Below the pieces are notes generated by a model that was given only the letters and a program-made list of their open reading frames with translations, was not told the origin of the DNA and searched no databases. A program made the position numbers and the translations under genes. Of a DNA stretch of 64,000 bases, positions 1 through 64,000 are shown piece by piece. The stretch is from Dehalococcoidia bacterium (lineage in GTDB: Bacteria > Chloroflexota > Dehalococcoidia > SHYD01). The DNA lies in NCBI GenBank assembly GCA_965261835.1, contig OZ253478.1, forward strand, positions 2,337,267-2,401,266, read 5' to 3'. Positions within the stretch are counted from its first letter, which is position 1. Each line of letters begins with the position of its first letter.

Positions 1-1
1 C

Positions 2-223
2 ATGCATTTTGTGGCACTAATGCGCAAGGATCCCGTCTTGTTCACGTCTAATATGGGCGAGCGGGACGCCGATTTTGCCGTGGCCCGGGACCTCATCGCC
101 TCCGGTAAAGTGTACGCCCGCCCGCTGATCACCCACCGTTTCCCGTTAGACCAGATATTGCCCGCCCATGAGTTGGCTGAAAGCAGGGCGGACAACGTGA
201 TAAAAATCTTGCTGGAGTTCTAG
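2..223 (+). CDS. C-terminal fragment of a zinc-type alcohol/threonine dehydrogenase-like oxidoreductase (gene starts upstream of window)
   Basis: ORF runs off the 5' edge; the C-terminal region (LITHRFPLDQI...VIKILL) resembles the C-terminus of MDR-family dehydrogenases. Confidence 0.45.
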   Translation: MHFVALMRKDPVLFTSNMGERDADFAVARDLIASGKVYARPLITHRFPLDQILPAHELAESRADNVIKILLEF

Positions 224-247
224 CAGCACACCAACCGGTCATCTTTA

Positions 248-856
248 TTGCCAACCGTGTCAGACCGTTCGGACATTGCGGCACAGCACGTCCACCAGAT
301 TCTCCGACGCCTTGAGCCGCTCCCGCCGCCCAGCGCTACTCCCGCGCTTGTAGTGCTATCCGGTCCGCCTGGGGCTGGCAAGTCCACCATCGCCCGCAGG
401 CTGCGGGATGCGGCCCCCGTAGCAATCGTAGCTTCCGACTTCGTGCGGAAGACGCTGTTCCCACAGCCCACATACAGCAACGCCGAGCACGCTCAAGTAT
501 TCGTGGCTGCCCACCGAGTACTGCGGACACTACTCCGGCGTTCCATATCCACTGTCTTTGACGCCACTAATTTGCGTGAGGATGCGCGGCGCAGCGCGGG
601 CGGAGTCGCCCGCGCCGCCGGGGCACGGTTGCTCCTGGTAGCGGTGACGGCCCCACCGGACGTGGTGAAAGCGCGCATGGATCTACGAGAGCGACAGCCC
701 CATCCGGAAGACCTTTCGGACGCCACGTGGGAGGTGTATCTCCAGTTAACTTCCACGGCACAGCCCATTGCTCAGGAGCACTGGAGCATCGACACCGCCG
801 CCGATCATGAAGCAGCGCTCCAAGCCATACTAGACACGCTGTCTACCCCTCATTGA
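248..856 (+). CDS. P-loop ATP-binding protein (AAA_33 / zeta-toxin-like kinase fold)
   Basis: Walker A motif LSGPPGAGKST about 35 aa from the N-terminus; small ~200-aa kinase-like size; start is TTG at 248 or GTG at 257. Confidence 0.55.
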   Translation: MPTVSDRSDIAAQHVHQILRRLEPLPPPSATPALVVLSGPPGAGKSTIARRLRDAAPVAIVASDFVRKTLFPQPTYSNAEHAQVFVAAHRVLRTLLRRSISTVFDATNLREDARRSAGGVARAAGARLLLVAVTAPPDVVKARMDLRERQPHPEDLSDATWEVYLQLTSTAQPIAQEHWSIDTAADHEAALQAILDTLSTPH

Positions 857-1001
857 TAGAGCGGGATAGGACGGCTAAGGCATGAGCAGCGCCAGCACAC
901 TATCCCCAGCCCCAATGCTATAATCCATCGGTCTAACCCCTACGTGCCGGCTTACGTAACCGCGGATACTATCAGGGGCACTAGCTGACCTAGGAGGCTT
1001 C

Positions 1002-2111
1002 GTGACCGAACCCGCAGCAATGCTGAAAACCACGTGTTTGCATCAAGCGCACCTCGATCTCTCGGCGCGCATGGTGCCCTTTGGCGGCTGGGACATGCCC
1101 ATTCAGTACCACAGCATTCTGGAAGAGCATCACGCCGTGCGCAACGCCGCGGGGATGTTCGATGTATCGCACATGGGCCGAGTGGACTTCCACGGCCCGG
1201 ACTGCATCGCATACCTGCAACGCCTTTTCACTTGCGATGTGACCAAAATTGCCGCGGGCAGTGCCCGCTACACTCTCCTCTGCGTGGAGGACGGCGGTAT
1301 CTTGGATGACACCATCCTGTACTGCCGCAACCCCGAGTCCTTCGTACTGATATGCAACGCGTCCAGCACCCCAGCGGTGTTAGACTGGCTGGCCCAATGG
1401 AAACTGCCGGGAGAACAGGTAGCCGTTACAGAGCGTACCGCTGAGACGGGCATGATCGCCCTTCAAGGACCGCAGGCTGCCGCACATATGAGGACCCTGG
1501 CTAACCCAGAGGTAGCCAACAAGCTGGCATACTTCACCTGGACGGAGACCATGGTCAACGGCTCCGCTGCGCTAGTCACCCGCACCGGTTACACGGGTGA
1601 GGACGGCTTCGAGATAATCATGAGCGCCCAAGATACGCCCAACCTCTGGCACGCCCTGTTAGAGCGCGGCGTGAAGCCCTGCGGTCTGGGCGCGCGCGAC
1701 ACGCTGCGGCTAGAGGCGGCCCTCCCACTCCAAGGCAATGACACTTCGCTCCATACCAACCCCATCCAAGCAGGATTGGGTTGGGTGGTGGCGCTGGACA
1801 AGAACAACTTCATTGGGCGAGACGCCATTCTCGCCGTGAAAGAGCAGGGCGCGCCAACCCGGCTAGTGGGGTTTGAAGTCACTGGCCGCGGCATCCCGCG
1901 TCCCCACTGCACGCTGCTAGACGACGGGCATACTATCGGCGAAACCACCAGCGGTGGCTTTGCGCCAACCCTCCAAAAGGGTATTGGGATGGGATACGTA
2001 GCTGCCGAGTGGAGCAAGCCGGGGCTTCCTATCACGGTGGACATTCGGGGCACTATGGTGCCCGCTCAAACCGTCCGCCGACCCTTCTACAAGCGGCCGC
2101 CCGCCGCATAA
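1002..2111 (+). CDS. gcvT: glycine cleavage system T protein (aminomethyltransferase)
   Basis: GTG start preceded by TAGGAGG; N-terminal DMPIQY...FDVSHMGR and full-length GcvT-like sequence; followed by gcvH/gcvP genes. Confidence 0.9.
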   Translation: MTEPAAMLKTTCLHQAHLDLSARMVPFGGWDMPIQYHSILEEHHAVRNAAGMFDVSHMGRVDFHGPDCIAYLQRLFTCDVTKIAAGSARYTLLCVEDGGILDDTILYCRNPESFVLICNASSTPAVLDWLAQWKLPGEQVAVTERTAETGMIALQGPQAAAHMRTLANPEVANKLAYFTWTETMVNGSAALVTRTGYTGEDGFEIIMSAQDTPNLWHALLERGVKPCGLGARDTLRLEAALPLQGNDTSLHTNPIQAGLGWVVALDKNNFIGRDAILAVKEQGAPTRLVGFEVTGRGIPRPHCTLLDDGHTIGETTSGGFAPTLQKGIGMGYVAAEWSKPGLPITVDIRGTMVPAQTVRRPFYKRPPAA

Positions 2112-2237
2112 TAATGCTTGCCCCTGGGTAAAGGCTGCGCTAATATTGAAGAGTTGGCCGCGGCATTGGGGCCATACGTAGCAACAAGACCGGCCTGCAC
2201 GCCCATCACCTTCCCTCACCACCTGAGGTACACGCAC

Positions 2238-2900
2238 ATGCCACGAAAAACTGAAGAAGCCGGCAACCTATGGCTAGCCCGCGCACTCTGGGACGTGGGC
2301 GCTGTCCGGTTTGGAGACTTTACTATCGGGCGAAGTACCATACACTCCCCCGCCTACGTCAACGTGCGTCGGCTCATTAGTCGTCCCCGCATATTGAAAC
2401 GCGTCGCACAAATGATGGTCAAAGAAATTCAGGCCGAGTTGGCGCTGCTCCGGCAACACATTCACCCCTTCAGTCTTGTTGCGGGCGTGCCCTTTGGCGG
2501 TCTCCTCATCGCCACCGCCTACTCGCTATCTGCAAACGTGCCAATGATCTACGCTCACCCGCGCGTAGTGGACGGACGCAACTACGTAGTAGAAGGAGCG
2601 TACGAACCTAACCAAGCCGTCCTTATCATTGATGATCTCATCACCTCCGGTGGCAGCGTCATCGAGACTGCTGACCTGCTGACCAACGAAGGCCTGGACG
2701 TCAAAGACGTGATGGTGCTCATTGACCGCGGCGAGGGTGCCGGTACTCGACTGCGGCGGGCGGGCTACAACCTGCATTCTATGCTCACGCTGGAAGTGAT
2801 GCTCAACTACTATCTATCCACCGGCCGGATCGATCAACGACTCCACCAGAAGTGCTACGACTACGTTCTGGCAAAACGAGCCGAACGCGAAGTCTCATAG
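2238..2900 (+). CDS. pyrE: orotate phosphoribosyltransferase-like (type I PRTase) protein
   Basis: ATG at 2238 after GAGGT; the PRPP-binding motif VLIIDDLITSGGS and flanking regions (FGDFTIGRS, VLIDRGEGAG) match OPRTase signatures; the longer ORF from 2118 lacks an RBS. Confidence 0.65.
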   Translation: MPRKTEEAGNLWLARALWDVGAVRFGDFTIGRSTIHSPAYVNVRRLISRPRILKRVAQMMVKEIQAELALLRQHIHPFSLVAGVPFGGLLIATAYSLSANVPMIYAHPRVVDGRNYVVEGAYEPNQAVLIIDDLITSGGSVIETADLLTNEGLDVKDVMVLIDRGEGAGTRLRRAGYNLHSMLTLEVMLNYYLSTGRIDQRLHQKCYDYVLAKRAEREVS

Positions 2901-2925
2901 CAAGTAACAACAGCGAGGTCTATTC

Positions 2926-3366
2926 ATGGATCAGGCGCAGATTGACCAGGTTGTCGCGCACGCGGCATCGTGGTCGCCCAGTGATTGCACGTACAGCAAA
3001 GAGCACGAGTGGGCCCGCGTGGTAGGGGAAGGCATCGTGTGGGTAGGGATCACGGATTACGCCGCCAGCGAGCTGGGAGACGTGGTGTTTGTCCAGTTGC
3101 CCGCCGTAGGCTCGGTCGTCAAACAGTTCGAAAAGTTTGGGGAGGTTGAGTCTGTCAAGGCAGTATCCGATCTGTTCTCTCCCATAAGCGGCGAGGTTAT
3201 CGCCGTAAATGAGACAGTGCAAATGCAACCTGAGCTAGTGAACCAGTCACCCTTCGGCCAGGGCTGGATGCTAGGGGTACAGGCCAGCAGTCCAAGCGAA
3301 CTAGACAGCCTCATGGCGCACAGCGCCTACGCCGAATACATTCAGGGATTGGGGAGCGCGCACTAA
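2926..3366 (+). CDS. gcvH: glycine cleavage system H protein (lipoyl carrier)
   Basis: 146 aa; lipoyl-lysine context VESVKAVSDL; located in gcv operon. Confidence 0.9.
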   Translation: MDQAQIDQVVAHAASWSPSDCTYSKEHEWARVVGEGIVWVGITDYAASELGDVVFVQLPAVGSVVKQFEKFGEVESVKAVSDLFSPISGEVIAVNETVQMQPELVNQSPFGQGWMLGVQASSPSELDSLMAHSAYAEYIQGLGSAH

Positions 3367-4670
3367 TGCCCTCGTATGTTCCCAACACTGATGCCGACCG
3401 GCAGGCAATGCTGGCGACGTTGGGCTTAGCAACAATCGATGACCTCTTTGCGGACATCCCAAGTCACCTGCAGCACGCAAACCTGGACCTTCCCCCAGGT
3501 CTCACAGAGCTGGAACTGCAGCAAGAATTGGCGCTGCTCGCCCAAAAGAACATAGCGCTCGACCGGACACCCAGTTTTCTGGGCGCCGGAGCATACAAGC
3601 ACTTCATCCCCAGCGTGGTGGGGCACATTACCAGCCGGAGCGAGTTCTCCACCGCCTACACACCCTATCAGCCAGAGATCAGCCAGGGCACCCTCCAGAC
3701 CATCTTCGAATTCCAGTCGATGATGTGCGAGTTGACGGGGATGGACGTTGCGAACTCCGGCATGTACGACGGCGCAACGGCACTGGCCGAAGCTGGCCTG
3801 ATGGCCTGCCGGGTAACCAACCGCGACAGGATCGTAGCCCTTTCCACCGTCAATCCTGCATGGCGAGACGTGGCGCATACCTACAGCCGCGGCCAGAATA
3901 TCGAGCTAGCGGTTGCTACGCCAGAAACGCTGAGCCTCAGTCAGGACTGCGGTTGCCTAATGGTGCAGTACCCCAACTACTACGGCTATCTGGAGGACAT
4001 ACAGCGCTGGGCCGATGTTGCCCATGCCGCTGGGGCACTTCTTGTGGTGGCCGTTAACCTGACTGCGTTAGGGATGCTCCAGCCCCCTGGCGACTTAGGG
4101 GCCGATATCGTAGTAGCGGAAGGGCAACCACTGGGCCAGGTACTCATCTACGGTGGCCCCTACGTTGGTGTGTTCTGCAGCCGTGATCAATTTGTTCGGC
4201 AAATGCCGGGCCGCATCGTAGGCCGTACTGCTGATGCGCAGGGACGCACCGGTTACGTGCTTACGCTACAAACCAGAGAGCAACACATCCGGCGGGAGCG
4301 GGCTACTTCCAACATCTGCACGAGCGAGGCTTTGGTGGCGCTCGCCACAACTATCTACACCGCCTCTATGGGACCGCAGGGTATGCGGGAAGTGGCTGAG
4401 TTGTGCTACCACAAAGCGCACTATCTTGCGGACCAGATAGCGCGGCTATCTGGCTATTCCCTACCCATTGCCGAAACGTTCTTTCACGAATTCGTAGTCC
4501 GCTGTCCAGTGACCCCGGCACAGGTCAACCGCCATCTGCTGGATGCCGGGATCATAGGCGGACTCGATGTCAGTGGCGCGATTGATAATGGACTGTTGCT
4601 CTGTTGCACCGAACTCACCAGCAAAGCGGACATGGACCGCCTTGTGGCCGAACTCGCCAAGGTAGCCTGA
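3366..4670 (+). CDS. gcvPA: glycine dehydrogenase (decarboxylating) subunit 1
   Basis: ATG overlaps gcvH stop (TAATG); N-terminus MPSYVPNTDADRQAML typical of GcvPA; 434 aa. Confidence 0.9.
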   Translation: MPSYVPNTDADRQAMLATLGLATIDDLFADIPSHLQHANLDLPPGLTELELQQELALLAQKNIALDRTPSFLGAGAYKHFIPSVVGHITSRSEFSTAYTPYQPEISQGTLQTIFEFQSMMCELTGMDVANSGMYDGATALAEAGLMACRVTNRDRIVALSTVNPAWRDVAHTYSRGQNIELAVATPETLSLSQDCGCLMVQYPNYYGYLEDIQRWADVAHAAGALLVVAVNLTALGMLQPPGDLGADIVVAEGQPLGQVLIYGGPYVGVFCSRDQFVRQMPGRIVGRTADAQGRTGYVLTLQTREQHIRRERATSNICTSEALVALATTIYTASMGPQGMREVAELCYHKAHYLADQIARLSGYSLPIAETFFHEFVVRCPVTPAQVNRHLLDAGIIGGLDVSGAIDNGLLLCCTELTSKADMDRLVAELAKVA

Positions 4671-4672
4671 CT

Positions 4673-6154
4673 ATGATTGACCCCGCAATGCCAATCCAAA
4701 CGCCCCGGGCCGGCCGCGTGCTCAACGATCTCTCCGTGACTGGCCGGCGGGCTACTAGTCTCCCCGAATGCGACGTGCCGCTTAGCCCGCTGCCAGACGC
4801 GGCCATGCTGCGCGACAACCTCACCCTGCCCGAGGTGAGCGAGGTAGAACTGGTCCGCTATTTTACCTACTTGAGCACTCTGAACTACAGCGTAGAGACC
4901 GGGATGTACCCCCTGGGCTCCTGCACCATGAAATACAACCCGAAGCGTCATGAAGACGCCGCCCGTATGCCCGGCTTTGCGTGGGCCCACCCGCTGGCCC
5001 CAGAGGAGAGCGTGCAAGGAGTGCTGCAAGTACTCTTTGAGCTCCAGGGATTCCTCGCTGAAATCACGGGTATGGCAGGCGTGAGCTTGGCGCCCATGGC
5101 AGGCGCGCACGGTGAGTTCGCCGGCATACTAATAGCGCGCGCGTACCATGAACGAAGGAATGACACTGCCCGCCGCAAAGTGCTGGTGCCGGATTCGGCA
5201 CACGGTACAAACCCGGCCACCGCAGCAATGGCCGGCTACGAGGTTGTGGCCATTCCCTCCGACGCCACAGGCAACTGCGATCTTGAGCAGCTACGCGCCG
5301 CACTGGGACCAGACGTGGCCGCGATGATGTTGACCCAGCCCAACACCCTCGGCCTATTCGACACTAATATCGTGGCGATTGCGGAAGCGCTGCACGAGCA
5401 CGGCGCACTGCTCTATGGAGACGGCGCCAACATGAACGCGCTGCTGGGCAGGGCTAAGCCCGGTACCATGGGCTTTGACATTCTCCACCTGAACCTCCAC
5501 AAAACCTTCAGCACACCCCATGGGGGAGGCGGCCCAGGAGCCGGTCCCGTGTGTGTTCAGCCGCACTTGGTCGACCACCTTCCCTATCCCGTAGTGATTG
5601 AGGCGGGTGAGGGAGCGCAACGCAGCTTCCACCTGGATGAACCTGCGCACACCATCGGACGCATGGGAGGGTTTTGCGGGAACTTCGGTGTCCTGCTCCG
5701 GGCGTACTGCTATATCCGAACCCTGGGGCCGGATGGACTGCGCGCGGTTACCGACAACGCCGTCTTGAACGCCAACTACCTCCGGGCGCAACTCAACGGC
5801 CTGTACAACCTGAAATATGACCGTATGTGCATGCATGAGGTGGTACTAGCGGGCACCAAACAGAAGGCTTTAGGAGCCAACACATTATCAATCGCCAAAC
5901 GCCTCATCGATTATGGATTTCATCCCCCAACCATCTACTTTCCTCTAATAGTTGAAGAGGCGCTCATGATTGAGCCAACAGAGACGGAAAGCCGTGAAAC
6001 GCTGGATGCCTTTGCCACCGCAATGAGGGCCATCGCTCGGGAGGTGGAAGAAGACCCGGACGTTGTTCGTTCCGCGCCACACTTCTCGCCCGTAGGCCGC
6101 TTGGACGAGGCCACCGCAGCACGCAAACCGTTCTTGCGGTGGCGTCCGGAATGA
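4673..6154 (+). CDS. gcvPB: glycine dehydrogenase (decarboxylating) subunit 2 (PLP-binding)
   Basis: ATG at 4673 immediately after gcvPA stop; ~490 aa; PLP-enzyme regions HLNLHKTFSTPHGGGGPG. Confidence 0.9.
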   Translation: MIDPAMPIQTPRAGRVLNDLSVTGRRATSLPECDVPLSPLPDAAMLRDNLTLPEVSEVELVRYFTYLSTLNYSVETGMYPLGSCTMKYNPKRHEDAARMPGFAWAHPLAPEESVQGVLQVLFELQGFLAEITGMAGVSLAPMAGAHGEFAGILIARAYHERRNDTARRKVLVPDSAHGTNPATAAMAGYEVVAIPSDATGNCDLEQLRAALGPDVAAMMLTQPNTLGLFDTNIVAIAEALHEHGALLYGDGANMNALLGRAKPGTMGFDILHLNLHKTFSTPHGGGGPGAGPVCVQPHLVDHLPYPVVIEAGEGAQRSFHLDEPAHTIGRMGGFCGNFGVLLRAYCYIRTLGPDGLRAVTDNAVLNANYLRAQLNGLYNLKYDRMCMHEVVLAGTKQKALGANTLSIAKRLIDYGFHPPTIYFPLIVEEALMIEPTETESRETLDAFATAMRAIAREVEEDPDVVRSAPHFSPVGRLDEATAARKPFLRWRPE

Positions 6155-6260
6155 CGCCCCCTACCGTGCGTATGTGCCAGCACACTCAATGGTAGCGAAG
6201 GACGCTATGGTACAATGAGCACACGAAGAGCACACGAATGGTGAGAGTGCGGAGGAATCC

Positions 6261-7199
6261 ATGGAAGAGGCGATAGCCCGCTTCCTAGCACACCTGCAAG
6301 AAGACAAGGGGTTCTCCCCTAATACTGTAGTGGCGTACCGCAACGACCTTGATCAATTGCTCTCGTTCTTACATACCGCTCAACCAGGCGATTCCGGCCC
6401 CATAACCACTCAATGGAATGCGGTCAAATCTGGCGCCATCCAACGCTACATTCTCACGCTTCAAGACAGTGGGTACGCCCAGACCACCATTGCCCGCAAA
6501 ATAGCTTCCGTCAAATCGTTCTTTAACTTCCTCCAAAGCGAGAAGCTCATCTCCAGCAACCCATCAGAAGGCTTCACTTCACCCGGCGTACGCCGGCCGC
6601 TGCCTAAGACCATCTCCGCTATTGAGGTGGATGAACTATTACTGCAGCCGCTGAAACGGGACAAACCTGAGGCAAAACGGGATTGTGCCATGTTGAGCCT
6701 GCTGTACGCTACTGGCATGCGTGTGACTGAACTCGTGAAACTCAATATCGACGACGTTATCCTGGCTGAAACCTTCTCCTACGTACGCTGCCAAGGCCGG
6801 AACACCGATCCGCGGTTAATACCCTTGCCAGAGCATTCCATCGAGCCAATTAAGGAATACCTCGCCAACGGCCGGCACCATCTGCTCCGCAAACGGGACA
6901 CCCCGGCTTTGTTCCTCAATCGCCGGGGGGAGCAGCTTACCCGGCAGGGCTTCTGGCTGATCCTCAAGAGTTACGTCAAGTCTGCCAACCTGAGCGGAGA
7001 GATTACGCCTCATATGCTCCGCCACACCTTCGCCACCCACATGCTGCAAAGCGGACAGTTGAACTTGAGAGAACTCCAGGAGTGCCTGGGTCACGCAAGC
7101 ATCACCACCACCCAGGTCTATACTCAGATACCAGAGGAGGGCCGCGCATCAAAAGACCCTGCCCCCACACCAGCGGTCAGTCACCAGCACTCCACCTAG
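6261..7199 (+). CDS. xerD: site-specific tyrosine recombinase XerC/XerD family
   Basis: N-terminal SAM-like domain (FLAHLQEDKGFSPNTVVAYRNDL) and C-terminal catalytic domain (HMLRHTFATHML...LGHASITTTQVYT, R-H-R-Y residues). Confidence 0.8.
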   Translation: MEEAIARFLAHLQEDKGFSPNTVVAYRNDLDQLLSFLHTAQPGDSGPITTQWNAVKSGAIQRYILTLQDSGYAQTTIARKIASVKSFFNFLQSEKLISSNPSEGFTSPGVRRPLPKTISAIEVDELLLQPLKRDKPEAKRDCAMLSLLYATGMRVTELVKLNIDDVILAETFSYVRCQGRNTDPRLIPLPEHSIEPIKEYLANGRHHLLRKRDTPALFLNRRGEQLTRQGFWLILKSYVKSANLSGEITPHMLRHTFATHMLQSGQLNLRELQECLGHASITTTQVYTQIPEEGRASKDPAPTPAVSHQHST

Positions 7200-7222
7200 C
7201 ATTCCATCGCTAGCATTCCATC

Positions 7223-9187
7223 GTGGGCAGAGTGCCCCACTTCATGAGCCCAGCCAGAATTTGCCCTCTGCTCTTCCTGCTCTGCGTGTGGTCCCTAGCG
7301 TGTACGGAGGAGAAACCACAGGACCCGCTCCCGCCACTCAACTCAGCAGTTACCCCCGAGACTACTGAAACTACTGAGACCGAGACCACAACCGCACCTT
7401 CCACCCCACCCAACGTCGCCGCCGCGCTTCCCACCCCACCCAACGCCGATCGCTATGACATCATCCGGCGGCTTAAGCCAGCGTCACATCCTGCTCCCCG
7501 GCCCGCACAAACTACGCCCGCTCCGCGTCGCGTTGGAGACACGAGCACATTCAGCGTCACCGACGCTGAGGGTATCACCCGGCGCAACGTCCCCGCCACG
7601 CTCCGTTTGGTCACGGACCATGCGTACTGGTACCTAGACGACTCGATCAGAGTAGACATGGCTGCGCTCCAGTCCTCCGCCCAGGTCTACGAAGCAACCA
7701 GCTACCCCACCAATACCAAACACTTTGGCGACACTATCCGAGGCGGCTACGACGGCGACCCTCATCTCACCGTCTTCATCACCCGTTTCAGGGGCGCGGT
7801 CGGCTATTACAGCTCACCGGACGAGTACCCCAAAGCGATCCATCCCTTCAGCAACGAACGGCTGATGCTCTACATCAATGGCAATGCGCTCCCGCCCGGA
7901 AGCCGCGGGTTCAACTCAGTGGTTGCGCATGAACTGCAGCACGCCATCCATTGGCACGCCGACCCCAACGAAGACAGTTGGGTAAACGAGGGCTTGTCCG
8001 TCTTAGCGGAAGAATTCGGCGGTTTCCGTAGCAATTCTGCTCGCGCTTTCCAGTCCGCTACCAACGTGCAGCTCACCGACTGGGAAGATGCTCCCGGAAA
8101 CAACCGACCCCACTACGCTGCGGCCCACCTCTTCATGCGTTTCTTGGCGCAGCATTGGAGCAACGGCGGCGACTTGAGCGCGCTAGTAGCCGAACCGAAA
8201 GATGGCGTTGAGGGAGTGGATGCTTACCTGGCAAGACAAGGCTATCCTGAGCGTTTCCGTGATGTGTTCAAAGCATGGGTGGCCGCCAACTCCGGGGCGC
8301 GCCTCACTGGCCCCAAGCTGAGTTATCCAGACCGGCCGGTCACGGCAGCGGTAAGCCGTACGCTCACTACTGACACCACGTTCACCGACACGGTAAGGCA
8401 GTACGCCGCCAAGTATTTCGATATTCAAGCATCGAGCGGAGCCGCTACCATAACGCTCTCCGGCACGCCGGGCGCGCGGTTGCTACCCACCCAGGCATCC
8501 AGCGGCGTTGCTTTCTGGTGGGGCAACCGGGGCGATCAAATTGACAGCACACTCACGCGCGAGTTTGACCTAACCAACGCTCAAACGGCCAACTTACGGT
8601 TCAAGACCTGGTATGACATAGAAGAAGGCTGGGACTACGCCTACGTAGTTGCGTCTATCGATAGTGGTAATACTTGGCAAATCCTGCCGGGTAGTCATAC
8701 CACTGTAGAAAACCCAGTAGGCAACAGTTACGGTCCGGGCTATACCGGACACAGCGGGGGCGGGCGGGACCCGCAATGGGTACAGGAAACGATTGACCTG
8801 AGTCAGTATGTGGGGAAAAAGGTGCTGGTGCGCTTCGAGTACATAACAGACGATGCGGTAAACACTGACGGCTTCGCCATCGACGACATAGAAGTCCCCG
8901 AGATTGGGTTCCATGATGCTAACGAACAGGATAGCGGATGGACCGCACAGGGGTTTTACCGCACAGACAACCTGCTTCCCCAGGAGTTCCTAATCCAGGT
9001 GGTTGAACAGACGCCAAATGGCACGGCGGTGCTTAAAGACATGGAACTAAATGCCAACCACCAAGGTGAGCTACGAGTATGTTGCTTTGGTCAGGAGCTG
9101 GCTAAGGCAACGGTCATCGTGGCCGCCATAGCGCCTGTCACCACTCAACAAGCCCACTTTGAGATGGACATTCGCTTTTCGAACTGA
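7223..9187 (+). CDS. secreted lipoprotein, gluzincin-like zinc metallopeptidase (HExxH) with C-terminal beta-sandwich domain
   Basis: Signal peptide with lipobox SLAC (probable true start ATG 7244); Thr/Glu/Pro-rich low-complexity linker; HELQHAIH...NEGLS motif; C-terminal region resembles M6/immune-inhibitor-like accessory domain. Confidence 0.6.
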   Translation: MGRVPHFMSPARICPLLFLLCVWSLACTEEKPQDPLPPLNSAVTPETTETTETETTTAPSTPPNVAAALPTPPNADRYDIIRRLKPASHPAPRPAQTTPAPRRVGDTSTFSVTDAEGITRRNVPATLRLVTDHAYWYLDDSIRVDMAALQSSAQVYEATSYPTNTKHFGDTIRGGYDGDPHLTVFITRFRGAVGYYSSPDEYPKAIHPFSNERLMLYINGNALPPGSRGFNSVVAHELQHAIHWHADPNEDSWVNEGLSVLAEEFGGFRSNSARAFQSATNVQLTDWEDAPGNNRPHYAAAHLFMRFLAQHWSNGGDLSALVAEPKDGVEGVDAYLARQGYPERFRDVFKAWVAANSGARLTGPKLSYPDRPVTAAVSRTLTTDTTFTDTVRQYAAKYFDIQASSGAATITLSGTPGARLLPTQASSGVAFWWGNRGDQIDSTLTREFDLTNAQTANLRFKTWYDIEEGWDYAYVVASIDSGNTWQILPGSHTTVENPVGNSYGPGYTGHSGGGRDPQWVQETIDLSQYVGKKVLVRFEYITDDAVNTDGFAIDDIEVPEIGFHDANEQDSGWTAQGFYRTDNLLPQEFLIQVVEQTPNGTAVLKDMELNANHQGELRVCCFGQELAKATVIVAAIAPVTTQQAHFEMDIRFSN

Positions 9188-9275
9188 GCCGTACCTTCAG
9201 TCCCTCCGTGCGCTCTTGACACCTTCGCAGTATGGCTGTGTATGCTGATGCAGTTCCCACTTTGAAAGGCACCCT

Positions 9276-11095
<1,820 letters not shown>

Positions 11096-11281
11096 CCAGG
11101 CCGCTGCTCTTCAATATATGAATACGAATATGAGATGAGATATGAGCCACATTCACTAATTCCACGGGTGTTATCTCGCGGGTTTTCTGATACAATGCTG
11201 CTGCCGACTACTCTGGAGATGCGAATCTGAACGTTTTCAGCATTCCAACCGGTTCATCGGTTGTCTTAGGGGGAGGGCCCA

Positions 11282-12730
11282 ATGGACAGTCCACGTGAAG
11301 CGTGCGGTGTCTTCGGTGTCTACGCCCCCGGTGACGACGTAGCTCGGATTACCTTCTTCGGCCTCTACGCCCTTCAGCATCGCGGTCAAGAAAGCGCGGG
11401 GATCGCCACATCCCACCGCGGTCGCCTGCGAACTGTCACCGGCATGGGATTGGTCACGCAAGTCTTTGACGAAGACGCGCTTAGCGATCTCCACGGTGAC
11501 ATTGCCATCGGCCACACTCGCTACTCCACCACCGGTTCCACCTTAGCGGTAAACGCCCAACCCTTCATTGCTGAGGGGAGCCTCGGCCAGATAGCGATTT
11601 CCCACAACGGGAACGTGGTCAACGCCGAAACGCTGCACCGTGAGATGAAGGCACAGGGTTACAACTTCGACACCTCCACCGATTCAGAGGTGATTGCCGC
11701 CTCCATTGCCAAGGCAGACGGTAAGACATGGGTGGAAAAAGTTCGCAACGGATTGCGTCACCTCGACGGCGCCTACAGCCTCGCCCTGCTCACGAAAGAC
11801 AGCCTGCTCGCAGTTCGAGACCCGTTGGGCATTCGCCCGCTCTGCCTCGGGCGACTGAACGGCGGGTGGGTTGTGGCCTCCGAGACCTGCGCATTGGACC
11901 ACCTGGGCGCGCAGTTTTTACGGGAGATTGAGCCCGGAGAAGTCCTGCGCATTGACGCCCAAGGGATTACCAGCTTCCGGCTGGAGCCATCCACACAACC
12001 AAATGCTTTCTGCATCTTCGAGTACATCTATTTTGCCCGCCCGGACAGCACAATGCACGGTAAGCTGCTTTATCAAGTGCGGGAACGGATGGGGCAACGC
12101 TTGGCGGAAGAGCACGGAGTGGAGGCCGACATTGTCATTGGCACACCGGACTCCGCAATTCCCGCCGCCATCGGCTATGCCCGCGCCTCAGGTATCCCCT
12201 ATAGCGAGGGCCTGATCAAAAACCGCTATGTGGGCCGTACCTTCATTCAGCCCTCACAGCGTATCCGTGACATTGGCGTCCGCCTGAAGTTCAACCCGCT
12301 GCCGGAAGTGCTGCGGGACAAACGGGTAGTGGTGGTGGACGACAGCATTGTGCGGGGCACCACCACGCCACGGGTAGTGAGCCTCCTCCGAAAAGCCGGC
12401 GCCAAGGAGATCCACCTCCGCATCTGCTCCCCGCCTATCAAGCATCCTTGCTTCTTTGGTGTGGACATGGCCACCAAAGGCGAACTTATTGCCGCCCACA
12501 AGACCGTTCCACAGATCAAGGATTTCATAGAAGCCGACTCCCTGGGCTATTTAAGCCTCGAGGGCCTAAACTGGTCCATCGACGTGCCGCAGCAGGGCTT
12601 CTGCACCGCTTGTCTTACGGGCGACTATCCGGTACCGGTGCAACTAGAATTGGACAAGCTTGCCTTGGAATCGGGATGGGCGCAAGATCCGTTGCACAAA
12701 ATCGGCGTAGTTGGTGATCGCCTCAAGTAG
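11282..12730 (+). CDS. purF: amidophosphoribosyltransferase
   Basis: N-terminal catalytic Cys (MDSPREACGVFGVY), class-II glutamine amidotransferase domain plus PRTase motif VVVVDDSIVRGTT. Confidence 0.95.
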   Translation: MDSPREACGVFGVYAPGDDVARITFFGLYALQHRGQESAGIATSHRGRLRTVTGMGLVTQVFDEDALSDLHGDIAIGHTRYSTTGSTLAVNAQPFIAEGSLGQIAISHNGNVVNAETLHREMKAQGYNFDTSTDSEVIAASIAKADGKTWVEKVRNGLRHLDGAYSLALLTKDSLLAVRDPLGIRPLCLGRLNGGWVVASETCALDHLGAQFLREIEPGEVLRIDAQGITSFRLEPSTQPNAFCIFEYIYFARPDSTMHGKLLYQVRERMGQRLAEEHGVEADIVIGTPDSAIPAAIGYARASGIPYSEGLIKNRYVGRTFIQPSQRIRDIGVRLKFNPLPEVLRDKRVVVVDDSIVRGTTTPRVVSLLRKAGAKEIHLRICSPPIKHPCFFGVDMATKGELIAAHKTVPQIKDFIEADSLGYLSLEGLNWSIDVPQQGFCTACLTGDYPVPVQLELDKLALESGWAQDPLHKIGVVGDRLK

Positions 12731-12770
12731 CGGTGAGGGGCGGCGACAAGCTGCATTCAATCAATTAAGA

Positions 12771-12800
12771 GGGGCGTAGCTTACTACTACGCCCTTATCA
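12771..12800 (+). terminator. hairpin downstream of purF (GGGCGTAG-loop-CTACGCCC followed by TTATCAT)
   Basis: 8-bp perfect stem with 7-nt loop directly after purF stop; weak U-tract. Confidence 0.4.
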
Positions 12801-12824
12801 TATGTACACCACAGAAGGGGAACA

Positions 12825-14390
12825 ATGCGCGCAATTCTTAGTGTTTACAATAAAGATGGATTGGTGGACTTTGCCAAAGGCCTGTCAGCACTGGGCGTGG
12901 AGCTGTTCAGCACTGGCGGCACCAAGGGAAGCCTAGAGCATGCGGGCCTCCACGTAAGCGCCGTGGAGGAGATTACCGGTTTTCCCGAAATCCTGGATGG
13001 ACGTGTCAAGACGCTGCATCCTGCCGTCCACGGTGGCCTATTGGCGCGCCGGGAGGTGCCAGACCACGTTGAACAGCTGCGCAAGCACCACATCACCCCC
13101 ATAGACATGGTAGTGGTCAACCTCTACCCCTTCGCCGAGACCATCGCAAAACCCGGGGTCACCCTGGAAGTTGCACTAGAGAACATCGACATTGGCGGCC
13201 CAACCATGCTACGCGCCGCGGCAAAAAACTTCCCCAGCGTCCTGGTGTTGTCCGATCCAACGGACTACGAAAGCGTGCTCAGCGCGCTCCAAACCGAGCA
13301 AACCGACATCGCGCTCCGGCGCCGTTTAGCAGCCAAGGCATTCCAGCACGTGGCCCACTACGACACCATGATTGCATCCTATCTCAGGGACGCTAACGAC
13401 CGTTCCCCCCAGGAGTTAACCGTGGCCATGGAACGGTCATCCACGCTACGCTACGGCGAGAACCCCCACCAGCTGGGAGCATTCTTTCTGGACAGCACGC
13501 TGACCAATCCTGCTAAGGGCGGTATTGCCACTGCGATGCAGCACCACGGCAAGGAGATGTCCTACAACAATTTCCTGGACGTGGACGCGGCATGGAATGC
13601 GGTGAACGACTTTGCTGGCCCTACCTGCGTGGTAGTAAAGCACACCAATCCCTGCGGCGTTGCCACCAGAGAAGACCTGCTCGAGGCATACCGGCTGGCG
13701 GTGCGGGCTGACGCCACCAGCGCGTTTGGCGGGATCGTGGCGTTTAACCGACCACTGGACGAGGCGCTGGCACGGGAACTGCGTGAGTTCCGCAATCCCA
13801 ATGACGGCGAAACCCGAATGTTCTACGAAATCGTCATCGCGCCTTCTTACACGCCGGAAGGCCTGCAGGTGCTGAAAGGGAAATCCAAAGACCTCCGCAT
13901 CCTGGAAGCCAAACCCTTAGCCCCTGGCGGCCGCGCCTACCGCCAAGTTGGCGGGGGCTGGTTGGTGCAGGACACCGACGACAAACGGGTGGAGGAGATC
14001 GAATTTCAGGCGGTGACAGAGCGGCAACCAACACCGGAAGAATGGGACAACCTAAAGTTCGCCTGGCGCAGTGTGAAGCACGTGAAGAGCAACGCCATTA
14101 CCATTGCCAAAGACAACCGGCTGTTAGGGATGGGGAGCGGTCAACCAAACCGGGTGAAGAGCGTGGAAATTGCCATGGACAAGGCGGGAGCTGAGCTAAA
14201 AGGCGCAGCGCTTGCCAGTGACGCCTTTTTCCCCTTCGCCTGGAACGACTCCATCGAGCATGCCTGTAAAGCGGGCATCGGGGTCATTGTCCACCCAGGC
14301 GGCAGCTTGCGAGATCAAGATGGCATCGATTGCTGCAACAAGTACGGGGTGGCAATGGTATTCACTGGCACGCGGCATTTCCGCCATTAG
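12825..14390 (+). CDS. purH: bifunctional AICAR formyltransferase / IMP cyclohydrolase
   Basis: MGS-like N-terminal domain (RAILSVYNKDGLV) and AICARFT domain; 521 aa. Confidence 0.95.
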   Translation: MRAILSVYNKDGLVDFAKGLSALGVELFSTGGTKGSLEHAGLHVSAVEEITGFPEILDGRVKTLHPAVHGGLLARREVPDHVEQLRKHHITPIDMVVVNLYPFAETIAKPGVTLEVALENIDIGGPTMLRAAAKNFPSVLVLSDPTDYESVLSALQTEQTDIALRRRLAAKAFQHVAHYDTMIASYLRDANDRSPQELTVAMERSSTLRYGENPHQLGAFFLDSTLTNPAKGGIATAMQHHGKEMSYNNFLDVDAAWNAVNDFAGPTCVVVKHTNPCGVATREDLLEAYRLAVRADATSAFGGIVAFNRPLDEALARELREFRNPNDGETRMFYEIVIAPSYTPEGLQVLKGKSKDLRILEAKPLAPGGRAYRQVGGGWLVQDTDDKRVEEIEFQAVTERQPTPEEWDNLKFAWRSVKHVKSNAITIAKDNRLLGMGSGQPNRVKSVEIAMDKAGAELKGAALASDAFFPFAWNDSIEHACKAGIGVIVHPGGSLRDQDGIDCCNKYGVAMVFTGTRHFRH

Positions 14391-14505
14391 TGTGTGTAGA
14401 AACCCGTCAGCCCACCCACAACCTGCTTCAGACCGCGAGTTTCTCTATCCCCCCTTGCCAACTCCATATCTAGTTGTGAAAAACTAGCAAACACTAGATA
14501 TTGAA

Positions 14506-14535
14506 GACAGGCGGACACCGTTCCGCCTGTCTTCG
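14506..14535 (+). terminator. stem-loop GACAGGCGGA-CACCGT-TCCGCCTGTC downstream of purH
   Basis: 10-bp perfect inverted repeat; followed by TTCG, so U-tract is poor. Confidence 0.35.
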
Positions 14536-14621
14536 CGCGAGTCGCGAGGTGGTCTTGAGACAGGCAGAACGCAGGTCACCATTACGCTTCAGCAACAGCC
14601 TGCTAGTACAGACGGGGCCGG

Positions 14622-15026
14622 GTGAATAGCGCCGTCATTAACTTGGACCTCACCCGAGGGGAGCTATGGCTGTTGCGCCGGGTCCTCACGAAGCGTCTGG
14701 GCGCCCTGGGCTTGGTAGACTCCACTACTGACAGTGAATTCGCCGAGATCGAGGCGCTAACACGCGCTATTCCCCGCCTGACCGAATGCTCTGAGCAGGG
14801 ACAGACGCATATCCAGATGCCTGCCATCCTGCTCCCGCCAGCCCTGGACTACTTAGAATGTCCCCACAAACTCCTGCCACCGGCGGCCATGGCAACATCC
14901 CGAATAGCCCTCAAGTCACTCCTAGACAAGCTCACGCGCATAGCAAACCCCGGCACATTCAAACTTCGAGTGCTCCGTCACATCGTGGACCGCGTGAGTC
15001 GTGCAACGCTGATCGCCTGCCACTAA
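14622..15026 (+). CDS. hypothetical protein (weak call)
   Basis: 134-aa ORF in the gap between purH and the GT2 gene; no recognisable motif; same strand as neighbours. Confidence 0.3.
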   Translation: MNSAVINLDLTRGELWLLRRVLTKRLGALGLVDSTTDSEFAEIEALTRAIPRLTECSEQGQTHIQMPAILLPPALDYLECPHKLLPPAAMATSRIALKSLLDKLTRIANPGTFKLRVLRHIVDRVSRATLIACH

Positions 15027-15074
15027 CCCCACTCAGCCCCCATCTCACGCTCGCCACTTTGCTACAATCATGCT

Positions 15075-15872
15075 ATGACGCATGCTGTGACCTCAAATAG
15101 CGCGACGGCCCCTTCTCTCACCGCTGCACCCGTTGAAGAGATAATTATTGGGGTGAGCACACCCGTCCGGGTGGACGCCGTGATCCCCGTTTACAATGAG
15201 CAGCAGGTGTTACGGCAGAGTGTCGAGCGGTTGCGATCCTTCCTGCTGGAGCGCCCACAACTGCATCGCTGCATGATCGTTATTGCCGACAACGCCTCCA
15301 CCGACAACACGCTCGCCGTAGCACAGCAGTTGGCGCGGGAGTACCCGGAGCAGGTCTCCTGGCTCCATCTGGATGAAAAGGGCCGCGGCCGTGCGCTCCG
15401 GCAGGCATGGCTGAGCAGCGACGCCGACGTACTCTCCTACATGGACGTGGACCTTTCCACCAACCTGGCGTCGTACCCGCTCCTCGTACAATCCATCATC
15501 AACGGCTACGACATCGCTATCGGCTCACGGCTGCTGGCGGAAGCCTGCACCAACCGGTCGCTCAAACGAGAGGTCATTTCTCGGGGCTACAACCTGCTGA
15601 TCAAGCTCTCACAGTGCACCAACATCTCCGATACGCAGTGCGGCTTCAAAGCAATCAGCCGGAGCGCCGCGCAGAAACTGCTCCCGCTGGTGCAGAACCA
15701 AGAATGGTTCTTCGACACCGAGCTTCTGCTCATTGCCAACAAGCTGGGCTACACCATCAAGGAACTCCCCGTTACCTGGGTAGAAGACCCCGACAGCCGT
15801 GTAAAAATCCTTCAGACCGCCTGGGAAGACATCAAGGGCCTCGTCCGGATCAGGCTCCATCCACCTCACTAG
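15075..15872 (+). CDS. family 2 glycosyltransferase (dolichol-phosphate mannosyltransferase-like)
   Basis: VIPVYNEQ...IADNASTDNT and downstream DxD-region pattern typical of GT2/GT-A fold. Confidence 0.8.
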   Translation: MTHAVTSNSATAPSLTAAPVEEIIIGVSTPVRVDAVIPVYNEQQVLRQSVERLRSFLLERPQLHRCMIVIADNASTDNTLAVAQQLAREYPEQVSWLHLDEKGRGRALRQAWLSSDADVLSYMDVDLSTNLASYPLLVQSIINGYDIAIGSRLLAEACTNRSLKREVISRGYNLLIKLSQCTNISDTQCGFKAISRSAAQKLLPLVQNQEWFFDTELLLIANKLGYTIKELPVTWVEDPDSRVKILQTAWEDIKGLVRIRLHPPH

Positions 15873-16037
15873 GCGGTGGGCGTTGTGTGACGTTCACGCA
15901 CGGTATGCTCTCAGCAGCGCGTTAACGTCCCCAGGCCGCGGCTTCGACTTCGCTCCAAGAAGCCGCTATAATAGCATCTCAGTAGTAACGCACGCAGTAA
16001 CACAAACTGCGGCACATAAATGAACGCAAGGAACGTA

Positions 16038-17894
16038 ATGAACATCATCGTCTGCGTGAAACAAGTTCCCAACGTGGCCGCCATCAAGTTCGACCGTGAG
16101 GCCAAGACCATTGTTCGAGAGGGCGTCCCGCTTCAGCTCAATTCGCTAGACCGTAGAGCGCTTACTCAAGCGTTGGACCTCCGGGACCAACTTGGAGGTA
16201 AGGTCACGGTCATCTCCTTGGGGCCACCTCAGGCCAAGAGCGCGCTCATCGAATGTCTGGCCACCGGTGCAGACGAAGCGATTCTGATCTCAGATCGCGC
16301 CTTTGCGGGGTCGGACACCCTTGCCACCGCCCGCGCGCTGGCCGCAGCCATTCGGAAGCTCCCTTATGACGTGGTGTTCTGCGGCCGTTTCAGCATTGAC
16401 GCCGAGACCGGTCAAGTCGGGCCGGAGGTGGCCGAACTCCTCGACCTCCCGCACGCAACCAACCTCTTCCGCCTGACCGCTGAAGGCGATGGGACCCGGC
16501 TCACCGCGACCCGGGAAGTGGAAGAGGGCTTCGAGATTCTGGACGTGCAGACCCCCTGCCTGTTGACCGCCGGCGAGTTTCTGGTCACACCCCGACGCCC
16601 GACGCCCGACGAGATAGAGCAGTTCGAAGATCATCCGGTCGCAGTCTGGACCGCCGCCGATCTAGGACTAGCCGCCGACCAGATCGGCGCCGCCGGGTCA
16701 CCCACAACCGTGTCCGAGATCCAGGAGTTCGTGGTGCAGCGGGAACAGCGGGTGGTGCAGCAAGACGACCCCGATGCCGCCGCAAAGCTCATCATGGACT
16801 ACCTAATGGCGAAAGGACTTTCCCAACCTTGGGAACGCTCGGTGGCGGCAACGCCGGCGCGGCGGACCGGCGGCGCCCTACGCAGCGACCGCGCGGTCTG
16901 GGTGGTTGCAGACCACGCGCTGGGCCAACTCCGGCACGTGACGCTGGAGCTCCTGGGTAAGGGCGTGGAACTGGCGCACCAACTCAACGGGGAACTAATC
17001 GCCGTCCTCATTGGCAACGATGTGAGCGGCCTTGCGGACACCCTCGCCAGGTACGGCGCCGACCGGGTCTATCTGGCGGAGGACCCCACTTTGGCGCATT
17101 ACAACAGTGCCGCTTATAGCCACGTCCTGAGCGAGGCCATCACCCATTACAAGCCCTACGTGGTTCTGCTAGGAGCTACCATCAACGGGCGGGACCTTGC
17201 GCCGCGGGTTGCCGCCCGGCTGCAGCTTGGCCTCACCGGTGACGCCATTGACCTGGAGATCGATGCGCAGGAACAAGTAGTGCAGCTCAAGCCCGCCTTT
17301 GGCGGCAGCATTGTGGCGCCCATTATCTCCCGTACCGTACCCGTCATTGCTACCGTGCGCCCAGGCATGCTGGCCAGCTTAGCCCCCCAGCCGGAGCAAC
17401 GAGCCGTAGTGGAAAACCTGAATCTCACGTTGAGCAAAGATGACCGGGTACGGTTGTTGGAGTTCCAGCCCACAGTGGGCACACCCGGCTTGGAGCTGGA
17501 CAGCGCAGAGGTAGTGGTGGGCGTGGGCATGGGCGTAGGCAGTGCGGATAACGTGCCGCCCTTCCAAGCCCTTGCCGCTGCTTTTGACGGAGCGCTTGCC
17601 ACCACCCTACCTGCTGTTCGAGGAAAGGTCCTCCCTAGCCAGCTTCAAGTTGGGCTGACCGGCCGATCCATTGCACCGCGCTTCTATTTAGCATTTGCCA
17701 TCAGCGGCGCGCTTAACCACCTCATCGGCATCCAGCGCACCGAGACCATCGTGGCCGTCAACAAAGACCCCGAAGCCGCCATCTTCAAGAGCTGCGACTT
17801 CGGCATCGTCGGCGACTACACCACCATCGTTCCCGCCTTGACCAAACTGGCCAACGAGGCGAAACCAACGCTGGCAGTGCGTAGTACTCACTAG
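16038..17894 (+). CDS. etfBA: electron transfer flavoprotein, fused beta (N-terminal) and alpha (C-terminal) subunits
   Basis: N-terminus MNIIVCVKQVPN... is EtfB-like; from ~aa 290 onwards (VWVVADHALG...LIGNDVSGLADTL...FAD-binding C-terminus) is EtfA-like; a single uninterrupted 620-aa frame. ATG 16038 preferred over 16020. Confidence 0.8.
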   Translation: MNIIVCVKQVPNVAAIKFDREAKTIVREGVPLQLNSLDRRALTQALDLRDQLGGKVTVISLGPPQAKSALIECLATGADEAILISDRAFAGSDTLATARALAAAIRKLPYDVVFCGRFSIDAETGQVGPEVAELLDLPHATNLFRLTAEGDGTRLTATREVEEGFEILDVQTPCLLTAGEFLVTPRRPTPDEIEQFEDHPVAVWTAADLGLAADQIGAAGSPTTVSEIQEFVVQREQRVVQQDDPDAAAKLIMDYLMAKGLSQPWERSVAATPARRTGGALRSDRAVWVVADHALGQLRHVTLELLGKGVELAHQLNGELIAVLIGNDVSGLADTLARYGADRVYLAEDPTLAHYNSAAYSHVLSEAITHYKPYVVLLGATINGRDLAPRVAARLQLGLTGDAIDLEIDAQEQVVQLKPAFGGSIVAPIISRTVPVIATVRPGMLASLAPQPEQRAVVENLNLTLSKDDRVRLLEFQPTVGTPGLELDSAEVVVGVGMGVGSADNVPPFQALAAAFDGALATTLPAVRGKVLPSQLQVGLTGRSIAPRFYLAFAISGALNHLIGIQRTETIVAVNKDPEAAIFKSCDFGIVGDYTTIVPALTKLANEAKPTLAVRSTH

Positions 17895-17923
17895 CGCCAA
17901 GCAGCAGCCACCTGCCTCACCCC

Positions 17924-18922
17924 ATGCGGTACGCCGCCCTTGCCCTTACCCTGAGCGTCCTGCTCGCGGCGTGTCGCTGGTCCGGGACACCACTCCCCGT
18001 CACACAATCCTCCACTCCCACAATTGCCACTACCCATAACGGCACGATAGCTCCCCCGGACGAAGCCGAGCTGACGATCACTGAACAGCTGACGCCTACA
18101 GACACCACGTGGCTAACGGAAGCTGGACCTGGGCCGTTGCCGCCACTGCTGGACGCGCCCGCCAACCTGACGGCCCGCTCGTCTGACAAAATAGCCGGGG
18201 TGACGGCAAAGGCGTACATGGTGATGGACTGGAATACTGGGGAGATACTGCTGGAAACATCCGCCACCACGCCATTGCCGCCGGCTAGCCTCACCAAGAT
18301 CATGACCGCAGTGCTCGCGCTGGAGCGAGGTAACCTCGACGACTTGGTAATGGTGGATGAGTCGGTCTTGAACTTGCGCTACAGCACGTTGATGGGTATC
18401 CAGCCGGGCGAACGGCTCACGCTACGGGACCTGCTCTACGGGCTGATGCTGCCCTCAGGCAACGATGCGGCAATCGCTATCGCACGGCACCTTGCAGGCA
18501 CCGAGACAACCTTCGTGGAGTGGATGAACCAACAGGCCCGTGAGCTGGGCCTCGCCAGCGCGCACTACGCCAACCCGCACGGTCTTGACTCACGCCGTAC
18601 TTCCCAGGTGCTCTCAGCTTACGACCTGGCCGAGCTCACCCGCTACGCGATGCTGGATCCGGAGTTCCGGGACATTGTGGGCACACGTCTATGGACCGCG
18701 CACGGCGAGCAGCAAACCTACGAAATGGCTAACAGCAACCGATTGCTTGGCGCTTACTCGGGAGCCGCGGGCGTGAAAATCGGCTACACCCGCCGCGCCG
18801 GTCAGACCCTTGTGGGATCGGTGGTGCGGGACGGCCGCCGCCTCATCGTGGTAGTGCTGGGCAGTCAGCAGCGCGTCACCGACACGATCCGGTTGCTCGA
18901 CGCCGCATTTGCGCTGCCGTAG
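17924..18922 (+). CDS. D-alanyl-D-alanine carboxypeptidase (serine-type, S11) lipoprotein
   Basis: Signal peptide with lipobox LAAC; SxxK active site (ASLTKIMT), SGN motif (LPSGNDAA), KxG motif (KIGYT). Confidence 0.8.
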   Translation: MRYAALALTLSVLLAACRWSGTPLPVTQSSTPTIATTHNGTIAPPDEAELTITEQLTPTDTTWLTEAGPGPLPPLLDAPANLTARSSDKIAGVTAKAYMVMDWNTGEILLETSATTPLPPASLTKIMTAVLALERGNLDDLVMVDESVLNLRYSTLMGIQPGERLTLRDLLYGLMLPSGNDAAIAIARHLAGTETTFVEWMNQQARELGLASAHYANPHGLDSRRTSQVLSAYDLAELTRYAMLDPEFRDIVGTRLWTAHGEQQTYEMANSNRLLGAYSGAAGVKIGYTRRAGQTLVGSVVRDGRRLIVVVLGSQQRVTDTIRLLDAAFALP

Positions 18923-18997
18923 CCGCAACCGCCGGTTCGAGGCCCCGTGGTTGAGCAAGCCGAACCATAGCCGCCTTCTCCCTGCGCTCGAGTGAGA

Positions 18998-19035
18998 AAA
19001 AGCCCCGCAACCATATGGTATGCGGGGCTTGAGGT
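18998..19035. terminator. bidirectional intrinsic terminator between convergent genes
   Basis: AAAAAGCCCCGCA-loop-TGCGGGGCTT perfect 10-bp stem flanked by A-run on one side and T-containing tail on the other. Confidence 0.6.
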
Positions 19036-19054
19036 TTCTAGCCGAGGGGCGTCG

Positions 19055-19486
19055 TTACATCTTGAACTCGGCGGGTTCCACGTACTCCCAGGGCTCGCCG
19101 GCCCGGTACTTCGCGGCAATGTCCAGCACCTTCAGCGCGTACTGGAAAGCATAGGGCATACCGGGGCCGCCCGGCACAAAGCCACCGGCGATGGTCCCCA
19201 CCGCTACTGCCTCAAAGATCTCACCGTCAGTTGCGCCGGCTTCAATAGCCGGAATGACATGAATGAGGCAGGCCGGAGAGCGGTACGACACACCGATAGA
19301 TGTGAACATCAACTCTTTAATCTTCCGGGGGAGCGCGCCGTCCGCCCAAATGGTTGCGTAGAAATCGGAGAACGCTTCGCCTGCCGCAGGGTGAACGGTG
19401 TTGATGATCTGGAACATCCGGGGGGTGAAGAGCATCTTCTCTTTCATGTAAGCATTGGCTTGTTCGGCCCGGGACTGGGTAGTCAT
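19055..19486 (-). CDS. carboxymuconolactone decarboxylase (CMD) / AhpD-like family protein
   Basis: 143 aa; AhpD-like fold signatures; last gene of a 5-gene minus-strand operon. Confidence 0.75.
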   Translation of the reverse strand: MTTQSRAEQANAYMKEKMLFTPRMFQIINTVHPAAGEAFSDFYATIWADGALPRKIKELMFTSIGVSYRSPACLIHVIPAIEAGATDGEIFEAVAVGTIAGGFVPGGPGMPYAFQYALKVLDIAAKYRAGEPWEYVEPAEFKM

Positions 19487-19562
19487 ACGTAAGTCCTCCT
19501 GTGTCTATATAGCATACTAGCAATGTTGAGGTAAGCAGATGACAATGTCAATATGGCAAGGG

Positions 19563-20943
19563 TTAAGCGCTCAATAACGGTGGGTCCCGCGCCCGGTCCT
19601 GTGCTCCTAGGCTAAGCACTCGGTCTACAAACGCAGTCGAGAGCCCCAACGAGTTCCGCAGGTCAAACGCGGCGTCAAGATCATCTACTGAGAGATGCTT
19701 GACCGCCTCGGTCTGCTCCAACGCCGCTCGCAACGGCATGCTCTGCTCCACGGCGGTCATTGCAGCCTCGTACACCATCCAGTGTGCGGACTGCTTTCCC
19801 AGCTTCTGGGTGAGCACACCCATCACCGCTTCTGATGCCAGTAACCCGTTCTCTTCATGCAGATTGCGCCGCATCGCTACCGCGTCTATCACTAGTCCGG
19901 CCAGAACATCGCGCGTGATCTGCATCGATTTTCCCGCCAGTACGCATGCTTCCGGTAGTGCCACCCACTCCGCCTTCCAGGGGCGCCCGTCACGCTCGTG
20001 CTCCTGCACCACGCCCTCCAACAACACGGCGGCATCTGCCCGCACCAGCCGCGCGAGCGTTGAGAGGTGCTCCACTGTCTCAGGGTTGCGCTTGTGCGGC
20101 ATGGTGACGCTCCCAACCCTGCCCGGTTCGAAGGGCTCGTACGCTTCCCCGATCTCTGGCCGTTGCAGCGTATAGATCTCGGTGCCAATTTTGGCGCAGG
20201 TCTGGCTGACTAGCGCCAAGAAGTGGGCGAACTCCGCCAGGTTATCCCGCGCCGTGTTCCACACGATGTCCGGCACGCCCACACCCAAGCGGTCCATGAC
20301 CCGGCGTTGCAGCTCCAAGCCCTGCTCCGGCCAAAACGCCAGCGTGCCTACGCCGCCGCACAACTGTCCTAGAACCAACCGCGGCCGCAACTCCTTGAGA
20401 CGCTGAATATGACGGCGTAGCTCGCGCGCCCACACCGCAGCCTTGAAGCCAAAGGTAATGGGCAAGCCGGTCTGGCCGTGCGTGCGGCCGGGCATCATCG
20501 TGTCCCGATGCTCCCGCGCCAGGCGAAGACACTCCGCCTCAATAGCGCGCAGGTCACGATAAGCCACGTCGCAGACGGTGCGGAAGGCAATGGCGTTTGC
20601 GGTGTCGGTGATGTCATGAACGGTGGTGCCGTAGTTGATGTACTCGCCAGCCTCGCCGTCACACACGGTCTGCAACACCCGGATAGTCGAGAGCAATGAA
20701 TGGCTCGTCTCCTGGATGCCGCGGCGGATGGCCTCAATGTCCAACAGCTCAACCTTAGCCTTGCGCGCTACTTCCTCCGCTGCGGTAGATGGAATGAGAC
20801 CCAGCGCCGCCTGCTCCAGAGCGAGCGCCGCCAGCACATCCAGCCAGCGTTGTAACCGGGCGTTGTCGTCAAAGAGCTCACGGAGTTCAGGGGTGCTCCA
20901 GCTATCTCGAAACAGCTCGGAATCCATTAAGTGTACCGGCATG
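19563..20943 (-). CDS. aspartase/fumarase superfamily lyase, PcaB / adenylosuccinate-lyase-like
   Basis: Signature loop GSVTMPHKRNPETVEHL; ATG at 20943 (MPVHLMD...) preceded by GAGG; the longer ORF to 21074 has no support. Confidence 0.75.
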
Positions 20944-20968
20944 ACTCGCCTCGATTTTGGATAGCGTT

Positions 20969-22501
20969 CTAGGAATCTTGTGTCTTGGGGAGCGCGTCCA
21001 CTGCTTGCATCTCGGCAAGTGCTACTAACCCTTGTTCCGCGCCGGCAATCCGGGCGGCCGTCTCCACGCGCCATGTCTCAGCGCTGGCAGTGGCAGCCCG
21101 CACTTCTTCGAGCATACGGGCGGTGGATGCAGGGGAGGCGCCGCCGACGCCCTGCCGTGCAGCCACCAGGGGGAACGGTGTCATCTCATCTTGCAAAAGC
21201 GATGGGCGTATCTTTAATGGCTGGCCCATCACCTCCTGCGCCCCCAGGTCAATTATCGCCGGTGTCATCGTAGGCGCTCCCTGTTCATGGGCCAAGCGAA
21301 CGGCGGCCCCCACAAGACGGTGCGCGGTACGGAAATCCAATCCGTGCTCCTGCACCAACACCTCTGCCAGGTCTGTGCCGTAGGTGTACCCTTCAGTCGC
21401 CCGCTGCGCCATCGCCACCGTGTTAACCGTGATGCTGGCAACCACTCCGGCCATTAACCGCACTGCCTCCAGCGCAAGGTCAAGGGTTGCGGGCACTTCT
21501 CCATACGCGAAGATTCGGTTGTCCACCTGGCCGGAAGGCGTTCTGCCTGTGACAGCCATAGCAGTCAGCTTACCCATGACCTGGCCTGACACGCCCCGGA
21601 TATACGCCAGTGCATAGGGGTTCTTCTTCTGCGGCATGATAATGCTGGTGCGCGCGTGCTCGTCTGCGAGTTCAATAAGACCGAACTCCTCTGTGCACCA
21701 GAGCTGGAGGTCTTCCGCCAGCCGGTCAACTTGCACCGTGAGCGCCACTACCGCCGCCGCTACCTCAATGGGCCCATCCGCCTGCCACATTGCGTCCCGC
21801 GGATGAGGCAGCACGTCGTCAAAGCCCAGCAGTTGGGCCAAGCGTTGCCGATCGAGCGGCAGCCGCGAGCCGTTTGTGCTACCGCCACCCGCCGGACTGC
21901 GGTTTACCCGTTGGAGCGCGGCCTGCAAGCGCTCCAAGTCCCGCAAGGCAGGATAGGCGAATCCCAGCAGGTAATGTGCCAGCGTGGTGGGGTGCGCGTG
22001 CTGCAAGTACGTGTAGTCCGGCATAACCGTCTGGAGATGGGCTTCTGCCTGATCGCATAGTGCGTTAAGGTATGCCGAGAGCGCCTCGGCGAGGTGCAGC
22101 AATCGCTTCCGGACCGCCAGGTGGTATGCCACCGTAGTCGCCTCCCGGCGAGCCCGTCCGGTAGAGAACCAACCGGCAGCGTCAGCATCTTGCTCCACCA
22201 GCCAGTGCTCCCGGTTGGTATACACGTCGCCCCGCTCAGGCGTGAGCGCAATGTGGTCGTATGAGAAGGCCTGCAGCTGCAAGAGCAGCGCTAGCAGCCG
22301 CCGGCCAGGCTCGGAAGGGACGATCCCGGTCTCGACCAGCATGAGCACGTGGGCTAAGTCGGACAACCCCATGCCCTCCCAAAGGTAGGGCGCAAGGCCT
22401 ACTTCCCAGCGGTACGCCGAAGCTACTAACTCGGGCGCGGGCGGCTGTTTTAGCCGCCCGGAGCTAGTCGTCCCCTTCCCAGGGGATGCCGTCTTCGACA
22501 T
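20969..22501 (-). CDS. aspartase/fumarase superfamily lyase, argininosuccinate-lyase-like
   Basis: Signature loop IMPQKKNPYALAYIRG (ArgH-type SxxMPQKKNP); ATG at 22501, or TTG at 22519; overlaps the upstream gene's 3' end. Confidence 0.75.
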   Translation of the reverse strand: MSKTASPGKGTTSSGRLKQPPAPELVASAYRWEVGLAPYLWEGMGLSDLAHVLMLVETGIVPSEPGRRLLALLLQLQAFSYDHIALTPERGDVYTNREHWLVEQDADAAGWFSTGRARREATTVAYHLAVRKRLLHLAEALSAYLNALCDQAEAHLQTVMPDYTYLQHAHPTTLAHYLLGFAYPALRDLERLQAALQRVNRSPAGGGSTNGSRLPLDRQRLAQLLGFDDVLPHPRDAMWQADGPIEVAAAVVALTVQVDRLAEDLQLWCTEEFGLIELADEHARTSIIMPQKKNPYALAYIRGVSGQVMGKLTAMAVTGRTPSGQVDNRIFAYGEVPATLDLALEAVRLMAGVVASITVNTVAMAQRATEGYTYGTDLAEVLVQEHGLDFRTAHRLVGAAVRLAHEQGAPTMTPAIIDLGAQEVMGQPLKIRPSLLQDEMTPFPLVAARQGVGGASPASTARMLEEVRAATASAETWRVETAARIAGAEQGLVALAEMQAVDALPKTQDS

Positions 22502-23288
22502 AGCGGCGCAGCGTCTCAAACCGAAGGCCGCAACGCAGCGCCTCTAGCACCAACACGTCCGAGGGACGGATGTTGGCCAGGTTTACGTTCGGCCCGAACC
22601 GTTGCACAAAATAGTCCTGCTGTTGCTTTAGCGGGGCTTCCCACATGATGTCGTCAACGCCATCGAGTCCAGCCAGGATTGCGTCCAACTTCTCCTCAAT
22701 CACATAGCCGCGCTCATCATAGATACCAACGCCTGTCCCGGACTGACGCGCTTCCATCGTCACTTTGCTGGCCCCGTTCTTCAGATCAAGCTGGATCTGT
22801 TCTAGCATAGCCTCCGACGAGGGCTGCTTAGTCGGATCCTTTTTGCCCACTTCGGAGAACACCTTGAGGCCTAGTTCTATAGAGCGACAAATGGCGTCCG
22901 CCCGCACTGACCCAGGCAAATCAATGGTTCCGTCTGAGACCTCAACCGCGGTGAATCCAAGATCACGCGTCCGCTGGAGGTACTGCGGGTAAACTCCCTT
23001 GAACACTGCGGCTTCAAACAAGGTGCCACCGGGGTACACATCGACACCTTGCGCCGTCATTGTCGCGATCTTTCGCTCTAGCAGCGTCCGCTCAAGAAAG
23101 ACCGATGTGCCGAAAGTGAGCTTCACTTGGTCGATGTAGTCGCCGGAAAGCTCCATAAGATCGTCAATGGCGGCCAGGCCCTGGCAGTGATCCAGCACCA
23201 TCGTGAGGCCGTTGTCACGCGGCTTGACTGCCCGTCCTTCAACAAGGTCTGGGAGAACCCCGTCCCATGGCCGATTGGCGGTCATCAT
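22464..23288 (-). CDS. comA: (2R)-phospho-3-sulfolactate synthase (ComA)-like protein
   Basis: 274 aa; TIM-barrel ComA-family regions (LTMVLDHCQGL...LSGDYIDQVKLTFGTS) resemble archaeal ComA and B. subtilis YitD; start overlaps stop of upstream gene. Confidence 0.7.
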   Translation of the reverse strand: MMTANRPWDGVLPDLVEGRAVKPRDNGLTMVLDHCQGLAAIDDLMELSGDYIDQVKLTFGTSVFLERTLLERKIATMTAQGVDVYPGGTLFEAAVFKGVYPQYLQRTRDLGFTAVEVSDGTIDLPGSVRADAICRSIELGLKVFSEVGKKDPTKQPSSEAMLEQIQLDLKNGASKVTMEARQSGTGVGIYDERGYVIEEKLDAILAGLDGVDDIMWEAPLKQQQDYFVQRFGPNVNLANIRPSDVLVLEALRCGLRFETLRRYVEDGIPWEGDD

Positions 23289-24172
23289 GTGCTGGTCTCG
23301 GAGGGAGTATCGGTGAAGCGTGCGGTGAAGTCCTCCAGCGCCGCTTCTATCTGGCGCAAAGTCGAGCCCCAGGGAACGGTGAGCCGGTTGCCCTCCACCT
23401 CACAGTTGAACTCGTACAGGCAGCACTTGAGCACCGTGGGCACGCCGTCCTGCGGAGCCAGGTCCCGGGGGCAGATATTTACCCACTCCGGCTCCTTGCC
23501 GTAGAAATGTTGGTATATCTCCAGCGAACGCTTGCATCCGAGGAGCAAGGCATCACCTGGGTCTTCGGGGCGCTGGTCCAGGGATAGCGCCGGCGCCTCT
23601 ATTTGAAAGCCGTCAACCTTGCAGGGCGTGATAATGCCAGACACCTGTCGCCCTTCCAGCAAGGAGTGCAGGTCGAGATTCTCCTCCCGCGCTTCTATGG
23701 CGGGCAAATCCGCATAGTCAATGACCTGCTGCACCAGAAGCGCCAGTTTGGCCGGAGACGGCGGCACCACGTCGAACACACGGAGCGGCATGGCCTTGGC
23801 CTCTAGGGTAAAGTTCACATGTTCGAAGCGGCCTTTGACCACCGCGGCCTTTTTGCCGCCATTGCGCGCGGCACGCGCCAGGTGGGTGGCGTTCATGACG
23901 TCAACGTCCGGATCCTCCACCCAGGCGGTATCCTCGGGCATCGCCAGAATTTCCACCGCAGTAATAGGACTGAATAGCGCATCCGGCTCTGCCCGCTTCA
24001 CCGCGGTTATGGCTACATCCGGCCCATTGTGGAGCGCCACGAAGTCGGTGCGCCGGTACCCCTCCTTACCGATCAGGTAGCGCGCAATGGTATCCCGCTC
24101 CAGCGGTATCGTCACATCCTGAACACTCACCTCACGGCACGTGCAGGCTGGTAGCTCTGGCGTTGCCTTCAT
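23285..24172 (-). CDS. hypothetical protein, first gene of the ComA/lyase operon
   Basis: 295-aa ORF with translational coupling (ATGA overlap) to the ComA-like gene; no motif I can name. Confidence 0.5.
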   Translation of the reverse strand: MKATPELPACTCREVSVQDVTIPLERDTIARYLIGKEGYRRTDFVALHNGPDVAITAVKRAEPDALFSPITAVEILAMPEDTAWVEDPDVDVMNATHLARAARNGGKKAAVVKGRFEHVNFTLEAKAMPLRVFDVVPPSPAKLALLVQQVIDYADLPAIEAREENLDLHSLLEGRQVSGIITPCKVDGFQIEAPALSLDQRPEDPGDALLLGCKRSLEIYQHFYGKEPEWVNICPRDLAPQDGVPTVLKCCLYEFNCEVEGNRLTVPWGSTLRQIEAALEDFTARFTDTPSETST

Positions 24173-24182
24173 ACCACACTCC

Positions 24183-24425
24183 TTATGGCTCTGACGGCCG
24201 TTTCCCTACAAAGATATACACCAGCCAGCCGATCATGAGCACGGCAAAGACTGGGAGTGTCCAATGGTAGCTCGAATCCGGCCAGAACACGATAAGGTAC
24301 AGTATCGCGGCCACCCACACGCCATAGTTGAACCACCGCATGAACGCCGGTGGCGCTCCCCGGCCAACGCGCACTTCGCCGCCTATTGGTTCATCGGAGC
24401 TGAGTGGCGCAGTCTCTCCGCTCAT
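24183..24425 (-). CDS. small two-helix membrane protein (possibly oxidase-associated CcoQ/FixQ-like)
   Basis: 80 aa; two hydrophobic helices; lies between the oxidase genes and the ComA operon on the same strand. Confidence 0.35.
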   Translation of the reverse strand: MSGETAPLSSDEPIGGEVRVGRGAPPAFMRWFNYGVWVAAILYLIVFWPDSSYHWTLPVFAVLMIGWLVYIFVGKRPSEP

Positions 24426-24623
24426 CTCTGTCAGGCTTCCTTAACCGTCACTATCATCAAAAACACGGTACTTAACCGCCTCGCCACTACTGCGAAACAA
24501 ACCGCTGCGCAACGCCCATAGCAGCAGCAGCCCCCACACCGCCACCGATAACGTGAAGGACGCAAATATGAGGACGTGGATTGGGTATAGCATGCAAATA
24601 GCGTACTGCTCTTCGTACTGCTC

Positions 24624-25109
24624 TTATTGTAGCGTAAGAAGGTAATCTGCCAAAGCCTCCAGCTCCACATCCGGGAGGTGACGGTAAAACGGCATGAGTG
24701 TACCCGGATTGAAGAGCTGTGGGTTTTTCAAATGCTGGATGTGCCACTCCCGGCTATTGCCCGGCGCACGGCTTGCCACATGAGAGAGGTCCGGCCCTTG
24801 GCGGCTGGTGCCCCACAGCACGGGTTGCTGATAGGCGTAATCCCCCGGCAGAGATTCCGGCCCGATGTCACCCTTAGTGCGCACCGTACCCGTATCAACC
24901 TCCACAGCACGCACTTGCTGGGTGTGACAATACACGCAGCCCTCACGGATGTAGATCGCCCGCCCTCTCAGCTCCTGAGCCGTGTACTGCACGGCCAGTG
25001 CCGTGGGTGGCGGCGACTCCACTACCGGCAGAACCACGGTGACCAACAAGCCCGCCACCAGAAAGACGAGCGACCCGATGAGCAGGTACGCAATGCTGGG
25101 TTGTCGCAT
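24624..25109 (-). CDS. ccoO: membrane-anchored mono-haem cytochrome c subunit (CcoO / FixO-like) of a C-family haem-copper oxidase
   Basis: N-terminal TM helix, single CVYCH haem-binding motif; immediately downstream of the catalytic subunit gene (8-bp gap). Confidence 0.7.
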   Translation of the reverse strand: MRQPSIAYLLIGSLVFLVAGLLVTVVLPVVESPPPTALAVQYTAQELRGRAIYIREGCVYCHTQQVRAVEVDTGTVRTKGDIGPESLPGDYAYQQPVLWGTSRQGPDLSHVASRAPGNSREWHIQHLKNPQLFNPGTLMPFYRHLPDVELEALADYLLTLQ

Positions 25110-25116
25110 ACTACGC

Positions 25117-26574
25117 CTACGCCTCTGCTACCCCAACCTGGGCAGGATGTCCCCTCTGGCGCACGGTGTTGATCAGGTTGTAAGCGAAGACAAACTGGCC
25201 TAGCACCATGGCAGCGCCCGCAAGCAATCGAATAAAGAAGAATGGTTGCAGAGAACGCACCGTCTCGATAAACGGAATACCACCCGTACTCCAGTTCTGG
25301 CCTTGTATAAGTCCCGCAATCCATAAACTGGTCATGAACACCACTAAACCAACCAGCGTCAGCCAGTAGTGCCACTCTAACAGCTTCTGGCTGGCAAAGG
25401 GCCGATCCAGCATGCGCGAGAGCAACGCATAGACTAACGCAATGCAGAGAAAAGTGTACGCTCCAAACAGCGCCAGGTGAGAGTGGCCAATGACCCAATT
25501 AGTGAAATGGACGTAGGCATTAAAGCCGCGAAACGACTGGGCGATCCCTTGGACACAGGTGAGAAAGTAAAAAATGCAGCCGGTAGCCACGAAACGCAAT
25601 GCCACGTCCGTCGCCATCTTGTGCCACGCGCCTTCCATGGTTTTCACAAAGTTCACCAGGAACGCCGCGTTGCCAATCCCTGCCAGTATGCTGAACGACA
25701 CGGACAGTAGCTCCAACCACTCTGGGCCGGGTCCATACAACAGGTGGTGCTGGCCCGTCCAAACGCTGGAAAAGCCCCATAGCGCCAGCCGGTGGCTGAA
25801 TAATGGGTTACCGGTTAAACGCGGCAGCAAGTAGAAGAACAGTCCCAACGCACCCGTGGTGAACCAGATATTGAAAATATTGTGCACGTAGAAGAAGTTC
25901 ATGATGGCGTCACCCGTGCCCAAATAGGCGCCACTCGGGTCCCAAATCTTGTTCCCTAACGCGTACACCACCGGGCCAATAGCCGTGGCAGCCATTGCGC
26001 TCCAGACCGTGATGTACATCCGCGGCTCTTTCCGGCGCCAAACCGTTTGCCAGATGTTGACCGCCACCAACACAAAGCACAGCATCAGCAGTAGGTCTAG
26101 GGGCCAAACCGCCTCGGCGTACTCCCGCCCCTGGGTGAAGCCCAACGGTAGAGTCAGCGCCACGCCCAGCACAAAAGCATTCCAGAGCACCAGGGTGACT
26201 CGAGCCAGCCACTCGGAATAGAGCGCCGTGCCGGTAAGCCGTGGGACAAGGTAGAGCAACGCGCCCACGTAGACCATGGACAGCCATCCAAACATCGCCA
26301 CGTTGACGTGCATCGGGCGCAGGCGGCCGAAGATTACCGCTGGGCGGAGTGCCTCAGGGACCCATTCCTGGGTGCGGGCATCGAGGAGGAAAAACGACAT
26401 CACCAGGCCCACGAGCACCGGGAGCATGAGCCAGAAGGCGCCCGAATAGAGGAACCACCGAGCCGCCAAATCATGCCGCTCGGCACGCCTATCAGAAGAT
26501 AGGGGTGATGTTATGACGTGGGGCAGGGTCACAACGGCGCCATTCTCCCGCTTTCCAGGTTCATGTACCCGCAA
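25117..26574 (-). CDS. ccoN: haem-copper oxidase catalytic subunit I, cbb3-type (CcoN-like) or related NO-reductase family
   Basis: 12-TM protein with conserved His ligands (MHVNVAMFGWLS; WTGQHHLLYGPG; IGHSHLALFGA); subunit order N-O as in cbb3 oxidases. Confidence 0.75.
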   Translation of the reverse strand: MRVHEPGKRENGAVVTLPHVITSPLSSDRRAERHDLAARWFLYSGAFWLMLPVLVGLVMSFFLLDARTQEWVPEALRPAVIFGRLRPMHVNVAMFGWLSMVYVGALLYLVPRLTGTALYSEWLARVTLVLWNAFVLGVALTLPLGFTQGREYAEAVWPLDLLLMLCFVLVAVNIWQTVWRRKEPRMYITVWSAMAATAIGPVVYALGNKIWDPSGAYLGTGDAIMNFFYVHNIFNIWFTTGALGLFFYLLPRLTGNPLFSHRLALWGFSSVWTGQHHLLYGPGPEWLELLSVSFSILAGIGNAAFLVNFVKTMEGAWHKMATDVALRFVATGCIFYFLTCVQGIAQSFRGFNAYVHFTNWVIGHSHLALFGAYTFLCIALVYALLSRMLDRPFASQKLLEWHYWLTLVGLVVFMTSLWIAGLIQGQNWSTGGIPFIETVRSLQPFFFIRLLAGAAMVLGQFVFAYNLINTVRQRGHPAQVGVAEA

Positions 26575-26880
26575 GGCACAGCGCTGACACGCTGCATTTT
26601 GTTATCTCTACACCGCTCAACAGGCCGTCCAAAGATGACGCGCCTGAGGCCTACGAACCATTGCTGTGAACGGTTGAAGGTTACTATGGGTAACAGGAAC
26701 GATAGTAGCCATGAGGTGTCCTGCTTGTAAAGCAGGAAGTAGCAATGGCGCCACGTTCTGCGGGGAACAACCAACCTGGAGGCAAGAAAAACACCGGGTG
26801 CGGCTGGCGCCCGCCGCGGCGGAAAGCGCACACACGAGACTTTCCCCCTTCAACCGCGCCTCCTTACGCTTCTCTATCTG

Positions 26881-26919
26881 TTGACCCCTTAGTCAGACAA
26901 CGCTATGCTAAAATAGCAT
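26881..26919. promoter_or_regulatory. candidate operator sequences in the divergent ccoN / metE-like intergenic region
   Basis: TTGAC-N6-GTCAG (26881-26896) followed by a perfect 15-bp palindrome ATGCTA-AAA-TAGCAT (26905-26919); TATAAT at 26944-26949. Confidence 0.3.
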
Positions 26920-27010
26920 GCAGCGCGCGGGATACAACCACACTATAATGCTGTTCGCGTGCCGGACAGAAACCTTTTTCGCATTCTTTATCCTAGGAAA
27001 GTAGGCAACT

Positions 27011-28186
27011 ATGTCTCTCAACAACCTCCCACTATTTCCAGTGACCGTTGTCGGAAGCTGGCCGCGGCCCTCATACCTGGTTGATGCGTTCCGTAAGCGT
27101 AAGGCGGGCCGTCTTAGCTTTAAGGATCTCAACGAGATGGCGGACCAGGCAGTGCTGGAAGCACTACGCTATCAGGATGAAGCGGGCGTCGACATCGTGA
27201 GCGACGGTGAGCAACGGCGGGACAACTTCTACTCCTTTGTCGTGGAGAAACTGGACGGCATTGAGCTCATGTCGCTGGCAGAGATCATGGACGTAGTGAG
27301 CGACAAGGCCTCCTTCGACCAGATCCTTCGCAGCATGGATGCTCCCGCGTTCGCCATTCATAACCCCACCGTAACGGGTCGCATCGAGCGACGGACGTCG
27401 CTGGCCTTGGACGAGTACGAGTTCCTACGGCAGCACACCGACAAGCCCATCAGAGTTGCCCTGCCCGGTCCGTACCTGTTGGCCCGCTCCATGTGGGTTG
27501 CCGGCATCACCGACAAAGCGTACCCATCCCAGGAAACCCTGGCCGATGATATCGTGCGCGTGCTACGGGAAGAGGTGTTGGAGTTAAAGGCTGCGGGGGT
27601 CGAGTTCATCCAGTTCGATGAGCCGGTCATCACCGACGTTGTCTTCCGCCCAGAACGCAAGGAGCGCACTTTCATGTGTGCGTCTATGGCCGCTACCACC
27701 GGTGACGCCGATGAAGAGCTCTACAAGGCGGCCTACTTGATGAACCAAGTTATGCGGGATATCGACGGGATCAAGACGGGCGTCCATGTCTGCCGGGGCA
27801 ACTGGAGCCGCCAAGAGGGCGCGCTGCTCGCCGGCACCTACGAACCACTGATGGGGTGCATGATGGACATGCCCGTCGATCAGCTGGTGTTGGAATATGC
27901 TACGCCGCGCGCCGGCGAGCTGGCTGTTTTCAGCAAGTACCCCAAGCAAAAAGAGATCGGCCTCGGCGTGATTAATCCCCGCACCGACGAGATAGAAGGG
28001 CCGCAGTCCGTGATTGACCGGACAGAGGAGGCCCTCAAGTACTTCGCGCCGAATCAGATCTACCTCAACCCCGACTGCGGCTTCGGCACCTTTGCCGAGC
28101 GGCCAATGAACCCCGCGGACATTGCTGCGCAGAAGGTGGCCGTCATCAGCCAGGCGGCACAGGAACTCCGGAAACGGCACGGGTAG
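27011..28186 (+). CDS. cobalamin-independent methionine synthase (MetE) C-terminal-domain-like protein
   Basis: 391 aa; UroD/MetE-like fold signatures (VVGSWPRP...VDIVSDGEQRRDNF...HVCRGNW). Confidence 0.8.
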   Translation: MSLNNLPLFPVTVVGSWPRPSYLVDAFRKRKAGRLSFKDLNEMADQAVLEALRYQDEAGVDIVSDGEQRRDNFYSFVVEKLDGIELMSLAEIMDVVSDKASFDQILRSMDAPAFAIHNPTVTGRIERRTSLALDEYEFLRQHTDKPIRVALPGPYLLARSMWVAGITDKAYPSQETLADDIVRVLREEVLELKAAGVEFIQFDEPVITDVVFRPERKERTFMCASMAATTGDADEELYKAAYLMNQVMRDIDGIKTGVHVCRGNWSRQEGALLAGTYEPLMGCMMDMPVDQLVLEYATPRAGELAVFSKYPKQKEIGLGVINPRTDEIEGPQSVIDRTEEALKYFAPNQIYLNPDCGFGTFAERPMNPADIAAQKVAVISQAAQELRKRHG

Positions 28187-28192
28187 GCAGCT

Positions 28193-28717
28193 ATGACCAA
28201 CAGCCAAGAGACGAACGGGATTGACACCAGCGCCCTGACCGAGGCGCTCGAAACGGTCAGGGAGGCCGGTGCCCGCAGCGGGCCAAAGGCCGCCCGGGTG
28301 CGGTGGGTGGGTGGACTCAAGCTGCGCTCTTACGTGCGCAACCACTCGTTCATGATCGATGAACCCACTCATCTCACCGGTGAGGATGAAGCGCCCAACG
28401 CGTTGGAATACGTGCTCGGTGCGCTGGGGGCATGCTACGCCACCGGCTTTGTGCTGAATGCTACGCTGCGAGGCATAGAGCTCTACAACCTAGAAGTCAC
28501 TATGGACTCCACCCAGGACAATGTCTTCACCTTCCTGCAGCTTGAAGAGGCGGGACACTCCGGCTTCGACAACATTACCGCCAAGCTTTACGTGCAGGCT
28601 GACGCAGATGAAGCAGTGCTCCGGGAAATTTGGGAGACTACCCTCCAAACTTCACCCGTGGGCAATTCTCTCACCCGCACCGTGGCCATCAAACCGGAAC
28701 TCTCGGTGTTGGGCTGA
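28193..28717 (+). CDS. OsmC/Ohr family peroxiredoxin-like protein
   Basis: 174 aa; conserved Cys pair regions (LGALGACYATG) typical of OsmC. Confidence 0.75.
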   Translation: MTNSQETNGIDTSALTEALETVREAGARSGPKAARVRWVGGLKLRSYVRNHSFMIDEPTHLTGEDEAPNALEYVLGALGACYATGFVLNATLRGIELYNLEVTMDSTQDNVFTFLQLEEAGHSGFDNITAKLYVQADADEAVLREIWETTLQTSPVGNSLTRTVAIKPELSVLG

Positions 28718-28798
28718 TACCAGATCTCCTGCTACCGTTTGCCCGGCCCAACGCCAAATGCTACAATGAAAAGCGCCCCCACTTGGGGGCGCTTCCGT

Positions 28799-28875
28799 GG
28801 TGGGCGTAGCCGAGCGGTTAAGGCGCCAGGTTGTGGCCCTGGAGACCGAGGGTTCGAATCCCTCCGTCCACCCCA
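28799..28875 (+). tRNA. tRNA-His (anticodon GTG) with encoded G-1 and CCA
   Basis: Manual fold: 8-bp acceptor stem including G-1:C73, anticodon loop TTGTGGC, T-loop GGTTCGAATCC, 3' CCA. Confidence 0.9.
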
Positions 28876-29202
28876 TATCCTCTTCATCCCTAGCACCGTC
28901 TTAGCACTGTAGTAGCCCGGGCCAGCGAATCTGCCGACGTGCGAGCGCGTGAGCAGCTCTCAAGGAGCAACCAGTGAAGGGTTTTATCTCGGTTTGTGTC
29001 AGCTTCGGCCTGATCTTTCTCTTCTTCATCCTCATCACCGTGTCCATGCGCAGCGCCCATCCCTAATACTCGGCGCAAACCCCGCACAGCCCACAGACCG
29101 CACAGCGCGCCGCACAGCGCCCTCACTATGAGTGAGGGCGCTACCCGCGCCCGGCTGACCGCACGCTGCATTACGTTACCCGATCGGCTAGAATGAGGCC
29201 GT

Positions 29203-29278
29203 GCGCCCGTAGCTCAACGGATAGAGCACCAGACTTCGGATCTGGGGGTTGGGGGTTCGAGTCCCTCCGGGCGTGCCA
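29203..29278 (+). tRNA. tRNA-Arg (anticodon TCG)
   Basis: Manual fold: acceptor GCGCCCG/CGGGCGT, D-arm GCTC..GAGC, anticodon loop CTTCGGA, T-arm GGGGGTTCGAGTCCCTC, CCA encoded. Confidence 0.85.
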
Positions 29279-29430
29279 GCGCTTACATCGAGTAGACATG
29301 GAGGTGAGAGACACGCTCACCCGCCCGGCAGAGAGGCTAACCCCTTCTGCGCATCCCTTATTCGCAGCATAGCCACGGCGCAGCGCACTATCGGCACGGA
29401 ACAGATCGAAACCGTAGTCTGGAGGTCAAC

Positions 29431-30603
29431 ATGGAGTTTGGCTGGTCAGCAGAAGAGCTAGCATTTCGCGATGAAGTTCGGAGCTTCCTAAAGCAGTTGC
29501 TTCCGCCTGATTGGGATCAGCATGTCCGGACCGACATGCAGGACCACGACTACTCCGTTCGCTTTGCCAAGGAGTTCGCTAAGCAGCGCTGGCGGGTGAT
29601 GCATTGGCCCAAAGAGTACGGGGGACTGGAACTCAACCTCTGGCGGCAGGTCATCTTCTCGGAAGAGCTGGCCTACCGCGGCGTCCCCGGATCATCCGAC
29701 CTCGGGAGCAGCTCCATTGGCCCCATGCTCATGAAGTTCGGTACGGAGCAGCAGAAGGACCAGTACCTGAATGCCATTGCCAACGCCGAGATCACCTTCT
29801 GCCAGCTGTTCACCGAACCCGGCTCCGGCTCCGACCTCGCCTCCTTGCAGACCCGCGCCGTTCACGATGGCGACGACTACGTCATCAACGGGCAGAAGGT
29901 CTTTACCTCCGGCGCACACCATTCCGACCACGGCTGGCTCACCGCGCGCACCGATACCGAGGCCCCCAAACACCGTGGCATCAGCACCTTTCTCATCGAT
30001 ATGAAGACGCCAGGCATCACGATCCGCCCCATGATCAACCTCACCGGCGGCCATGACCAGAACGAGGTCTTCTTCGACGACGTGCGCATCCCCGCCGACA
30101 CGCTGGTGGGCGAGGAGAACCGCGGCTGGTACCAGATCGCCTCATCGCTGGACAGCGCCCGCTCCAGCGTGCCGCGCTTTACCACCGCCAAACGGCTGCT
30201 GGACACCATCGCCAAATACCTGAAAGAGACCAACGGCCCCAATGGCTACGTGCTCGCCAAAGACCCCGTAGTGCGTTCCAAGCTTGCCGAGCTGGCGATT
30301 GAGATCGAGGTCGGCCGATTCCTTGGCTACCAATCGGTATCGTTGCAATACCAGGGCGTGCCATCGGAGAAGGAGGCGTCGGCCTCCAAGATCATGGGTA
30401 CCGAGCTCCTCCAACGCCTCACCAACGCCGCCATGAACATCCTGGGGCTCTACGGGCAGATCAAGCACGGCTCCAAACACGCCCCGCTGCTGGGTCAGAT
30501 CGAGTTCTTCTACAAGGAATCGGTGTACTACACCATCGGCTTCGGCACCTCCGAGATCAACCGCAACATCATCGCCGGCCGCGGCCTTGACCTGCCGCGC
30601 TAA
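29431..30603 (+). CDS. acyl-CoA dehydrogenase family protein
   Basis: 390 aa; N-terminal alpha domain, middle beta-barrel domain and C-terminal catalytic-base region (YTIGFGTSEINRNIIAG) typical of ACADs. Confidence 0.9.
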   Translation: MEFGWSAEELAFRDEVRSFLKQLLPPDWDQHVRTDMQDHDYSVRFAKEFAKQRWRVMHWPKEYGGLELNLWRQVIFSEELAYRGVPGSSDLGSSSIGPMLMKFGTEQQKDQYLNAIANAEITFCQLFTEPGSGSDLASLQTRAVHDGDDYVINGQKVFTSGAHHSDHGWLTARTDTEAPKHRGISTFLIDMKTPGITIRPMINLTGGHDQNEVFFDDVRIPADTLVGEENRGWYQIASSLDSARSSVPRFTTAKRLLDTIAKYLKETNGPNGYVLAKDPVVRSKLAELAIEIEVGRFLGYQSVSLQYQGVPSEKEASASKIMGTELLQRLTNAAMNILGLYGQIKHGSKHAPLLGQIEFFYKESVYYTIGFGTSEINRNIIAGRGLDLPR

Positions 30604-30655
30604 CCCACGCCTACCCACGCCAACCCGCGCGCTAGCCAAGAAGGACCGCTAAGCC

Positions 30656-31786
30656 ATGAACCTCGTCTTGAATGAAATGCACGACATGCTCCGGCGCTCC
30701 GCCCGTGACTTCTTGGAACAGGAATGTCCCAAGTCGCTCGTACGCTTCTGCGAGAACGAACCCAGCGGCTACGCACCGGAGCTCTGGGGAAAGATGGCCC
30801 GCCAGGGATGGCTGAGCATGGTGCTCCCCACCGAGTACGGCGGTACCAACTCGGCCTTTATGGACGTGTGCGTGCTCTACGAAGAGATGGGCCGCGCCAT
30901 AGTCCCCGGCCCATTCGCCGACGTGGTGCTCTCCGAATACCTATTGCTGGACCTCGCCAACGCTGAACAGCAGCGGCGCTACCTCCCCGGTCTCGGCAGC
31001 GGCAACCTCATCGCCACCATCGCCTACACCGAACCCACCGCAAGCTACGACGCCCACGCCATCCAGCTCAGCGCCAGGCAGGAGGAGGAGCGCTACGTGC
31101 TCTCCGGCGCCAAGCTCTTCGTCCCCAACGCCCACATTGCCGACGTGCTGTTGGTGGTGGCCCGCACCGGCCGGTACGTGAACCCCCAAGACGGCCTCAC
31201 CGTCTTCCTGGTGGACCGCAACGCGCCGGGAGTGGAGATTACGGTGCTGGACACCATTGGCTCCGACCGTCAGTGTGAAGTGCTCTTCAACGACGTCACG
31301 GTAGCCCAGAGCAGCGTCCTCGGCACCGTGGACAACGCCTGGCCCGCCCTCAAGCGCTACCTCGACCGCGCCAAGGTGATGACCAGCGTGTGGTCGGTCG
31401 GCGGCGCCTACTACGTGCAAGAGATCACGGTGGATTACGCCAAAAACCGGGTGCAGTTTGGCCGGCCCATCGGCAGTTTCCAGGCCGTGGCCCACAAGTG
31501 CGCCGACATCTCGATTCTCTGCGACGGCATGCGCTCCGCCGCCTACCATGCCGCCTGGCGGCTCGGTGAGGGCTTACCCGCAGACATGGAGATCGCCGTG
31601 GCGAAGGCCTGGACCGCCGAGAGCTACCGCAAGGTTGCCGCCATGGGTACCCAAATCCACGGCGGCGTGGGCTTCATGATGGAGTTCGACATCCAGCTCT
31701 ACTTCCGGCGCGCCAAAATGGCCGAACTGCTCTATGGCAACGCGGAGTACCACAAAGAGTTCGTGGCTCAGGGCATCGGGCTGTAG
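30656..31786 (+). CDS. acyl-CoA dehydrogenase family protein (second subunit/paralog)
   Basis: 376 aa; ACAD domains; tandem with the preceding ACAD, as in heteromeric alpha2beta2 ACAD pairs. Confidence 0.9.
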   Translation: MNLVLNEMHDMLRRSARDFLEQECPKSLVRFCENEPSGYAPELWGKMARQGWLSMVLPTEYGGTNSAFMDVCVLYEEMGRAIVPGPFADVVLSEYLLLDLANAEQQRRYLPGLGSGNLIATIAYTEPTASYDAHAIQLSARQEEERYVLSGAKLFVPNAHIADVLLVVARTGRYVNPQDGLTVFLVDRNAPGVEITVLDTIGSDRQCEVLFNDVTVAQSSVLGTVDNAWPALKRYLDRAKVMTSVWSVGGAYYVQEITVDYAKNRVQFGRPIGSFQAVAHKCADISILCDGMRSAAYHAAWRLGEGLPADMEIAVAKAWTAESYRKVAAMGTQIHGGVGFMMEFDIQLYFRRAKMAELLYGNAEYHKEFVAQGIGL

Positions 31787-31823
31787 TGCCGCCCCTTAAC
31801 CCCAACCGCGCCTAGCCACCGCC

Positions 31824-34800
31824 ATGACGGGCCAGCTATTCACCGACTACTTTCTCACCGCCGGCATCAAGGCCACCGAGGAGTGGCGGGAGTCAGACAC
31901 CGCGTTTGCCGCCTTCCGGGCCACCCTCGGCGCGCGCTACCGGCAGTTCAGCAGCAACCAACAACCCAACGAAGCCACTACCGAGCAGGAGCTGATCCGC
32001 CCGGTCCTGGAGGCGCTGGGATGGACTGACCACCTGCCGCAGCAGGGCACAACCGGTAACGAGGACATCCCGGACAATCTCCTGTTCATCGATGCGGCGT
32101 CCAAGGACCGCGCCGCCGGTCGAGCCAACCCGCAAGAACGCTACCAGGACGCCGCGGTGGTCGAAGAGAGCAAGCAGTTCGGTCTGAAGCTAGACGCCCT
32201 TACCAAAGCCCCCGGACAACACAGCAAGACGCCACACAGCCAGATACTCCAATACCTCTCGACTGCCGAGATCGCGTCGGAGAGCCGGATCCGCTGGGGG
32301 TTCCTGACCAACGGCGGCGTGTGGCGGCTCTACGACCAACGCGCCCGCCCGCGCGCCACCGGCTACTTCGAAGCCGACCTCGGGAAGCTGCTCGACTCTG
32401 GCGACGCAGACGCCCTGCGCGCCTTCTACCTGCTGTTCCGCCGCGACTCGTTCACCCGCACCAAGGGGGCCACCGCCACCTTCCTCGTGCAGGCGCTGGC
32501 CGAGGGCCGCCGCTACGAGGAGCAGGTGGCGCGGAACCTCTCCAGCGTGGTCTTCGATCAGGTCTTCCCCCGGCTGGTAACCGCACTCGCCAGCACGCCA
32601 GGGGTAGCGCTGCCGGAGGCGCGCGATGCCGCGCTGATCTTCCTCTACCGGCTGCTGTTCGTGCTTTACGCCGAGGACCGCGGGCTGCTCCCCGTCAACG
32701 ACGAGCGTTACGAAGACTACGGCCTGCGCAAGCCGGTACGCGATGATATCGCCCACAAGCAGACCACTGGCGCGCCCTTCTCGTCCGTGGCCACCGCCTA
32801 CTACGACCACCTGATGCAGCTGTGGCGACTCATCGACAAGGGCGACGCGTCCATCGGCCTGCCGCCCTACAACGGCGGCCTGTTCGCCGACGAGGCCGCC
32901 CCGCTGCTGGCGCGGGCCCGCCTGCCCGACGCGGTGGTCGCCCCGATCGTCTACGACCTTAGCCACGCTGAAACCGCCGACGGGCGCCGCTTCGTCAACT
33001 ACCGCGACATGTCGGTCCAGCAGCTCGGCTCGATCTACGAGCGGCTGCTGGAGCAGGAGCCGGTCCGCGCCGACGACGGCGGGATCGTCATCCGCCCCAA
33101 CAGCTACGCCCGCAAGGACAGCGGTAGCTTCTACACGCCGCAGGAGCTGGTCGACCTGATCGTCGACCGGACGCTGAAGCCGCTGGCGGAGGAGCGGCTG
33201 CGAGCATTCGAGCAGAAGGCCGCCGCGCTGAAGCACGACCACCGGCCCAAGTCCGAACGGCTGGCCGATCTGCGCAAGCTGGACCCCGCCGAGGCTGTCC
33301 TCGACCTCAAGGTGCTCGACCCCGCCATGGGCAGCGGCCACTTCCTGGTCACCGCCGTCGACTTTCTGTCCGACTACATCGCCGATCTGGTCGAGTCCGT
33401 GCCGGCGGTGCCGGACTGGCTGGATGGCGCGGGCGAGTATGAATCGCCGTTGGTGGGGCGGGTGGCCGCGATTCGGGACGACATTCGCGGCCGGGCCCGG
33501 CAGGCGGGATGGGTGATAGACGAGGAGGCCCAACTCACCGACCAAGCCATCATCCGCCGCATGGTGCTCAAGCGCTGCATCTACGGCGTGGACAAGAACC
33601 CCCTCACCGTGGAGCTGGCCAAGGTCTCGCTCTGGCTCCACAGCTTCACCGTCGGCGCGGCGCTCTCTTTCCTCGACCACCACCTCCGCTGCGGCGACTC
33701 CCTGGTCGGTTTGCGGGTGCGGGAGGCCAGGGACGAGTTGCTCCGGTTTGGCCCCATGTTTACTTCGAGCGCCGTCGCGGGGGCGGAAGCCGCCGCGGCC
33801 GGAATGCAGCGCATCGAGGAGATGTCCGACGCCGACATCTCGGAGGTAGAGCAGTCCGCCGCATTGTTCCGAGGCGTCGAGCAGACTACTGCTGACCTAC
33901 GCGGCCTGCTGGACTTCCTCACCGGCTTGCACTGGCACACCGCGGGGATGAAATCGAAGGAGCGCGCGGCCATCGAGGGGCACATCGCCGTGGCGCTGGG
34001 GGCGGACCAAGCGAACGGCTTGCAGCTACTGGCGCACGGCCCGGCGCATGGCCCAAACGAGAACGCCACCACCGCGCCCGCGGACGGCTCCTCACCCTAC
34101 GCTGCGCTGTGGCAGAACGCCACCGGCATCGCCGACCGTGAAACGTTCCTGCACTGGGAGGCGGCCTTCCCCGGCGTCTGGCAACGGTGGCAGGAAGCGC
34201 AACCCCAAGGCGGCTTCGACGCCGTCATCGGTAACCCGCCATGGGACCACATTGAACAGCCAGAGGTAGAGTGGTTCGCCACTCGTTCGCCTGACATAGC
34301 CCTGGCGCCGACCGCGGCTGCCCGCAAGACCTACATACAGCGGCTGCGCAACGCCGGGGCGCCACTGGCCGCCGAGTTCGACGCCGCCAAGGCGCAGGCC
34401 GATGACCTGGGCCAACTGGTGCGCGCGTCCGGCCATTACCCCCTGCTGAGCGGCGGCCGCATCAACCTCTACTCCCTGTTTGTCGAGCGCGCCATGGGGC
34501 TTGTCAAGCCGGACGGATTCGTCGGGCTGCTCACGCCATCGGGCATCTACGCCGACAAGACCGCCGCCGACTTCTTCAAGTCCATCTCAACCAGCGGGCG
34601 GGTAGCTGGGATATTCGATTTCGAGAATCGCCGCTCCGGAATGAGGCTACCGCACTTCTTCCCTGATGTCGACTCAAGGTTCAAGTTTTGCGCCCTGATA
34701 TTCGGCGGGGAGGAGCGACGATTTGATGAGACCGCGTGCGCCTTCTTCCTCCACGACACCGCGACCATCGAAGACCCCGACCGCTGTTTCCCGCTGGCGC

Positions 34801-35873
34801 CGGCGGACTTTGCCAGGGTGAACCCCAACACCGCCACCGCGCCGATCTTCCGCACCTGCCGCGACGCCGACATCACCCGCGGCATCTACGAGCGGCATCC
34901 GGTGCTGGTGGACCGCTCCGGGGGTGACGAGCGCCGCGCCTGGCCGGTCAAGTTTATGCAGGGGCTATTCAATATGACTTCAGACTCCCACCTGTTCCGG
35001 ACCGCGGCCCAGCTCGAAGCTGCGGGCTTCTACCCGGTCCAGGGCAACCGCTGGAAGAAGGGCGAGGAGACCTACTTGCCGCTGTACCAGGGCCGGATGA
35101 TCCGGCACTTCGACCACCGCGCCAACTCGGTCCGAGTCAACCCTGAGAACACGCACAATCCCTACCTGAGCCAGGAGGTCAGCGCAGCGCAGCACGCGGA
35201 TCCCAGCTTTCTGCCACATACTCAATACTGGGTGCCGGCCGTCGAGGTGGAGTCGGCTTTGCCCGAAAGTCGCGGGTACACGCTAGCGTTCCGTGACATT
35301 ACCAATCCTACCAACATGAGAACGATGATCGCTTCCATCGTTCCAGCGGTAGGTTTTGGGCACACAGCTCCCCTACTTATCGGAGACGACACCCTGGCTG
35401 CCACGTGTCTCGTGGCGAATCTGAATGCCCTATGTCTGGACTTCGTTACGAGACTAAAGGCCCAAGGCACCCATATGAACTGGTTCATCGTCGAGCAACT
35501 CCCCGTCATCGCGCCCGACGGCTACGACCGGCGGTTCGGGGAAAAGACGGCCCGTGAGATCGTCCGTGACCACGTGCTCCGCCTCAGCTACACCGCGCAC
35601 GACATGGCGCCGTTCGCCCGCGACCTCGGCTACGACGGCCCGCCGTTCATCTGGGACGAGGAGGCGCGCCGCCACCTGCGGGCCCGGCTCGACGCGCTGT
35701 ACTTCCACCTCTACGGGCTGAGCAAGGACGACGCGGGCTACATCCTCGGCACCTTCCCCATCGTGCAGCGGCAAGACGAGGCGGCGTTCGGGCGCTACCG
35801 CACGCGCGAGCTAGTGCTGGCATACATGAACGCCCTCGCCGCCGGCGACACCGAGACCGTGATGGCGGTGTAA
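31824..35873 (+). CDS. single-polypeptide type IIG/IIL restriction-modification enzyme (MmeI-like; nuclease + N6-adenine DNA methyltransferase + target-recognition region)
   Basis: N-terminal HsdR-N-like PD-(D/E)xK domain (IPDNLLF...VVEESKQF...QILQYL...GFLTNGGVWRLY); MmeI-like helical region (LLFVLYAEDRGLLP, PYNGGLFADE); MTase motif I KVLDPAMGSGHFLV and motif IV VIGNPPWDHIEQ; ~450-aa C-terminal region with no Walker A (GxxxxGK[ST]) motif seen. Confidence 0.75.
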   Translation: MTGQLFTDYFLTAGIKATEEWRESDTAFAAFRATLGARYRQFSSNQQPNEATTEQELIRPVLEALGWTDHLPQQGTTGNEDIPDNLLFIDAASKDRAAGRANPQERYQDAAVVEESKQFGLKLDALTKAPGQHSKTPHSQILQYLSTAEIASESRIRWGFLTNGGVWRLYDQRARPRATGYFEADLGKLLDSGDADALRAFYLLFRRDSFTRTKGATATFLVQALAEGRRYEEQVARNLSSVVFDQVFPRLVTALASTPGVALPEARDAALIFLYRLLFVLYAEDRGLLPVNDERYEDYGLRKPVRDDIAHKQTTGAPFSSVATAYYDHLMQLWRLIDKGDASIGLPPYNGGLFADEAAPLLARARLPDAVVAPIVYDLSHAETADGRRFVNYRDMSVQQLGSIYERLLEQEPVRADDGGIVIRPNSYARKDSGSFYTPQELVDLIVDRTLKPLAEERLRAFEQKAAALKHDHRPKSERLADLRKLDPAEAVLDLKVLDPAMGSGHFLVTAVDFLSDYIADLVESVPAVPDWLDGAGEYESPLVGRVAAIRDDIRGRARQAGWVIDEEAQLTDQAIIRRMVLKRCIYGVDKNPLTVELAKVSLWLHSFTVGAALSFLDHHLRCGDSLVGLRVREARDELLRFGPMFTSSAVAGAEAAAAGMQRIEEMSDADISEVEQSAALFRGVEQTTADLRGLLDFLTGLHWHTAGMKSKERAAIEGHIAVALGADQANGLQLLAHGPAHGPNENATTAPADGSSPYAALWQNATGIADRETFLHWEAAFPGVWQRWQEAQPQGGFDAVIGNPPWDHIEQPEVEWFATRSPDIALAPTAAARKTYIQRLRNAGAPLAAEFDAAKAQADDLGQLVRASGHYPLLSGGRINLYSLFVERAMGLVKPDGFVGLLTPSGIYADKTAADFFKSISTSGRVAGIFDFENRRSGMRLPHFFPDVDSRFKFCALIFGGEERRFDETACAFFLHDTATIEDPDRCFPLAPADFARVNPNTATAPIFRTCRDADITRGIYERHPVLVDRSGGDERRAWPVKFMQGLFNMTSDSHLFRTAAQLEAAGFYPVQGNRWKKGEETYLPLYQGRMIRHFDHRANSVRVNPENTHNPYLSQEVSAAQHADPSFLPHTQYWVPAVEVESALPESRGYTLAFRDITNPTNMRTMIASIVPAVGFGHTAPLLIGDDTLAATCLVANLNALCLDFVTRLKAQGTHMNWFIVEQLPVIAPDGYDRRFGEKTAREIVRDHVLRLSYTAHDMAPFARDLGYDGPPFIWDEEARRHLRARLDALYFHLYGLSKDDAGYILGTFPIVQRQDEAAFGRYRTRELVLAYMNALAAGDTETVMAV

Positions 35874-35878
35874 GTCTA

Positions 35879-36035
35879 CCCCCGTCATTGCGAGGAGCCT
35901 GCGACGTGGCAATCCGGGGTGGGGTGGCCGGCCGGTCGCGGGGAGTGTCCCCTGCCCCCGCTTCCCCAAGCGCCCCGCCCCCACCCCAGATTGCTTCGCT
36001 GCGGCTCGCAATGACGGGAAGCGGGGGGAGCCGCG
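35879..36035. repeat. ~155-bp long imperfect palindrome (MITE/REP-like element), copy A
   Basis: Terminal inverted repeats CCGTCATTGCGAGG ... CCTCGCAATGACGG; internal complementary arms CAATCCGGGGTGGGG / CCCCACCCCAGATTG; ~95% identical to copy B. Confidence 0.8.
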
Positions 36036-36289
36036 CGTGGGCGTCGAATATATCGCCGAAGGTGGAACCCGGCCAGGCAGCGTCCTTGCAGGCTTGAAGC
36101 GCGTCGCAACCTGCAGAGTGCATGGCAAGTTGCAACTGGCTGGGTTCGCCGGTAGTATCGTCCGCATCAGGCAGGAATGATAGTGCGGGCTGACCGACGA
36201 ATTATGAGTTCCGCATGGGGCTATCAGCTATGGCACCCGATGCAGTAACGGTGTTGCTGAATTTGTAATCGACCGAAAGGAGCGCTGGT

Positions 36290-36772
36290 ATGGCGGGAGG
36301 TCAACATGGGTTTACTTTCACCATCTTTGGACTCTTTGGCGCCGCAATAGTATTCGGAATCCCGTGGCTCGCTGGGAAGATTCTGCCTTTTATGGAATCC
36401 CCCAGCTTGGGCAGCCCGACAGGCTGGGTATTGTGCGGGGTCGGCGGCGTTGCCGGGGTTATTCTAGCCCAGATCGCGCTCACCGGCTGGCACAAAACGT
36501 GGCGGTCATGGGCCACATATGCCCTCCTTGTGGGTTCCATCTATGGAATTTTCGCCATCGCAGGGTGGTACATTGAGGCCAATCCAGACTCGGCCCTGCT
36601 GGAGACAATTACAGAACTGGGCCAAAATTTGTCTTTAGAGCCGGAGAATTTAGTCCTCATATTGTTTGTCGGTATTCCCATAGTGTTTATCGGTATTCCC
36701 ATATTGCTGTCCGTTATATTGTTCGCCCTTGTACTCTGGAAGGGGGACAGCAGCGGGAAATCTCGTCGGTAA
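36290..36772 (+). CDS. small polytopic membrane protein (4-5 TM), lower-GC cargo gene between the two palindromic repeats
   Basis: AAGGAG 7 nt upstream of ATG; Gly/Ile/Phe-rich TM segments; local GC clearly below flanks. Confidence 0.55.
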   Translation: MAGGQHGFTFTIFGLFGAAIVFGIPWLAGKILPFMESPSLGSPTGWVLCGVGGVAGVILAQIALTGWHKTWRSWATYALLVGSIYGIFAIAGWYIEANPDSALLETITELGQNLSLEPENLVLILFVGIPIVFIGIPILLSVILFALVLWKGDSSGKSRR

Positions 36773-36786
36773 CGCGAGGGGGTGGC

Positions 36787-36940
36787 TCTCCCCCCGTCAT
36801 TGCGAGGAGCCCGCGACGTGGCAATCCGGGGTGGGGTGGCCGGCCGGTCGCGGGGAGTGTCCCCTGCCCCCGCTTCCCCACGCGCCCCTCCCCCGCCCCA
36901 GATTGCTTCGCTGCGGCTCGCAATGACGAGAAGCGGGGAG
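36787..36940. repeat. ~155-bp long imperfect palindrome (MITE/REP-like element), copy B
   Basis: Near-identical to copy A over ~150 bp, same orientation, 908 bp downstream. Confidence 0.8.
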
Positions 36941-36996
36941 CCGAGTACCTTGGGCAGCGGCATCTGGTCCGCCGTGTCCGAGTTGAGGATATGGTG

Positions 36997-37833
36997 TTAC
37001 TGGCTATTCCCCTCGCTGCTATTCGCCACCAAATAGTTCACGAAGGCCGAGCAGGCTACAACCATATAGCGAGCTTCAGGGAGCCCCACTTGCGGCGCTT
37101 CCTTTATCCCATGGCGGACGCCATCCTCGTCACTCGTCCAGTTGTACATGTTGTTCCACGCTTGCTTGAGCTGAGGGTGGCCTTCTAGCTTCTGTAGACC
37201 CTTCGCGATATCGGCCTTCGAATCTCCTGCCGCTACCTGGACGGCTGATTCGACTGCCGATATCGACTCTTTGATAGCGTTGCGGAAATCGGGGGTGTTA
37301 CGGTCACTCAGAAGTGTAAGAGCTTGCCTGATATGCTGCGATGCAGCGTGAAATAGGTCCGACAACGAGGCAGCCGCATCAACCGCAGCTAGCTCTGCAT
37401 TATTGGTAATGGGGACTATCGCATTACCGACAAATCTGTAGGCGGACCCTTCCCTGCTTAGCATGTCGTTCGCATCGCTGACGTCCTCTTCGACTTCTCG
37501 CTTGCGCAGAAGATACTCCAAGACAGTGTAGACCTCATCCCAGTTTGCTTCTAAGTACCAGTCCCGAAGGACGTCTATCGCGGTATCAGGGAAACTCGAC
37601 GCAAAATCGGCATTTGGCAATTCGTCAGATGGCAATTCGTCAGAAAGCTTACCCACTATTTCGGTCCATACACTTTTTACTAACCCGTACCCATGAGAAA
37701 AACGCCCCATGACGAAATATCGATCTCGCAGGAAGTTCCAGATTGCATTCCTGAGCCGATCGTCCATCTCTTCAAATTGATGGAGCTGTGACCGGTCGAG
37801 CTTGTAGCCGTGACGTTCGGAGAAGGTTGCCAT
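36997..37833 (-). CDS. hypothetical protein, putative abortive-infection (Abi)/HEPN-like defence protein
   Basis: N-terminus MATFSERHGY...LRNAIWNFL recalls Abi-family N-terminal domains; C-terminal helical region FRNAIKESISAVESAV resembles degenerate HEPN-type motifs; lower GC than surroundings; ATG 37833 preferred (TTG 37851 alternative). Confidence 0.45.
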   Translation of the reverse strand: MATFSERHGYKLDRSQLHQFEEMDDRLRNAIWNFLRDRYFVMGRFSHGYGLVKSVWTEIVGKLSDELPSDELPNADFASSFPDTAIDVLRDWYLEANWDEVYTVLEYLLRKREVEEDVSDANDMLSREGSAYRFVGNAIVPITNNAELAAVDAAASLSDLFHAASQHIRQALTLLSDRNTPDFRNAIKESISAVESAVQVAAGDSKADIAKGLQKLEGHPQLKQAWNNMYNWTSDEDGVRHGIKEAPQVGLPEARYMVVACSAFVNYLVANSSEGNSQ

Positions 37834-37989
37834 GAAGCTATTATGCCACAATCTATGGCCGTTAAATCAGATGGAGAATCGTCACGCTCCATGACAACTG
37901 CCCAGTGTGCGCTCACCCAATTGGGGTACGCTACAATAACAGGCACACGAACAGCCGCACGCGGCCCGGTTAGGTGAGGGCAGGGCGCC

Positions 37990-39615
37990 ATGAATAACGC
38001 AGAACTTATCGTCAAGATGCTCGAGGCGGCAGGCGTGCGCTGGGTCTTCGGCATCCCCAGCGGCCCGGTGCTGCCCCTGATCGAAGCGCTGCGGCACAGC
38101 TCGATCCGCTACGTGCTGACCGCCAACGAAACCTCGGCCGGGTTCATGGCGCACACCGTGGGCGCCATGAGCGGTGTGCCGGGCGTCTGCGTGTCCACGT
38201 TGGGCCCCGGCGCCACCAACCTTGCCACCGGGGTCGGCGCGGCGTGGCTGGACCGGGCGCCGGTGATCGCCATCACCTGCAACGTGGAGACGGCTTGGCT
38301 CGACCGGCGGGTTCAGATGCGCATCGACCACCACGCGCTATTCGCGCCGCTGACCAAGGCGAGTCTCCCGCTGCGGCGCGACCGGGTAGCAGAGCGGTTG
38401 GGGCAGGCGCTGGCCCTGTGCCGGGCCGAACCGCCCGGTCCGGTGCACCTCGACCTGCCGGAGGACGTGGGCCTGGCGCCTGCCTCCGAGACCACTGCGC
38501 CGCCCGACGCCGCGGTGGCGCCGGCGGCGGCGCTGCCGCCCATCGGCCCGGACGTGCTGGCTGCGCTGGCCGCCGCATTGCAGCGCAGCCAACGGCCGCT
38601 GCTGGTGGGCGGGCTGGCCTTGACCAGAACCAAGAGCCGCCAGCGCTTACTGGAGTTCATCGAACGTCAACACCTGCCCTTTGCCCTCACGCTTCACGCC
38701 AAAGGGTTCCTGCCTGAGAGCCATCCCAATTACGTGGGCGTCATTGGCCGGGCGCGCCGCAGCGACGTCGCGGCCTTCGTGCGCCAGGCCGATCTCATCA
38801 TCGGCATGGGTTATGACCCCATCGAGATCAACTACGAAGAATGGGTGGGCGCGATCCCCGTCATGCACCTGAGCACTGAGATTGCCGACGTCGCCGCGCC
38901 GGTCCGTACCCTGCTGAACGCCGGGGGCGACCTGGAAGCCGCCTGGCCGGCCTTGGCAGCCTTGCCGCCGCAGCAACATGCGTGGACCGTTGGGGAATTC
39001 ACCGCGCACCGGCGCGCGCTGGAGCGCGCGTTGCGGCCGGAGCGGCCGGAGCGGCCCGTGAACCATGGCCTCGCTCCCCATGACGTGCTCGATGCGCTCC
39101 GGGCGCGGCTGCCTACGGACGCGATCCTGACCTACGACGTGGGGGCCCATACCCACCAGATCGCTACCCAATGGCGCACCGACGAACCCCACACCTGCTT
39201 CTCCACCAATGGCTGGTCGTCTATGGGGTTCGGGCTGCCGGCCACCTACGCGGCCAAGCTCGTCCACCCCAATCGCGTGGTGGTAGGCGTGGTGGGCGAT
39301 GGGTGCTTCCAGATGACGGTGGGCGAGGTCAGCGTGGCAAAACGCCTGGGTTTGGCCGCGCCGGTGGTGGTGCTGAACGACGGCTGGCTGGGCCTGCTGA
39401 AAGTGAAGCAGGAACGCAAGGGCTATGGGCTGTCCGGGGTGGACATCGGCGAGCCAGCGGTGCCGCCGTCCGACTATTTTGGCGTGCCATGCCGCGCCGT
39501 CCGCAATGCAGACGAGCTGACGGCGGCCCTGGATTGGGCGCTCACCCTCGAAGGCCCCAGCGTCATTGAGGCGTTGGTCGACGTGGCGCCCTACTCCACC
39601 ACCGTCTACGACTGA
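37990..39615 (+). CDS. thiamine-pyrophosphate-dependent enzyme, acetolactate-synthase-large-subunit-like
   Basis: N-terminal TPP-pyrimidine domain (GVRWVFGIPSGPVLPL), central domain, C-terminal TPP-binding motif GDGCFQM...N; 541 aa. Confidence 0.8.
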   Translation: MNNAELIVKMLEAAGVRWVFGIPSGPVLPLIEALRHSSIRYVLTANETSAGFMAHTVGAMSGVPGVCVSTLGPGATNLATGVGAAWLDRAPVIAITCNVETAWLDRRVQMRIDHHALFAPLTKASLPLRRDRVAERLGQALALCRAEPPGPVHLDLPEDVGLAPASETTAPPDAAVAPAAALPPIGPDVLAALAAALQRSQRPLLVGGLALTRTKSRQRLLEFIERQHLPFALTLHAKGFLPESHPNYVGVIGRARRSDVAAFVRQADLIIGMGYDPIEINYEEWVGAIPVMHLSTEIADVAAPVRTLLNAGGDLEAAWPALAALPPQQHAWTVGEFTAHRRALERALRPERPERPVNHGLAPHDVLDALRARLPTDAILTYDVGAHTHQIATQWRTDEPHTCFSTNGWSSMGFGLPATYAAKLVHPNRVVVGVVGDGCFQMTVGEVSVAKRLGLAAPVVVLNDGWLGLLKVKQERKGYGLSGVDIGEPAVPPSDYFGVPCRAVRNADELTAALDWALTLEGPSVIEALVDVAPYSTTVYD

Positions 39616-39633
39616 GGGGGAAGTGGGATCGCA

Positions 39634-39662
39634 GAAGGGGCGTCCATCCGCCCCTTCTTGTC
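39634..39662. terminator. hairpin GAAGGGGCG-TCCATC-CGCCCCTTC followed by TTGTCGCCCTTT
   Basis: 9-bp perfect stem between the TPP gene (+) and convergent small gene (-). Confidence 0.5.
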
Positions 39663-39691
39663 GCCCTTTAGTGGTCCTTTAGTGGATGGTA

Positions 39692-39883
39692 TTAGGTAGG
39701 GGTACCGGAAAGCTCGCCCGCGGTGATGTAGGCTTCCCCCAACGCCTTGCAGACCTGCACGGTGCCCTGAAAACGGATTTCGTACTCGTATTGCTGGCCG
39801 CCGCCGCTCACCTGCTTGGCAATCTCGTAGATGTCCGCTTTGCCCTTGGGGCCTTCTACGGAACTGACTAACTCCTCCGACAT
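39692..39883 (-). CDS. small hypothetical protein (63 aa), possible partner of the HicB-like gene
   Basis: Strong AGGAGG SD 9 nt upstream of ATG; 43 bp downstream of the HicB-like gene on the same strand; no HicA GSH motif. Confidence 0.45.
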   Translation of the reverse strand: MSEELVSSVEGPKGKADIYEIAKQVSGGGQQYEYEIRFQGTVQVCKALGEAYITAGELSGTPT

Positions 39884-39926
39884 TGGGAAACCTCCTGAGC
39901 TACTATCCAGCTACTATGCGCGCCCC

Positions 39927-40250
39927 TTAGCGGGCGTCGGTCAACTTTCCGTTATCCACCAGCCACTTGCTGAACTCCAACTGCTCGCGGTTGAGCGCAG
40001 GCATGGCCGACTTGAGCGGAGGCCGCGGCACCGGTACCGGCCGGCCCTGCTCCAAGAGCTGCATGATGATTTGCACCCGCAGCTGCTCCAACTGCTCGAT
40101 GATCTCCACCGCGGATATCCCCTCCACCACGCAGCCCGGCAGCTCGGGCATCGAGGCGCGGCGCATCCACTCGCCGTTGTCCGCCTCAAACGACTCAACC
40201 GACAATATATAGGGGATAGCCATGTATTCTTCTATTGTCATGCTCGCCAT
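39927..40250 (-). CDS. HicB-like (UPF0150) antitoxin-family protein
   Basis: Perfect AAGGAGG SD before ATG at 40250; sequence SVESFEADNGEWMRRASMPELPGCVVEGISAVEIIEQLEQLRVQII matches the HicB N-terminal RNase-H-like antitoxin domain. Confidence 0.65.
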   Translation of the reverse strand: MASMTIEEYMAIPYILSVESFEADNGEWMRRASMPELPGCVVEGISAVEIIEQLEQLRVQIIMQLLEQGRPVPVPRPPLKSAMPALNREQLEFSKWLVDNGKLTDAR

Positions 40251-40419
40251 GATCTTGCCTCCTTTGGGCGTCCGGGCACCGCTGGACACCGCCGCCCTAG
40301 TGCAGCAGTCCTGATGAAGCGTAGTGGTGTGATTGTAGTACTGGCGTGCCCCCCGCTGCAATGCGGCAATACGCTATAATAGCGGTCAGACGCGGCTAGA
40401 TTTCGAAGGACGTGGCGGC

Positions 40420-41469
40420 ATGATCAAACTAGACACGCTGGATACGCAGCTCCTCAACCTGATTCAGGGCGATTTTCCGCTTGATCCCCAGCCCTTTGCC
40501 CGCTTAGCGGAGCGTTTCGAGACCAGCGAAGCTGAGATCCTCGCCCGCCTGGGCCGGATGAAGGACGGCAGCGTGATCCGGCAGATCAGCGCGATATTCG
40601 ACACCAAGGCGCTGGGCTATCAGAGCTCGCTGGTGGCGATGGCGGTGGCGCCGGAGCGGCTGGAGGCGGCGGCGGCCATCGTGAATGGGCATCCGGGGGT
40701 GAGCCACAACTACAAGCGCGATCACAGCTTCAACCTATGGTTCACCATCGCCATGCCGCCCACCAGCAGCCTCCAGGCCACGGTGGACCGGCTGCACCAG
40801 CTGTCGGGCGCTACGTCCACCCGGATTCTTCCCACGCTGCACCTGTTCAAGATCGGCGTGGAGTTGGACATGACCGGCAAGGAGTCGCTCACCCGCCGCT
40901 CGGACCCGGCCTACAGCGCGGACAAGCGGGAGCGGTCGAAAGACTACGCCATCAGCAACGAGGACATCGCCTTCATCCGCGCCATTCAGAACGATATGGA
41001 GCTGGTGCCGCGCCCGTATGCCGACGCCGCGACCCGATTGGGCGTGACCGAGGAGGCGCTGCTGGAGCACGCCCGCAAGCTCATCGGCACCGGTCATCTG
41101 CGGCGGATCGCCGCGATTCTGTACCACCGCCGCGCCGGCTACGCGGCCAACGGCATGGCGGTGTGGCAGGTGCCGGAGGACAAGCTGCACGAAGTGGGCA
41201 ACCAGATGGCCTCCTTCACCGTGGTCAGCCACTGCTACCTCCGCCCGACCTACGAGGACTGGCCGTACAACATCTTCACCATGCTCCACGGCCGCAAGAT
41301 CGCCGACTGCTACGAAGTGGCGAAGGCGATCTCCGAGACCACCGGGGTTACCGAGTACGCCATGCTGTTCAGCACCAAGGAGTACAAGAAAGTGCGGCTG
41401 CGGCTGTTTACCCCGGAGTACGAGGAGTGGGAGGCCCGCTACCTGACGCCGGCTCCGGTGGCTTCCTGA
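40420..41469 (+). CDS. fused Lrp/AsnC-like siroheme decarboxylase family protein (NirDL / AhbAB-like)
   Basis: 349 aa with two tandem Lrp/AsnC-type HTH + ligand-domain repeats (LDTQLLNLIQ..., and second repeat AFIRAIQNDMELVPRPY...) as in NirD-NirL/AhbA-AhbB fusions. Confidence 0.6.
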   Translation: MIKLDTLDTQLLNLIQGDFPLDPQPFARLAERFETSEAEILARLGRMKDGSVIRQISAIFDTKALGYQSSLVAMAVAPERLEAAAAIVNGHPGVSHNYKRDHSFNLWFTIAMPPTSSLQATVDRLHQLSGATSTRILPTLHLFKIGVELDMTGKESLTRRSDPAYSADKRERSKDYAISNEDIAFIRAIQNDMELVPRPYADAATRLGVTEEALLEHARKLIGTGHLRRIAAILYHRRAGYAANGMAVWQVPEDKLHEVGNQMASFTVVSHCYLRPTYEDWPYNIFTMLHGRKIADCYEVAKAISETTGVTEYAMLFSTKEYKKVRLRLFTPEYEEWEARYLTPAPVAS

Positions 41470-41633
41470 AGCGCGGTGCCCCACTAGACCACCCAACCCC
41501 GACGGGGATCCGGGCAGGAACCGGGGCGAGGCCGCTTGACTTGTAGCCGCCCGTTCCATTTTGTACAATACAGCAGTTACAATCTAGCCTAAGTGGGACT
41601 CATTTCTCGCAGGCCGAGCAGGGAGGATCAAGT

Positions 41634-42509
41634 TTGCACCGTTTCGACTACTACACCCCCGCAACGGTAGCGGAAGCCGTCGAACTCCTTAGCACTAAGG
41701 GAGACGGCGGTAAGGTATTGGCGGGCGGCACAGACCTCATGCCGCAGATGAAGGAGCGGGGCCGTCACCCCAAGTACATCGTCAGCATCAAGAATATCGA
41801 GGAACTACGCAGCGTTAGCTACAGCGCGAGCGATGGGCTTACGGTTGGCGCCGGGATGAGGATGACCGCCCTGCAGCGCGAGGCGTCGGTCAAAAGCAAT
41901 TACGACGTCATCGTTCAGGGCGCTGAGCTCATTGGCTCACTGCAAACCCAGAACTTGGCTACCATTGGCGGGAACGTCTGCAATGCGGCGCCCTCCGCCG
42001 ATGCCGTCCCCGCGTTCGTTATCTTGGACGCCCAAGCCATGATTGCGGGGCCGAATGGCAGCCGCACGGTGCCACTCACCGAGGTGATCACCGGCCCAGG
42101 CATGACCAGCTTGGCGCCGAATGAGATGCTCACCAGCCTCAGCGTAGCGTCACCGCTACCCCGCAGCGCCGGTGCCTATCTACGTCACGTTCCTCGCAAA
42201 GAGCTGGACATCGCCGTTGCCGGCGTGGGAGTGTACATCCAGTTGGACGAAGCCAAGGAACGCGTTACCCACGCCCGAGTGTGCCTCGCGTCGGTAGCGC
42301 CGATCCCCATGCGGGCTGAACAGACGGAAGCGGCGCTGATGGGCCAAGCCGTCACGCCGGAACTCATCGAGCAGGCAGGCCAGGTTGCGGCGGGCGAGTC
42401 GCGCCCGATCTCCGACCAGCGTGGTTCCGCGGCGTTCCGGCGGCAGTTGGTGAAAGCCCTGACCGTCAAGACCCTCACGGATGCCGTAAACCGGATCAAA
42501 AGCAGCTAA
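41634..42509 (+). CDS. coxM: xanthine-dehydrogenase-family FAD-binding subunit (CoxM-like)
   Basis: 291 aa; FAD-binding domain (KVLAGGTDLMPQMK) plus CO-dehydrogenase flavoprotein C-terminal domain. Confidence 0.85.
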   Translation: MHRFDYYTPATVAEAVELLSTKGDGGKVLAGGTDLMPQMKERGRHPKYIVSIKNIEELRSVSYSASDGLTVGAGMRMTALQREASVKSNYDVIVQGAELIGSLQTQNLATIGGNVCNAAPSADAVPAFVILDAQAMIAGPNGSRTVPLTEVITGPGMTSLAPNEMLTSLSVASPLPRSAGAYLRHVPRKELDIAVAGVGVYIQLDEAKERVTHARVCLASVAPIPMRAEQTEAALMGQAVTPELIEQAGQVAAGESRPISDQRGSAAFRRQLVKALTVKTLTDAVNRIKSS

Positions 42510-42546
42510 AGCGATAGTGTAAGCAAAGTAATCATTAGGTGAGCCA

Positions 42547-43011
42547 ATGGCGAAACAGATTTTTCGACTCAACGTCAACAACTTCGACTACGAAGTCTTT
42601 GTAGAACCGAACCGGTGCCTCCACGAGGTCATCCGAGAGGAGATCGGGCTAACCGGTACCAAAGAGGGCTGCGGCACCGGCGATTGCGGCGCATGCACGC
42701 TGTGGCTGGACGGAGAACCAGTGACCTCCTGCCTAGTGCTCGCGGGTGAGGGTGAAGACGTCCCGATCACGACCATCGAGGGGCTGGCCCAAGGCGATAC
42801 GCTCCACCCGGTTCAAGCGGCCTTTGTGGAGTACGGCGGGTTGCAGTGCGGCTTCTGCATCCCTGGCATGCTGATGTCGGCAGCCGCAGTGCTCAAGGAG
42901 CACCCCCACGCCACGTCAGACGAGATCCGACGCGGCATCGCCGGCAACCTCTGCCGATGCACCGGTTACACCAAGATCGTTGAAGCCATCGCAGCCGTAG
43001 CCAAGAACTAA
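42547..43011 (+). CDS. coxS: (2Fe-2S)-binding small subunit (CoxS-like)
   Basis: 154 aa; plant-type ferredoxin motif CGTGDCGAC and second cluster motif CGFCIPG...CRCTGY. Confidence 0.9.
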   Translation: MAKQIFRLNVNNFDYEVFVEPNRCLHEVIREEIGLTGTKEGCGTGDCGACTLWLDGEPVTSCLVLAGEGEDVPITTIEGLAQGDTLHPVQAAFVEYGGLQCGFCIPGMLMSAAAVLKEHPHATSDEIRRGIAGNLCRCTGYTKIVEAIAAVAKN

Positions 43012-43020
43012 GGAGGTCGC

Positions 43021-45309
43021 ATGACTACCACCTATCGAGCCGTCCATCAGCGTCTACCACGGTTAGAAGGCCCCGCCAAAGTCAGTGGCGGGACGGTCTA
43101 CACCGCGGACGTACAGATTCCCAACATGGCGCACGCCAAGGTATTGCATGCGCCCTACACCCACGCCATGATCACGAAGCTGGACACCTCCAAGGCCGCG
43201 AGCTATCCGGGCGTGGTGGGCGTGTTCACCGCCGCGGACCTGCCGCCGCACCTGGCACGCGACAGCGCCAACCGTCTGAACACCATTCTGGCGGACAAAG
43301 AGGTGATGTACTACGGACAGCCCATAGCCGCGGTGGTGGCGCTGGAGCCGCACATTGCCGAGGAAGCGCTCGACCTCATTACCGTGGAGTACGAAGAGCT
43401 CCCGGTAGTGATGGACATCCTGGATGCGTTGAAGCCCGACTCGCTGCCCGTGCGCCACTCCATGGAGGGCATCGACCGCTCCGAGCTGAAGGCGCACACC
43501 ACGGTCACCGAGGAGGCAGAGGAGGAAGAGCAGGCCTCGCCCAATATCACTCACCGCCTGGTATGGAGCCGCGGCGATGTTGAGCAGGCGTTCAAAGACT
43601 CCGACGTCGTCATCGAGCGAGAGTACCGGGCGTCTTGGGTGCACCAAGGCTACATCGAGACCATGGGCGCCGTTGTCGATTGCGACATGAACGGCAACTA
43701 CAAGGTCTGGACGAGCACCCAAGGCGACTTCCCTACCCGTGAAGGCCTTGCCAAGCTTCTGGGCGTTCCGGAGACCAAGATCGTAGTGGACTTCGTGGAG
43801 ATGGGCGGCGGCTTCGGCGCCAAGATCCAGCCCTATGCGGCCGCCGTGCCGGCAGTGCTGGCCCGTATCCTGCGCCGTCCGATTAAGTTCATCATGAGCC
43901 GGAGTGAAGACCTGCGCTCGGCAGACCCTGCGCCCGGCGCTTACTTCTGGCTCAAGACCGCCGCCATGAAGGACGGCACCCTCACCGCATTGAAGGCCAC
44001 GGCCGCTTACGACTCCGGTTCATTCCCTGGCAGCCCGCTGTTGGCCGGCGCCAACCTGCTGGGCAGCTACTACAAGTGCCCCAACCTGGAGATCGAAGGG
44101 CTGGAGGTCATCACCAACAAAGTGAGCCAGGGCGCACTGCGAGCGCCGGGCACCCCCCAGGCCACCTTCGCCATCGACTCTAACATGGAGCTCATGGCCA
44201 AGGCGTTGGGGATGGATTCTCTGGAGCTCCGCCGGAAGAACGTGGTCACTGAAGGTGACCCTATGGCCAACGGCCGGCCTTTCGGCAGGGTTGGCGGCGT
44301 GGAAGTACTAGACGCCCTGAAAGAGACCGAATTCTGGAAGAACCGCAACGACCGCCCGGAGCTGCCCGGCAAGAAGGTCGGTGTGGGCATTGGCCTCGGT
44401 GGCTGGCTGGGCGGCGCCGCACCGTCCAGCGCATCCGTCCTGCTTAACCAGGATGGCACCGCGAGCGTTCTGGTGGGCGCCAATGACATCAGCGGCACCA
44501 ACACCTCCTTCGGGCAAATCACGGCGGAGGTCCTGGGCCTCTCACCGGATAAAGTGAGCGTCCGCACCGGCAGCACGGATGCTGCCCCCTACGCCGGCTT
44601 CAGTGCGGGCAGCAAGACCCTGCGCACCGTAGGTCTCTCGGTGGAGATGGCGGCCACGGACGCCCGAGACCAGATGTTCAAGCTGGTAGCGCAGCGCTTG
44701 GAGTGCAACGCCGACGATCTAGAGGCTGCGGACGGCCAGATCCGGGTGAAGGGATCGCCCGACAAAGCTATCAGTCTTGAGGTACTGGGCACCATGACCA
44801 CCAGCTACGGCTCACCGGCGCCGGTGGTACTGGGCCGCGGCCATTCGGGTTCCCCCCCGATGGCGCCCGGCTTCTCGCTGCAGGGCGTGAAAGTGGCCGT
44901 AGATCCCGAGACCGGCCAAGTAGATATTCTGGACGCCGTGTGCGTGCAGGATGTGGGCTTTGCCATCAACCCCCTGTCCGTGGAGAGCCAGCTCCAGGGC
45001 GGTATGGTTCAGTCGCTCTCCATCGGCTTCTCCGAAGAGATGGTGTGGGACGACAAGGGCGTGCTCCGCAACCCCAGCTTGCTGGACTACCGGCTGCCCA
45101 CCGCGCTGGATATCCCTGACATCGAGGTCAAGCTGGTGGAGGTACCGGTGCCGGGTGCTGGCCCCTTTGGCGCCAAAGGCATCGGCGAGCCACCCATCGC
45201 TCCCGGCTGCGCGGCATTGGTTAACGCCATTGAAGACGCAGTGGGCAGCCGGGTATACACGATGCCCGCCACCGCCGAGCGCATCCTTACCGCAATGGGC
45301 AAGATCTAA
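43021..45309 (+). CDS. coxL: molybdopterin-binding large subunit of a xanthine-dehydrogenase / aerobic CO-dehydrogenase family enzyme (CoxL-like)
   Basis: 762 aa; aldehyde oxidase/xanthine dehydrogenase a/b hammerhead and Moco-binding domains; M-S-L gene order. Confidence 0.85.
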   Translation: MTTTYRAVHQRLPRLEGPAKVSGGTVYTADVQIPNMAHAKVLHAPYTHAMITKLDTSKAASYPGVVGVFTAADLPPHLARDSANRLNTILADKEVMYYGQPIAAVVALEPHIAEEALDLITVEYEELPVVMDILDALKPDSLPVRHSMEGIDRSELKAHTTVTEEAEEEEQASPNITHRLVWSRGDVEQAFKDSDVVIEREYRASWVHQGYIETMGAVVDCDMNGNYKVWTSTQGDFPTREGLAKLLGVPETKIVVDFVEMGGGFGAKIQPYAAAVPAVLARILRRPIKFIMSRSEDLRSADPAPGAYFWLKTAAMKDGTLTALKATAAYDSGSFPGSPLLAGANLLGSYYKCPNLEIEGLEVITNKVSQGALRAPGTPQATFAIDSNMELMAKALGMDSLELRRKNVVTEGDPMANGRPFGRVGGVEVLDALKETEFWKNRNDRPELPGKKVGVGIGLGGWLGGAAPSSASVLLNQDGTASVLVGANDISGTNTSFGQITAEVLGLSPDKVSVRTGSTDAAPYAGFSAGSKTLRTVGLSVEMAATDARDQMFKLVAQRLECNADDLEAADGQIRVKGSPDKAISLEVLGTMTTSYGSPAPVVLGRGHSGSPPMAPGFSLQGVKVAVDPETGQVDILDAVCVQDVGFAINPLSVESQLQGGMVQSLSIGFSEEMVWDDKGVLRNPSLLDYRLPTALDIPDIEVKLVEVPVPGAGPFGAKGIGEPPIAPGCAALVNAIEDAVGSRVYTMPATAERILTAMGKI

Positions 45310-45336
45310 ACGCCCCAATAGACAGAGACAGACAAT

Positions 45337-45376
45337 GCAGGAGGCCCGCCGGAGATTATCCGGCGGGCCTGCTGCA
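45337..45376. terminator. bidirectional hairpin GCAGGAGGCCCGCCGG-AGATTAT-CCGGCGGGCCTGCTGC
   Basis: 16-bp stem (one mismatch) between convergent coxL and cyclase genes. Confidence 0.5.
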
Positions 45377-45397
45377 TTAGTCACACTTTGGTCCTTG

Positions 45398-46342
45398 TCA
45401 GAACACCGCCACCGGGTTCACCGGCGATCCGGTCCCATACTGGATGCGCAGCGGATTGATGGTGAGCATAAACTCCCAGCGGTTGTGCTGCGCACAGGCC
45501 GCCGCTAGCTCCTCAAGGTTGCAGTTATCTATCAGCCATAAGCCCATGCCGGCAATGCCCACTTGGTGCACCGGTCGCACCATATCCTGATATCCGGACG
45601 GTATCTGGTCATTGGCGGTGTCCGATCCCAGCATCGCGATGTCCCGTTCTCGGAACCAGGGCAGGCAGGACGCTTGCGGGCCCGTCCGGCTCTCGAGAGC
45701 GCTCGGCCCTTCTACTAAGCGCCGCTTGAAGTCACCGGTGCGGATAAGCAGGATGTCGCCCGGCCCTACTTGCACATTGCAGGCCTGCGCGGCGGCATCC
45801 AGTTCGTCGGGCCAGATGGCATCGCCAAACTCCACCCAGTCCACCCCACGCAGCCGCGCGATGTCCAGTAAAACGCCCCGGCTTACTACGCCGTCCTTGA
45901 GGAGCTCGATTGACCCCACGGTTGCGCCCTCCCGCGTGGTGATTAGCTGGGAAGGCCGGCCGTTGTACAACTTGCCGCGCCAGAAAATGTGCGACAAGCT
46001 ATCAACGTGCGTGATCATGAAACCGTGGAACACCATGCCGATGTAGTCGCTAGCCGCCTGCAACTCGCCCGGTTGCTGCTCGTGGAGAGCATACTCCTCA
46101 CCGCTGTACGCCATGAAGTGCGAGACCGTCTGGCGCACGTCCACGGCGTTCTGCGTGGTGAGCACTCGGGCGCAGGAAACCGGCGCGCCTTCCTGCACCA
46201 GACCCGCGGCCTGCCGTACTTTCTCCGGCGTCACAAGGTTCATCGTGCCTAATTGGTCATCCGGGCCCCAACGGCCCCAGTTGCTTAGCGTCTCGAAGTA
46301 TCCTAACGTGGTTGCTTCGTCCGGAGGCATGCGATCTGCCAT
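45398..46342 (-). CDS. cyclase family protein (kynurenine-formamidase-like fold)
   Basis: 314 aa; putative-cyclase family HxxxDxxxH-containing region (HGFMITHVDSLSH). Confidence 0.75.
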   Translation of the reverse strand: MADRMPPDEATTLGYFETLSNWGRWGPDDQLGTMNLVTPEKVRQAAGLVQEGAPVSCARVLTTQNAVDVRQTVSHFMAYSGEEYALHEQQPGELQAASDYIGMVFHGFMITHVDSLSHIFWRGKLYNGRPSQLITTREGATVGSIELLKDGVVSRGVLLDIARLRGVDWVEFGDAIWPDELDAAAQACNVQVGPGDILLIRTGDFKRRLVEGPSALESRTGPQASCLPWFRERDIAMLGSDTANDQIPSGYQDMVRPVHQVGIAGMGLWLIDNCNLEELAAACAQHNRWEFMLTINPLRIQYGTGSPVNPVAVF

Positions 46343-46360
46343 CTGCTTCTCCTTACTGCG

Positions 46361-47164
46361 TTATTTCGTCCGGTACATAGCCGGCAGCTTGCTTAACCCC
46401 AGCATACTCACCACGGCAAGGCCTAGGGCCAGCATGAGAACCAGCACCGCAATGATTACCGTGGCATCACGAAAAAACTCAAACGGATACATCATGATGA
46501 GAAAATCCCGCCTGGGATCAAGCATCCAGAAGTCATTACTGAAGCTCAGCAGATGGAACTGTAAAAAGAGCTGTTCAAATCCAACAAGGGTTCCCAGGCC
46601 TGCCAGTACTACCAAGCCCACCGTAAGCCCACTGCCCTGGAACACGGTGCTGAGCACGCGGGGAACAAAGAACAACCTCCTCACCCACAGCCCAATGCCC
46701 AACAGCAACAGCAGCATGGTGAAGATGGCGTTCTCTACGAACCGTACTCGCCCCAGCAACTCCTTTACATCCGCCATGTGCGTAATCTCACGCTGGTTGT
46801 AAAGCTCGAAAGGTGCGCCTCCCCGTTGCACCACAACGTGCAGCGGTTCTTCGTTTTCGGCGTTAAAATAATCCCGGGTCTGCGCCGCCGCATCAAGCAG
46901 CTGGTCCATCGCTATACCTGTCCGTTGGGGTATGCCGTACACCTCGAAACCGTACTCATACAACAAGGGCGCGTTGACCACCACGCGTACCGAGAAGACA
47001 ATCAGGAACAGCGGTATACAGATGACGGCGGCGATTTTCAGCAATCGCAATGCCCAACGGCCAGCGTTGTGCATTAACGTGCGGCCTGGAGGCAGTTCGG
47101 CCAAGTTCGATCCCGCGGCGTTGAAATACTCCACCATTCTGGCACCGCATGGTGCGTAAGGCAA
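46361..47164 (-). CDS. integral membrane protein, TIGR01906 / DUF1461 family
   Basis: 267 aa; N-terminal and C-terminal TM segments with extracytoplasmic middle region; family-typical layout. Confidence 0.55.
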   Translation of the reverse strand: MPYAPCGARMVEYFNAAGSNLAELPPGRTLMHNAGRWALRLLKIAAVICIPLFLIVFSVRVVVNAPLLYEYGFEVYGIPQRTGIAMDQLLDAAAQTRDYFNAENEEPLHVVVQRGGAPFELYNQREITHMADVKELLGRVRFVENAIFTMLLLLLGIGLWVRRLFFVPRVLSTVFQGSGLTVGLVVLAGLGTLVGFEQLFLQFHLLSFSNDFWMLDPRRDFLIMMYPFEFFRDATVIIAVLVLMLALGLAVVSMLGLSKLPAMYRTK

Positions 47165-47224
47165 TCAAGCGCAGACTATACCTCAAGGTGCTACAATCAG
47201 CGCGACCGCAGCCTCATCCACACC

Positions 47225-48472
47225 GTGCATACAACACCTTCCACAAACCACCCCACACAACGTCCCTGGGTTGCGCTGGAGTCGCACAACTACCGGCTGC
47301 TCTGGCTTGGGTTTATCCTTGCAAACCTCGGCCTACAGGCGCAGCAGGTAGCGAACCTCTGGCAGGTCTATGAGCTTACAGGGTCGCCGCTCCAGTTAGG
47401 ATTGACCGGGCTGTTTCAAGCCCTAGCCATCCTTATCTTCGGCCTCTTTGGCGGTGTGCTGGCAGACGCTTTTGACCGCCGGCAAGTGATGCTGGTAAGC
47501 CAGAGCCTCCGCCTTCTAGTGACGTTGGCCCTCGGCATAGTTACGCAGTTGGGCATCGCCGAGGTCTGGCACGTGTATGCGGCCACCTTTCTCGTGACCG
47601 CCCTGGGCATCTTGGACCGCCCGGCCCGTCAGGCGGTGATTGCCAATGCGGTACCACGATCCCATCTATTCAGCGCCGTTTCGCTCCAGATCTCCTCAGT
47701 GCAGGCGTCCCGGCTGATCGGCCCGTCCTTGGCGGGCATCGCCATCAGCACACTGGGGCTCACCTTCACCTATTACGCCATCACCGCAACGGTGCTCTTG
47801 GTGATAGCGCTAGTGCTGGCGCTGCAGTACGCCCAGACTCAGGAGCGGGGCAACACATCATTTTCACTGTCCGCCATGCTGGAAGGCTTCAAGTTTATCT
47901 GGGCAGCTCCCGTGATCATGGGGCTAATTGCCCTGGATTTTGGCATGACCTTCTTTGGCGCTTATCGCCCGCTCCTCCCAATCTTTGCGGAGGAAGTGCT
48001 CCGGGTAGGGCCGGCCGGGCTGGGCGCGCTGTTCGCGGCCCCTGGCGTTGGCGCGCTGCTGGGATCGGGCGCTGTAGTATTGTTAGGAGAGCGACGCTTC
48101 AAAACCGCCCTCGCCCTGGCGGGGACGGCGGTCTACGCCTTCTGCCTTGCACCCCTGGGTCTATCCCACCTGTTTCTGCTCTCGCTGGTGCTCACTGGCG
48201 GACTCGGGTTCTTCGATTCCATGGCCGCCACCATCCGCCAGACCACCGTACAACTGGCCGCCCCAGACGCGCTGCGCGGCCGGGTTACCAGCGTGCATCA
48301 GATGTTCAGCCAGAGCGGGCCGAACCTGGGTTACGTGCAGGTTGGGGTTACCGCCAGCCTCTTCGGAGTAGGCACAGCTCTCGTCATTGGCGCCGCCCTG
48401 TGCTTAGCCACTGTAGTGGTAGTAGGTATCTGGTGGCGGCGCGCCGGCGTGCGGCTAGTTGCCAGCGAGTGA
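47225..48472 (+). CDS. MFS transporter
   Basis: 415 aa; 12 predicted TM helices; MFS motif GxLaDrxGrR (GGVLADAFDRRQ). Confidence 0.8.
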   Translation: MHTTPSTNHPTQRPWVALESHNYRLLWLGFILANLGLQAQQVANLWQVYELTGSPLQLGLTGLFQALAILIFGLFGGVLADAFDRRQVMLVSQSLRLLVTLALGIVTQLGIAEVWHVYAATFLVTALGILDRPARQAVIANAVPRSHLFSAVSLQISSVQASRLIGPSLAGIAISTLGLTFTYYAITATVLLVIALVLALQYAQTQERGNTSFSLSAMLEGFKFIWAAPVIMGLIALDFGMTFFGAYRPLLPIFAEEVLRVGPAGLGALFAAPGVGALLGSGAVVLLGERRFKTALALAGTAVYAFCLAPLGLSHLFLLSLVLTGGLGFFDSMAATIRQTTVQLAAPDALRGRVTSVHQMFSQSGPNLGYVQVGVTASLFGVGTALVIGAALCLATVVVVGIWWRRAGVRLVASE

Positions 48473-48517
48473 CCGCACCACTACCATAGGTAACAACTCA
48501 CCCCCTTAGGAGCGCAC

Positions 48518-49957
48518 GTGGGCATCACCATCCTCGGCCTTGGCCCTGGCGCAGGAGACTTGCTGACCCAGCAAGCGCTGCAGCGCCTGCACGCCGCAGA
48601 CCACGTCTATGTGCGCACGGTACACCACCCCTCCGTGGCCGACCTCCCCGGCCATCTCACGGTGCACAGCTTCGATTACCTCTACGAGCGGAAGCCCACC
48701 TTTGAGGCGGTGTACGCCGCTATCACGCAGCAGGTGCTGGAACTGGGGAGCCGGCCTCAAGGCGTGCTCTACGCAGTGCCCGGACATCCCTTGGTGGCGG
48801 AAGCCACCGTCGCGGCGTTGCTACACCGCAGCAAAGCGGAGGACGTGCCCGTCGAGATCGTGGCAGGGCTCAGCTTCATTGAGCCAGCGCTCGCTGCCCT
48901 ACAGATCGACCCCTTCTCCTCTACCGGCCTGCAATTAGTAGACGCACTGCAACCTCGGATCGATCCGGCAAGACCAGCGCTGATCGCACAGATCTATAGC
49001 CAGCAGGTCGCCGCACAGCTCAAGCTGGACCTTCTGGAGCTCTACCCCCCGGAGCACCCCGTTACTTTGGTCATGGCAGCGGGCGGAAGCGAGCCGGAAC
49101 AGGTGTATCACTTACCCCTGTATGAGCTGGACCGGAACCAACCTATTAATCACCTCACTTGCCTCTACTTGCCGGCCCTTACGATCGAAGAGAATCTTGC
49201 CACCTTTGACGGGCTGGCCGCCATCGTGGCGCGGCTGCGCGCCCCGGATGGTTGCCCCTGGGACCGGGAGCAAACGCACACTAGCCTCAAGCCCTACCTG
49301 CTGGAGGAGGCCTACGAAGCGCTGGCCGCATTGGATGAGCAAGATCTGGATAAACTACAGGAGGAGTTGGGCGACTTGATGCTCAATATCCTGCTCCAAT
49401 GCCAGATAGCGGCAGAAGCCGGGGAATTTGAAGCGCGCGATATGATCCGGGGTATCGCCAGTAAACTTATCCGCCGGCACCCCCACGTGTTCGGCGATTT
49501 CAAGGCCGCAACGCCGGAGCAGGTAGTCCAGAACTGGGAAGTACTCAAAGGCAAGGAACGCGCTGCCGAGCGCTCCATGCTGGACGGCCTGCCCACCAGC
49601 CTCCCCTCCCTCGCCTACGCCCGCTCGCTGCAAGAGCGCATCGCACCGCTCCATTTGCCGGTCACCACAGCGCTCACGGCCGATGCGACTGCGCACGTGG
49701 GGTGGCTGTCCGGGCAGACTAAAGCGGAGCGCCGCACTGCCCTTGGCGAAGCGCTGCTTGAGCTGTCTTTCCTAGCCGCCGGCCACGGCCTCGATCCCGA
49801 GGAGGCCCTGCGTTTCGCCAATGCACGGCTCGCCCGGCAAATCCGATCTGTTGAAGACATAGCCCGCCTTGAAGGCAGCAGCATTCAAGAACTCGATGCG
49901 GCGCGCAGGGCGCTGCTGTGGAGCCAAACTGCCTCGACCCAGATCAACCCCCCGTAA
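48518..49957 (+). CDS. mazG: MazG nucleotide pyrophosphohydrolase fused to an N-terminal tetrapyrrole-methylase-like domain (YabN-like)
   Basis: GTG start; N-terminus ITILGLGPGAGDLLT (TP-methylase fold); C-terminal tandem MazG EExxE motifs (LLEEAYE, EELGDLML). Confidence 0.8.
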   Translation: MGITILGLGPGAGDLLTQQALQRLHAADHVYVRTVHHPSVADLPGHLTVHSFDYLYERKPTFEAVYAAITQQVLELGSRPQGVLYAVPGHPLVAEATVAALLHRSKAEDVPVEIVAGLSFIEPALAALQIDPFSSTGLQLVDALQPRIDPARPALIAQIYSQQVAAQLKLDLLELYPPEHPVTLVMAAGGSEPEQVYHLPLYELDRNQPINHLTCLYLPALTIEENLATFDGLAAIVARLRAPDGCPWDREQTHTSLKPYLLEEAYEALAALDEQDLDKLQEELGDLMLNILLQCQIAAEAGEFEARDMIRGIASKLIRRHPHVFGDFKAATPEQVVQNWEVLKGKERAAERSMLDGLPTSLPSLAYARSLQERIAPLHLPVTTALTADATAHVGWLSGQTKAERRTALGEALLELSFLAAGHGLDPEEALRFANARLARQIRSVEDIARLEGSSIQELDAARRALLWSQTASTQINPP

Positions 49958-50022
49958 TCGCCGGTGCGGGCGGTGCGCTATGCCCGCTATACCTCGGACG
50001 AGTGGGAGTGGTGTGCAATAGC

Positions 50023-50099
50023 AGGAGGGTTTGTGGTCGGGGTGGTCGGACTCGAACCGACGACCTCGTCGTCCCGAACGACGCGCGCTACCAGACTGC
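50023..50099 (-). tRNA. tRNA-Pro (anticodon CGG)
   Basis: Manual fold of reverse complement: C1:G72, A73, anticodon loop TTCGGGA, T-loop GGTTCGAGTCC, CCA encoded. Confidence 0.85.
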
Positions 50100-50313
50100 G
50101 CCACACCCCGTCCGGCGCATCATAACATAGGGCAGTGTCTCCGACAACGCGCAACCAACACGCCGCGCCGCGATGCTGGCTTCACGCCGCGCACGACGCC
50201 GGTTTACTTGACTGGCAAGAGTTAGCGTGACAAAATGAACCGCACATGGACCAGTACAGTTTCAACCAGAGCATATCGGCGCTGGCTTTGTTTGGGAATA
50301 CAAGTCAGGAGGA

Positions 50314-51372
50314 GTGTCAATGGCAAAAATTGTTAGGGGGCTAGGAACCTCCCATACCCCCATGATTAGCGAGCCCCCCGAGTTCTGGCTGAGGCATGGC
50401 GAGGGCGACAAACGCTCTCGGGAGTTGATCTCTCCCAGAAGCTTCTCCGTAGTACCCTACGATGAGTTGGAAGCGGAGGCGGGCGATCAGTTCGAACCAC
50501 AACTGACTCTGGAAAATTTCACCAAACAGTACAATCAACTCCAGCGGGGTGTTGCCGAGGTGACCAAGGCCCTCAAGGAGGCCAACCCCGATGTACTGAT
50601 CATCGTGACAGATGACCAGGACGAGATCATGTTCGACGACAACATGCCAGCGTTCTACATCTACTGGGGCGAGAAAATGAAGCTGCTCGCTCGGGAGGTC
50701 CCCGATACTGCGCCGGAGTTCATCAAGGCGGCCATGTGGGGCTATGGTGATGTCACCATGGACGTGCCGGTGGATGCGGAGCTGGGACAGCACCTCATCG
50801 AATACCTCACTGAGAGCGACTTCGATATCGCCCATGGCCGCTACCTCAACGACGAGTACGGCGGCGCCATTGGCCCGGCCGGTTATGTGCACTGGAAGCG
50901 GGAGACCAAGAAACGGCCTCACGGCATGCCCCACGGCCTGAGCTACGTGATCCGGCGCGTTTTCGACAACAACCCCTACATCCCCATCGTGCCCGTCATA
51001 CAGAACACCTGCTACCCGCCCAATCAGCCCACCCCGCGCCGGTGCTATGCCCTGGGCAAGGCGATCCGCTCGGCAGTTGAGGCTTACGGGAAGGACAAGC
51101 GTGTGGCCATAATGGGATCAGGCGGTCTGAGCCACTTCGTGCTGGACGAGGAGACCGACCGCATGGCCATCCGGGCCATGGAGACCAAGGACGCCGAGGC
51201 GCTCTGCAATCTACCGAAGGAACGGCTCAACTCTGCCAGCTCTGAGATCCGTAACTGGATCACTACCGCTGGCGCGTGTGAGCACCTCGATTTCGAATTA
51301 TTCGAATACGTCCCGGTCGCCCGTACCCCAGCAGGGTCAGGCGGTGGATGGGGCTTCAGCAAGTGGGAGTAG
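50314..51372 (+). CDS. class III extradiol ring-cleavage dioxygenase, LigB/GalA family (paralog 1)
   Basis: N-terminal GTSHTPMIS and C-terminal IMGSGGLSHFVLDEE motifs match LigB/GalA-type catalytic subunit; 352 aa. Confidence 0.75.
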   Translation: MSMAKIVRGLGTSHTPMISEPPEFWLRHGEGDKRSRELISPRSFSVVPYDELEAEAGDQFEPQLTLENFTKQYNQLQRGVAEVTKALKEANPDVLIIVTDDQDEIMFDDNMPAFYIYWGEKMKLLAREVPDTAPEFIKAAMWGYGDVTMDVPVDAELGQHLIEYLTESDFDIAHGRYLNDEYGGAIGPAGYVHWKRETKKRPHGMPHGLSYVIRRVFDNNPYIPIVPVIQNTCYPPNQPTPRRCYALGKAIRSAVEAYGKDKRVAIMGSGGLSHFVLDEETDRMAIRAMETKDAEALCNLPKERLNSASSEIRNWITTAGACEHLDFELFEYVPVARTPAGSGGGWGFSKWE

Positions 51373-51432
51373 TACCCGCGTAGCGAATACCCGCAGAACT
51401 GCACGTATGGAATACCTGCAAGGAGGCGCATC

Positions 51433-52491
51433 ATGGCAAAGATAGTCCTAGGAATTGGCACTTCTCACACCCCGATGATCAGCATGCCGCCCGATATCTG
51501 GGGCACCCACGGCGAGGTGGTGGACAAGCGGAGTAAGGAGCTCGTTTCTCCCAAGCAAGGGCGCGTCCTGCCTTATGAAGAACTCCTTGCGGAAGCAAAT
51601 CACGCATTTGATGACCAGCTCAACATGGAGGTCTTCGAGGAGAAACACGCGCGCCTGCAGGCCGCCGTTGCTGAGTTGGCCAAGACCCTGCGTGAAGTGA
51701 AGCCGGACGTGTTGGTTATCGTTACTGATGACCAAGATGAAAACTACTTCGAAGACAACATGCCAGCGTTCAATATCTATTGGGGAGATACCATCAAGCT
51801 GCTTCCCCGCAAGCCACCGGCCAATGCATCGCCTTCTGCCATCGCGTCGGCCTGGGGGTACGGTGAAAAGGAAATGGATTTCCCGGTGGATAGCGTCCTA
51901 GGCCAGCACCTCATCGAGTACATGACCGAGGCTGATTTCGACGTATCCCATTCCCGCTACATTAAGGAAGAACCGTACGGTGGCACCATTGGCCCGGCCG
52001 GTTACGTCTGGTGGAAACGGGAAACAGCGCCCAAGCAGCACGGGATGGGACATGGTCATGCCTTTGTAGCCAAGCGCTTAATGAACGAGGACCCCTACAT
52101 CCCGTTCGTTCCCATCAACCAGAACACCTGCTACCCGCCCAATGTGCCCACGCCGCGCCGCAGTTACGCCTTTGGCAAAGCCCTCCGAGACGCCATCAAC
52201 GCCTGGGACAGCGACAAGCGCGTGGCGGTACTAGCCTCCGGTGGTCTCAGCCACTTCGTGCTAGACGAAGAGATAGACCAGCAGCTCATCAAGGGGATGC
52301 GGGAGAAGAACGGCGAGATCCTCACCTCCCTGCCTCGAGAACGGCTGCAGTCCGCAGCCTCTGAGATCAGGAACTGGATCACCACCGCGGCGGCCTCAGA
52401 CCACCTAGACTTCGAGTTAATCGACTACGTTCCAGTGCCTCGGACGCCCGCAGGCACCGGCGGTGGTTGGGGCTTCGTGCGGTGGACGTAA
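51433..52491 (+). CDS. class III extradiol ring-cleavage dioxygenase, LigB/GalA family (paralog 2)
   Basis: Roughly two-thirds identical to paralog 1 (unaided visual estimate); GTSHTPMIS...LASGGLSHFVLDEE. Confidence 0.75.
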   Translation: MAKIVLGIGTSHTPMISMPPDIWGTHGEVVDKRSKELVSPKQGRVLPYEELLAEANHAFDDQLNMEVFEEKHARLQAAVAELAKTLREVKPDVLVIVTDDQDENYFEDNMPAFNIYWGDTIKLLPRKPPANASPSAIASAWGYGEKEMDFPVDSVLGQHLIEYMTEADFDVSHSRYIKEEPYGGTIGPAGYVWWKRETAPKQHGMGHGHAFVAKRLMNEDPYIPFVPINQNTCYPPNVPTPRRSYAFGKALRDAINAWDSDKRVAVLASGGLSHFVLDEEIDQQLIKGMREKNGEILTSLPRERLQSAASEIRNWITTAAASDHLDFELIDYVPVPRTPAGTGGGWGFVRWT

Positions 52492-52517
52492 CCCGCAACA
52501 GTTAGCAAAAGCATACT

Positions 52518-52560
52518 AAAGGTGGTAGTATCAACAACCTGATACTACCACCTTTATTTT
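52518..52560 (+). terminator. rho-independent terminator between dioxygenase paralogs 2 and 3
   Basis: Perfect 16-bp stem AAAGGTGGTAGTATCA / TGATACTACCACCTTT with 6-nt loop followed by ATTTT. Confidence 0.8.
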
Positions 52561-52580
52561 CACCCTAGGAGGAACGGAAC

Positions 52581-53633
52581 ATGGCAGAAATTGTGCTTGG
52601 TATGGGGACATCTCACACCCCAATGATTAGCATGCCCCCGGAGTTTTGGCTTATGCATGGGGAACGCCAGGACGTGCACCTACGGGAGCTGGTTTCCCCG
52701 CGCACAGGTAAGGTGGTTGCTTATGACGAGCTGCTCGCAGAGGCCGATCCCGGCATCGCGAGCACCCTCACCGCTGAGCACTTCAAGGAACAATACGATC
52801 AACTGCAGCATGGCGTGGCTGAATTGAGCAAGACCCTGCGCGAGGTTAACCCGGATGCAGTGATCATTGTCAGCGACGACCAAGATGAGCTTCTTTTTGA
52901 AGACAACATGCCGTCCTTCCTGGTCTATTGGGGCGAATCGGTGAAGCTGCTGCCATGGCCGGTGACGGAGACTGCCTCCCCCGCCATTAAAGCCGCGCTC
53001 TCCGGGTACGGCGACGTTGAAATGGACGTCCCAGTCAATGCAGAGCTCGGTAAACACCTCATCGAGTACCTTACCGAGGCGGATTTCGACATATCCCACT
53101 CTCGTTACTTGAAGGACGAGTACGGCGGCTCAATCGGTCCGACCGGCTACGTCTGGTGGAAGCGTGAGACCAAACCGCGACCGCACGGCATCGGTCACGG
53201 CTATTCATTCGTGGTCAAGCGCATCATGGACAATAAGCCCATCCCCATTGTGCCGGTCCTGCAAAACACGTGCTATCCACCCAACCAGCCCACGCCCAAG
53301 CGTTGCTACGCGCTCGGTAAAGCTATCAAAGCGGCCGTAGAGGCATGGGACAGCAATGCACGCGTAGCCATTATGGCTTCCGGCGGGCTGAGCCATTTTG
53401 TGCTAGACGAAGACATCGACCAGCAGCTCATACGAGGGATGCGGGAGAAGAACGGCGAGATCCTGAGCTCCCTTCCCAAAGAGCGGCTGCAGTCTGCCTC
53501 TTCCGAAATCCGGAACTGGATCACGACCTCCGCGGCCTGCGAACATCTGGACTTCGAGATGGTGGACTACGTCCCCGTCGCCCGGACGCCGGCCGGTACC
53601 GGCGGCGGCTGGGGCTTTGCCCGCTGGACGTAG
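52581..53633 (+). CDS. class III extradiol ring-cleavage dioxygenase, LigB/GalA family (paralog 3)
   Basis: GTSHTPMIS...MASGGLSHFVLDED; closest to paralog 1. Confidence 0.75.
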   Translation: MAEIVLGMGTSHTPMISMPPEFWLMHGERQDVHLRELVSPRTGKVVAYDELLAEADPGIASTLTAEHFKEQYDQLQHGVAELSKTLREVNPDAVIIVSDDQDELLFEDNMPSFLVYWGESVKLLPWPVTETASPAIKAALSGYGDVEMDVPVNAELGKHLIEYLTEADFDISHSRYLKDEYGGSIGPTGYVWWKRETKPRPHGIGHGYSFVVKRIMDNKPIPIVPVLQNTCYPPNQPTPKRCYALGKAIKAAVEAWDSNARVAIMASGGLSHFVLDEDIDQQLIRGMREKNGEILSSLPKERLQSASSEIRNWITTSAACEHLDFEMVDYVPVARTPAGTGGGWGFARWT

Positions 53634-53655
53634 CCAGATTAGGAACGCCAACCGC

Positions 53656-53690
53656 AAAGGGCTGTGCCGCTGGCACAGCCCTTTCTGCTG
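53656..53690 (+). terminator. hairpin AAAGGGCTGTGCC-GCTG-GCACAGCCCTTT
   Basis: 12-bp perfect stem directly after paralog 3 stop; weak U-tract. Confidence 0.55.
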
Positions 53691-53786
53691 CATGAAGGAC
53701 GGCTCCATTGACATCCCGCTCGCTTTGCGCGTAGGGTAGGCAGGCACTAGCCCTTACACAACTAATCACTCTTTTGGAGGCATATC

Positions 53787-54497
53787 ATGGCTCGGATCGA
53801 AGTCCCGCAGTCAATTCTGGACCGCTACAAGAAAGTCTGCTCCGCCACGGTGTATTCAGCGGTACGAAACCGCGGCGCCACACTCTGCTTCATGGAAGAC
53901 GTCAACTGCATGATACCCGGAACACGCCTCGCAGCTCGGGCCCGTACCCTCCGCTGCCTGCCTCCCCGCCCCGACCTGCACGAGGAAGTGGTCATCGGTG
54001 AGGGGTCGCCGGAGTACCGGGCCATGGCCCTCTGCGGCCCTGGCGACTGCCTGGTGGTGGATACCATGCGGCGACCGTACTCCACCGTAGTTGGAGACGT
54101 GAAGCTAATCCAGCTCAAAATGCAGAACGCCGACGGCTTCGTGACCGACGGCGCGATCCGCGACCTCGATGTCGTCTCTGAGTACGGCCTCGCGATCTTC
54201 GCCGCAAAACGGACGCCCACCGCCCGCGAGTACGGTGAAGCCTTCGAAGAGGACGTGGATATCCAATGCGCTGGCGTACTGGTACGCCCCGGGGACGTGA
54301 TTGTGGGCGACAACGATGGCATCGTGGTGGTGCCCTCGTACATGGCGGAAGAAGTAATTGAGTGGGTGGAGATCCACGAGCAGGCCGAAGACTTCGCGAA
54401 GGAGAAGATAATAGCGGATAACTGCCGCCCGGGCCGCTACTATCCGCCCACCGACGCGCTCAAGAAAGTGATGCTGGAGACGCAAGGCCGGCGCTAG
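53787..54497 (+). CDS. RraA-family protein (class II 4-hydroxy-4-methyl-2-oxoglutarate / 4-carboxy-4-hydroxy-2-oxoadipate aldolase-like)
   Basis: 236 aa; RraA/MenG-like fold ([15 protein letters not shown]); this family includes the LigK/GalC aldolases of meta-cleavage pathways. Confidence 0.75.
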
Positions 54498-54618
54498 CAC
54501 TGGCGCACTACTGACCACGTAGTTTTCGGCAACACCCTCCAACTCAGCGCCACACACTGGGGCTGGCTACCGCGGGGAAGCTGCCGAGCACTAATGATTA
54601 TGTAAAGGGGTGCGGGAG

Positions 54619-55887
54619 CTAAGTGGCCGCTTTAGCCGCCGGACGCTCCTGAAGCGTCTCGCGTAGCACCACACCCACCACAAACGCCACAACTAGCCCG
54701 GACAAGCCGATTGCACCGAATGCCACCGCAAAATTGAAGCGCTCGGAAAGCACCGCCACCAACGCCGGACCTATAGTTGCGGCAAGCATGGCCACAAACC
54801 GCCAGATCGCGAAAAAGCGGCCACGAGCACGGGCGGGCGCGAGATCGGACCCCAGCACCTGCATGGTGCCGGAGGTCATGCTCATTGATGCAAGTGAGGC
54901 CGTATATACCACGGCAAAAAGGATGAACGGCACTGGACCCACCGTGGTTGCCGCCAGCAGGACCCCCATGGTTCCAGTCAGGAAAAAGCCGGGCACGATA
55001 ATCTTTTTCCGGCCAAAGCGGTCCATGATTGGCCCCGTGGCAAAGGTGATAGGGAGCGAAACTACTCCGGCAGCAGTGCCCAAAAGACCCAGGACAGCCG
55101 GACCAACCCCATAAGCGTACGCCGCATAGAAGATCACGCTGCCCCCCTGGAAGCCGATCCGTGCAATATTTGCGCAGAACTGGGCCAACAAGAAGACCAA
55201 CATCTGGAACTTCAACAGCTCGCCAATCACCATCCCCCAGTCGCTCTGAGCCTTCTGTCCTGGCTGCGCCGCCGGGCCTTCCTGTGCAAAACGCGCCGGG
55301 TTGGTCTCCTGAATCAGCCAGAAGCTGGGCAGGATGGACAGGAAAACCATGACGCCAAAGATGATAAATGGGATGCGTATGTCGAAGCCCGCGGCCAAAA
55401 ATCCGCCTACCGCGGGTCCCATCAACATGCCCGCGCGGCCAAGGCCCGTCATCCAAGTAATCTGTCGCCCGCGCTCACGGCTGCCAGCGAGATCCGTGAT
55501 CACCGCTAAGCGGCTCAGCATCCACATCTGCTCCGCCGCACCTCCGATGAAGCGTAATATCAGCACCTGGGTAAAGTCTTGGCTGAATGCAATCAATGCT
55601 GAAGAAAGTGCCAGCACTATAGGGCCAGTAAGGAGAATGGGCCGCCGCCCAAGCTTGTCCAGCAGGTATCCCGTGGGGAACGTAATTGCCATGCCACCAC
55701 CCTGGTAAAGAATGATGGCCAAGGAGGCTACCGCGAAGGAGATGTCGAAAGATTTCACATAGACAGGCAACACCGGTGCAATGATGCCCGTTCCTAGCGA
55801 AAGAACGAATGCCGGCAGGTAAATAGAGAGCGTTTGCTGAATAGACAGCGTTCCGCTGTCATCCTGCTGCTGCTGTGGCTGTGCCAT
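54619..55887 (-). CDS. MFS transporter (paralog a)
   Basis: 422 aa; 12 TM; motif LDKLGRRP; N-terminus near-identical in pattern to the next gene. Confidence 0.8.
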   Translation of the reverse strand: MAQPQQQQDDSGTLSIQQTLSIYLPAFVLSLGTGIIAPVLPVYVKSFDISFAVASLAIILYQGGGMAITFPTGYLLDKLGRRPILLTGPIVLALSSALIAFSQDFTQVLILRFIGGAAEQMWMLSRLAVITDLAGSRERGRQITWMTGLGRAGMLMGPAVGGFLAAGFDIRIPFIIFGVMVFLSILPSFWLIQETNPARFAQEGPAAQPGQKAQSDWGMVIGELLKFQMLVFLLAQFCANIARIGFQGGSVIFYAAYAYGVGPAVLGLLGTAAGVVSLPITFATGPIMDRFGRKKIIVPGFFLTGTMGVLLAATTVGPVPFILFAVVYTASLASMSMTSGTMQVLGSDLAPARARGRFFAIWRFVAMLAATIGPALVAVLSERFNFAVAFGAIGLSGLVVAFVVGVVLRETLQERPAAKAAT

Positions 55888-55906
55888 TCCCCGCTTTAAC
55901 CTAACA

Positions 55907-57175
55907 CTACGCGGCTACAGGCTCGGCATCGCGCTTCATGGTTTCCTTCAAAACGAACGCAACCAGTAGTGATACCGCAAATGCAGCAAGCGCTGAGGAC
56001 AAAAAAGCCGTCCCATAGTTGACCTGGTCTGCTAGAACCGCAAAAATGGCGGGTCCTATTAGGGAGCCCATTTGAGCGATGAACCGCCAGATGCCAAAGA
56101 ACATGCCCCGTGATGCCACCGGAGCCACATCTGCACCCAGGGTCTGCATGGTGCCGTTAGTAGTACTTAGCGTGGCCTGCACCAGCAAGAAGGTAACCAC
56201 AAACGCTTCAAAAGGCAACAAAAAGAACGCGGACAGCCCCATTGTGAAAATCGCCAGGCCGTACAACGCAAAGCCAGGTACCACGATCACCTTGCGGCCG
56301 TAGCGGTCCATGAAATAACCGGTGAGGAAGGGGATGGGAAGCACCAGCACTCCTACCGCTGCGTTCAGGAACCCAAGGACCTTGGGGCCAATACCATAAG
56401 CGTACACTGCATAGAGGTTAAATGTACCGGCCTCGCCGCCTCTACATACGGTGGCAAAGAACTGAATGATCAAGAACGTGACCATCTGCACGGTAAATAT
56501 AGCCGTCATGAGGGTGCGGAACGCGCCGGCCGGCGGTGGCGCGCCCTCAACTTGTGGCGACCGTTGAGGCGCCTCAGACGCCTCAGGGGCCGTCTCCTTC
56601 ACTATCTTGAAGCTTGGGGCAACGGCAAGGAAGCAGAGAAGGCCGTGCACAATAAATGGCAGGCGGATATCAAAACCTGCCGCCAATAACCCTCCAACGG
56701 CGGGGCCCAGCATCATGCCGGCCCGCTGCATCCCAATCATCCACGTGACCTGCCGGGCCAGGTTGTTACTGCGCGCCGTGTCTGCAATTACTGCAAGCCT
56801 GGCCTGCATCCAGAGCTGATTGGCTACGCCGCCAATAAATCGGAAGAGCACCAACTCCGGAAATGTCCCCGCAAACGCGGTGAGGATCGACGACAGGCCG
56901 AGCGCCACCGGGCCGGCTAGGATGATTGGGCGCCGGCCGATTTTATCCATGAGGTAACCGGCAGGCAATGTGGCGGCAAGCGAACCAAGCTGGTACGCAA
57001 TGATGATCAGAGACGCGATACCAAAGGAGATGTTGAAGGACTTGGCGTAGACCGGCAGGACAGGAGCAATAATCCCAGTACCGAGCGCCAGAATAAGAGC
57101 AGGAATGTAAAGCGAGAGGATTTGGTAACGGGAGATGACCCCTTCGCCATCTCGGGCCGGAGTGTCTGACATCAA
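55907..57175 (-). CDS. MFS transporter (paralog b)
   Basis: 422 aa; motif MDKIGRRP; tandem duplicate of 54619-55887. Confidence 0.8.
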   Translation of the reverse strand: MMSDTPARDGEGVISRYQILSLYIPALILALGTGIIAPVLPVYAKSFNISFGIASLIIIAYQLGSLAATLPAGYLMDKIGRRPIILAGPVALGLSSILTAFAGTFPELVLFRFIGGVANQLWMQARLAVIADTARSNNLARQVTWMIGMQRAGMMLGPAVGGLLAAGFDIRLPFIVHGLLCFLAVAPSFKIVKETAPEASEAPQRSPQVEGAPPPAGAFRTLMTAIFTVQMVTFLIIQFFATVCRGGEAGTFNLYAVYAYGIGPKVLGFLNAAVGVLVLPIPFLTGYFMDRYGRKVIVVPGFALYGLAIFTMGLSAFFLLPFEAFVVTFLLVQATLSTTNGTMQTLGADVAPVASRGMFFGIWRFIAQMGSLIGPAIFAVLADQVNYGTAFLSSALAAFAVSLLVAFVLKETMKRDAEPVAA

Positions 57176-57358
57176 CCCTCTCTGCTATTGGTGCGCCGAG
57201 GCGTGTTTATACCGGTTCTGTACAGTGGACGCCGACAAGTGTACCACGTCTAGTCATGAACACCAATTGCCGCGCGTCTCGTATGAGCGTTTACGTGTGC
57301 CCTGAGAGACGCTACTATCATGCGGACCGCGCAGCGCAACACTGAACAGGAGTACGCC

Positions 57359-58099
57359 ATGGAGATACGTTTGGATGATAAAGTTGCCGTCATTACCGGA
57401 GGCGGAGGAGGCTTCGGGCAAGCCTTTTCTACCGCGTTCGCACAGTCGGGCGCCATCGTATGTCCGGTAGACGTCAACCTGTCCCTCGCTGAGTCGGTGG
57501 CAGCATCGCTGCGTGATTCCGGCAGTCGTGCTCAGGCCTATCAGCTGGACGTCACCAACAGCGCCGCCATTGAACGAACCTTCAACCAAGTTTCGCAGCA
57601 GTTCGGCGGCGTCGACATCCTCATTAACATTGCCGGCGACAACTCACGGTTCCCGCTGATGGACCTGCCGGAACAAGAATGGGACCGGTTGATGGACCTG
57701 AACCTCAAGAGCGTCTTCCTATGCTGTAAGGCAGTGCTACCGCACCTGATGCGCCGTGGTGGCGGCCGCATCATCAACATGGCGTCACACATCGCTATCC
57801 CAGGGCGGGCCTTACAATCACACTACGCCGCATCCAAAGCGGGCATCATCGCCCTTACCAGTTCGCTGGCCCAGGAAATGGTGCCGCACCGCATTACGGT
57901 GAACGGTTTTGCCCCCGGTAGCACGGAATCCCCCATGTGGATAAGGGGCCTCACCCCCGTGGAGCAAGAAGACCGGAAACGCTCCGGCCGGGTGGGACAG
58001 CCGAGCGACCTCGCGCCGGTAGCGGTCTTTCTAGCCTCCGAGTACGGCTATCACGTCACTGGCCACATCGTGGCGCGGGACCACTACATGCCTCGATAG
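57359..58099 (+). CDS. short-chain dehydrogenase/reductase (SDR)
   Basis: CAGGAG SD then ATG 57359; TGGGGGFG cofactor motif, NIAG, catalytic YxxxK (YAASK). Confidence 0.85.
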   Translation: MEIRLDDKVAVITGGGGGFGQAFSTAFAQSGAIVCPVDVNLSLAESVAASLRDSGSRAQAYQLDVTNSAAIERTFNQVSQQFGGVDILINIAGDNSRFPLMDLPEQEWDRLMDLNLKSVFLCCKAVLPHLMRRGGGRIINMASHIAIPGRALQSHYAASKAGIIALTSSLAQEMVPHRITVNGFAPGSTESPMWIRGLTPVEQEDRKRSGRVGQPSDLAPVAVFLASEYGYHVTGHIVARDHYMPR

Positions 58100-58115
58100 T
58101 GTGCTCAACCCGCCA

Positions 58116-59480
58116 CTACCCGGATGGGTTAGGAGCAGTCGCAAATGCTGGCGGCGTGGGCCTGCGGGCAAGCAGGAAACACCCCCCGGCAACGTAGCTG
58201 AACACCGCAAACAGTCCGAAGATAAACGTATAGCTGCCCGTTGTGTCGTAAAGGAAGGCGGCAACCAGCGGCCCACCCGCCATAGCCGGGGTGGTAATGA
58301 GGGTCGAATACCCTACCAGCGTGCCCACGGCCCTTCTGCCAAAATAGTCTGGCCACACCTGTGCTTGTAGCTGCGCTGCTCCACCGATGGCCAACCCAAG
58401 TATCAGTACTACCAAGAAGAGCGCGAGGCCTTGGGTTAATACCAGCGCCACAATCCCCGTGCCGTACACAAACGCAAACGCCACCAGCGCCCATTGGACG
58501 CCTACTTTGGCCAGCACCGCGGCCCAAACCAGACGGCCACTGAGGGCCCCAAAAGCGTACATGCTTAGGGCAGCGGCGGCCTCAGGAGCCGACAGCCCTC
58601 TGTCCTGAAAGTACGCCACCATGTGGATGTATATGGAGGCCCCTGGAGCAGACACCAAGAACACCCCGGCGGCAACCGCCCAGAATTCCCGGGTGCGCAG
58701 GGCCGCCCGCGCCGTCCACTCCGGTTCGGCCCGTACTGCGGTTGCCGGCGGTGCGACATCGAGCGGGGTCCCAGGCGCTTGCAGGGTGTCTCCGTCTGGT
58801 AATAGCCCCTCATCCTCCGGCCGTTTCCTAAGGGCGAGCCACGAAATCGGCACTAAGACTAGAAAATGGAGGAGTCCCATAACCACCCACACGGCCCGCC
58901 AGCCCTGCACGCCAGTCAATATCGCCAGCGGGGGCACTAGGAACAGGCCCGCCAGCGCCCGACCGATGCTATAGGTGGCAAAGGCGGCCGGCCGCATTCG
59001 CACAAACCAGTTGGCGATTGCAGTACGTGGGCCCACCGTGTCCAATGCAGGCCGGCTCGCAGCGTCTAGCAAGCCCAAGAGGAGATAGTACTGCAGTGGC
59101 GAGTTCATCCGGGAGACGAGCAGGAATGCCACACCGCTCACGGCGGCTCCCGCGGTGGTCAATACTCTAGAACCGTACCGGTCTACCAGCAGGCCAGTGG
59201 GCGCGGCCAATAGACCAGACACGATTGCCGTCATGGTGATCACGCCCACTAGGGTGGTGCGGCTCCAACCCAAGTCCGCTTCCATGGGCTTGATGAGCAC
59301 GCTGAACACAAAGGAGGTTGCGCCACCGTTTATGACCAGCGCCAGCAGGCCCGCCAGGACGATCCACCAACCACGGAAAATTCTGCGGGGATGCGGTAAA
59401 CGAGCAGGAACAGGCAACGCGGTTACGGCTGAGCGGTTACGGTTGCGCGGCCACGGAGTTCGCTTCCTCCGCCTCGGCAT
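58116..59480 (-). CDS. MFS transporter
   Basis: 12 TM; motif VDRYGSR; true start probably internal to avoid overlap with upstream gene. Confidence 0.7.
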   Translation of the reverse strand: MPRRRKRTPWPRNRNRSAVTALPVPARLPHPRRIFRGWWIVLAGLLALVINGGATSFVFSVLIKPMEADLGWSRTTLVGVITMTAIVSGLLAAPTGLLVDRYGSRVLTTAGAAVSGVAFLLVSRMNSPLQYYLLLGLLDAASRPALDTVGPRTAIANWFVRMRPAAFATYSIGRALAGLFLVPPLAILTGVQGWRAVWVVMGLLHFLVLVPISWLALRKRPEDEGLLPDGDTLQAPGTPLDVAPPATAVRAEPEWTARAALRTREFWAVAAGVFLVSAPGASIYIHMVAYFQDRGLSAPEAAAALSMYAFGALSGRLVWAAVLAKVGVQWALVAFAFVYGTGIVALVLTQGLALFLVVLILGLAIGGAAQLQAQVWPDYFGRRAVGTLVGYSTLITTPAMAGGPLVAAFLYDTTGSYTFIFGLFAVFSYVAGGCFLLARRPTPPAFATAPNPSG

Positions 59481-60696
59481 TCTTGGTCACGTGATAATTC
59501 CACAACGCCGGCACTTTGGCTGCAATGACCCCAAGCACTAGGAGGCATCCAACGCCGCCGCTCACCACGGAAAACGTCGCGTTGGTAACCGCGGCCACCA
59601 AACCGGACTCCATACCGCCCAAATGGTTGGACGCACCGATGAATATCATGTTCACCGAGCTCACCCGCCCCCTCAAGGCATCGGGAGTGGCCAATTGGAT
59701 CGTGACTTGCCGCATCACCGCACTCACCTGATCAATGGCCCCCACCAAACCATAGGCTAACATCGAGAACCAGAAGTTTGTGGAGAGCCCAAAAATGATG
59801 GTGAACACTCCGAAACCACCCACCGCAAACAGTATTGCTCGGCCCGTGTGCTGAATCTGCGGAATGAACAGGATTGCAAAGGCGGAAAGAAAGGCGCCCC
59901 ACGCCAAGGCGGAAGCAAGCAGGCCATAGCCCTCCGGACCTACTTTTAGGATGTCCTGGGCATAGATAGGCAACATGGCCTGAGCGCTGCCCAACATCAC
60001 TGCGAACATATCCAGTGTCATGATGCCCCACAGGACAGAGCGCTGCTTCACAAACCGCATACCCTCCTTAATGAGCGCAAGGGTTACTCTGCCGCGCGCC
60101 ACCGCGCCGTATTTCGTCTCCACGGGGATCAACGCACACACGCTGCAGACCATCAGCAACACATGTAGCAGATAGGTACCGCCCATCCCCACGCTGGCAA
60201 TGGCCACTCCCGCCAATGCGGGGCCAAGCGCAAGAGAAAGTTGCTGGATGGTAGTGCTGCTAGTAACCGCTTTACCGAACACCTCTCTAGGCACGATCTG
60301 AGGTAGCAGCGCCTGCCTTGCCGGGTTCTCGAAAGAGTTTGCTAGGCCAATCATCACAACATTCAAGTAAATGAACGGCGTGTTGACGAGATTAGTGTAG
60401 GTAAGGACGGCCAAAAGCAGGGAGAAAAGAATCGGGAGCACTTGCGCAGCAATGATGACCTTGCGGCGGTCATAGGTATCAGCTATCGCGCCGCCTAACA
60501 GGCTCACTGCTAACGCGGGGACAAAACGCGCCACTCCCAGCAAGCCCAACTGGAGCGCTGAACCGGTCAGCGAATAAACCTGCCACGCAATCAGCGCCTG
60601 ATGCAGGGTATTGCCATTCCCCGACAGAAAACGGCTGCCGCTGTATAAGATGAAGCTGCGTTCGCGTAGGCTCGCTAGCGATGTTAGTTCGTACAA
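59437..60696 (-). CDS. MFS transporter
   Basis: 419 aa; motif ADTYDRRK; 12 TM. Confidence 0.75.
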   Translation of the reverse strand: MYELTSLASLRERSFILYSGSRFLSGNGNTLHQALIAWQVYSLTGSALQLGLLGVARFVPALAVSLLGGAIADTYDRRKVIIAAQVLPILFSLLLAVLTYTNLVNTPFIYLNVVMIGLANSFENPARQALLPQIVPREVFGKAVTSSTTIQQLSLALGPALAGVAIASVGMGGTYLLHVLLMVCSVCALIPVETKYGAVARGRVTLALIKEGMRFVKQRSVLWGIMTLDMFAVMLGSAQAMLPIYAQDILKVGPEGYGLLASALAWGAFLSAFAILFIPQIQHTGRAILFAVGGFGVFTIIFGLSTNFWFSMLAYGLVGAIDQVSAVMRQVTIQLATPDALRGRVSSVNMIFIGASNHLGGMESGLVAAVTNATFSVVSGGVGCLLVLGVIAAKVPALWNYHVTKNAEAEEANSVAAQP

Positions 60697-60922
60697 TAAT
60701 GCTCTGTAAGCGAAAGGAAGTCATCGGCCGATCGGCCGATCGGCGTGGTGTTCTCCCTGCACGGGCGGCGGAGACAATAGGGCTTCATTGTACTCTATCG
60801 TAGTGAGCGTGTGCTACACGGGTGCGTTTGCTATTGCGTGCCTGCCCGCCGGTTATGTTACCATCGGTGCGCCCGTGCGCCCGGTGCGCCGCTTACCCAA
60901 GCACAGAAACTGCGGAGACACC

Positions 60923-61966
60923 ATGAACATTGGACTTGGATTAGACCATGGCCTCCAGCTCTCCCGGCCCGAACAGCGGGCGGTTGTGCAGGAAGCCGCG
61001 CAATTGGGCTACACCCACGTATTCACTAACCAGAGTGCGGTTGGCCAAGACGCATTCCAGATCTGCGCCCAGTGGTGGGCAGCCAGCGCTGAGGTAACGG
61101 ACGGCGGCGTCACCACCGGGATTTCGGTGGTCCCGGCGCCGGTGTGGACCGCCTTGCCTCTGGCCAGCGTAGCCGGTAGCGTCTCCGATTTCACCGGGGG
61201 GCGTTTCATCCTGGGCATCGGCAGCGGCATGATCTACAGCCCGAACTTCCGAAAAAGTTATGGTCTCCCCGAGCGGCCCGCGATAGGGGTCATGCGTGAC
61301 TACCTCCTGACACTCCGTGCGCTGCTGGCTGGCGAGAAGGTCACCCATGACGGCCCGGCGGTCTCGCTTAACAATGTACAACTGGCATTCAAGCCGCCCC
61401 ATACTCCGGTCTTCCTGGCAGCTATGGGACCTCAGATGCTTCATCTAGCAGGCGAATACGCCGATGGGGTAGCCCTCAACTGGTGCTCTGCCGAGCAGGC
61501 CGCATGGAGCCGAACGCTGATCGCGGAGGGCGCGGCCCGCACTGGCCGTGCGGGAGCAGACGTACAAGTGCTCTCTTACGTCCGCATGTGCGTCGATGAT
61601 GACGTCGATCTGGCCCGGCGCCAACTCGCCAAGGCTACCCTGGGCTACGCCCTCGCCCGTCCGGGCGCATCGAAAACCCACGGTTACCGCGGGCACTTCG
61701 CACGCATGGGATTCGACGAGGCGCTCACCAAGCTCGAAGCGCAGCGAGAGGACGGTGTTTCTGTAGACAAGCTGGCAGACGCCTTCCCCACTGATCTCCT
61801 CACGCAAGTGGGTTATTTTGGCCAGGCATCGGGGGCAGCTGCAGCGTTCCAACGGATGGCCGCACCCCTGGATATAGCCATTGTCCGCGTGGCCCCGGCA
61901 CGCCCCGGGGTGGAATCTGTGCGAGCGGTAATGCTTTCCTGTTCCACCGCACTCCAAACGGCATAA
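60923..61966 (+). CDS. LLM-class (luciferase-like) flavin/F420-dependent oxidoreductase
   Basis: GGAGACA SD then ATG 60923; TIM-barrel LLM signatures (GLGLDHG...FILGIGSG). Confidence 0.75.
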   Translation: MNIGLGLDHGLQLSRPEQRAVVQEAAQLGYTHVFTNQSAVGQDAFQICAQWWAASAEVTDGGVTTGISVVPAPVWTALPLASVAGSVSDFTGGRFILGIGSGMIYSPNFRKSYGLPERPAIGVMRDYLLTLRALLAGEKVTHDGPAVSLNNVQLAFKPPHTPVFLAAMGPQMLHLAGEYADGVALNWCSAEQAAWSRTLIAEGAARTGRAGADVQVLSYVRMCVDDDVDLARRQLAKATLGYALARPGASKTHGYRGHFARMGFDEALTKLEAQREDGVSVDKLADAFPTDLLTQVGYFGQASGAAAAFQRMAAPLDIAIVRVAPARPGVESVRAVMLSCSTALQTA

Positions 61967-61970
61967 CAAA

Positions 61971-61992
61971 GCGCCCCGGGGTTACGGGGCGC
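61971..61992 (+). terminator. hairpin GCGCCCCG-GGGTTA-CGGGGCGC after LLM gene
   Basis: 8-bp GC stem; followed by T-containing tract (TGGTTCTTACGG). Confidence 0.45.
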
Positions 61993-62043
61993 GCTATGCC
62001 TGGTTCTTACGGTCCTCGATTGGTGGTACCCCCGGGGTGACTC

Positions 62044-62119
62044 GAACACCCGACACACGGTTTAGGAAACCGTTGCTCTATCCTCTGAGCTACGGGGGCA
62101 CGCGCCTAGATAATAACAG
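62044..62119 (-). tRNA. tRNA-Arg (anticodon CCT)
   Basis: Manual fold of reverse complement: acceptor GCCCCCG/CGGGGGT, anticodon loop TTCCTAA, T-loop GGGTGTTCGAGTCACCC, CCA encoded. Confidence 0.85.
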
Positions 62120-62318
62120 CGCAGTGCGGATTGTGTAACGTAGCGTCGTAACCTCACTGCCTGTCACACTCGATTCGCTAAACCGCAATACATGCTATAC
62201 TTACTGCAGTGGTAACTGATCGGGCCCCGCGTGGCAGGCGACTTCGAGTTTCGAAAATTCCTCGGCTCCCCCGTATGCGCAACCGAACGTTCCCAACTTT
62301 CCCCAAAGGAGTCAGCGC

Positions 62319-62624
62319 TTGACTGACCAAAACCTTACGTGCCGAGATTGCGGCGCGCCGTTCGTATTCACCGTCTCGGAGCAGCAGTTCTTCGCAGAGA
62401 AGGGCTTTTCCAATGCGCCGAGCCGATGCACAACCTGCAGGGAAGCCCGCAAGGCTAACCGGGTCGAGGGCTACCGCAGCGGCCAGCGAGAGATGTTCCC
62501 TGCGGTGTGCGCTCAGTGCGGCAAGGATACCCAGGTACCCTTCCAGCCTCGGGGCGACCGGCCAGTTTACTGCTCGGATTGCTACAGCCCGCGGCCAAAG
62601 TCTTACGCATACGAGAACCGCTAA
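62319..62624 (+). CDS. small duplicated zinc-ribbon protein
   Basis: 101 aa with two CxxC...CxxC units (CRDCG...CTTCR and CAQCG...CSDCY) and conserved FxFTxxEQxFFxxKGF pattern. Confidence 0.55.
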   Translation: MTDQNLTCRDCGAPFVFTVSEQQFFAEKGFSNAPSRCTTCREARKANRVEGYRSGQREMFPAVCAQCGKDTQVPFQPRGDRPVYCSDCYSPRPKSYAYENR

Positions 62625-63126
62625 CCGCTCCTTCTCTAGCCAAGACAACAAGAAGAGTTCCCCGGCAGATTGCCGGGGAACTCTTCTTGTTGCTGACAAT
62701 TGCTTACCGCGAAGGCAGTTGGGAGGCTTCTGCCGTGCGGCGTTCAGACTGTGCGCCTGCCGGCGGCGCAATCCGCCACATCTGTGGAAGCTGCCGGACA
62801 AGTTGATCGCCGGGTGCCCATTCCCATAGATCGATCCGACTCCGGATCACAGTAGCGATTTGGTGGTACAGCGGAAGCGGGCCTTCTCGGTTGAGCTGCT
62901 CAGTCACGTGCAGCGCCTTTATCCTTTAGTAAGGTATATGAGTACCCACCGCAATATAACAGGGGGCAAACGGGACGCGAGCGCACAATGCAGTCCTGCC
63001 GACACGAGCTGTTGGCAATAGTAGCCCCTTGTAGCCTTTTCTTGCAGACGGCGCACCCGTTACACTAGCTGTGTAACGTTCATTCGAATCGCATGATTCG
63101 CACGATTCACCTCTCAGGAGTCGTCC

Positions 63127-64000
63127 GTGTTCAAAGCTCCTCGGGGCACCGCAGACGTGCTCCCCAACGACCAACCCTACTGGCACCACATCGTGCAACA
63201 CGCCGAGGCGCTTTGCCACCGTTACGGCTACCAACGTATCGACACGCCATTGTTTGAAGAGTCCGGCCTGTTCCAGCGCAGCATCGGTGAAGGCACGGAC
63301 ATTGTGGAGAAAGAGACGTACACGTTCGAGGACCGCAGCGCGGACCTGCTGACGCTTCGGCCGGAGGGTACCGCTCCTGTTTGCCGATCGTATCTTGAGC
63401 ACGGGATGCACAACCTGCCTCAACCTGTAAAGCTCTACTACATTGCGCCGTCCTTCCGTTACGAACGCCCACAGGCTGGACGCTATCGGCAGTTCCACCA
63501 GTTCGGCTACGAAGCCCTGGGAGAGCTGGATCCCGCATTGGACGCCGAAGTTGTCACCATGGCATGGCAGTTCTACCAGGATCTAGGCATCGGCGGCCTG
63601 ACCGTCTTACTAAACAGCATTGGTGATAGCACCTGCCGGCCGGGATTCATCAGCGCACTGGCCACTTATTACCAGCCGCTGGCAGATCGCATTTGCCGGG
63701 ACTGCCAGGTGCGCCTGGTAAAGAACCCGCTGAGGCTCCTGGACTGCAAACAGGGGCAGTGTCAATCCATCATTCAGGGTGCGCCGCACATCAGTGACCA
63801 CCTGTGCCAGACATGCCGCGAGCATTTCAGTGCGGTACGGAGCTATCTGGATGCCGTGGCGGTACCCTACGCCATAGAGCACCGATTGGTGCGGGGACTG
63901 GACTACTACACCAAGACGGTCTTTGAGGTGGTCCCCACCGACGCCGGCGCACAGGGCACGGTTGGCGCCGGTGGCCGCTACGACGGCCTCATTGAAGAGC
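63127..64000 (+). CDS. hisS: histidine--tRNA ligase (N-terminal part, continues beyond window)
   Basis: CAGGAG SD then GTG; class II aaRS motif 1/2 regions (FRPEGTAPVCRSY, RYRQFHQFG); frame open to window end. Confidence 0.9.
   Translation, partial: MFKAPRGTADVLPNDQPYWHHIVQHAEALCHRYGYQRIDTPLFEESGLFQRSIGEGTDIVEKETYTFEDRSADLLTLRPEGTAPVCRSYLEHGMHNLPQPVKLYYIAPSFRYERPQAGRYRQFHQFGYEALGELDPALDAEVVTMAWQFYQDLGIGGLTVLLNSIGDSTCRPGFISALATYYQPLADRICRDCQVRLVKNPLRLLDCKQGQCQSIIQGAPHISDHLCQTCREHFSAVRSYLDAVAVPYAIEHRLVRGLDYYTKTVFEVVPTDAGAQGTVGAGGRYDGLIEE

Follow-up and report, generated by a model that had tools for sequence, protein, structure and literature searches.

The two genes that follow a type IIG-like restriction-modification (RM) gene in the 64,000-nt stretch of DNA analysed here (the window) were most probably, with a probability of about 0.7, acquired independently of each other as cargo of a slot prone to recombination. 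The larger gene would then be a stand-alone AbiJ-NTD4/HEPN defence candidate and not one half of a two-gene system. It is already recognised by standard tools (Pfam, PADLOC and PGAP naming), and the smaller gene encodes an orphan membrane protein.

Both open reading frames (ORFs) announced in a preliminary description of the region were found. The membrane-protein ORF occupies positions 36290-36772 of the plus strand (160 aa). The mechanically called ORF on the minus strand extends over positions 36997-37851, opening at a TTG codon at 37851 and encoding 284 aa. However, a database protein (P0001) that is 100% identical to the AbiJ-like protein of the window is 278 aa long, and the family alignment opens at M-x-x-FSER; consequently, the ATG at 37833 ('MATFSERHGY') is most likely the true start, and the gene, assigned to PADLOC candidate PDC-S32, spans positions 36997-37833 of the minus strand. 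The two genes are convergent and separated by a gap of 224 nt. The low GC content ascribed to this region was borne out, with values of 0.49-0.57 over positions 36000-38000 and 0.62-0.76 on both sides. The membrane gene (GC 0.53, GC3 0.60) and the AbiJ-like gene (GC 0.52, GC3 0.59) depart from the neighbouring RM, acyl-CoA dehydrogenase and TPP-enzyme genes, whose GC3 is 0.83-0.87, and therefore both apparently represent acquired DNA. A scan of the region for sigma-70 promoters found none, the sigma-70 model being uninformative for a Chloroflexota genome.

The RM gene of the same island (positions 31824-35873, plus strand) encodes a protein of 1349 aa that matches Eco57I (71.6 bits, 1e-19) and N6_Mtase (34 bits) in Pfam, as well as the PADLOC models REase_MTase_IIG (1e-66, residues 4-410 against the N-terminal region of the model) and DrmMI (6e-86); its matches to MmeI_N, MmeI_hel and MmeI_Mtase are weak. 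Taking the type IIG layout as an N-terminal nuclease, a gamma-class N6-adenine methylase and a C-terminal specificity region, the gene is classified from these matches as type IIG, with a predicted nuclease, methylase and specificity region in one polypeptide. The matches to Eco57I, N6_Mtase and REase_MTase_IIG thus uphold the upstream type IIG gene of the preliminary description.

A palindromic, MITE/REP-like repeat of 152 nt begins directly after the RM stop codon (copy 1, positions 35875-36026, plus strand) and recurs between the two convergent genes (copy 2, positions 36787-36938, plus strand). The two copies are 96% identical, flank the membrane ORF on either side, carry the inverted termini CGTCATTGCGAG and fold into a hairpin of about 140 nt (-98.8 kcal/mol, z -4.25); no Rfam family matches them. 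The earlier picture of genes interleaved with MITE-like repeats thus holds in a limited sense, these two copies being the only ones in the window. Seven other loci carrying the membrane gene were examined. Two of them (L003 and L002) share synteny with the window over the acyl-CoA dehydrogenases, the RM gene, the membrane gene and the TPP enzyme. Two others (L088 and L089) consist of short contigs whose membrane alleles are near-identical (96% over the aligned part), and the remaining three (L001, L086 and L087) place the membrane gene in unrelated contexts that contain no RM gene. L003 and L002 have one copy of the repeat each, located after the RM stop codon (94% and 72% identity, respectively), and no copy was detected in the 88 other loci examined. 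Copy 2 is absent from the corresponding position in L003, L002 and L088; it probably acts as a bidirectional terminator or insulator.

Copy 2 and the AbiJ-like gene together form the window's content of a variable cargo slot (positions 36780-37901). The flanks of this slot are 92-98% identical in nucleotide sequence between the window and both L003 and L002, whereas the slot itself is exchanged for unrelated DNA in each of these two relatives. In L003 it contains a low-GC orphan ORF (258/292 aa) with no match in Pfam, PADLOC or PHROG, in L002 it has no long ORF, and in L088 the arrangement is different again. The slots of the relatives have only some 260 nt in common, made of RM-gene fragments. 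The AbiJ-like gene is one interchangeable occupant of a variable cargo slot, and the difference in slot contents between near-identical genomes supports the view of such candidates as swappable defence cargo.

According to the preliminary description, neither protein could be placed in a known family. This stands for the membrane protein, but the larger protein matches Pfam AbiJ_NTD4 (PF18863) with 99.6 bits against a gathering cutoff of 34 (residues 9-161 of the 284-aa ORF, model positions 2-150 of 152), in agreement with the Abi-type N-terminus proposed earlier. It also matches the PADLOC PDC-S32 model PDLC04997 (E 1e-82, 276 bits, residues 4-278 against positions 4-281 of 285) and a second PADLOC model, PDLC04996 (E 2.5e-66), and on these profile matches it is assigned as a full-length member of the PDC-S32 candidate family. 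The AbiJ models of PADLOC itself failed to detect the window protein, and NCBIfam and PHROGs scans gave no match either. A word-index search recovered 1127 relatives; PF18863 was found in all but one of the 120 relatives listed and in all 34 that were aligned. A scan of one genome per species located at least 586 AbiJ-NTD4 loci, which span Dehalococcoidia, Bacteroidota, Proteobacteria, Cyanobacteria, Firmicutes, Acidobacteriota and methanogenic archaea, the closest relatives in that scan belonging to Dehalococcoidia (54-65% identity). Furthermore, relatives are encoded in 26 plasmid records and four phage records, and all 15 plasmid records listed bear the RefSeq name 'AbiJ-NTD4 domain-containing protein'.

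The AbiJ_NTD4 domain is an alpha+beta domain covering residues 3-155 of the 278-aa protein (positions 37369-37827, minus strand). Its N-terminus carries an invariant F-S-E-R-x-G motif, and the residues F4, S5, Q19, L27, W32, W98, Y102, N122, Y132 and E147 are invariant in the family alignment. No solved structural relative of this domain was found; a PDB profile search with the family alignment as query returned only insignificant matches (SAM-AMP lyase, E 0.2; WYL1, E 0.7). By analogy with related proteins, the domain would serve as a sensor or regulatory module. The C-terminal domain (residues ~159-275, positions 37009-37359, minus strand) adopts the four-helix up-and-down fold of HEPN proteins. 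Its best structural matches include non-catalytic or minimal HEPNs, such as those of sacsin and MtlR, and the HEPN toxins LsoA, AbiA, AbiV, HepS and Csm6 follow at lower Z.

The HEPN-like C-terminus described earlier was thus recovered as a fold, but the block FRNAIKESISAVESAV, which had been singled out there and is strongly conserved, does not hold the position that corresponds to the HEPN catalytic His; this lies instead in 'SDEDGVRHG'. Read from the sequence, the variant active-site motif S-D-E-D-G-V-R-H (residues 234-241) is encoded at positions 37111-37134 of the minus strand, and the most conserved HEPN block, P-D-F-R-N-A-I-K-E-S-I-S-A-V-E (residues 181-195), at positions 37249-37293 of the same strand; the latter is the block singled out in the preliminary description. 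The C-terminal residues that never vary in the family alignment are R178, P181, D182, N185, K188, E189, E195, S234, G238, R240 and H241, and R184 is conserved at 90% or more. All 104 full-length homologues share S-x3-G-[IVLM]-R-H, and 99 of them share RN..KE. No positionally conserved copy of the canonical HEPN motif Rx4-6H exists among these 104 proteins; any R-x4-6-H in the last 130 residues occurs in 22 of them, at inconsistent positions. In the window protein, the residues four to six positions ahead of H241 are D, E and D, which places it outside the Rx4-6H pattern of the catalytic branch. Rather, an invariant Arg stands at position -1 from the His, and an alignment anchored on the His against the S. 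aureus protein SadR (motif RNEYGDAH) places an invariant Ser at the canonical Arg position. The loop that bears the motif is modelled with low confidence (pLDDT 59-64, residues 231-250).

The window protein gave no match to Pfam Abi_C (PF14355) even at E <= 10. Matches were obtained in 11 of the 34 relatives, with listed scores (12.9-21.2 bits) below the gathering cutoff of 24. In the relatives with listed scores the alignments start at R-H-G and run through the last helix, covering profile positions 48-82 of 83, and leave the upstream part of the profile unaligned. We infer that H241 is homologous to the catalytic His and that the Arg has moved. The R184-N185 pair, located where helix 2 begins and within the block singled out earlier, may stand in for the missing groups, and the presence of S-x3-G-[IV]-R-H in place of Rx4-6H may entail a catalysis differing in detail. 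By extension, the whole AbiJ-NTD4 family could possess a rewired HEPN site, with the Arg adjacent to the His on its N-terminal side and helix 2 contributing an RN pair. Such a site, if real, would constitute a catalytic arrangement distinct from the Rx4-6H paradigm.

Many HEPN domains without Rx4-6H are non-catalytic, and the HEPN domain of the window protein might accordingly be inactive, either exerting a binding or regulatory function, as do the HEPNs of sacsin, MtlR and GlnE, or persisting as the decaying remnant of a toxin. The missing canonical motif and the presence of sacsin and MtlR among the top structural matches fit this possibility, and our literature search found no experimental work on the NTD4 subfamily, nor any paper naming PDC-S32 or testing an NTD4 protein. 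Moreover, the non-canonical motif weakens the extrapolation of an RNase mechanism from relatives, and the RNase assumption for the entire family of at least 586 loci rests on this atypical active site. However, R240, H241, S234, G238 and RN..KE are invariant or almost so down to 35% identity and across phyla, a strictness that is typical of an active site and argues against decay. The His also aligns with the catalytic His region of Abi_C, and the family has been nominated as embedded in defence systems and is found on plasmids and phages. We therefore consider an inactive domain unlikely, and keep to the interpretation of the protein as a stand-alone defence candidate.

The smaller gene is a real gene, since its ORF is open in all seven genomes, whereas with substitutions placed at random, at the divergence observed, it would stay free of stop codons in only 0.8-8% of trials per lineage. 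Searches of Pfam, NCBIfam, PADLOC and PHROGs yielded no family for the encoded protein. Its relatives are scarce: a word-index search found only eight in 5.8 billion clustered proteins, and an exhaustive profile search of 1.84 billion representatives only seven proteins at E <= 0.001. Four transmembrane (TM) helices and a short connecting helix are suggested by hydropathy together with a weak AF2 model (pLDDT 62, pTM 0.38). A tandem duplication of 21 nt (ILFVGIP / IVFIGIP; positions 36658-36699, plus strand) lengthens the last TM helix; it is found only in the lineage of the window and L003, and a seven-residue gap takes its place in L002, L001, L086 and L087.

Among the window, L003 and L002, the dS of the membrane gene (0.02-0.09) resembles that of the flanking genes (0.04-0.12), while its dN is raised about 13-fold. 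Between these close genomes its dN/dS therefore reaches 2.2-3.8, against 0.09-0.18 in the flanks, with an excess of non-synonymous changes at p = 0.004-0.04; distant pairs give a dN/dS of 0.6-1.0. Between the window and L003, 17 of the 20 amino-acid changes fall within residues 114-160, and 17 of the 24 nucleotide changes occur at first codon positions, as I/L/V/F/M swaps. This pattern fits diversifying selection and fits relaxed constraint on a hydrophobic helix as well. A second reading frame was rejected as the cause of the first-position excess, as the two minus-strand ORFs have the same wobble phase as the plus-strand ORF. A diversity-generating retroelement was likewise rejected, given that the substitutions are not adenine-specific and no reverse transcriptase was seen among the genes examined around the locus.

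The membrane orphan could be an undescribed determinant of defence or exclusion that evolves under diversifying selection and accompanies the type IIG enzyme in this Dehalococcoidia lineage. A related reading makes the membrane protein a fast-evolving exclusion or immunity factor working with the RM enzyme and the AbiJ-like gene incidental. In favour of that reading, the RM gene adjoins the membrane gene in the window and in the syntenic genomes L003 and L002, dN/dS is elevated at flank-like dS, and the ORF has been maintained against chance expectation. Nevertheless, the three genomes form a single syntenic clade and count as one evolutionary event, no RM gene lies beside the membrane gene in L001, L086 and L087, and the strong hairpin of repeat copy 1 stands between the RM stop codon and the membrane gene. 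In addition, the many I/L/V/F swaps in the TM helix could equally be produced by relaxed constraint, and the membrane protein matches no defence or phage family. An exclusion factor coupled to the RM enzyme thus appears quite improbable. The best explanation is that the membrane gene arrived separately and stayed beside the RM gene in one small clade.

The distribution of the two cargo genes speaks for their independence. Searches by tblastn detected AbiJ relatives in none of the seven other membrane-gene loci, including those whose membrane proteins are 88-96% identical, and relatives of the membrane protein in none of the 86 other AbiJ-NTD4 loci (85 distinct, as L005 and L006 represent the same site). 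The latter include the closest loci, at 65-73% identity (L004, L005, L090 and L091), and the contexts of the AbiJ-NTD4 gene differ among these four. No neighbour family recurs in 82 AbiJ-NTD4 loci except in near-identical, syntenic Acinetobacter genomes, and the small multi-TM ORFs present within 1.2 kb of the AbiJ-NTD4 gene in 10 of the 82 loci are mutually dissimilar. We conclude with confidence that the AbiJ-NTD4 gene is a single-gene unit of solitary organisation, without an obligatory partner.

The preliminary description had envisaged the two genes as an undescribed two-component abortive-infection module and had called for a search for their co-occurrence in other defence islands, naming a lack of conservation of the pair elsewhere as evidence to the contrary. 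That search recovered the pair in this window alone, and the hypothesis fails for this reason. A module of membrane effector and AbiJ-like HEPN sensor/nuclease is thus extremely improbable: although the genes are adjacent, convergent, almost equal in their atypical GC3 and located beside an RM gene, neither accompanies relatives of the other in the other loci searched, the multi-TM ORFs near other AbiJ loci share no resemblance, and a strong hairpin repeat splits the convergent pair, which is not co-transcribed.

For the AbiJ-like protein as a stand-alone defence candidate, a mode of action can be proposed by analogy with related HEPN defence proteins. The NTD4 domain would sense a phage component and would hold the C-terminal domain inactive in uninfected cells. 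Upon infection, the HEPN domain, probably as a dimer, would cleave RNA. RNA cleavage would then arrest the cell and abort the infection, so that the protein would back up the RM enzyme as a second defence.

The value of these results is mostly negative, in that the locus does not merit pursuit as a new abortive-infection system of two genes. With it, PDC-S32 gains a Dehalococcoidia example that adjoins a type IIG RM enzyme, and two modest leads emerge, namely the HEPN motif with its shifted Arg and the rapidly evolving membrane orphan. An orphan with a dN/dS above 1 next to an RM gene is a type of gene that homology-based defence finders miss. That at least one of the two leads holds true in a way that matters functionally, the membrane orphan as a defence or exclusion determinant or the AbiJ-NTD4 family as a case of rewired HEPN catalysis, seems to us doubtful.

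PDC-S32 belongs to a set of 145 phage defence candidates that were nominated as embedded in RM, BREX or DISARM systems (Payne et al. 2024, bioRxiv 10.1101/2024.01.29.577857). The window gene is likewise solitary and adjoins an RM gene, which fits the logic of a nomination as 'embedded in or adjacent to' such systems; no structural difference separates its product from PDC-S32, membership being the label of a candidate family. AbiJ-NTD4 was defined as an alpha+beta domain of ~160 aa fused to an AbiJ-type HEPN, and such N-terminal domains were proposed to sense phage components and to keep a suicidal HEPN RNase in check (Anantharaman et al. 2013, PMC3710099). The window protein has the same architecture, with an alpha+beta N-terminal domain of ~155 aa followed by a C-terminal HEPN fold, but its HEPN domain falls below the Abi_C threshold and carries S-x3-G-[IV]-R-H instead of the R-N-x(3-5)-H of Abi_C.

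The nearest experimental precedent for the window protein is SadR of S. aureus, an Abi_C AbiJ-type HEPN protein that breaks down ssRNA and total RNA and protects against phages as well as plasmids; mutation of R225, N226 or H232 in its RNEYGDAH motif abolishes both RNA degradation and defence, and the survey in the same paper found NTD4 in only three of 2815 Abi_C proteins (PMC13590631). Lactococcal AbiJ is without an established mechanism, and its escape mutants map to phage ssDNA-annealing proteins (PMC13064643). Both SadR and lactococcal AbiJ (Abi-859) are, like the window protein, single polypeptides of ~270-280 aa with an accessory N-terminus and a C-terminal HEPN, and those two are anti-phage proteins. 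Their N-terminal domains, however, differ from NTD4, and R225 and N226 of SadR have no counterpart at the aligned positions of the window protein. The minimal HEPN toxins of HEPN-MNT and type III/RnlA-like toxin-antitoxin systems (TT1696, AF0298, SO_3166, AbiV and LsoA) are each paired with a separate antitoxin, be it an MNT protein, an RNA or RnlB/Dmd. In contrast to these toxins, AbiJ-NTD4 loci have no conserved neighbour gene, and therefore any inhibition of the HEPN domain would come from within the protein itself, through its N-terminal domain.

The membrane orphan, a 160-aa protein gene with four predicted TM segments (window 36290-36772, plus strand), exhibits a dN/dS of 2.2-3.8 when the window is compared with the syntenic loci L003 and L002. 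In the same genomes, the genes flanking it display dN/dS values of 0.09-0.18 at a similar dS. The changes in the membrane orphan are concentrated in the last TM helix and, within codons, at the first position; despite the high dN/dS, the ORF is open in seven genomes. Within the last TM helix lies a 21-nt tandem duplication (ILFVGIP/IVFIGIP; window 36658-36699), which is limited to the lineage formed by the window and L003.

The membrane gene is flanked by repeated material. A 152-nt palindromic repeat, predicted to fold into a hairpin of approximately 140 nt and matching no Rfam family, is found at window positions 35875-36026 and 36787-36938; its six-frame translation yields spurious ORFs, such as the minus-strand '...IASRSEAIWGGGGA...PRIATS.APRNDGG'. 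Downstream of the membrane gene in L003 (8556-8751), in L002 (8568-8674) and in L088 (762-895), a short contig carrying a near-identical allele of that gene, there are short copies of two segments of the type IIG-like restriction-modification (RM) gene (window 32268-32329 and 35780-35870), and at this position the window has the 36787-36938 copy of the 152-nt repeat. Since direct repeats of material from the RM 3' end and the repeat bracket the membrane gene in every genome, these findings suggest that the gene was inserted here by recombination. In the slot where the window holds the AbiJ-like gene, L003 carries a 258/292-aa ORF (8820-9698, plus strand) with a GC content of 44%; it showed no match in Pfam, PADLOC or PHROG, and it could represent a further unrecognised defence candidate.

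Further downstream, two small minus-strand ORFs of 63 aa (window 39692-39883) and 107 aa (window 39927-40250), neither of which has a Pfam match, were also called in L002 and L003. A 107-aa minus-strand gene immediately follows the membrane gene in L088 and may correspond to the 107-aa ORF of the window. L002 and L003 contain an additional 0.7-0.9 kb, absent from the window, between the TPP gene and the small ORFs, and a Fic fragment is located within this additional DNA in L002. On the other side, the RM gene is preceded at a distance of about 2.5-3 kb by two plus-strand tRNA genes (window 28800-28872 and 29203-29275), which lie ahead of the acyl-CoA dehydrogenase pair.

The RM gene is intact in the window, unlike its orthologues in L003 (3539-7583), split across frames near residue 126-130, and L002 (3676-7725), split across frames into three or more pieces. 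Either pseudogene formation or long-read errors at low coverage (L003 is a 2x contig) could account for the splits. A stretch of approximately 370 nt (window 35122-35491; RM residues about 1100-1222) does not align with L003, the remaining RM gene being ~96% identical. Judging from the alignment, this patch may be a swapped target-recognition region, in which case specificity would differ between otherwise near-identical RM enzymes.

In the AbiJ-like protein, F4, S5, R7 and G9 of the 'FSERHGY' stretch are invariant or nearly so across phyla; residues 1-10 (window 37804-37833, minus strand) are disordered in the model (pLDDT < 50), and this conserved N-terminal stretch may serve as a peptide for interaction or autoinhibition. 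Helix 2 of the AbiJ-NTD4 family contains an invariant R-N-x2-K-E block (window codons 37249-37293, minus strand), and S-x3-G-[IV]-R-H (window codons 37111-37134, minus strand) is present in all 104 full-length AbiJ-NTD4 relatives (104/104). Together, the two motifs may constitute a rewired HEPN active site; at the place of S-x3-G-[IV]-R-H, Abi_C/SadR proteins instead carry R-N-x(3-5)-H.

Follow-up and report, generated by a model that had tools for sequence, protein, structure and literature searches.

Three diverged, probably DesZ-type extradiol dioxygenase genes in tandem upstream of an RraA-family gene in a Dehalococcoidia bacterium

Within the LigB superfamily, the DesZ type forms the branch of 3-O-methylgallate dioxygenases. 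DesZ of Sphingobium sp. SYK-6 belongs to the single-polypeptide kind of 330-350 aa, has no LigA-like gene alongside and, at the position of the second metal-binding His, carries Gln; expressed alone, it has been used as a ring-opening step for 3-O-methylgallate (PMC11325090). LigAB (PDB 1b4u/1bou) differs in having a LigA subunit and His61 at that position, and DesB/GalA (PDB 3wku) differs in its length (~420 aa), its fused C-terminal domain and, again, His as second ligand. Paralog expansions of the DesZ-containing family have been described in SAR202/Dehalococcoidia, where their proposed role is to broaden the range of usable recalcitrant aromatics (PMC6123686, PMC6946804); one of the related loci used below, L017, comes from the SAR202-VII-2 MAG of that published analysis, which lists 'methylgallate dioxygenases' (PMC6123686, PMC6946804).

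We analysed a 64,000-nucleotide stretch of DNA (the window) from a Dehalococcoidia bacterium. It contains an array of three plus-strand LigB-superfamily genes (W1, W2 and W3; 350-352 aa), followed by a 236-aa RraA-family gene. All four ORFs reported in a sequence-only reading of the window were recovered on the plus strand at the same coordinates, which confirmed a tandem array of three diverged class III (LigB-fold) dioxygenase paralogs followed by an RraA-family gene; the motifs GTSHTPMIS and SGGLSHFVLDE named there occur in W1, W2 and W3 alike. The features are as follows.

50034..50110, minus strand: tRNA-Pro(CGG), directly upstream of the array; a boundary marker outside the system
50208..50236, plus strand: sigma-70-like promoter candidate upstream of W1 (TTGACT-17-CAAAAT with TG; consensus scan)
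50320..51372, plus strand: W1, putative DesZ-type class III extradiol dioxygenase, 350 aa from ATG (GTG 50314 in the ORF list)
51433..52491, plus strand: W2, putative DesZ-type dioxygenase, 352 aa
52517..52556, plus strand: long W2-W3 intergenic hairpin (17-bp perfect stem, 6-nt loop, then UUUU)
52581..53633, plus strand: W3, putative DesZ-type dioxygenase, 350 aa
53656..53684, plus strand: GC-rich 13-bp hairpin lacking a U tract, just past the stop codon of W3
53787..54497, plus strand: RraA-family protein, PRK08245/5x15-like subfamily, 236 aa
54619..57175, minus strand: two tandem MFS transporters (Pfam MFS_1, 165 and 169 bits); context only
57320..58099, plus strand: SDR oxidoreductase (Pfam adh_short, 187 bits); context only

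The start of W1 is most likely ATG 50320 rather than GTG 50314, because a GGAGG lies 7 nt upstream of the ATG and homologues begin with MAKIV or MAEIV. A GGAGG-type ribosome-binding site precedes each of the four genes, and the spacers W1-W2, W2-W3 and W3-RraA measure 60, 89 and 153 nt. The arrangement of three LigB genes, RraA, two MFS genes and SDR was found again in three independent ENA assemblies, so the array is not an assembly artefact. The promoter candidate is weak, as the number of sigma-70-like sites equalled that expected from shuffled sequences. The hairpin between W2 and W3 had been called a textbook terminator. It is indeed strong (-30.7 kcal/mol, z = -6.0) and unique within the 64-kb window, but its U tract is sub-consensus on the plus strand, with only 4 U, and the scan (at least 5 T in 8) called a terminator on the minus strand only. 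The hairpin at the same position in the related locus L086 is unrelated in sequence and lacks a U tract. The element is a candidate terminator-like or mRNA-stabilising structure. It lies between W2 and W3, and an operon structure of the array is proposed only provisionally.

LigB (PF02900) was the only Pfam domain found in each of the three paralogs (82.3, 64.0 and 72.4 bits for W1, W2 and W3; cut-off 26.3), and the AF2 model (pLDDT 93) showed the LigB-type alpha/beta fold. For comparison with DesZ, the SYK-6 desZ gene sequence from the PMC11325090 supplement was translated and stitched; the result has a 98% identical natural counterpart, P0241, whose own relatives carry the JGI label 3-O-methylgallate 3,4-dioxygenase. 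W1-W3 aligned with P0241 end to end at 39-42% identity (W2 42%, W3 39%) and share with it GTSH, DQxE, PH(A/G), NTxYPPNQPT, SGGL(S/T)HFV and SE(I/L)xNW. This full-length identity and motif set identify W1-W3 as DesZ type; the previous assignment to the LigB/GalA type was wrong. JGI pools DesZ and LigZ as 'OH-DDVA oxygenase/3-O-methylgallate 3,4-dioxygenase', a label that members of this family carry, and our comparison was made with DesZ rather than LigZ. Within the family, the three proteins sit in a Chloroflexota subclade dominated by Dehalococcoidia/SAR202, which is marked by a ~20-aa insertion (YGGxIGPxGYVxWKRET) predicted to form a beta-hairpin.

All NCBIfam dioxygenase models scored W1-W3 far below cut-off. 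Two equivalog assignments were rejected: LigAB/protocatechuate (PCA) 4,5-dioxygenase, whose models gave 36-84 bits against cut-offs of 290-837 (best NF009901, 78-84 against 290; NF009912, 36-45 against 837), and GalA/DesB gallate dioxygenase (NF009904, 45-52 against 412).

The triple array without LigA had been regarded as an unusual layout. The spacers are too short for a LigA gene, and Pfam detected no fused LigA-like domain; however, no LigA-like gene was annotated or called beside any relative examined, so its absence is not unusual here. By sequence, W1-W3 are ordinary members of a known enzyme kind, in old and diverged copies.

Nine active-site residues are invariant in 39 family members (H12, D98, D99, Q100, E102, H205, N229, H272 and E309). 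Seven of them, D99, Q100, E102, H205, N229, H272 and E309, persist in relatives of 27-39% identity from Rhodococcus, Bradyrhizobium, Aminobacter, Polymorphobacter and Novosphingobium. Every conserved active-site residue is present in all three window paralogs. H12, in GTSHTP, corresponds to the first Fe ligand (LigB His12), E309 to the carboxylate ligand (LigB Glu242), H272 to the catalytic LigB His195 and H205 to LigB His127. Both phmmer and profile alignments paired the second Fe ligand (LigB His61, DesB His59, the MhpB His) with Gln100 in DDQxE. Loss of the His/His/Glu ligands had been proposed as the mark of non-catalytic paralogs. The triad is in fact not intact, but the argument does not apply: Gln100 is no sign of dead enzymes, because biochemically active DesZ has the same Gln. 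In each enzyme, His12 and Glu309 would coordinate a divalent metal (presumably Fe(II)), with Gln100, or possibly the neighbouring Glu102, standing in for LigB His61; His272 and His205 would act as catalytic acid/base residues.

The paralogs had been described as well under 100% identical, and they are: pairwise identities were 62-69% for amino acids and 65-69% for nucleotides, and no exact DNA stretch common to the copies exceeded 29 nt. W2 is 62% identical to W1, 68% to W3 and 74% to both L086a and L086b, and W3 resembles orthologues from other genomes (82% identity with L086b, 79% with L002) more than it resembles W1 and W2 (only 68-69%). Synonymous sites between copies are saturated (pS 0.68-0.77), with dN/dS of 0.12-0.18. 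The copies go back to an ancient duplication, and purifying selection acts on all three; distinct substrate ranges, as previously suggested, are plausible. We consider it probable that W1-W3 are three separately functional DesZ-type extradiol ring-cleavage dioxygenases that work without a separate LigA-like partner. Each would cleave an aromatic ring bearing a vicinal diol; candidate substrates are gallate, methylgallate, protocatechuate and biphenyl-type fragments from lignin or humic material. These substrates are tentative: identity to DesZ is 39-42% and the extra insertion sets W1-W3 apart from it, so that a shared function cannot be taken for granted. Given the age of the duplication and the selection on every copy, the three genes would most likely broaden the cell's range of cleavable substituted catechols.

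Ring fission would yield carboxylated 2-oxo or 2-hydroxy dienoates. No hydratase, hydrolase or dehydrogenase gene to complete a pathway was found in the window, and further breakdown of these products would fall to enzymes whose genes lie elsewhere, e.g. the Amidohydro_2 hydratases, decarboxylases and hydrolases of the kind found beside relatives. Among the 79 related loci, Amidohydro_2 occurs in 32, Rieske/LigXa_C in 15 and the SDR family in 15; LLM, TPP enzymes and hydrolases also recur. Homologues on plasmids accompany genes for CHA aldolase, 4-hydroxybenzoate 3-monooxygenase (PobA-type), a GalB-like PIG-L protein and FAH proteins. The MFS, SDR and LLM genes noted earlier near the array are present. 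The MFS pair is conserved beside the array in L091-L093, and L087 and L098 likewise have an SDR and an MFS gene downstream; the transporters could possibly serve substrate uptake.

The assignment of the fourth gene was upheld at the family level (Pfam RraA-like PF03737, 94.8 bits; cut-off 24.5) but not as an aldolase of the LigK/GalC kind: orthology with LigK/GalC was rejected (TIGR02798, 53.8 bits against 304.5; NF006731, 66.1 against 179), and the closest solved relative is PDB 5x15 (E 6.6e-26) rather than the CHA aldolase 3noj (E 3e-11). The RraA ribonuclease E regulator equivalog was likewise rejected (NF006875, 48.4 bits against 136; TIGR02998, 36.3 against 241), and NF006093 gave 155.8 bits (cut-off 208). 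Alignment A4 shows no variation at G103, R125, D126 and E201; the window protein also has D104. The Arg-Asp pair R125/D126, placed by the alignment to 3noj with 'airdld' opposite 'gvrdtq', is kept; we take it to be the aldolase catalytic dyad, going by residue roles in 3noj, and D104 and E201 may correspond to Asp102 and Glu199 of that structure. The protein is possibly a divalent-metal-dependent aldolase or oxaloacetate decarboxylase, which might act in the last step. Such a pathway role is a tenuous proposal, because relatives of the gene mostly lie in unrelated contexts. The chances are about even that the gene has nothing to do with the dioxygenases, being a housekeeping ribonuclease regulator or a general oxaloacetate decarboxylase located downstream by accident. 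Relatives of 59-71% identity have no LigB-like gene within 7-8 kb and adjoin an M17 peptidase/SmpB, CorA/prophage remnants, UvrD, or a toxin-antitoxin pair with hydantoinase, and a LigB-like gene was missing from 7 of the 9 contexts sampled outside the window lineage (for L090, downstream side only). The 153 nt between W3 and this gene contain a strong hairpin, and some relatives are named RraA regulators by JGI and NCBI. On the other hand, the L086 orthologue (76% identical) still lies downstream of a LigB pair despite an IS insertion, other RraA subfamilies repeatedly adjoin DesZ-like genes in several phyla, and the aldolase residues R125 and D126 are retained. Some relatives are also annotated with, or fused to, FAH-type domains, and the L088 relative has an Amidohydro_2-like neighbour, seen by sequence inspection only.

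The paralogs might instead form a hetero-oligomer like AmnA/AmnB or CnbCa/CnbCb (2-aminophenol 1,6-dioxygenase), with one or two copies structural or regulatory. The genes are tandem and probably co-expressed, LigB pairs are conserved in L086, L007 and L016-18 as well as in L087/L003, where they hold the syntenic position Lit-MazG-LigB-LigB, and solved LigB-fold heteromers were detectable as structural relatives of the model. Ligand residues are also lost in some representatives of the wider clade, e.g. F12/E100/Q309. W1, W2 and W3, however, all retain the full active site, and about 69 of the 79 related loci have one copy only, indicating that the family works without a partner and arguing against obligate heteromers (heteromers had been suggested earlier); DesZ, too, acted when expressed alone. 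We therefore regard this arrangement as unlikely.

Slightly less likely still is that W1-W3 are not dioxygenases, with Gln100 marking another LigB-fold chemistry (an isomerase, hydrolase or non-catalytic binding protein). The replacement of the His ligand of LigB, DesB and MhpB by Gln100, the low NCBIfam scores and the existence of LigB-fold non-dioxygenases such as Memo would fit this idea. Against it, the DesZ used for 3-O-methylgallate ring opening has the same GNDQxE motif (PMC11325090), His and Gln interchange at position 100 (Q in 100 and H in 20 of 150 clade representatives), the remaining LigB active-site residues are invariant, and the neighbourhoods around relatives are aromatic-catabolic. 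It is very improbable that the array was amplified recently or arrived by horizontal transfer as an island at the tRNA-Pro: although that gene directly adjoins the array and HGT has been proposed for SAR202 dioxygenases (PMC6123686), saturated synonymous sites between the copies already largely refute this reading, the GC content of the array matches that of its flanks, the Pfam-scanned genes of its immediate neighbourhood include no integrase, and L087/L003 have the same synteny.

With three separately acting ring-cleavage enzymes as the preferred reading, the locus resembles DesZ most closely, sharing with it polypeptide size, the absence of an adjoining LigA-like gene, the motifs (with (D/N)DQxE and SExxNW) and the Gln. 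It differs in the ~20-aa insertion of its subclade and in its surroundings, as no syringate/DDVA pathway gene (DesA/LigM, LigX, LigY, LigW) was found in the window. Compared with LigAB, the window proteins have Gln instead of His61, no LigA, and a ~40-residue insertion after strand 1 in addition to the Chloroflexi-type insertion. The RraA gene resembles LigK/GalC (PDB 3noj) in fold family and Arg-Asp dyad, but its product is only ~26% identical and has an extra insertion at residues ~60-75. The SAR202 studies counted dispersed paralogs (PMC6123686, PMC6946804), whereas the three copies in the window stand side by side in a tandem array whose place in the chromosome is conserved. The proposal that W1-W3 broaden the substrate range follows the same logic as that for the other Dehalococcoidia/SAR202 paralog expansions.

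The three dioxygenase genes picked out by the sequence-only reading (W1, W2 and W3 in gene order) and the RraA-like gene behind them (gene 4) were all present in the ORF list:

50314–51372, + strand: W1 ORF, 352 aa in the ORF list
51433–52491, + strand: W2 ORF, 352 aa in the ORF list
52581–53633, + strand: W3 ORF, 350 aa in the ORF list
53787–54497, + strand: RraA-like gene, 236 aa, passing RraA-like PF03737

W1, W2 and W3 passed the threshold of Pfam LigB (PF02900), contained the motifs quoted in that reading and were 62–69% identical pairwise at the amino-acid level; ORFs, Pfam and identity thus agreed on three consecutive diverged LigB-fold genes followed by an RraA-family gene. A GGAGG-type ribosome-binding site preceded all four genes. 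ATG 50320 is the most likely start of W1, because GGAGG lies 7 nt 5' of it and homologues have MAKIV or MAEIV N-termini. The order of three LigB genes, RraA-like gene, two MFS genes and SDR was found in three independent ENA assemblies, and this identical layout, together with the ORFs and Pfam matches, indicated that the array is real. Among the Pfam-scanned genes near the array in the window, only MFS transporters, SDR and LLM were possible pathway genes; any remaining pathway steps must be encoded elsewhere.

H12, D98, D99, Q100, E102, H205, N229, H272 and E309 (numbering of the window proteins) were invariant across the family alignment. Alignments to LigB, DesB and MhpB equated H12, H205, H272 and E309 with His12, His127, His195 and Glu242 of LigB, and placed Gln100 opposite the second iron ligand (LigB His61, DesB His59 and a His in MhpB), where PDVVILVYNDH aligned against PDVLIIVTDDQ. 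The first His and the Glu of the expected His/His/Glu ligands were kept, but the second His was replaced. Absence of a ligand had been named as the sign of non-catalytic paralogs, and Gln100 alone would point that way; hence we sought a characterised enzyme with Gln at that site. The synthetic desZ gene of Sphingobium sp. SYK-6 is printed in the supplement of PMC11325090, and we stitched its sequence across the OCR frameshifts of that supplement before translation. The resulting protein had 330 aa, the N-terminus MAEIVLGIGTSHGP, the C-terminus GFVCWR and the motifs GNDQMEIF, PHAFGF, NTFYPPNQPT, SGGLTHFV and GTSELKNW. A natural protein, P0241, was 98% identical to it across all 330 residues, which validated the reconstruction; its own relatives belong to Sphingomonadaceae and carry the JGI label 3-O-methylgallate 3,4-dioxygenase. 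P0241 and W1–W3 have Gln at the same site, indicating that it is a trait of the DesZ branch. DesZ has been used as an active ring-opening dioxygenase (PMC11325090), so the missing His ligand does not mark non-catalytic paralogs, and that explanation was ruled out. W1–W3 are genuine, diverged and probably catalytic ring-cleavage dioxygenases.

DQxE was also found in relatives of 27–39% identity from Rhodococcus, Bradyrhizobium, Aminobacter, Polymorphobacter and Novosphingobium plasmids. At this site, 100 of the 150 best cluster representatives have Q, 20 have H and 8 have E; this interchange of His and Gln within the clade supports the positional homology of Gln100 with the His ligand. Judged from these alignments, the second His of the 2-His-1-carboxylate triad may be replaced as metal ligand by Gln100 (His/Gln/Glu) or by the adjacent invariant Glu102. 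Structure comparisons with LigB-fold relatives gave no solved structure of a Gln-type member. Several active-site residues are missing from the DesZ-like clade members P0397, P0409, P0431, P0439, P0463, P0466 and P0492; substitutions include F or R at 12, E at 100, V at 272 and Q at 309. Such representatives may be paralogs without catalytic activity, or may serve as partner subunits.

Relatives of the array proteins ran into the thousands (3881 at E ≤ 1e-5 in a homology search), and an exhaustive HMMER search gave 193 clusters (50% identity) at E ≤ 1e-30. The close relatives were overwhelmingly from MAGs of Dehalococcoidia and the SAR202 cluster, with a few from Rokubacteria, Acidimicrobiales and Gemmatimonadaceae and one from the cultured betaproteobacterium Pigmentiphaga humi. 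They are labelled 'extradiol ring-cleavage dioxygenase' by NCBI, and '3-O-methylgallate 3,4-dioxygenase' or 'OH-DDVA oxygenase/3-O-methylgallate 3,4-dioxygenase' by JGI. A frequent NCBI name among DesZ-like LigB-fold proteins is 'protocatechuate 3,4-dioxygenase' (P0262, P0310, P0335, P0344, H9, H17 and H19); as this normally names an unrelated intradiol enzyme, it is probably a propagated misnomer. The family is already known, being annotated in databases and noted in SAR202 genomics papers. Paralog expansion of dioxygenases in this lineage has been documented (PMC6123686, PMC6946804): Colatriano et al. included 'methylgallate dioxygenases' in their list of ring-cleaving dioxygenases that have expanded in SAR202-VII-2 (PMC6123686), and locus L017 of our comparison comes from the SAR202-VII-2 MAG of that study.

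We then compared the copies with each other and with those of other genomes. Nucleotide identity among W1, W2 and W3 was 65–69%, their synonymous differences were saturated (pS 0.68–0.77), and dN/dS was 0.12–0.18. Their longest exact common DNA stretch was 29 nt, so nothing pointed to a recent duplication or to gene conversion. W3 was 82% identical to L086b, one of two LigB-type copies in locus L086, and 79% to the L002 copy, versus only 68–69% to W1 and W2. W2 was 74% identical to both L086a and L086b, and the best matches of W1 peaked at 69% (L001, equally W3 and L086b). The argument is built on these identities, the tree of copies being neighbour-joining without bootstraps. A recent duplication without divergence, the opposing case named in the sequence-only reading, and a gene-dosage effect were both ruled out by the saturated synonymous sites and by the greater similarity of W3 to L086b and L002 than to the adjacent copies.

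Heteromer formation, which had also been suggested, fared little better. Among 79 related loci, about 69 had one copy and about 10 a second within the flank; three were found in the window only. Since single copies are the rule and W1, W2 and W3 all keep every active-site residue, an AmnAB-like obligate heteromer is unlikely, and three enzymes with different substrate preferences would be more economical. The genome closest to that of the window is that of L086, where the LigB pair is followed by an IS element with an rve-family transposase and a BNR-repeat gene (11184–13502), and then by an RraA-like orthologue of 236 aa. In L087 (equivalent to L003), from a related Dehalococcoidia genome, a tandem pair occupies the chromosomal position of the window array, and Lit and TP-methylase/MazG genes lie upstream in both genomes. 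One further gene adjoins the array in the window:

50034–50110, − strand: tRNA-Pro(CGG), flanked by the MazG-fusion gene and the array

GC content and the synteny with L087/L003 ruled out a genomic island at this tRNA, and no integrase was found among the genes scanned around the array. L087 has a DUF805 gene in place of the tRNA, which was the sole Rfam match in the region. A separate stretch of the window, 31824–37851, resembles a defence-type island, with GC content raised to 0.66–0.68 at 32–36 kb:

within 31824–37851: restriction-modification fusion (Eco57I/N6-methylase-type), 1349 aa
within 31824–37851: AbiJ-N-terminal-domain protein

The spacer between W2 and W3 contains a strong hairpin:

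52517–52556, + strand: hairpin, 17-bp perfect stem, −30.7 kcal/mol, z = −6

It had been proposed as a textbook terminator. The U tract behind it on the coding strand is just four U long, and the terminator scan picked it up on the opposite strand only. L086 carries a 20-bp perfect hairpin of unrelated sequence, with no U tract, at the corresponding place ahead of the W3 orthologue (9917–9968). The shared placement hints that the hairpin has a conserved part in processing, stabilising or attenuating the transcript, and not in plain termination. A repeated REP-like element was ruled out, the hairpin arm occurring at this position alone within the window. A second, GC-rich hairpin lies 3' of W3.

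The RraA-like protein had been read as an aldolase of the LigK/GalC kind, which the profile searches contradicted. Its best NCBIfam match was NF006093 (156 bits against a cut-off of 208), along with an FAH-fusion model; LigK gave 54 bits against 304.5, and RraA 48 against 136. The closest solved relative was 5x15_A (E 6.6e-26), which we take to be Streptomyces coelicolor RraAS2, ahead of the CHA aldolase 3noj (E 3e-11). The Arg-Asp dyad is retained in the protein, as are two acidic residues which may align with aldolase metal-site residues, making an enzymatic role plausible. It has 546 close relatives, mainly in Chloroflexi. Nine contexts were sampled outside the window lineage (L090 on the downstream side only), and LigB-like genes were nearby in L086 only. 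On sequence inspection, the neighbour in L088 resembled Amidohydro_2; the other six contexts had M17 peptidase/SmpB, CorA with prophage remnants, UvrD, toxin-antitoxin with hydantoinase, and phosphodiesterase. A metagenome scan returned three short loci only, too few for linkage statistics. At the superfamily level, RraA proteins recur beside DesZ-like genes. Gene 4 has at best an even chance of being the pathway aldolase; as a 5x15-like RraA protein, it may be a new aldolase acting on dioxygenase products.

Amidohydro_2 genes, of the family of LigJ, LigI, LigW and LigY, occurred in 32 of the 79 loci, and Rieske oxygenases with a LigXa C-terminal domain in 15. The other most frequent neighbours were luciferase-like monooxygenases, SDRs, TPP-dependent enzymes, alpha/beta and dienelactone hydrolases, and a quinone oxidoreductase. 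A cassette recurs in cultured bacteria: an amidohydrolase gene, the DesZ-like gene, a tandem pair of RraA-family genes and the gene of a bona fide CHA aldolase, joined in some cases by RidA and a 4-hydroxybenzoate 3-monooxygenase (PobA-type). It spans Proteobacteria, Actinobacteria and SAR202 MAGs:

L080 8252–11299: cassette locus
L081 6079–8825: cassette locus
L082 6980–10957: cassette locus
L083 6928–10994: cassette locus
L016–L021, L029, L036, L076: cassette loci with listed RraA-like ORFs

Three tandem RraA pairs were aligned (L082, L080 and L017); each combines a WGG protein with a WGD/E protein, the motif falling where the metal site of the aldolase may lie. This pattern suggests that the pair forms a heteromer in which one subunit is degenerate. 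In Rhodococcus ruber, a more distant homologue adjoins CHA aldolase, FAH and PIG-L genes, the last of the family of the hydratase GalB; the Pigmentiphaga humi gene is flanked by a TPP enzyme, solute-binding proteins and the beta subunit of a ring-hydroxylating dioxygenase. These contexts would fit cleavage of carboxylated catechols or gallates into an oxalomesaconate/CHA-type lower pathway.

In 13 loci besides the window, a member of a TPP-dependent, acetolactate-synthase-like family is encoded within 4 kb of the DesZ-like gene; the family is also present in Aminobacter, Novosphingobium KA1 and Pigmentiphaga contexts. The window member is 11 kb upstream of the array, with unrelated genes between:

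window 37990–39615: TPP-dependent enzyme
L063 5093–6775: TPP-dependent enzyme
L083 13843–15510: TPP-dependent enzyme
L085 15512–16912: TPP-dependent enzyme

Three other window genes possibly serve N-heterocycle or aromatic oxidation, without an obvious link to the array:

41634–42509: molybdenum hydroxylase FAD subunit
43021–45309: molybdenum hydroxylase MoCo subunit
45398–46342, − strand: cyclase-family protein, kynurenine-formamidase-like, PF04199

Bacteria of the Dehalococcoidia/SAR202 type have been proposed as major consumers of recalcitrant and terrestrial aromatic carbon, and we know of no characterised ring-cleaving enzyme from them. The most useful lead is the putative Gln-containing metal site, an under-described trait that runs through the entire DesZ branch, along with three enzymes ready for testing subfunctionalisation; the array is otherwise an ordinary catabolic gene cluster. 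W1–W3 are diverged, clearly related, from one genome and probably soluble, a handy test set for how paralog expansion widens substrate range. The Chloroflexota subclade with an extra beta-hairpin may hold three specificities for humic or lignin polyphenols that no characterised enzyme cleaves. That a non-canonical Gln/Glu102 metal centre, three new Chloroflexota polyphenol specificities and a new 5x15-like RraA aldolase should all hold together is a tentative and rather doubtful proposition.

The extradiol dioxygenase assignment of the sequence-only reading stood, but the LigB/GalA type gave way to the DesZ type, without a LigA-like partner gene. This placement is relative to DesZ. W1–W3 match P0241, the natural stand-in for DesZ, end to end with 39–42% identity, and have every motif residue in common with it, including the Gln. 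The W1–W3 subclade differs in an insertion of about 20 residues, YGGxIGPxGYVxWKRET, a predicted beta-hairpin that the Pigmentiphaga homologue also carries, whereas DesZ and the plasmid homologues lack it.
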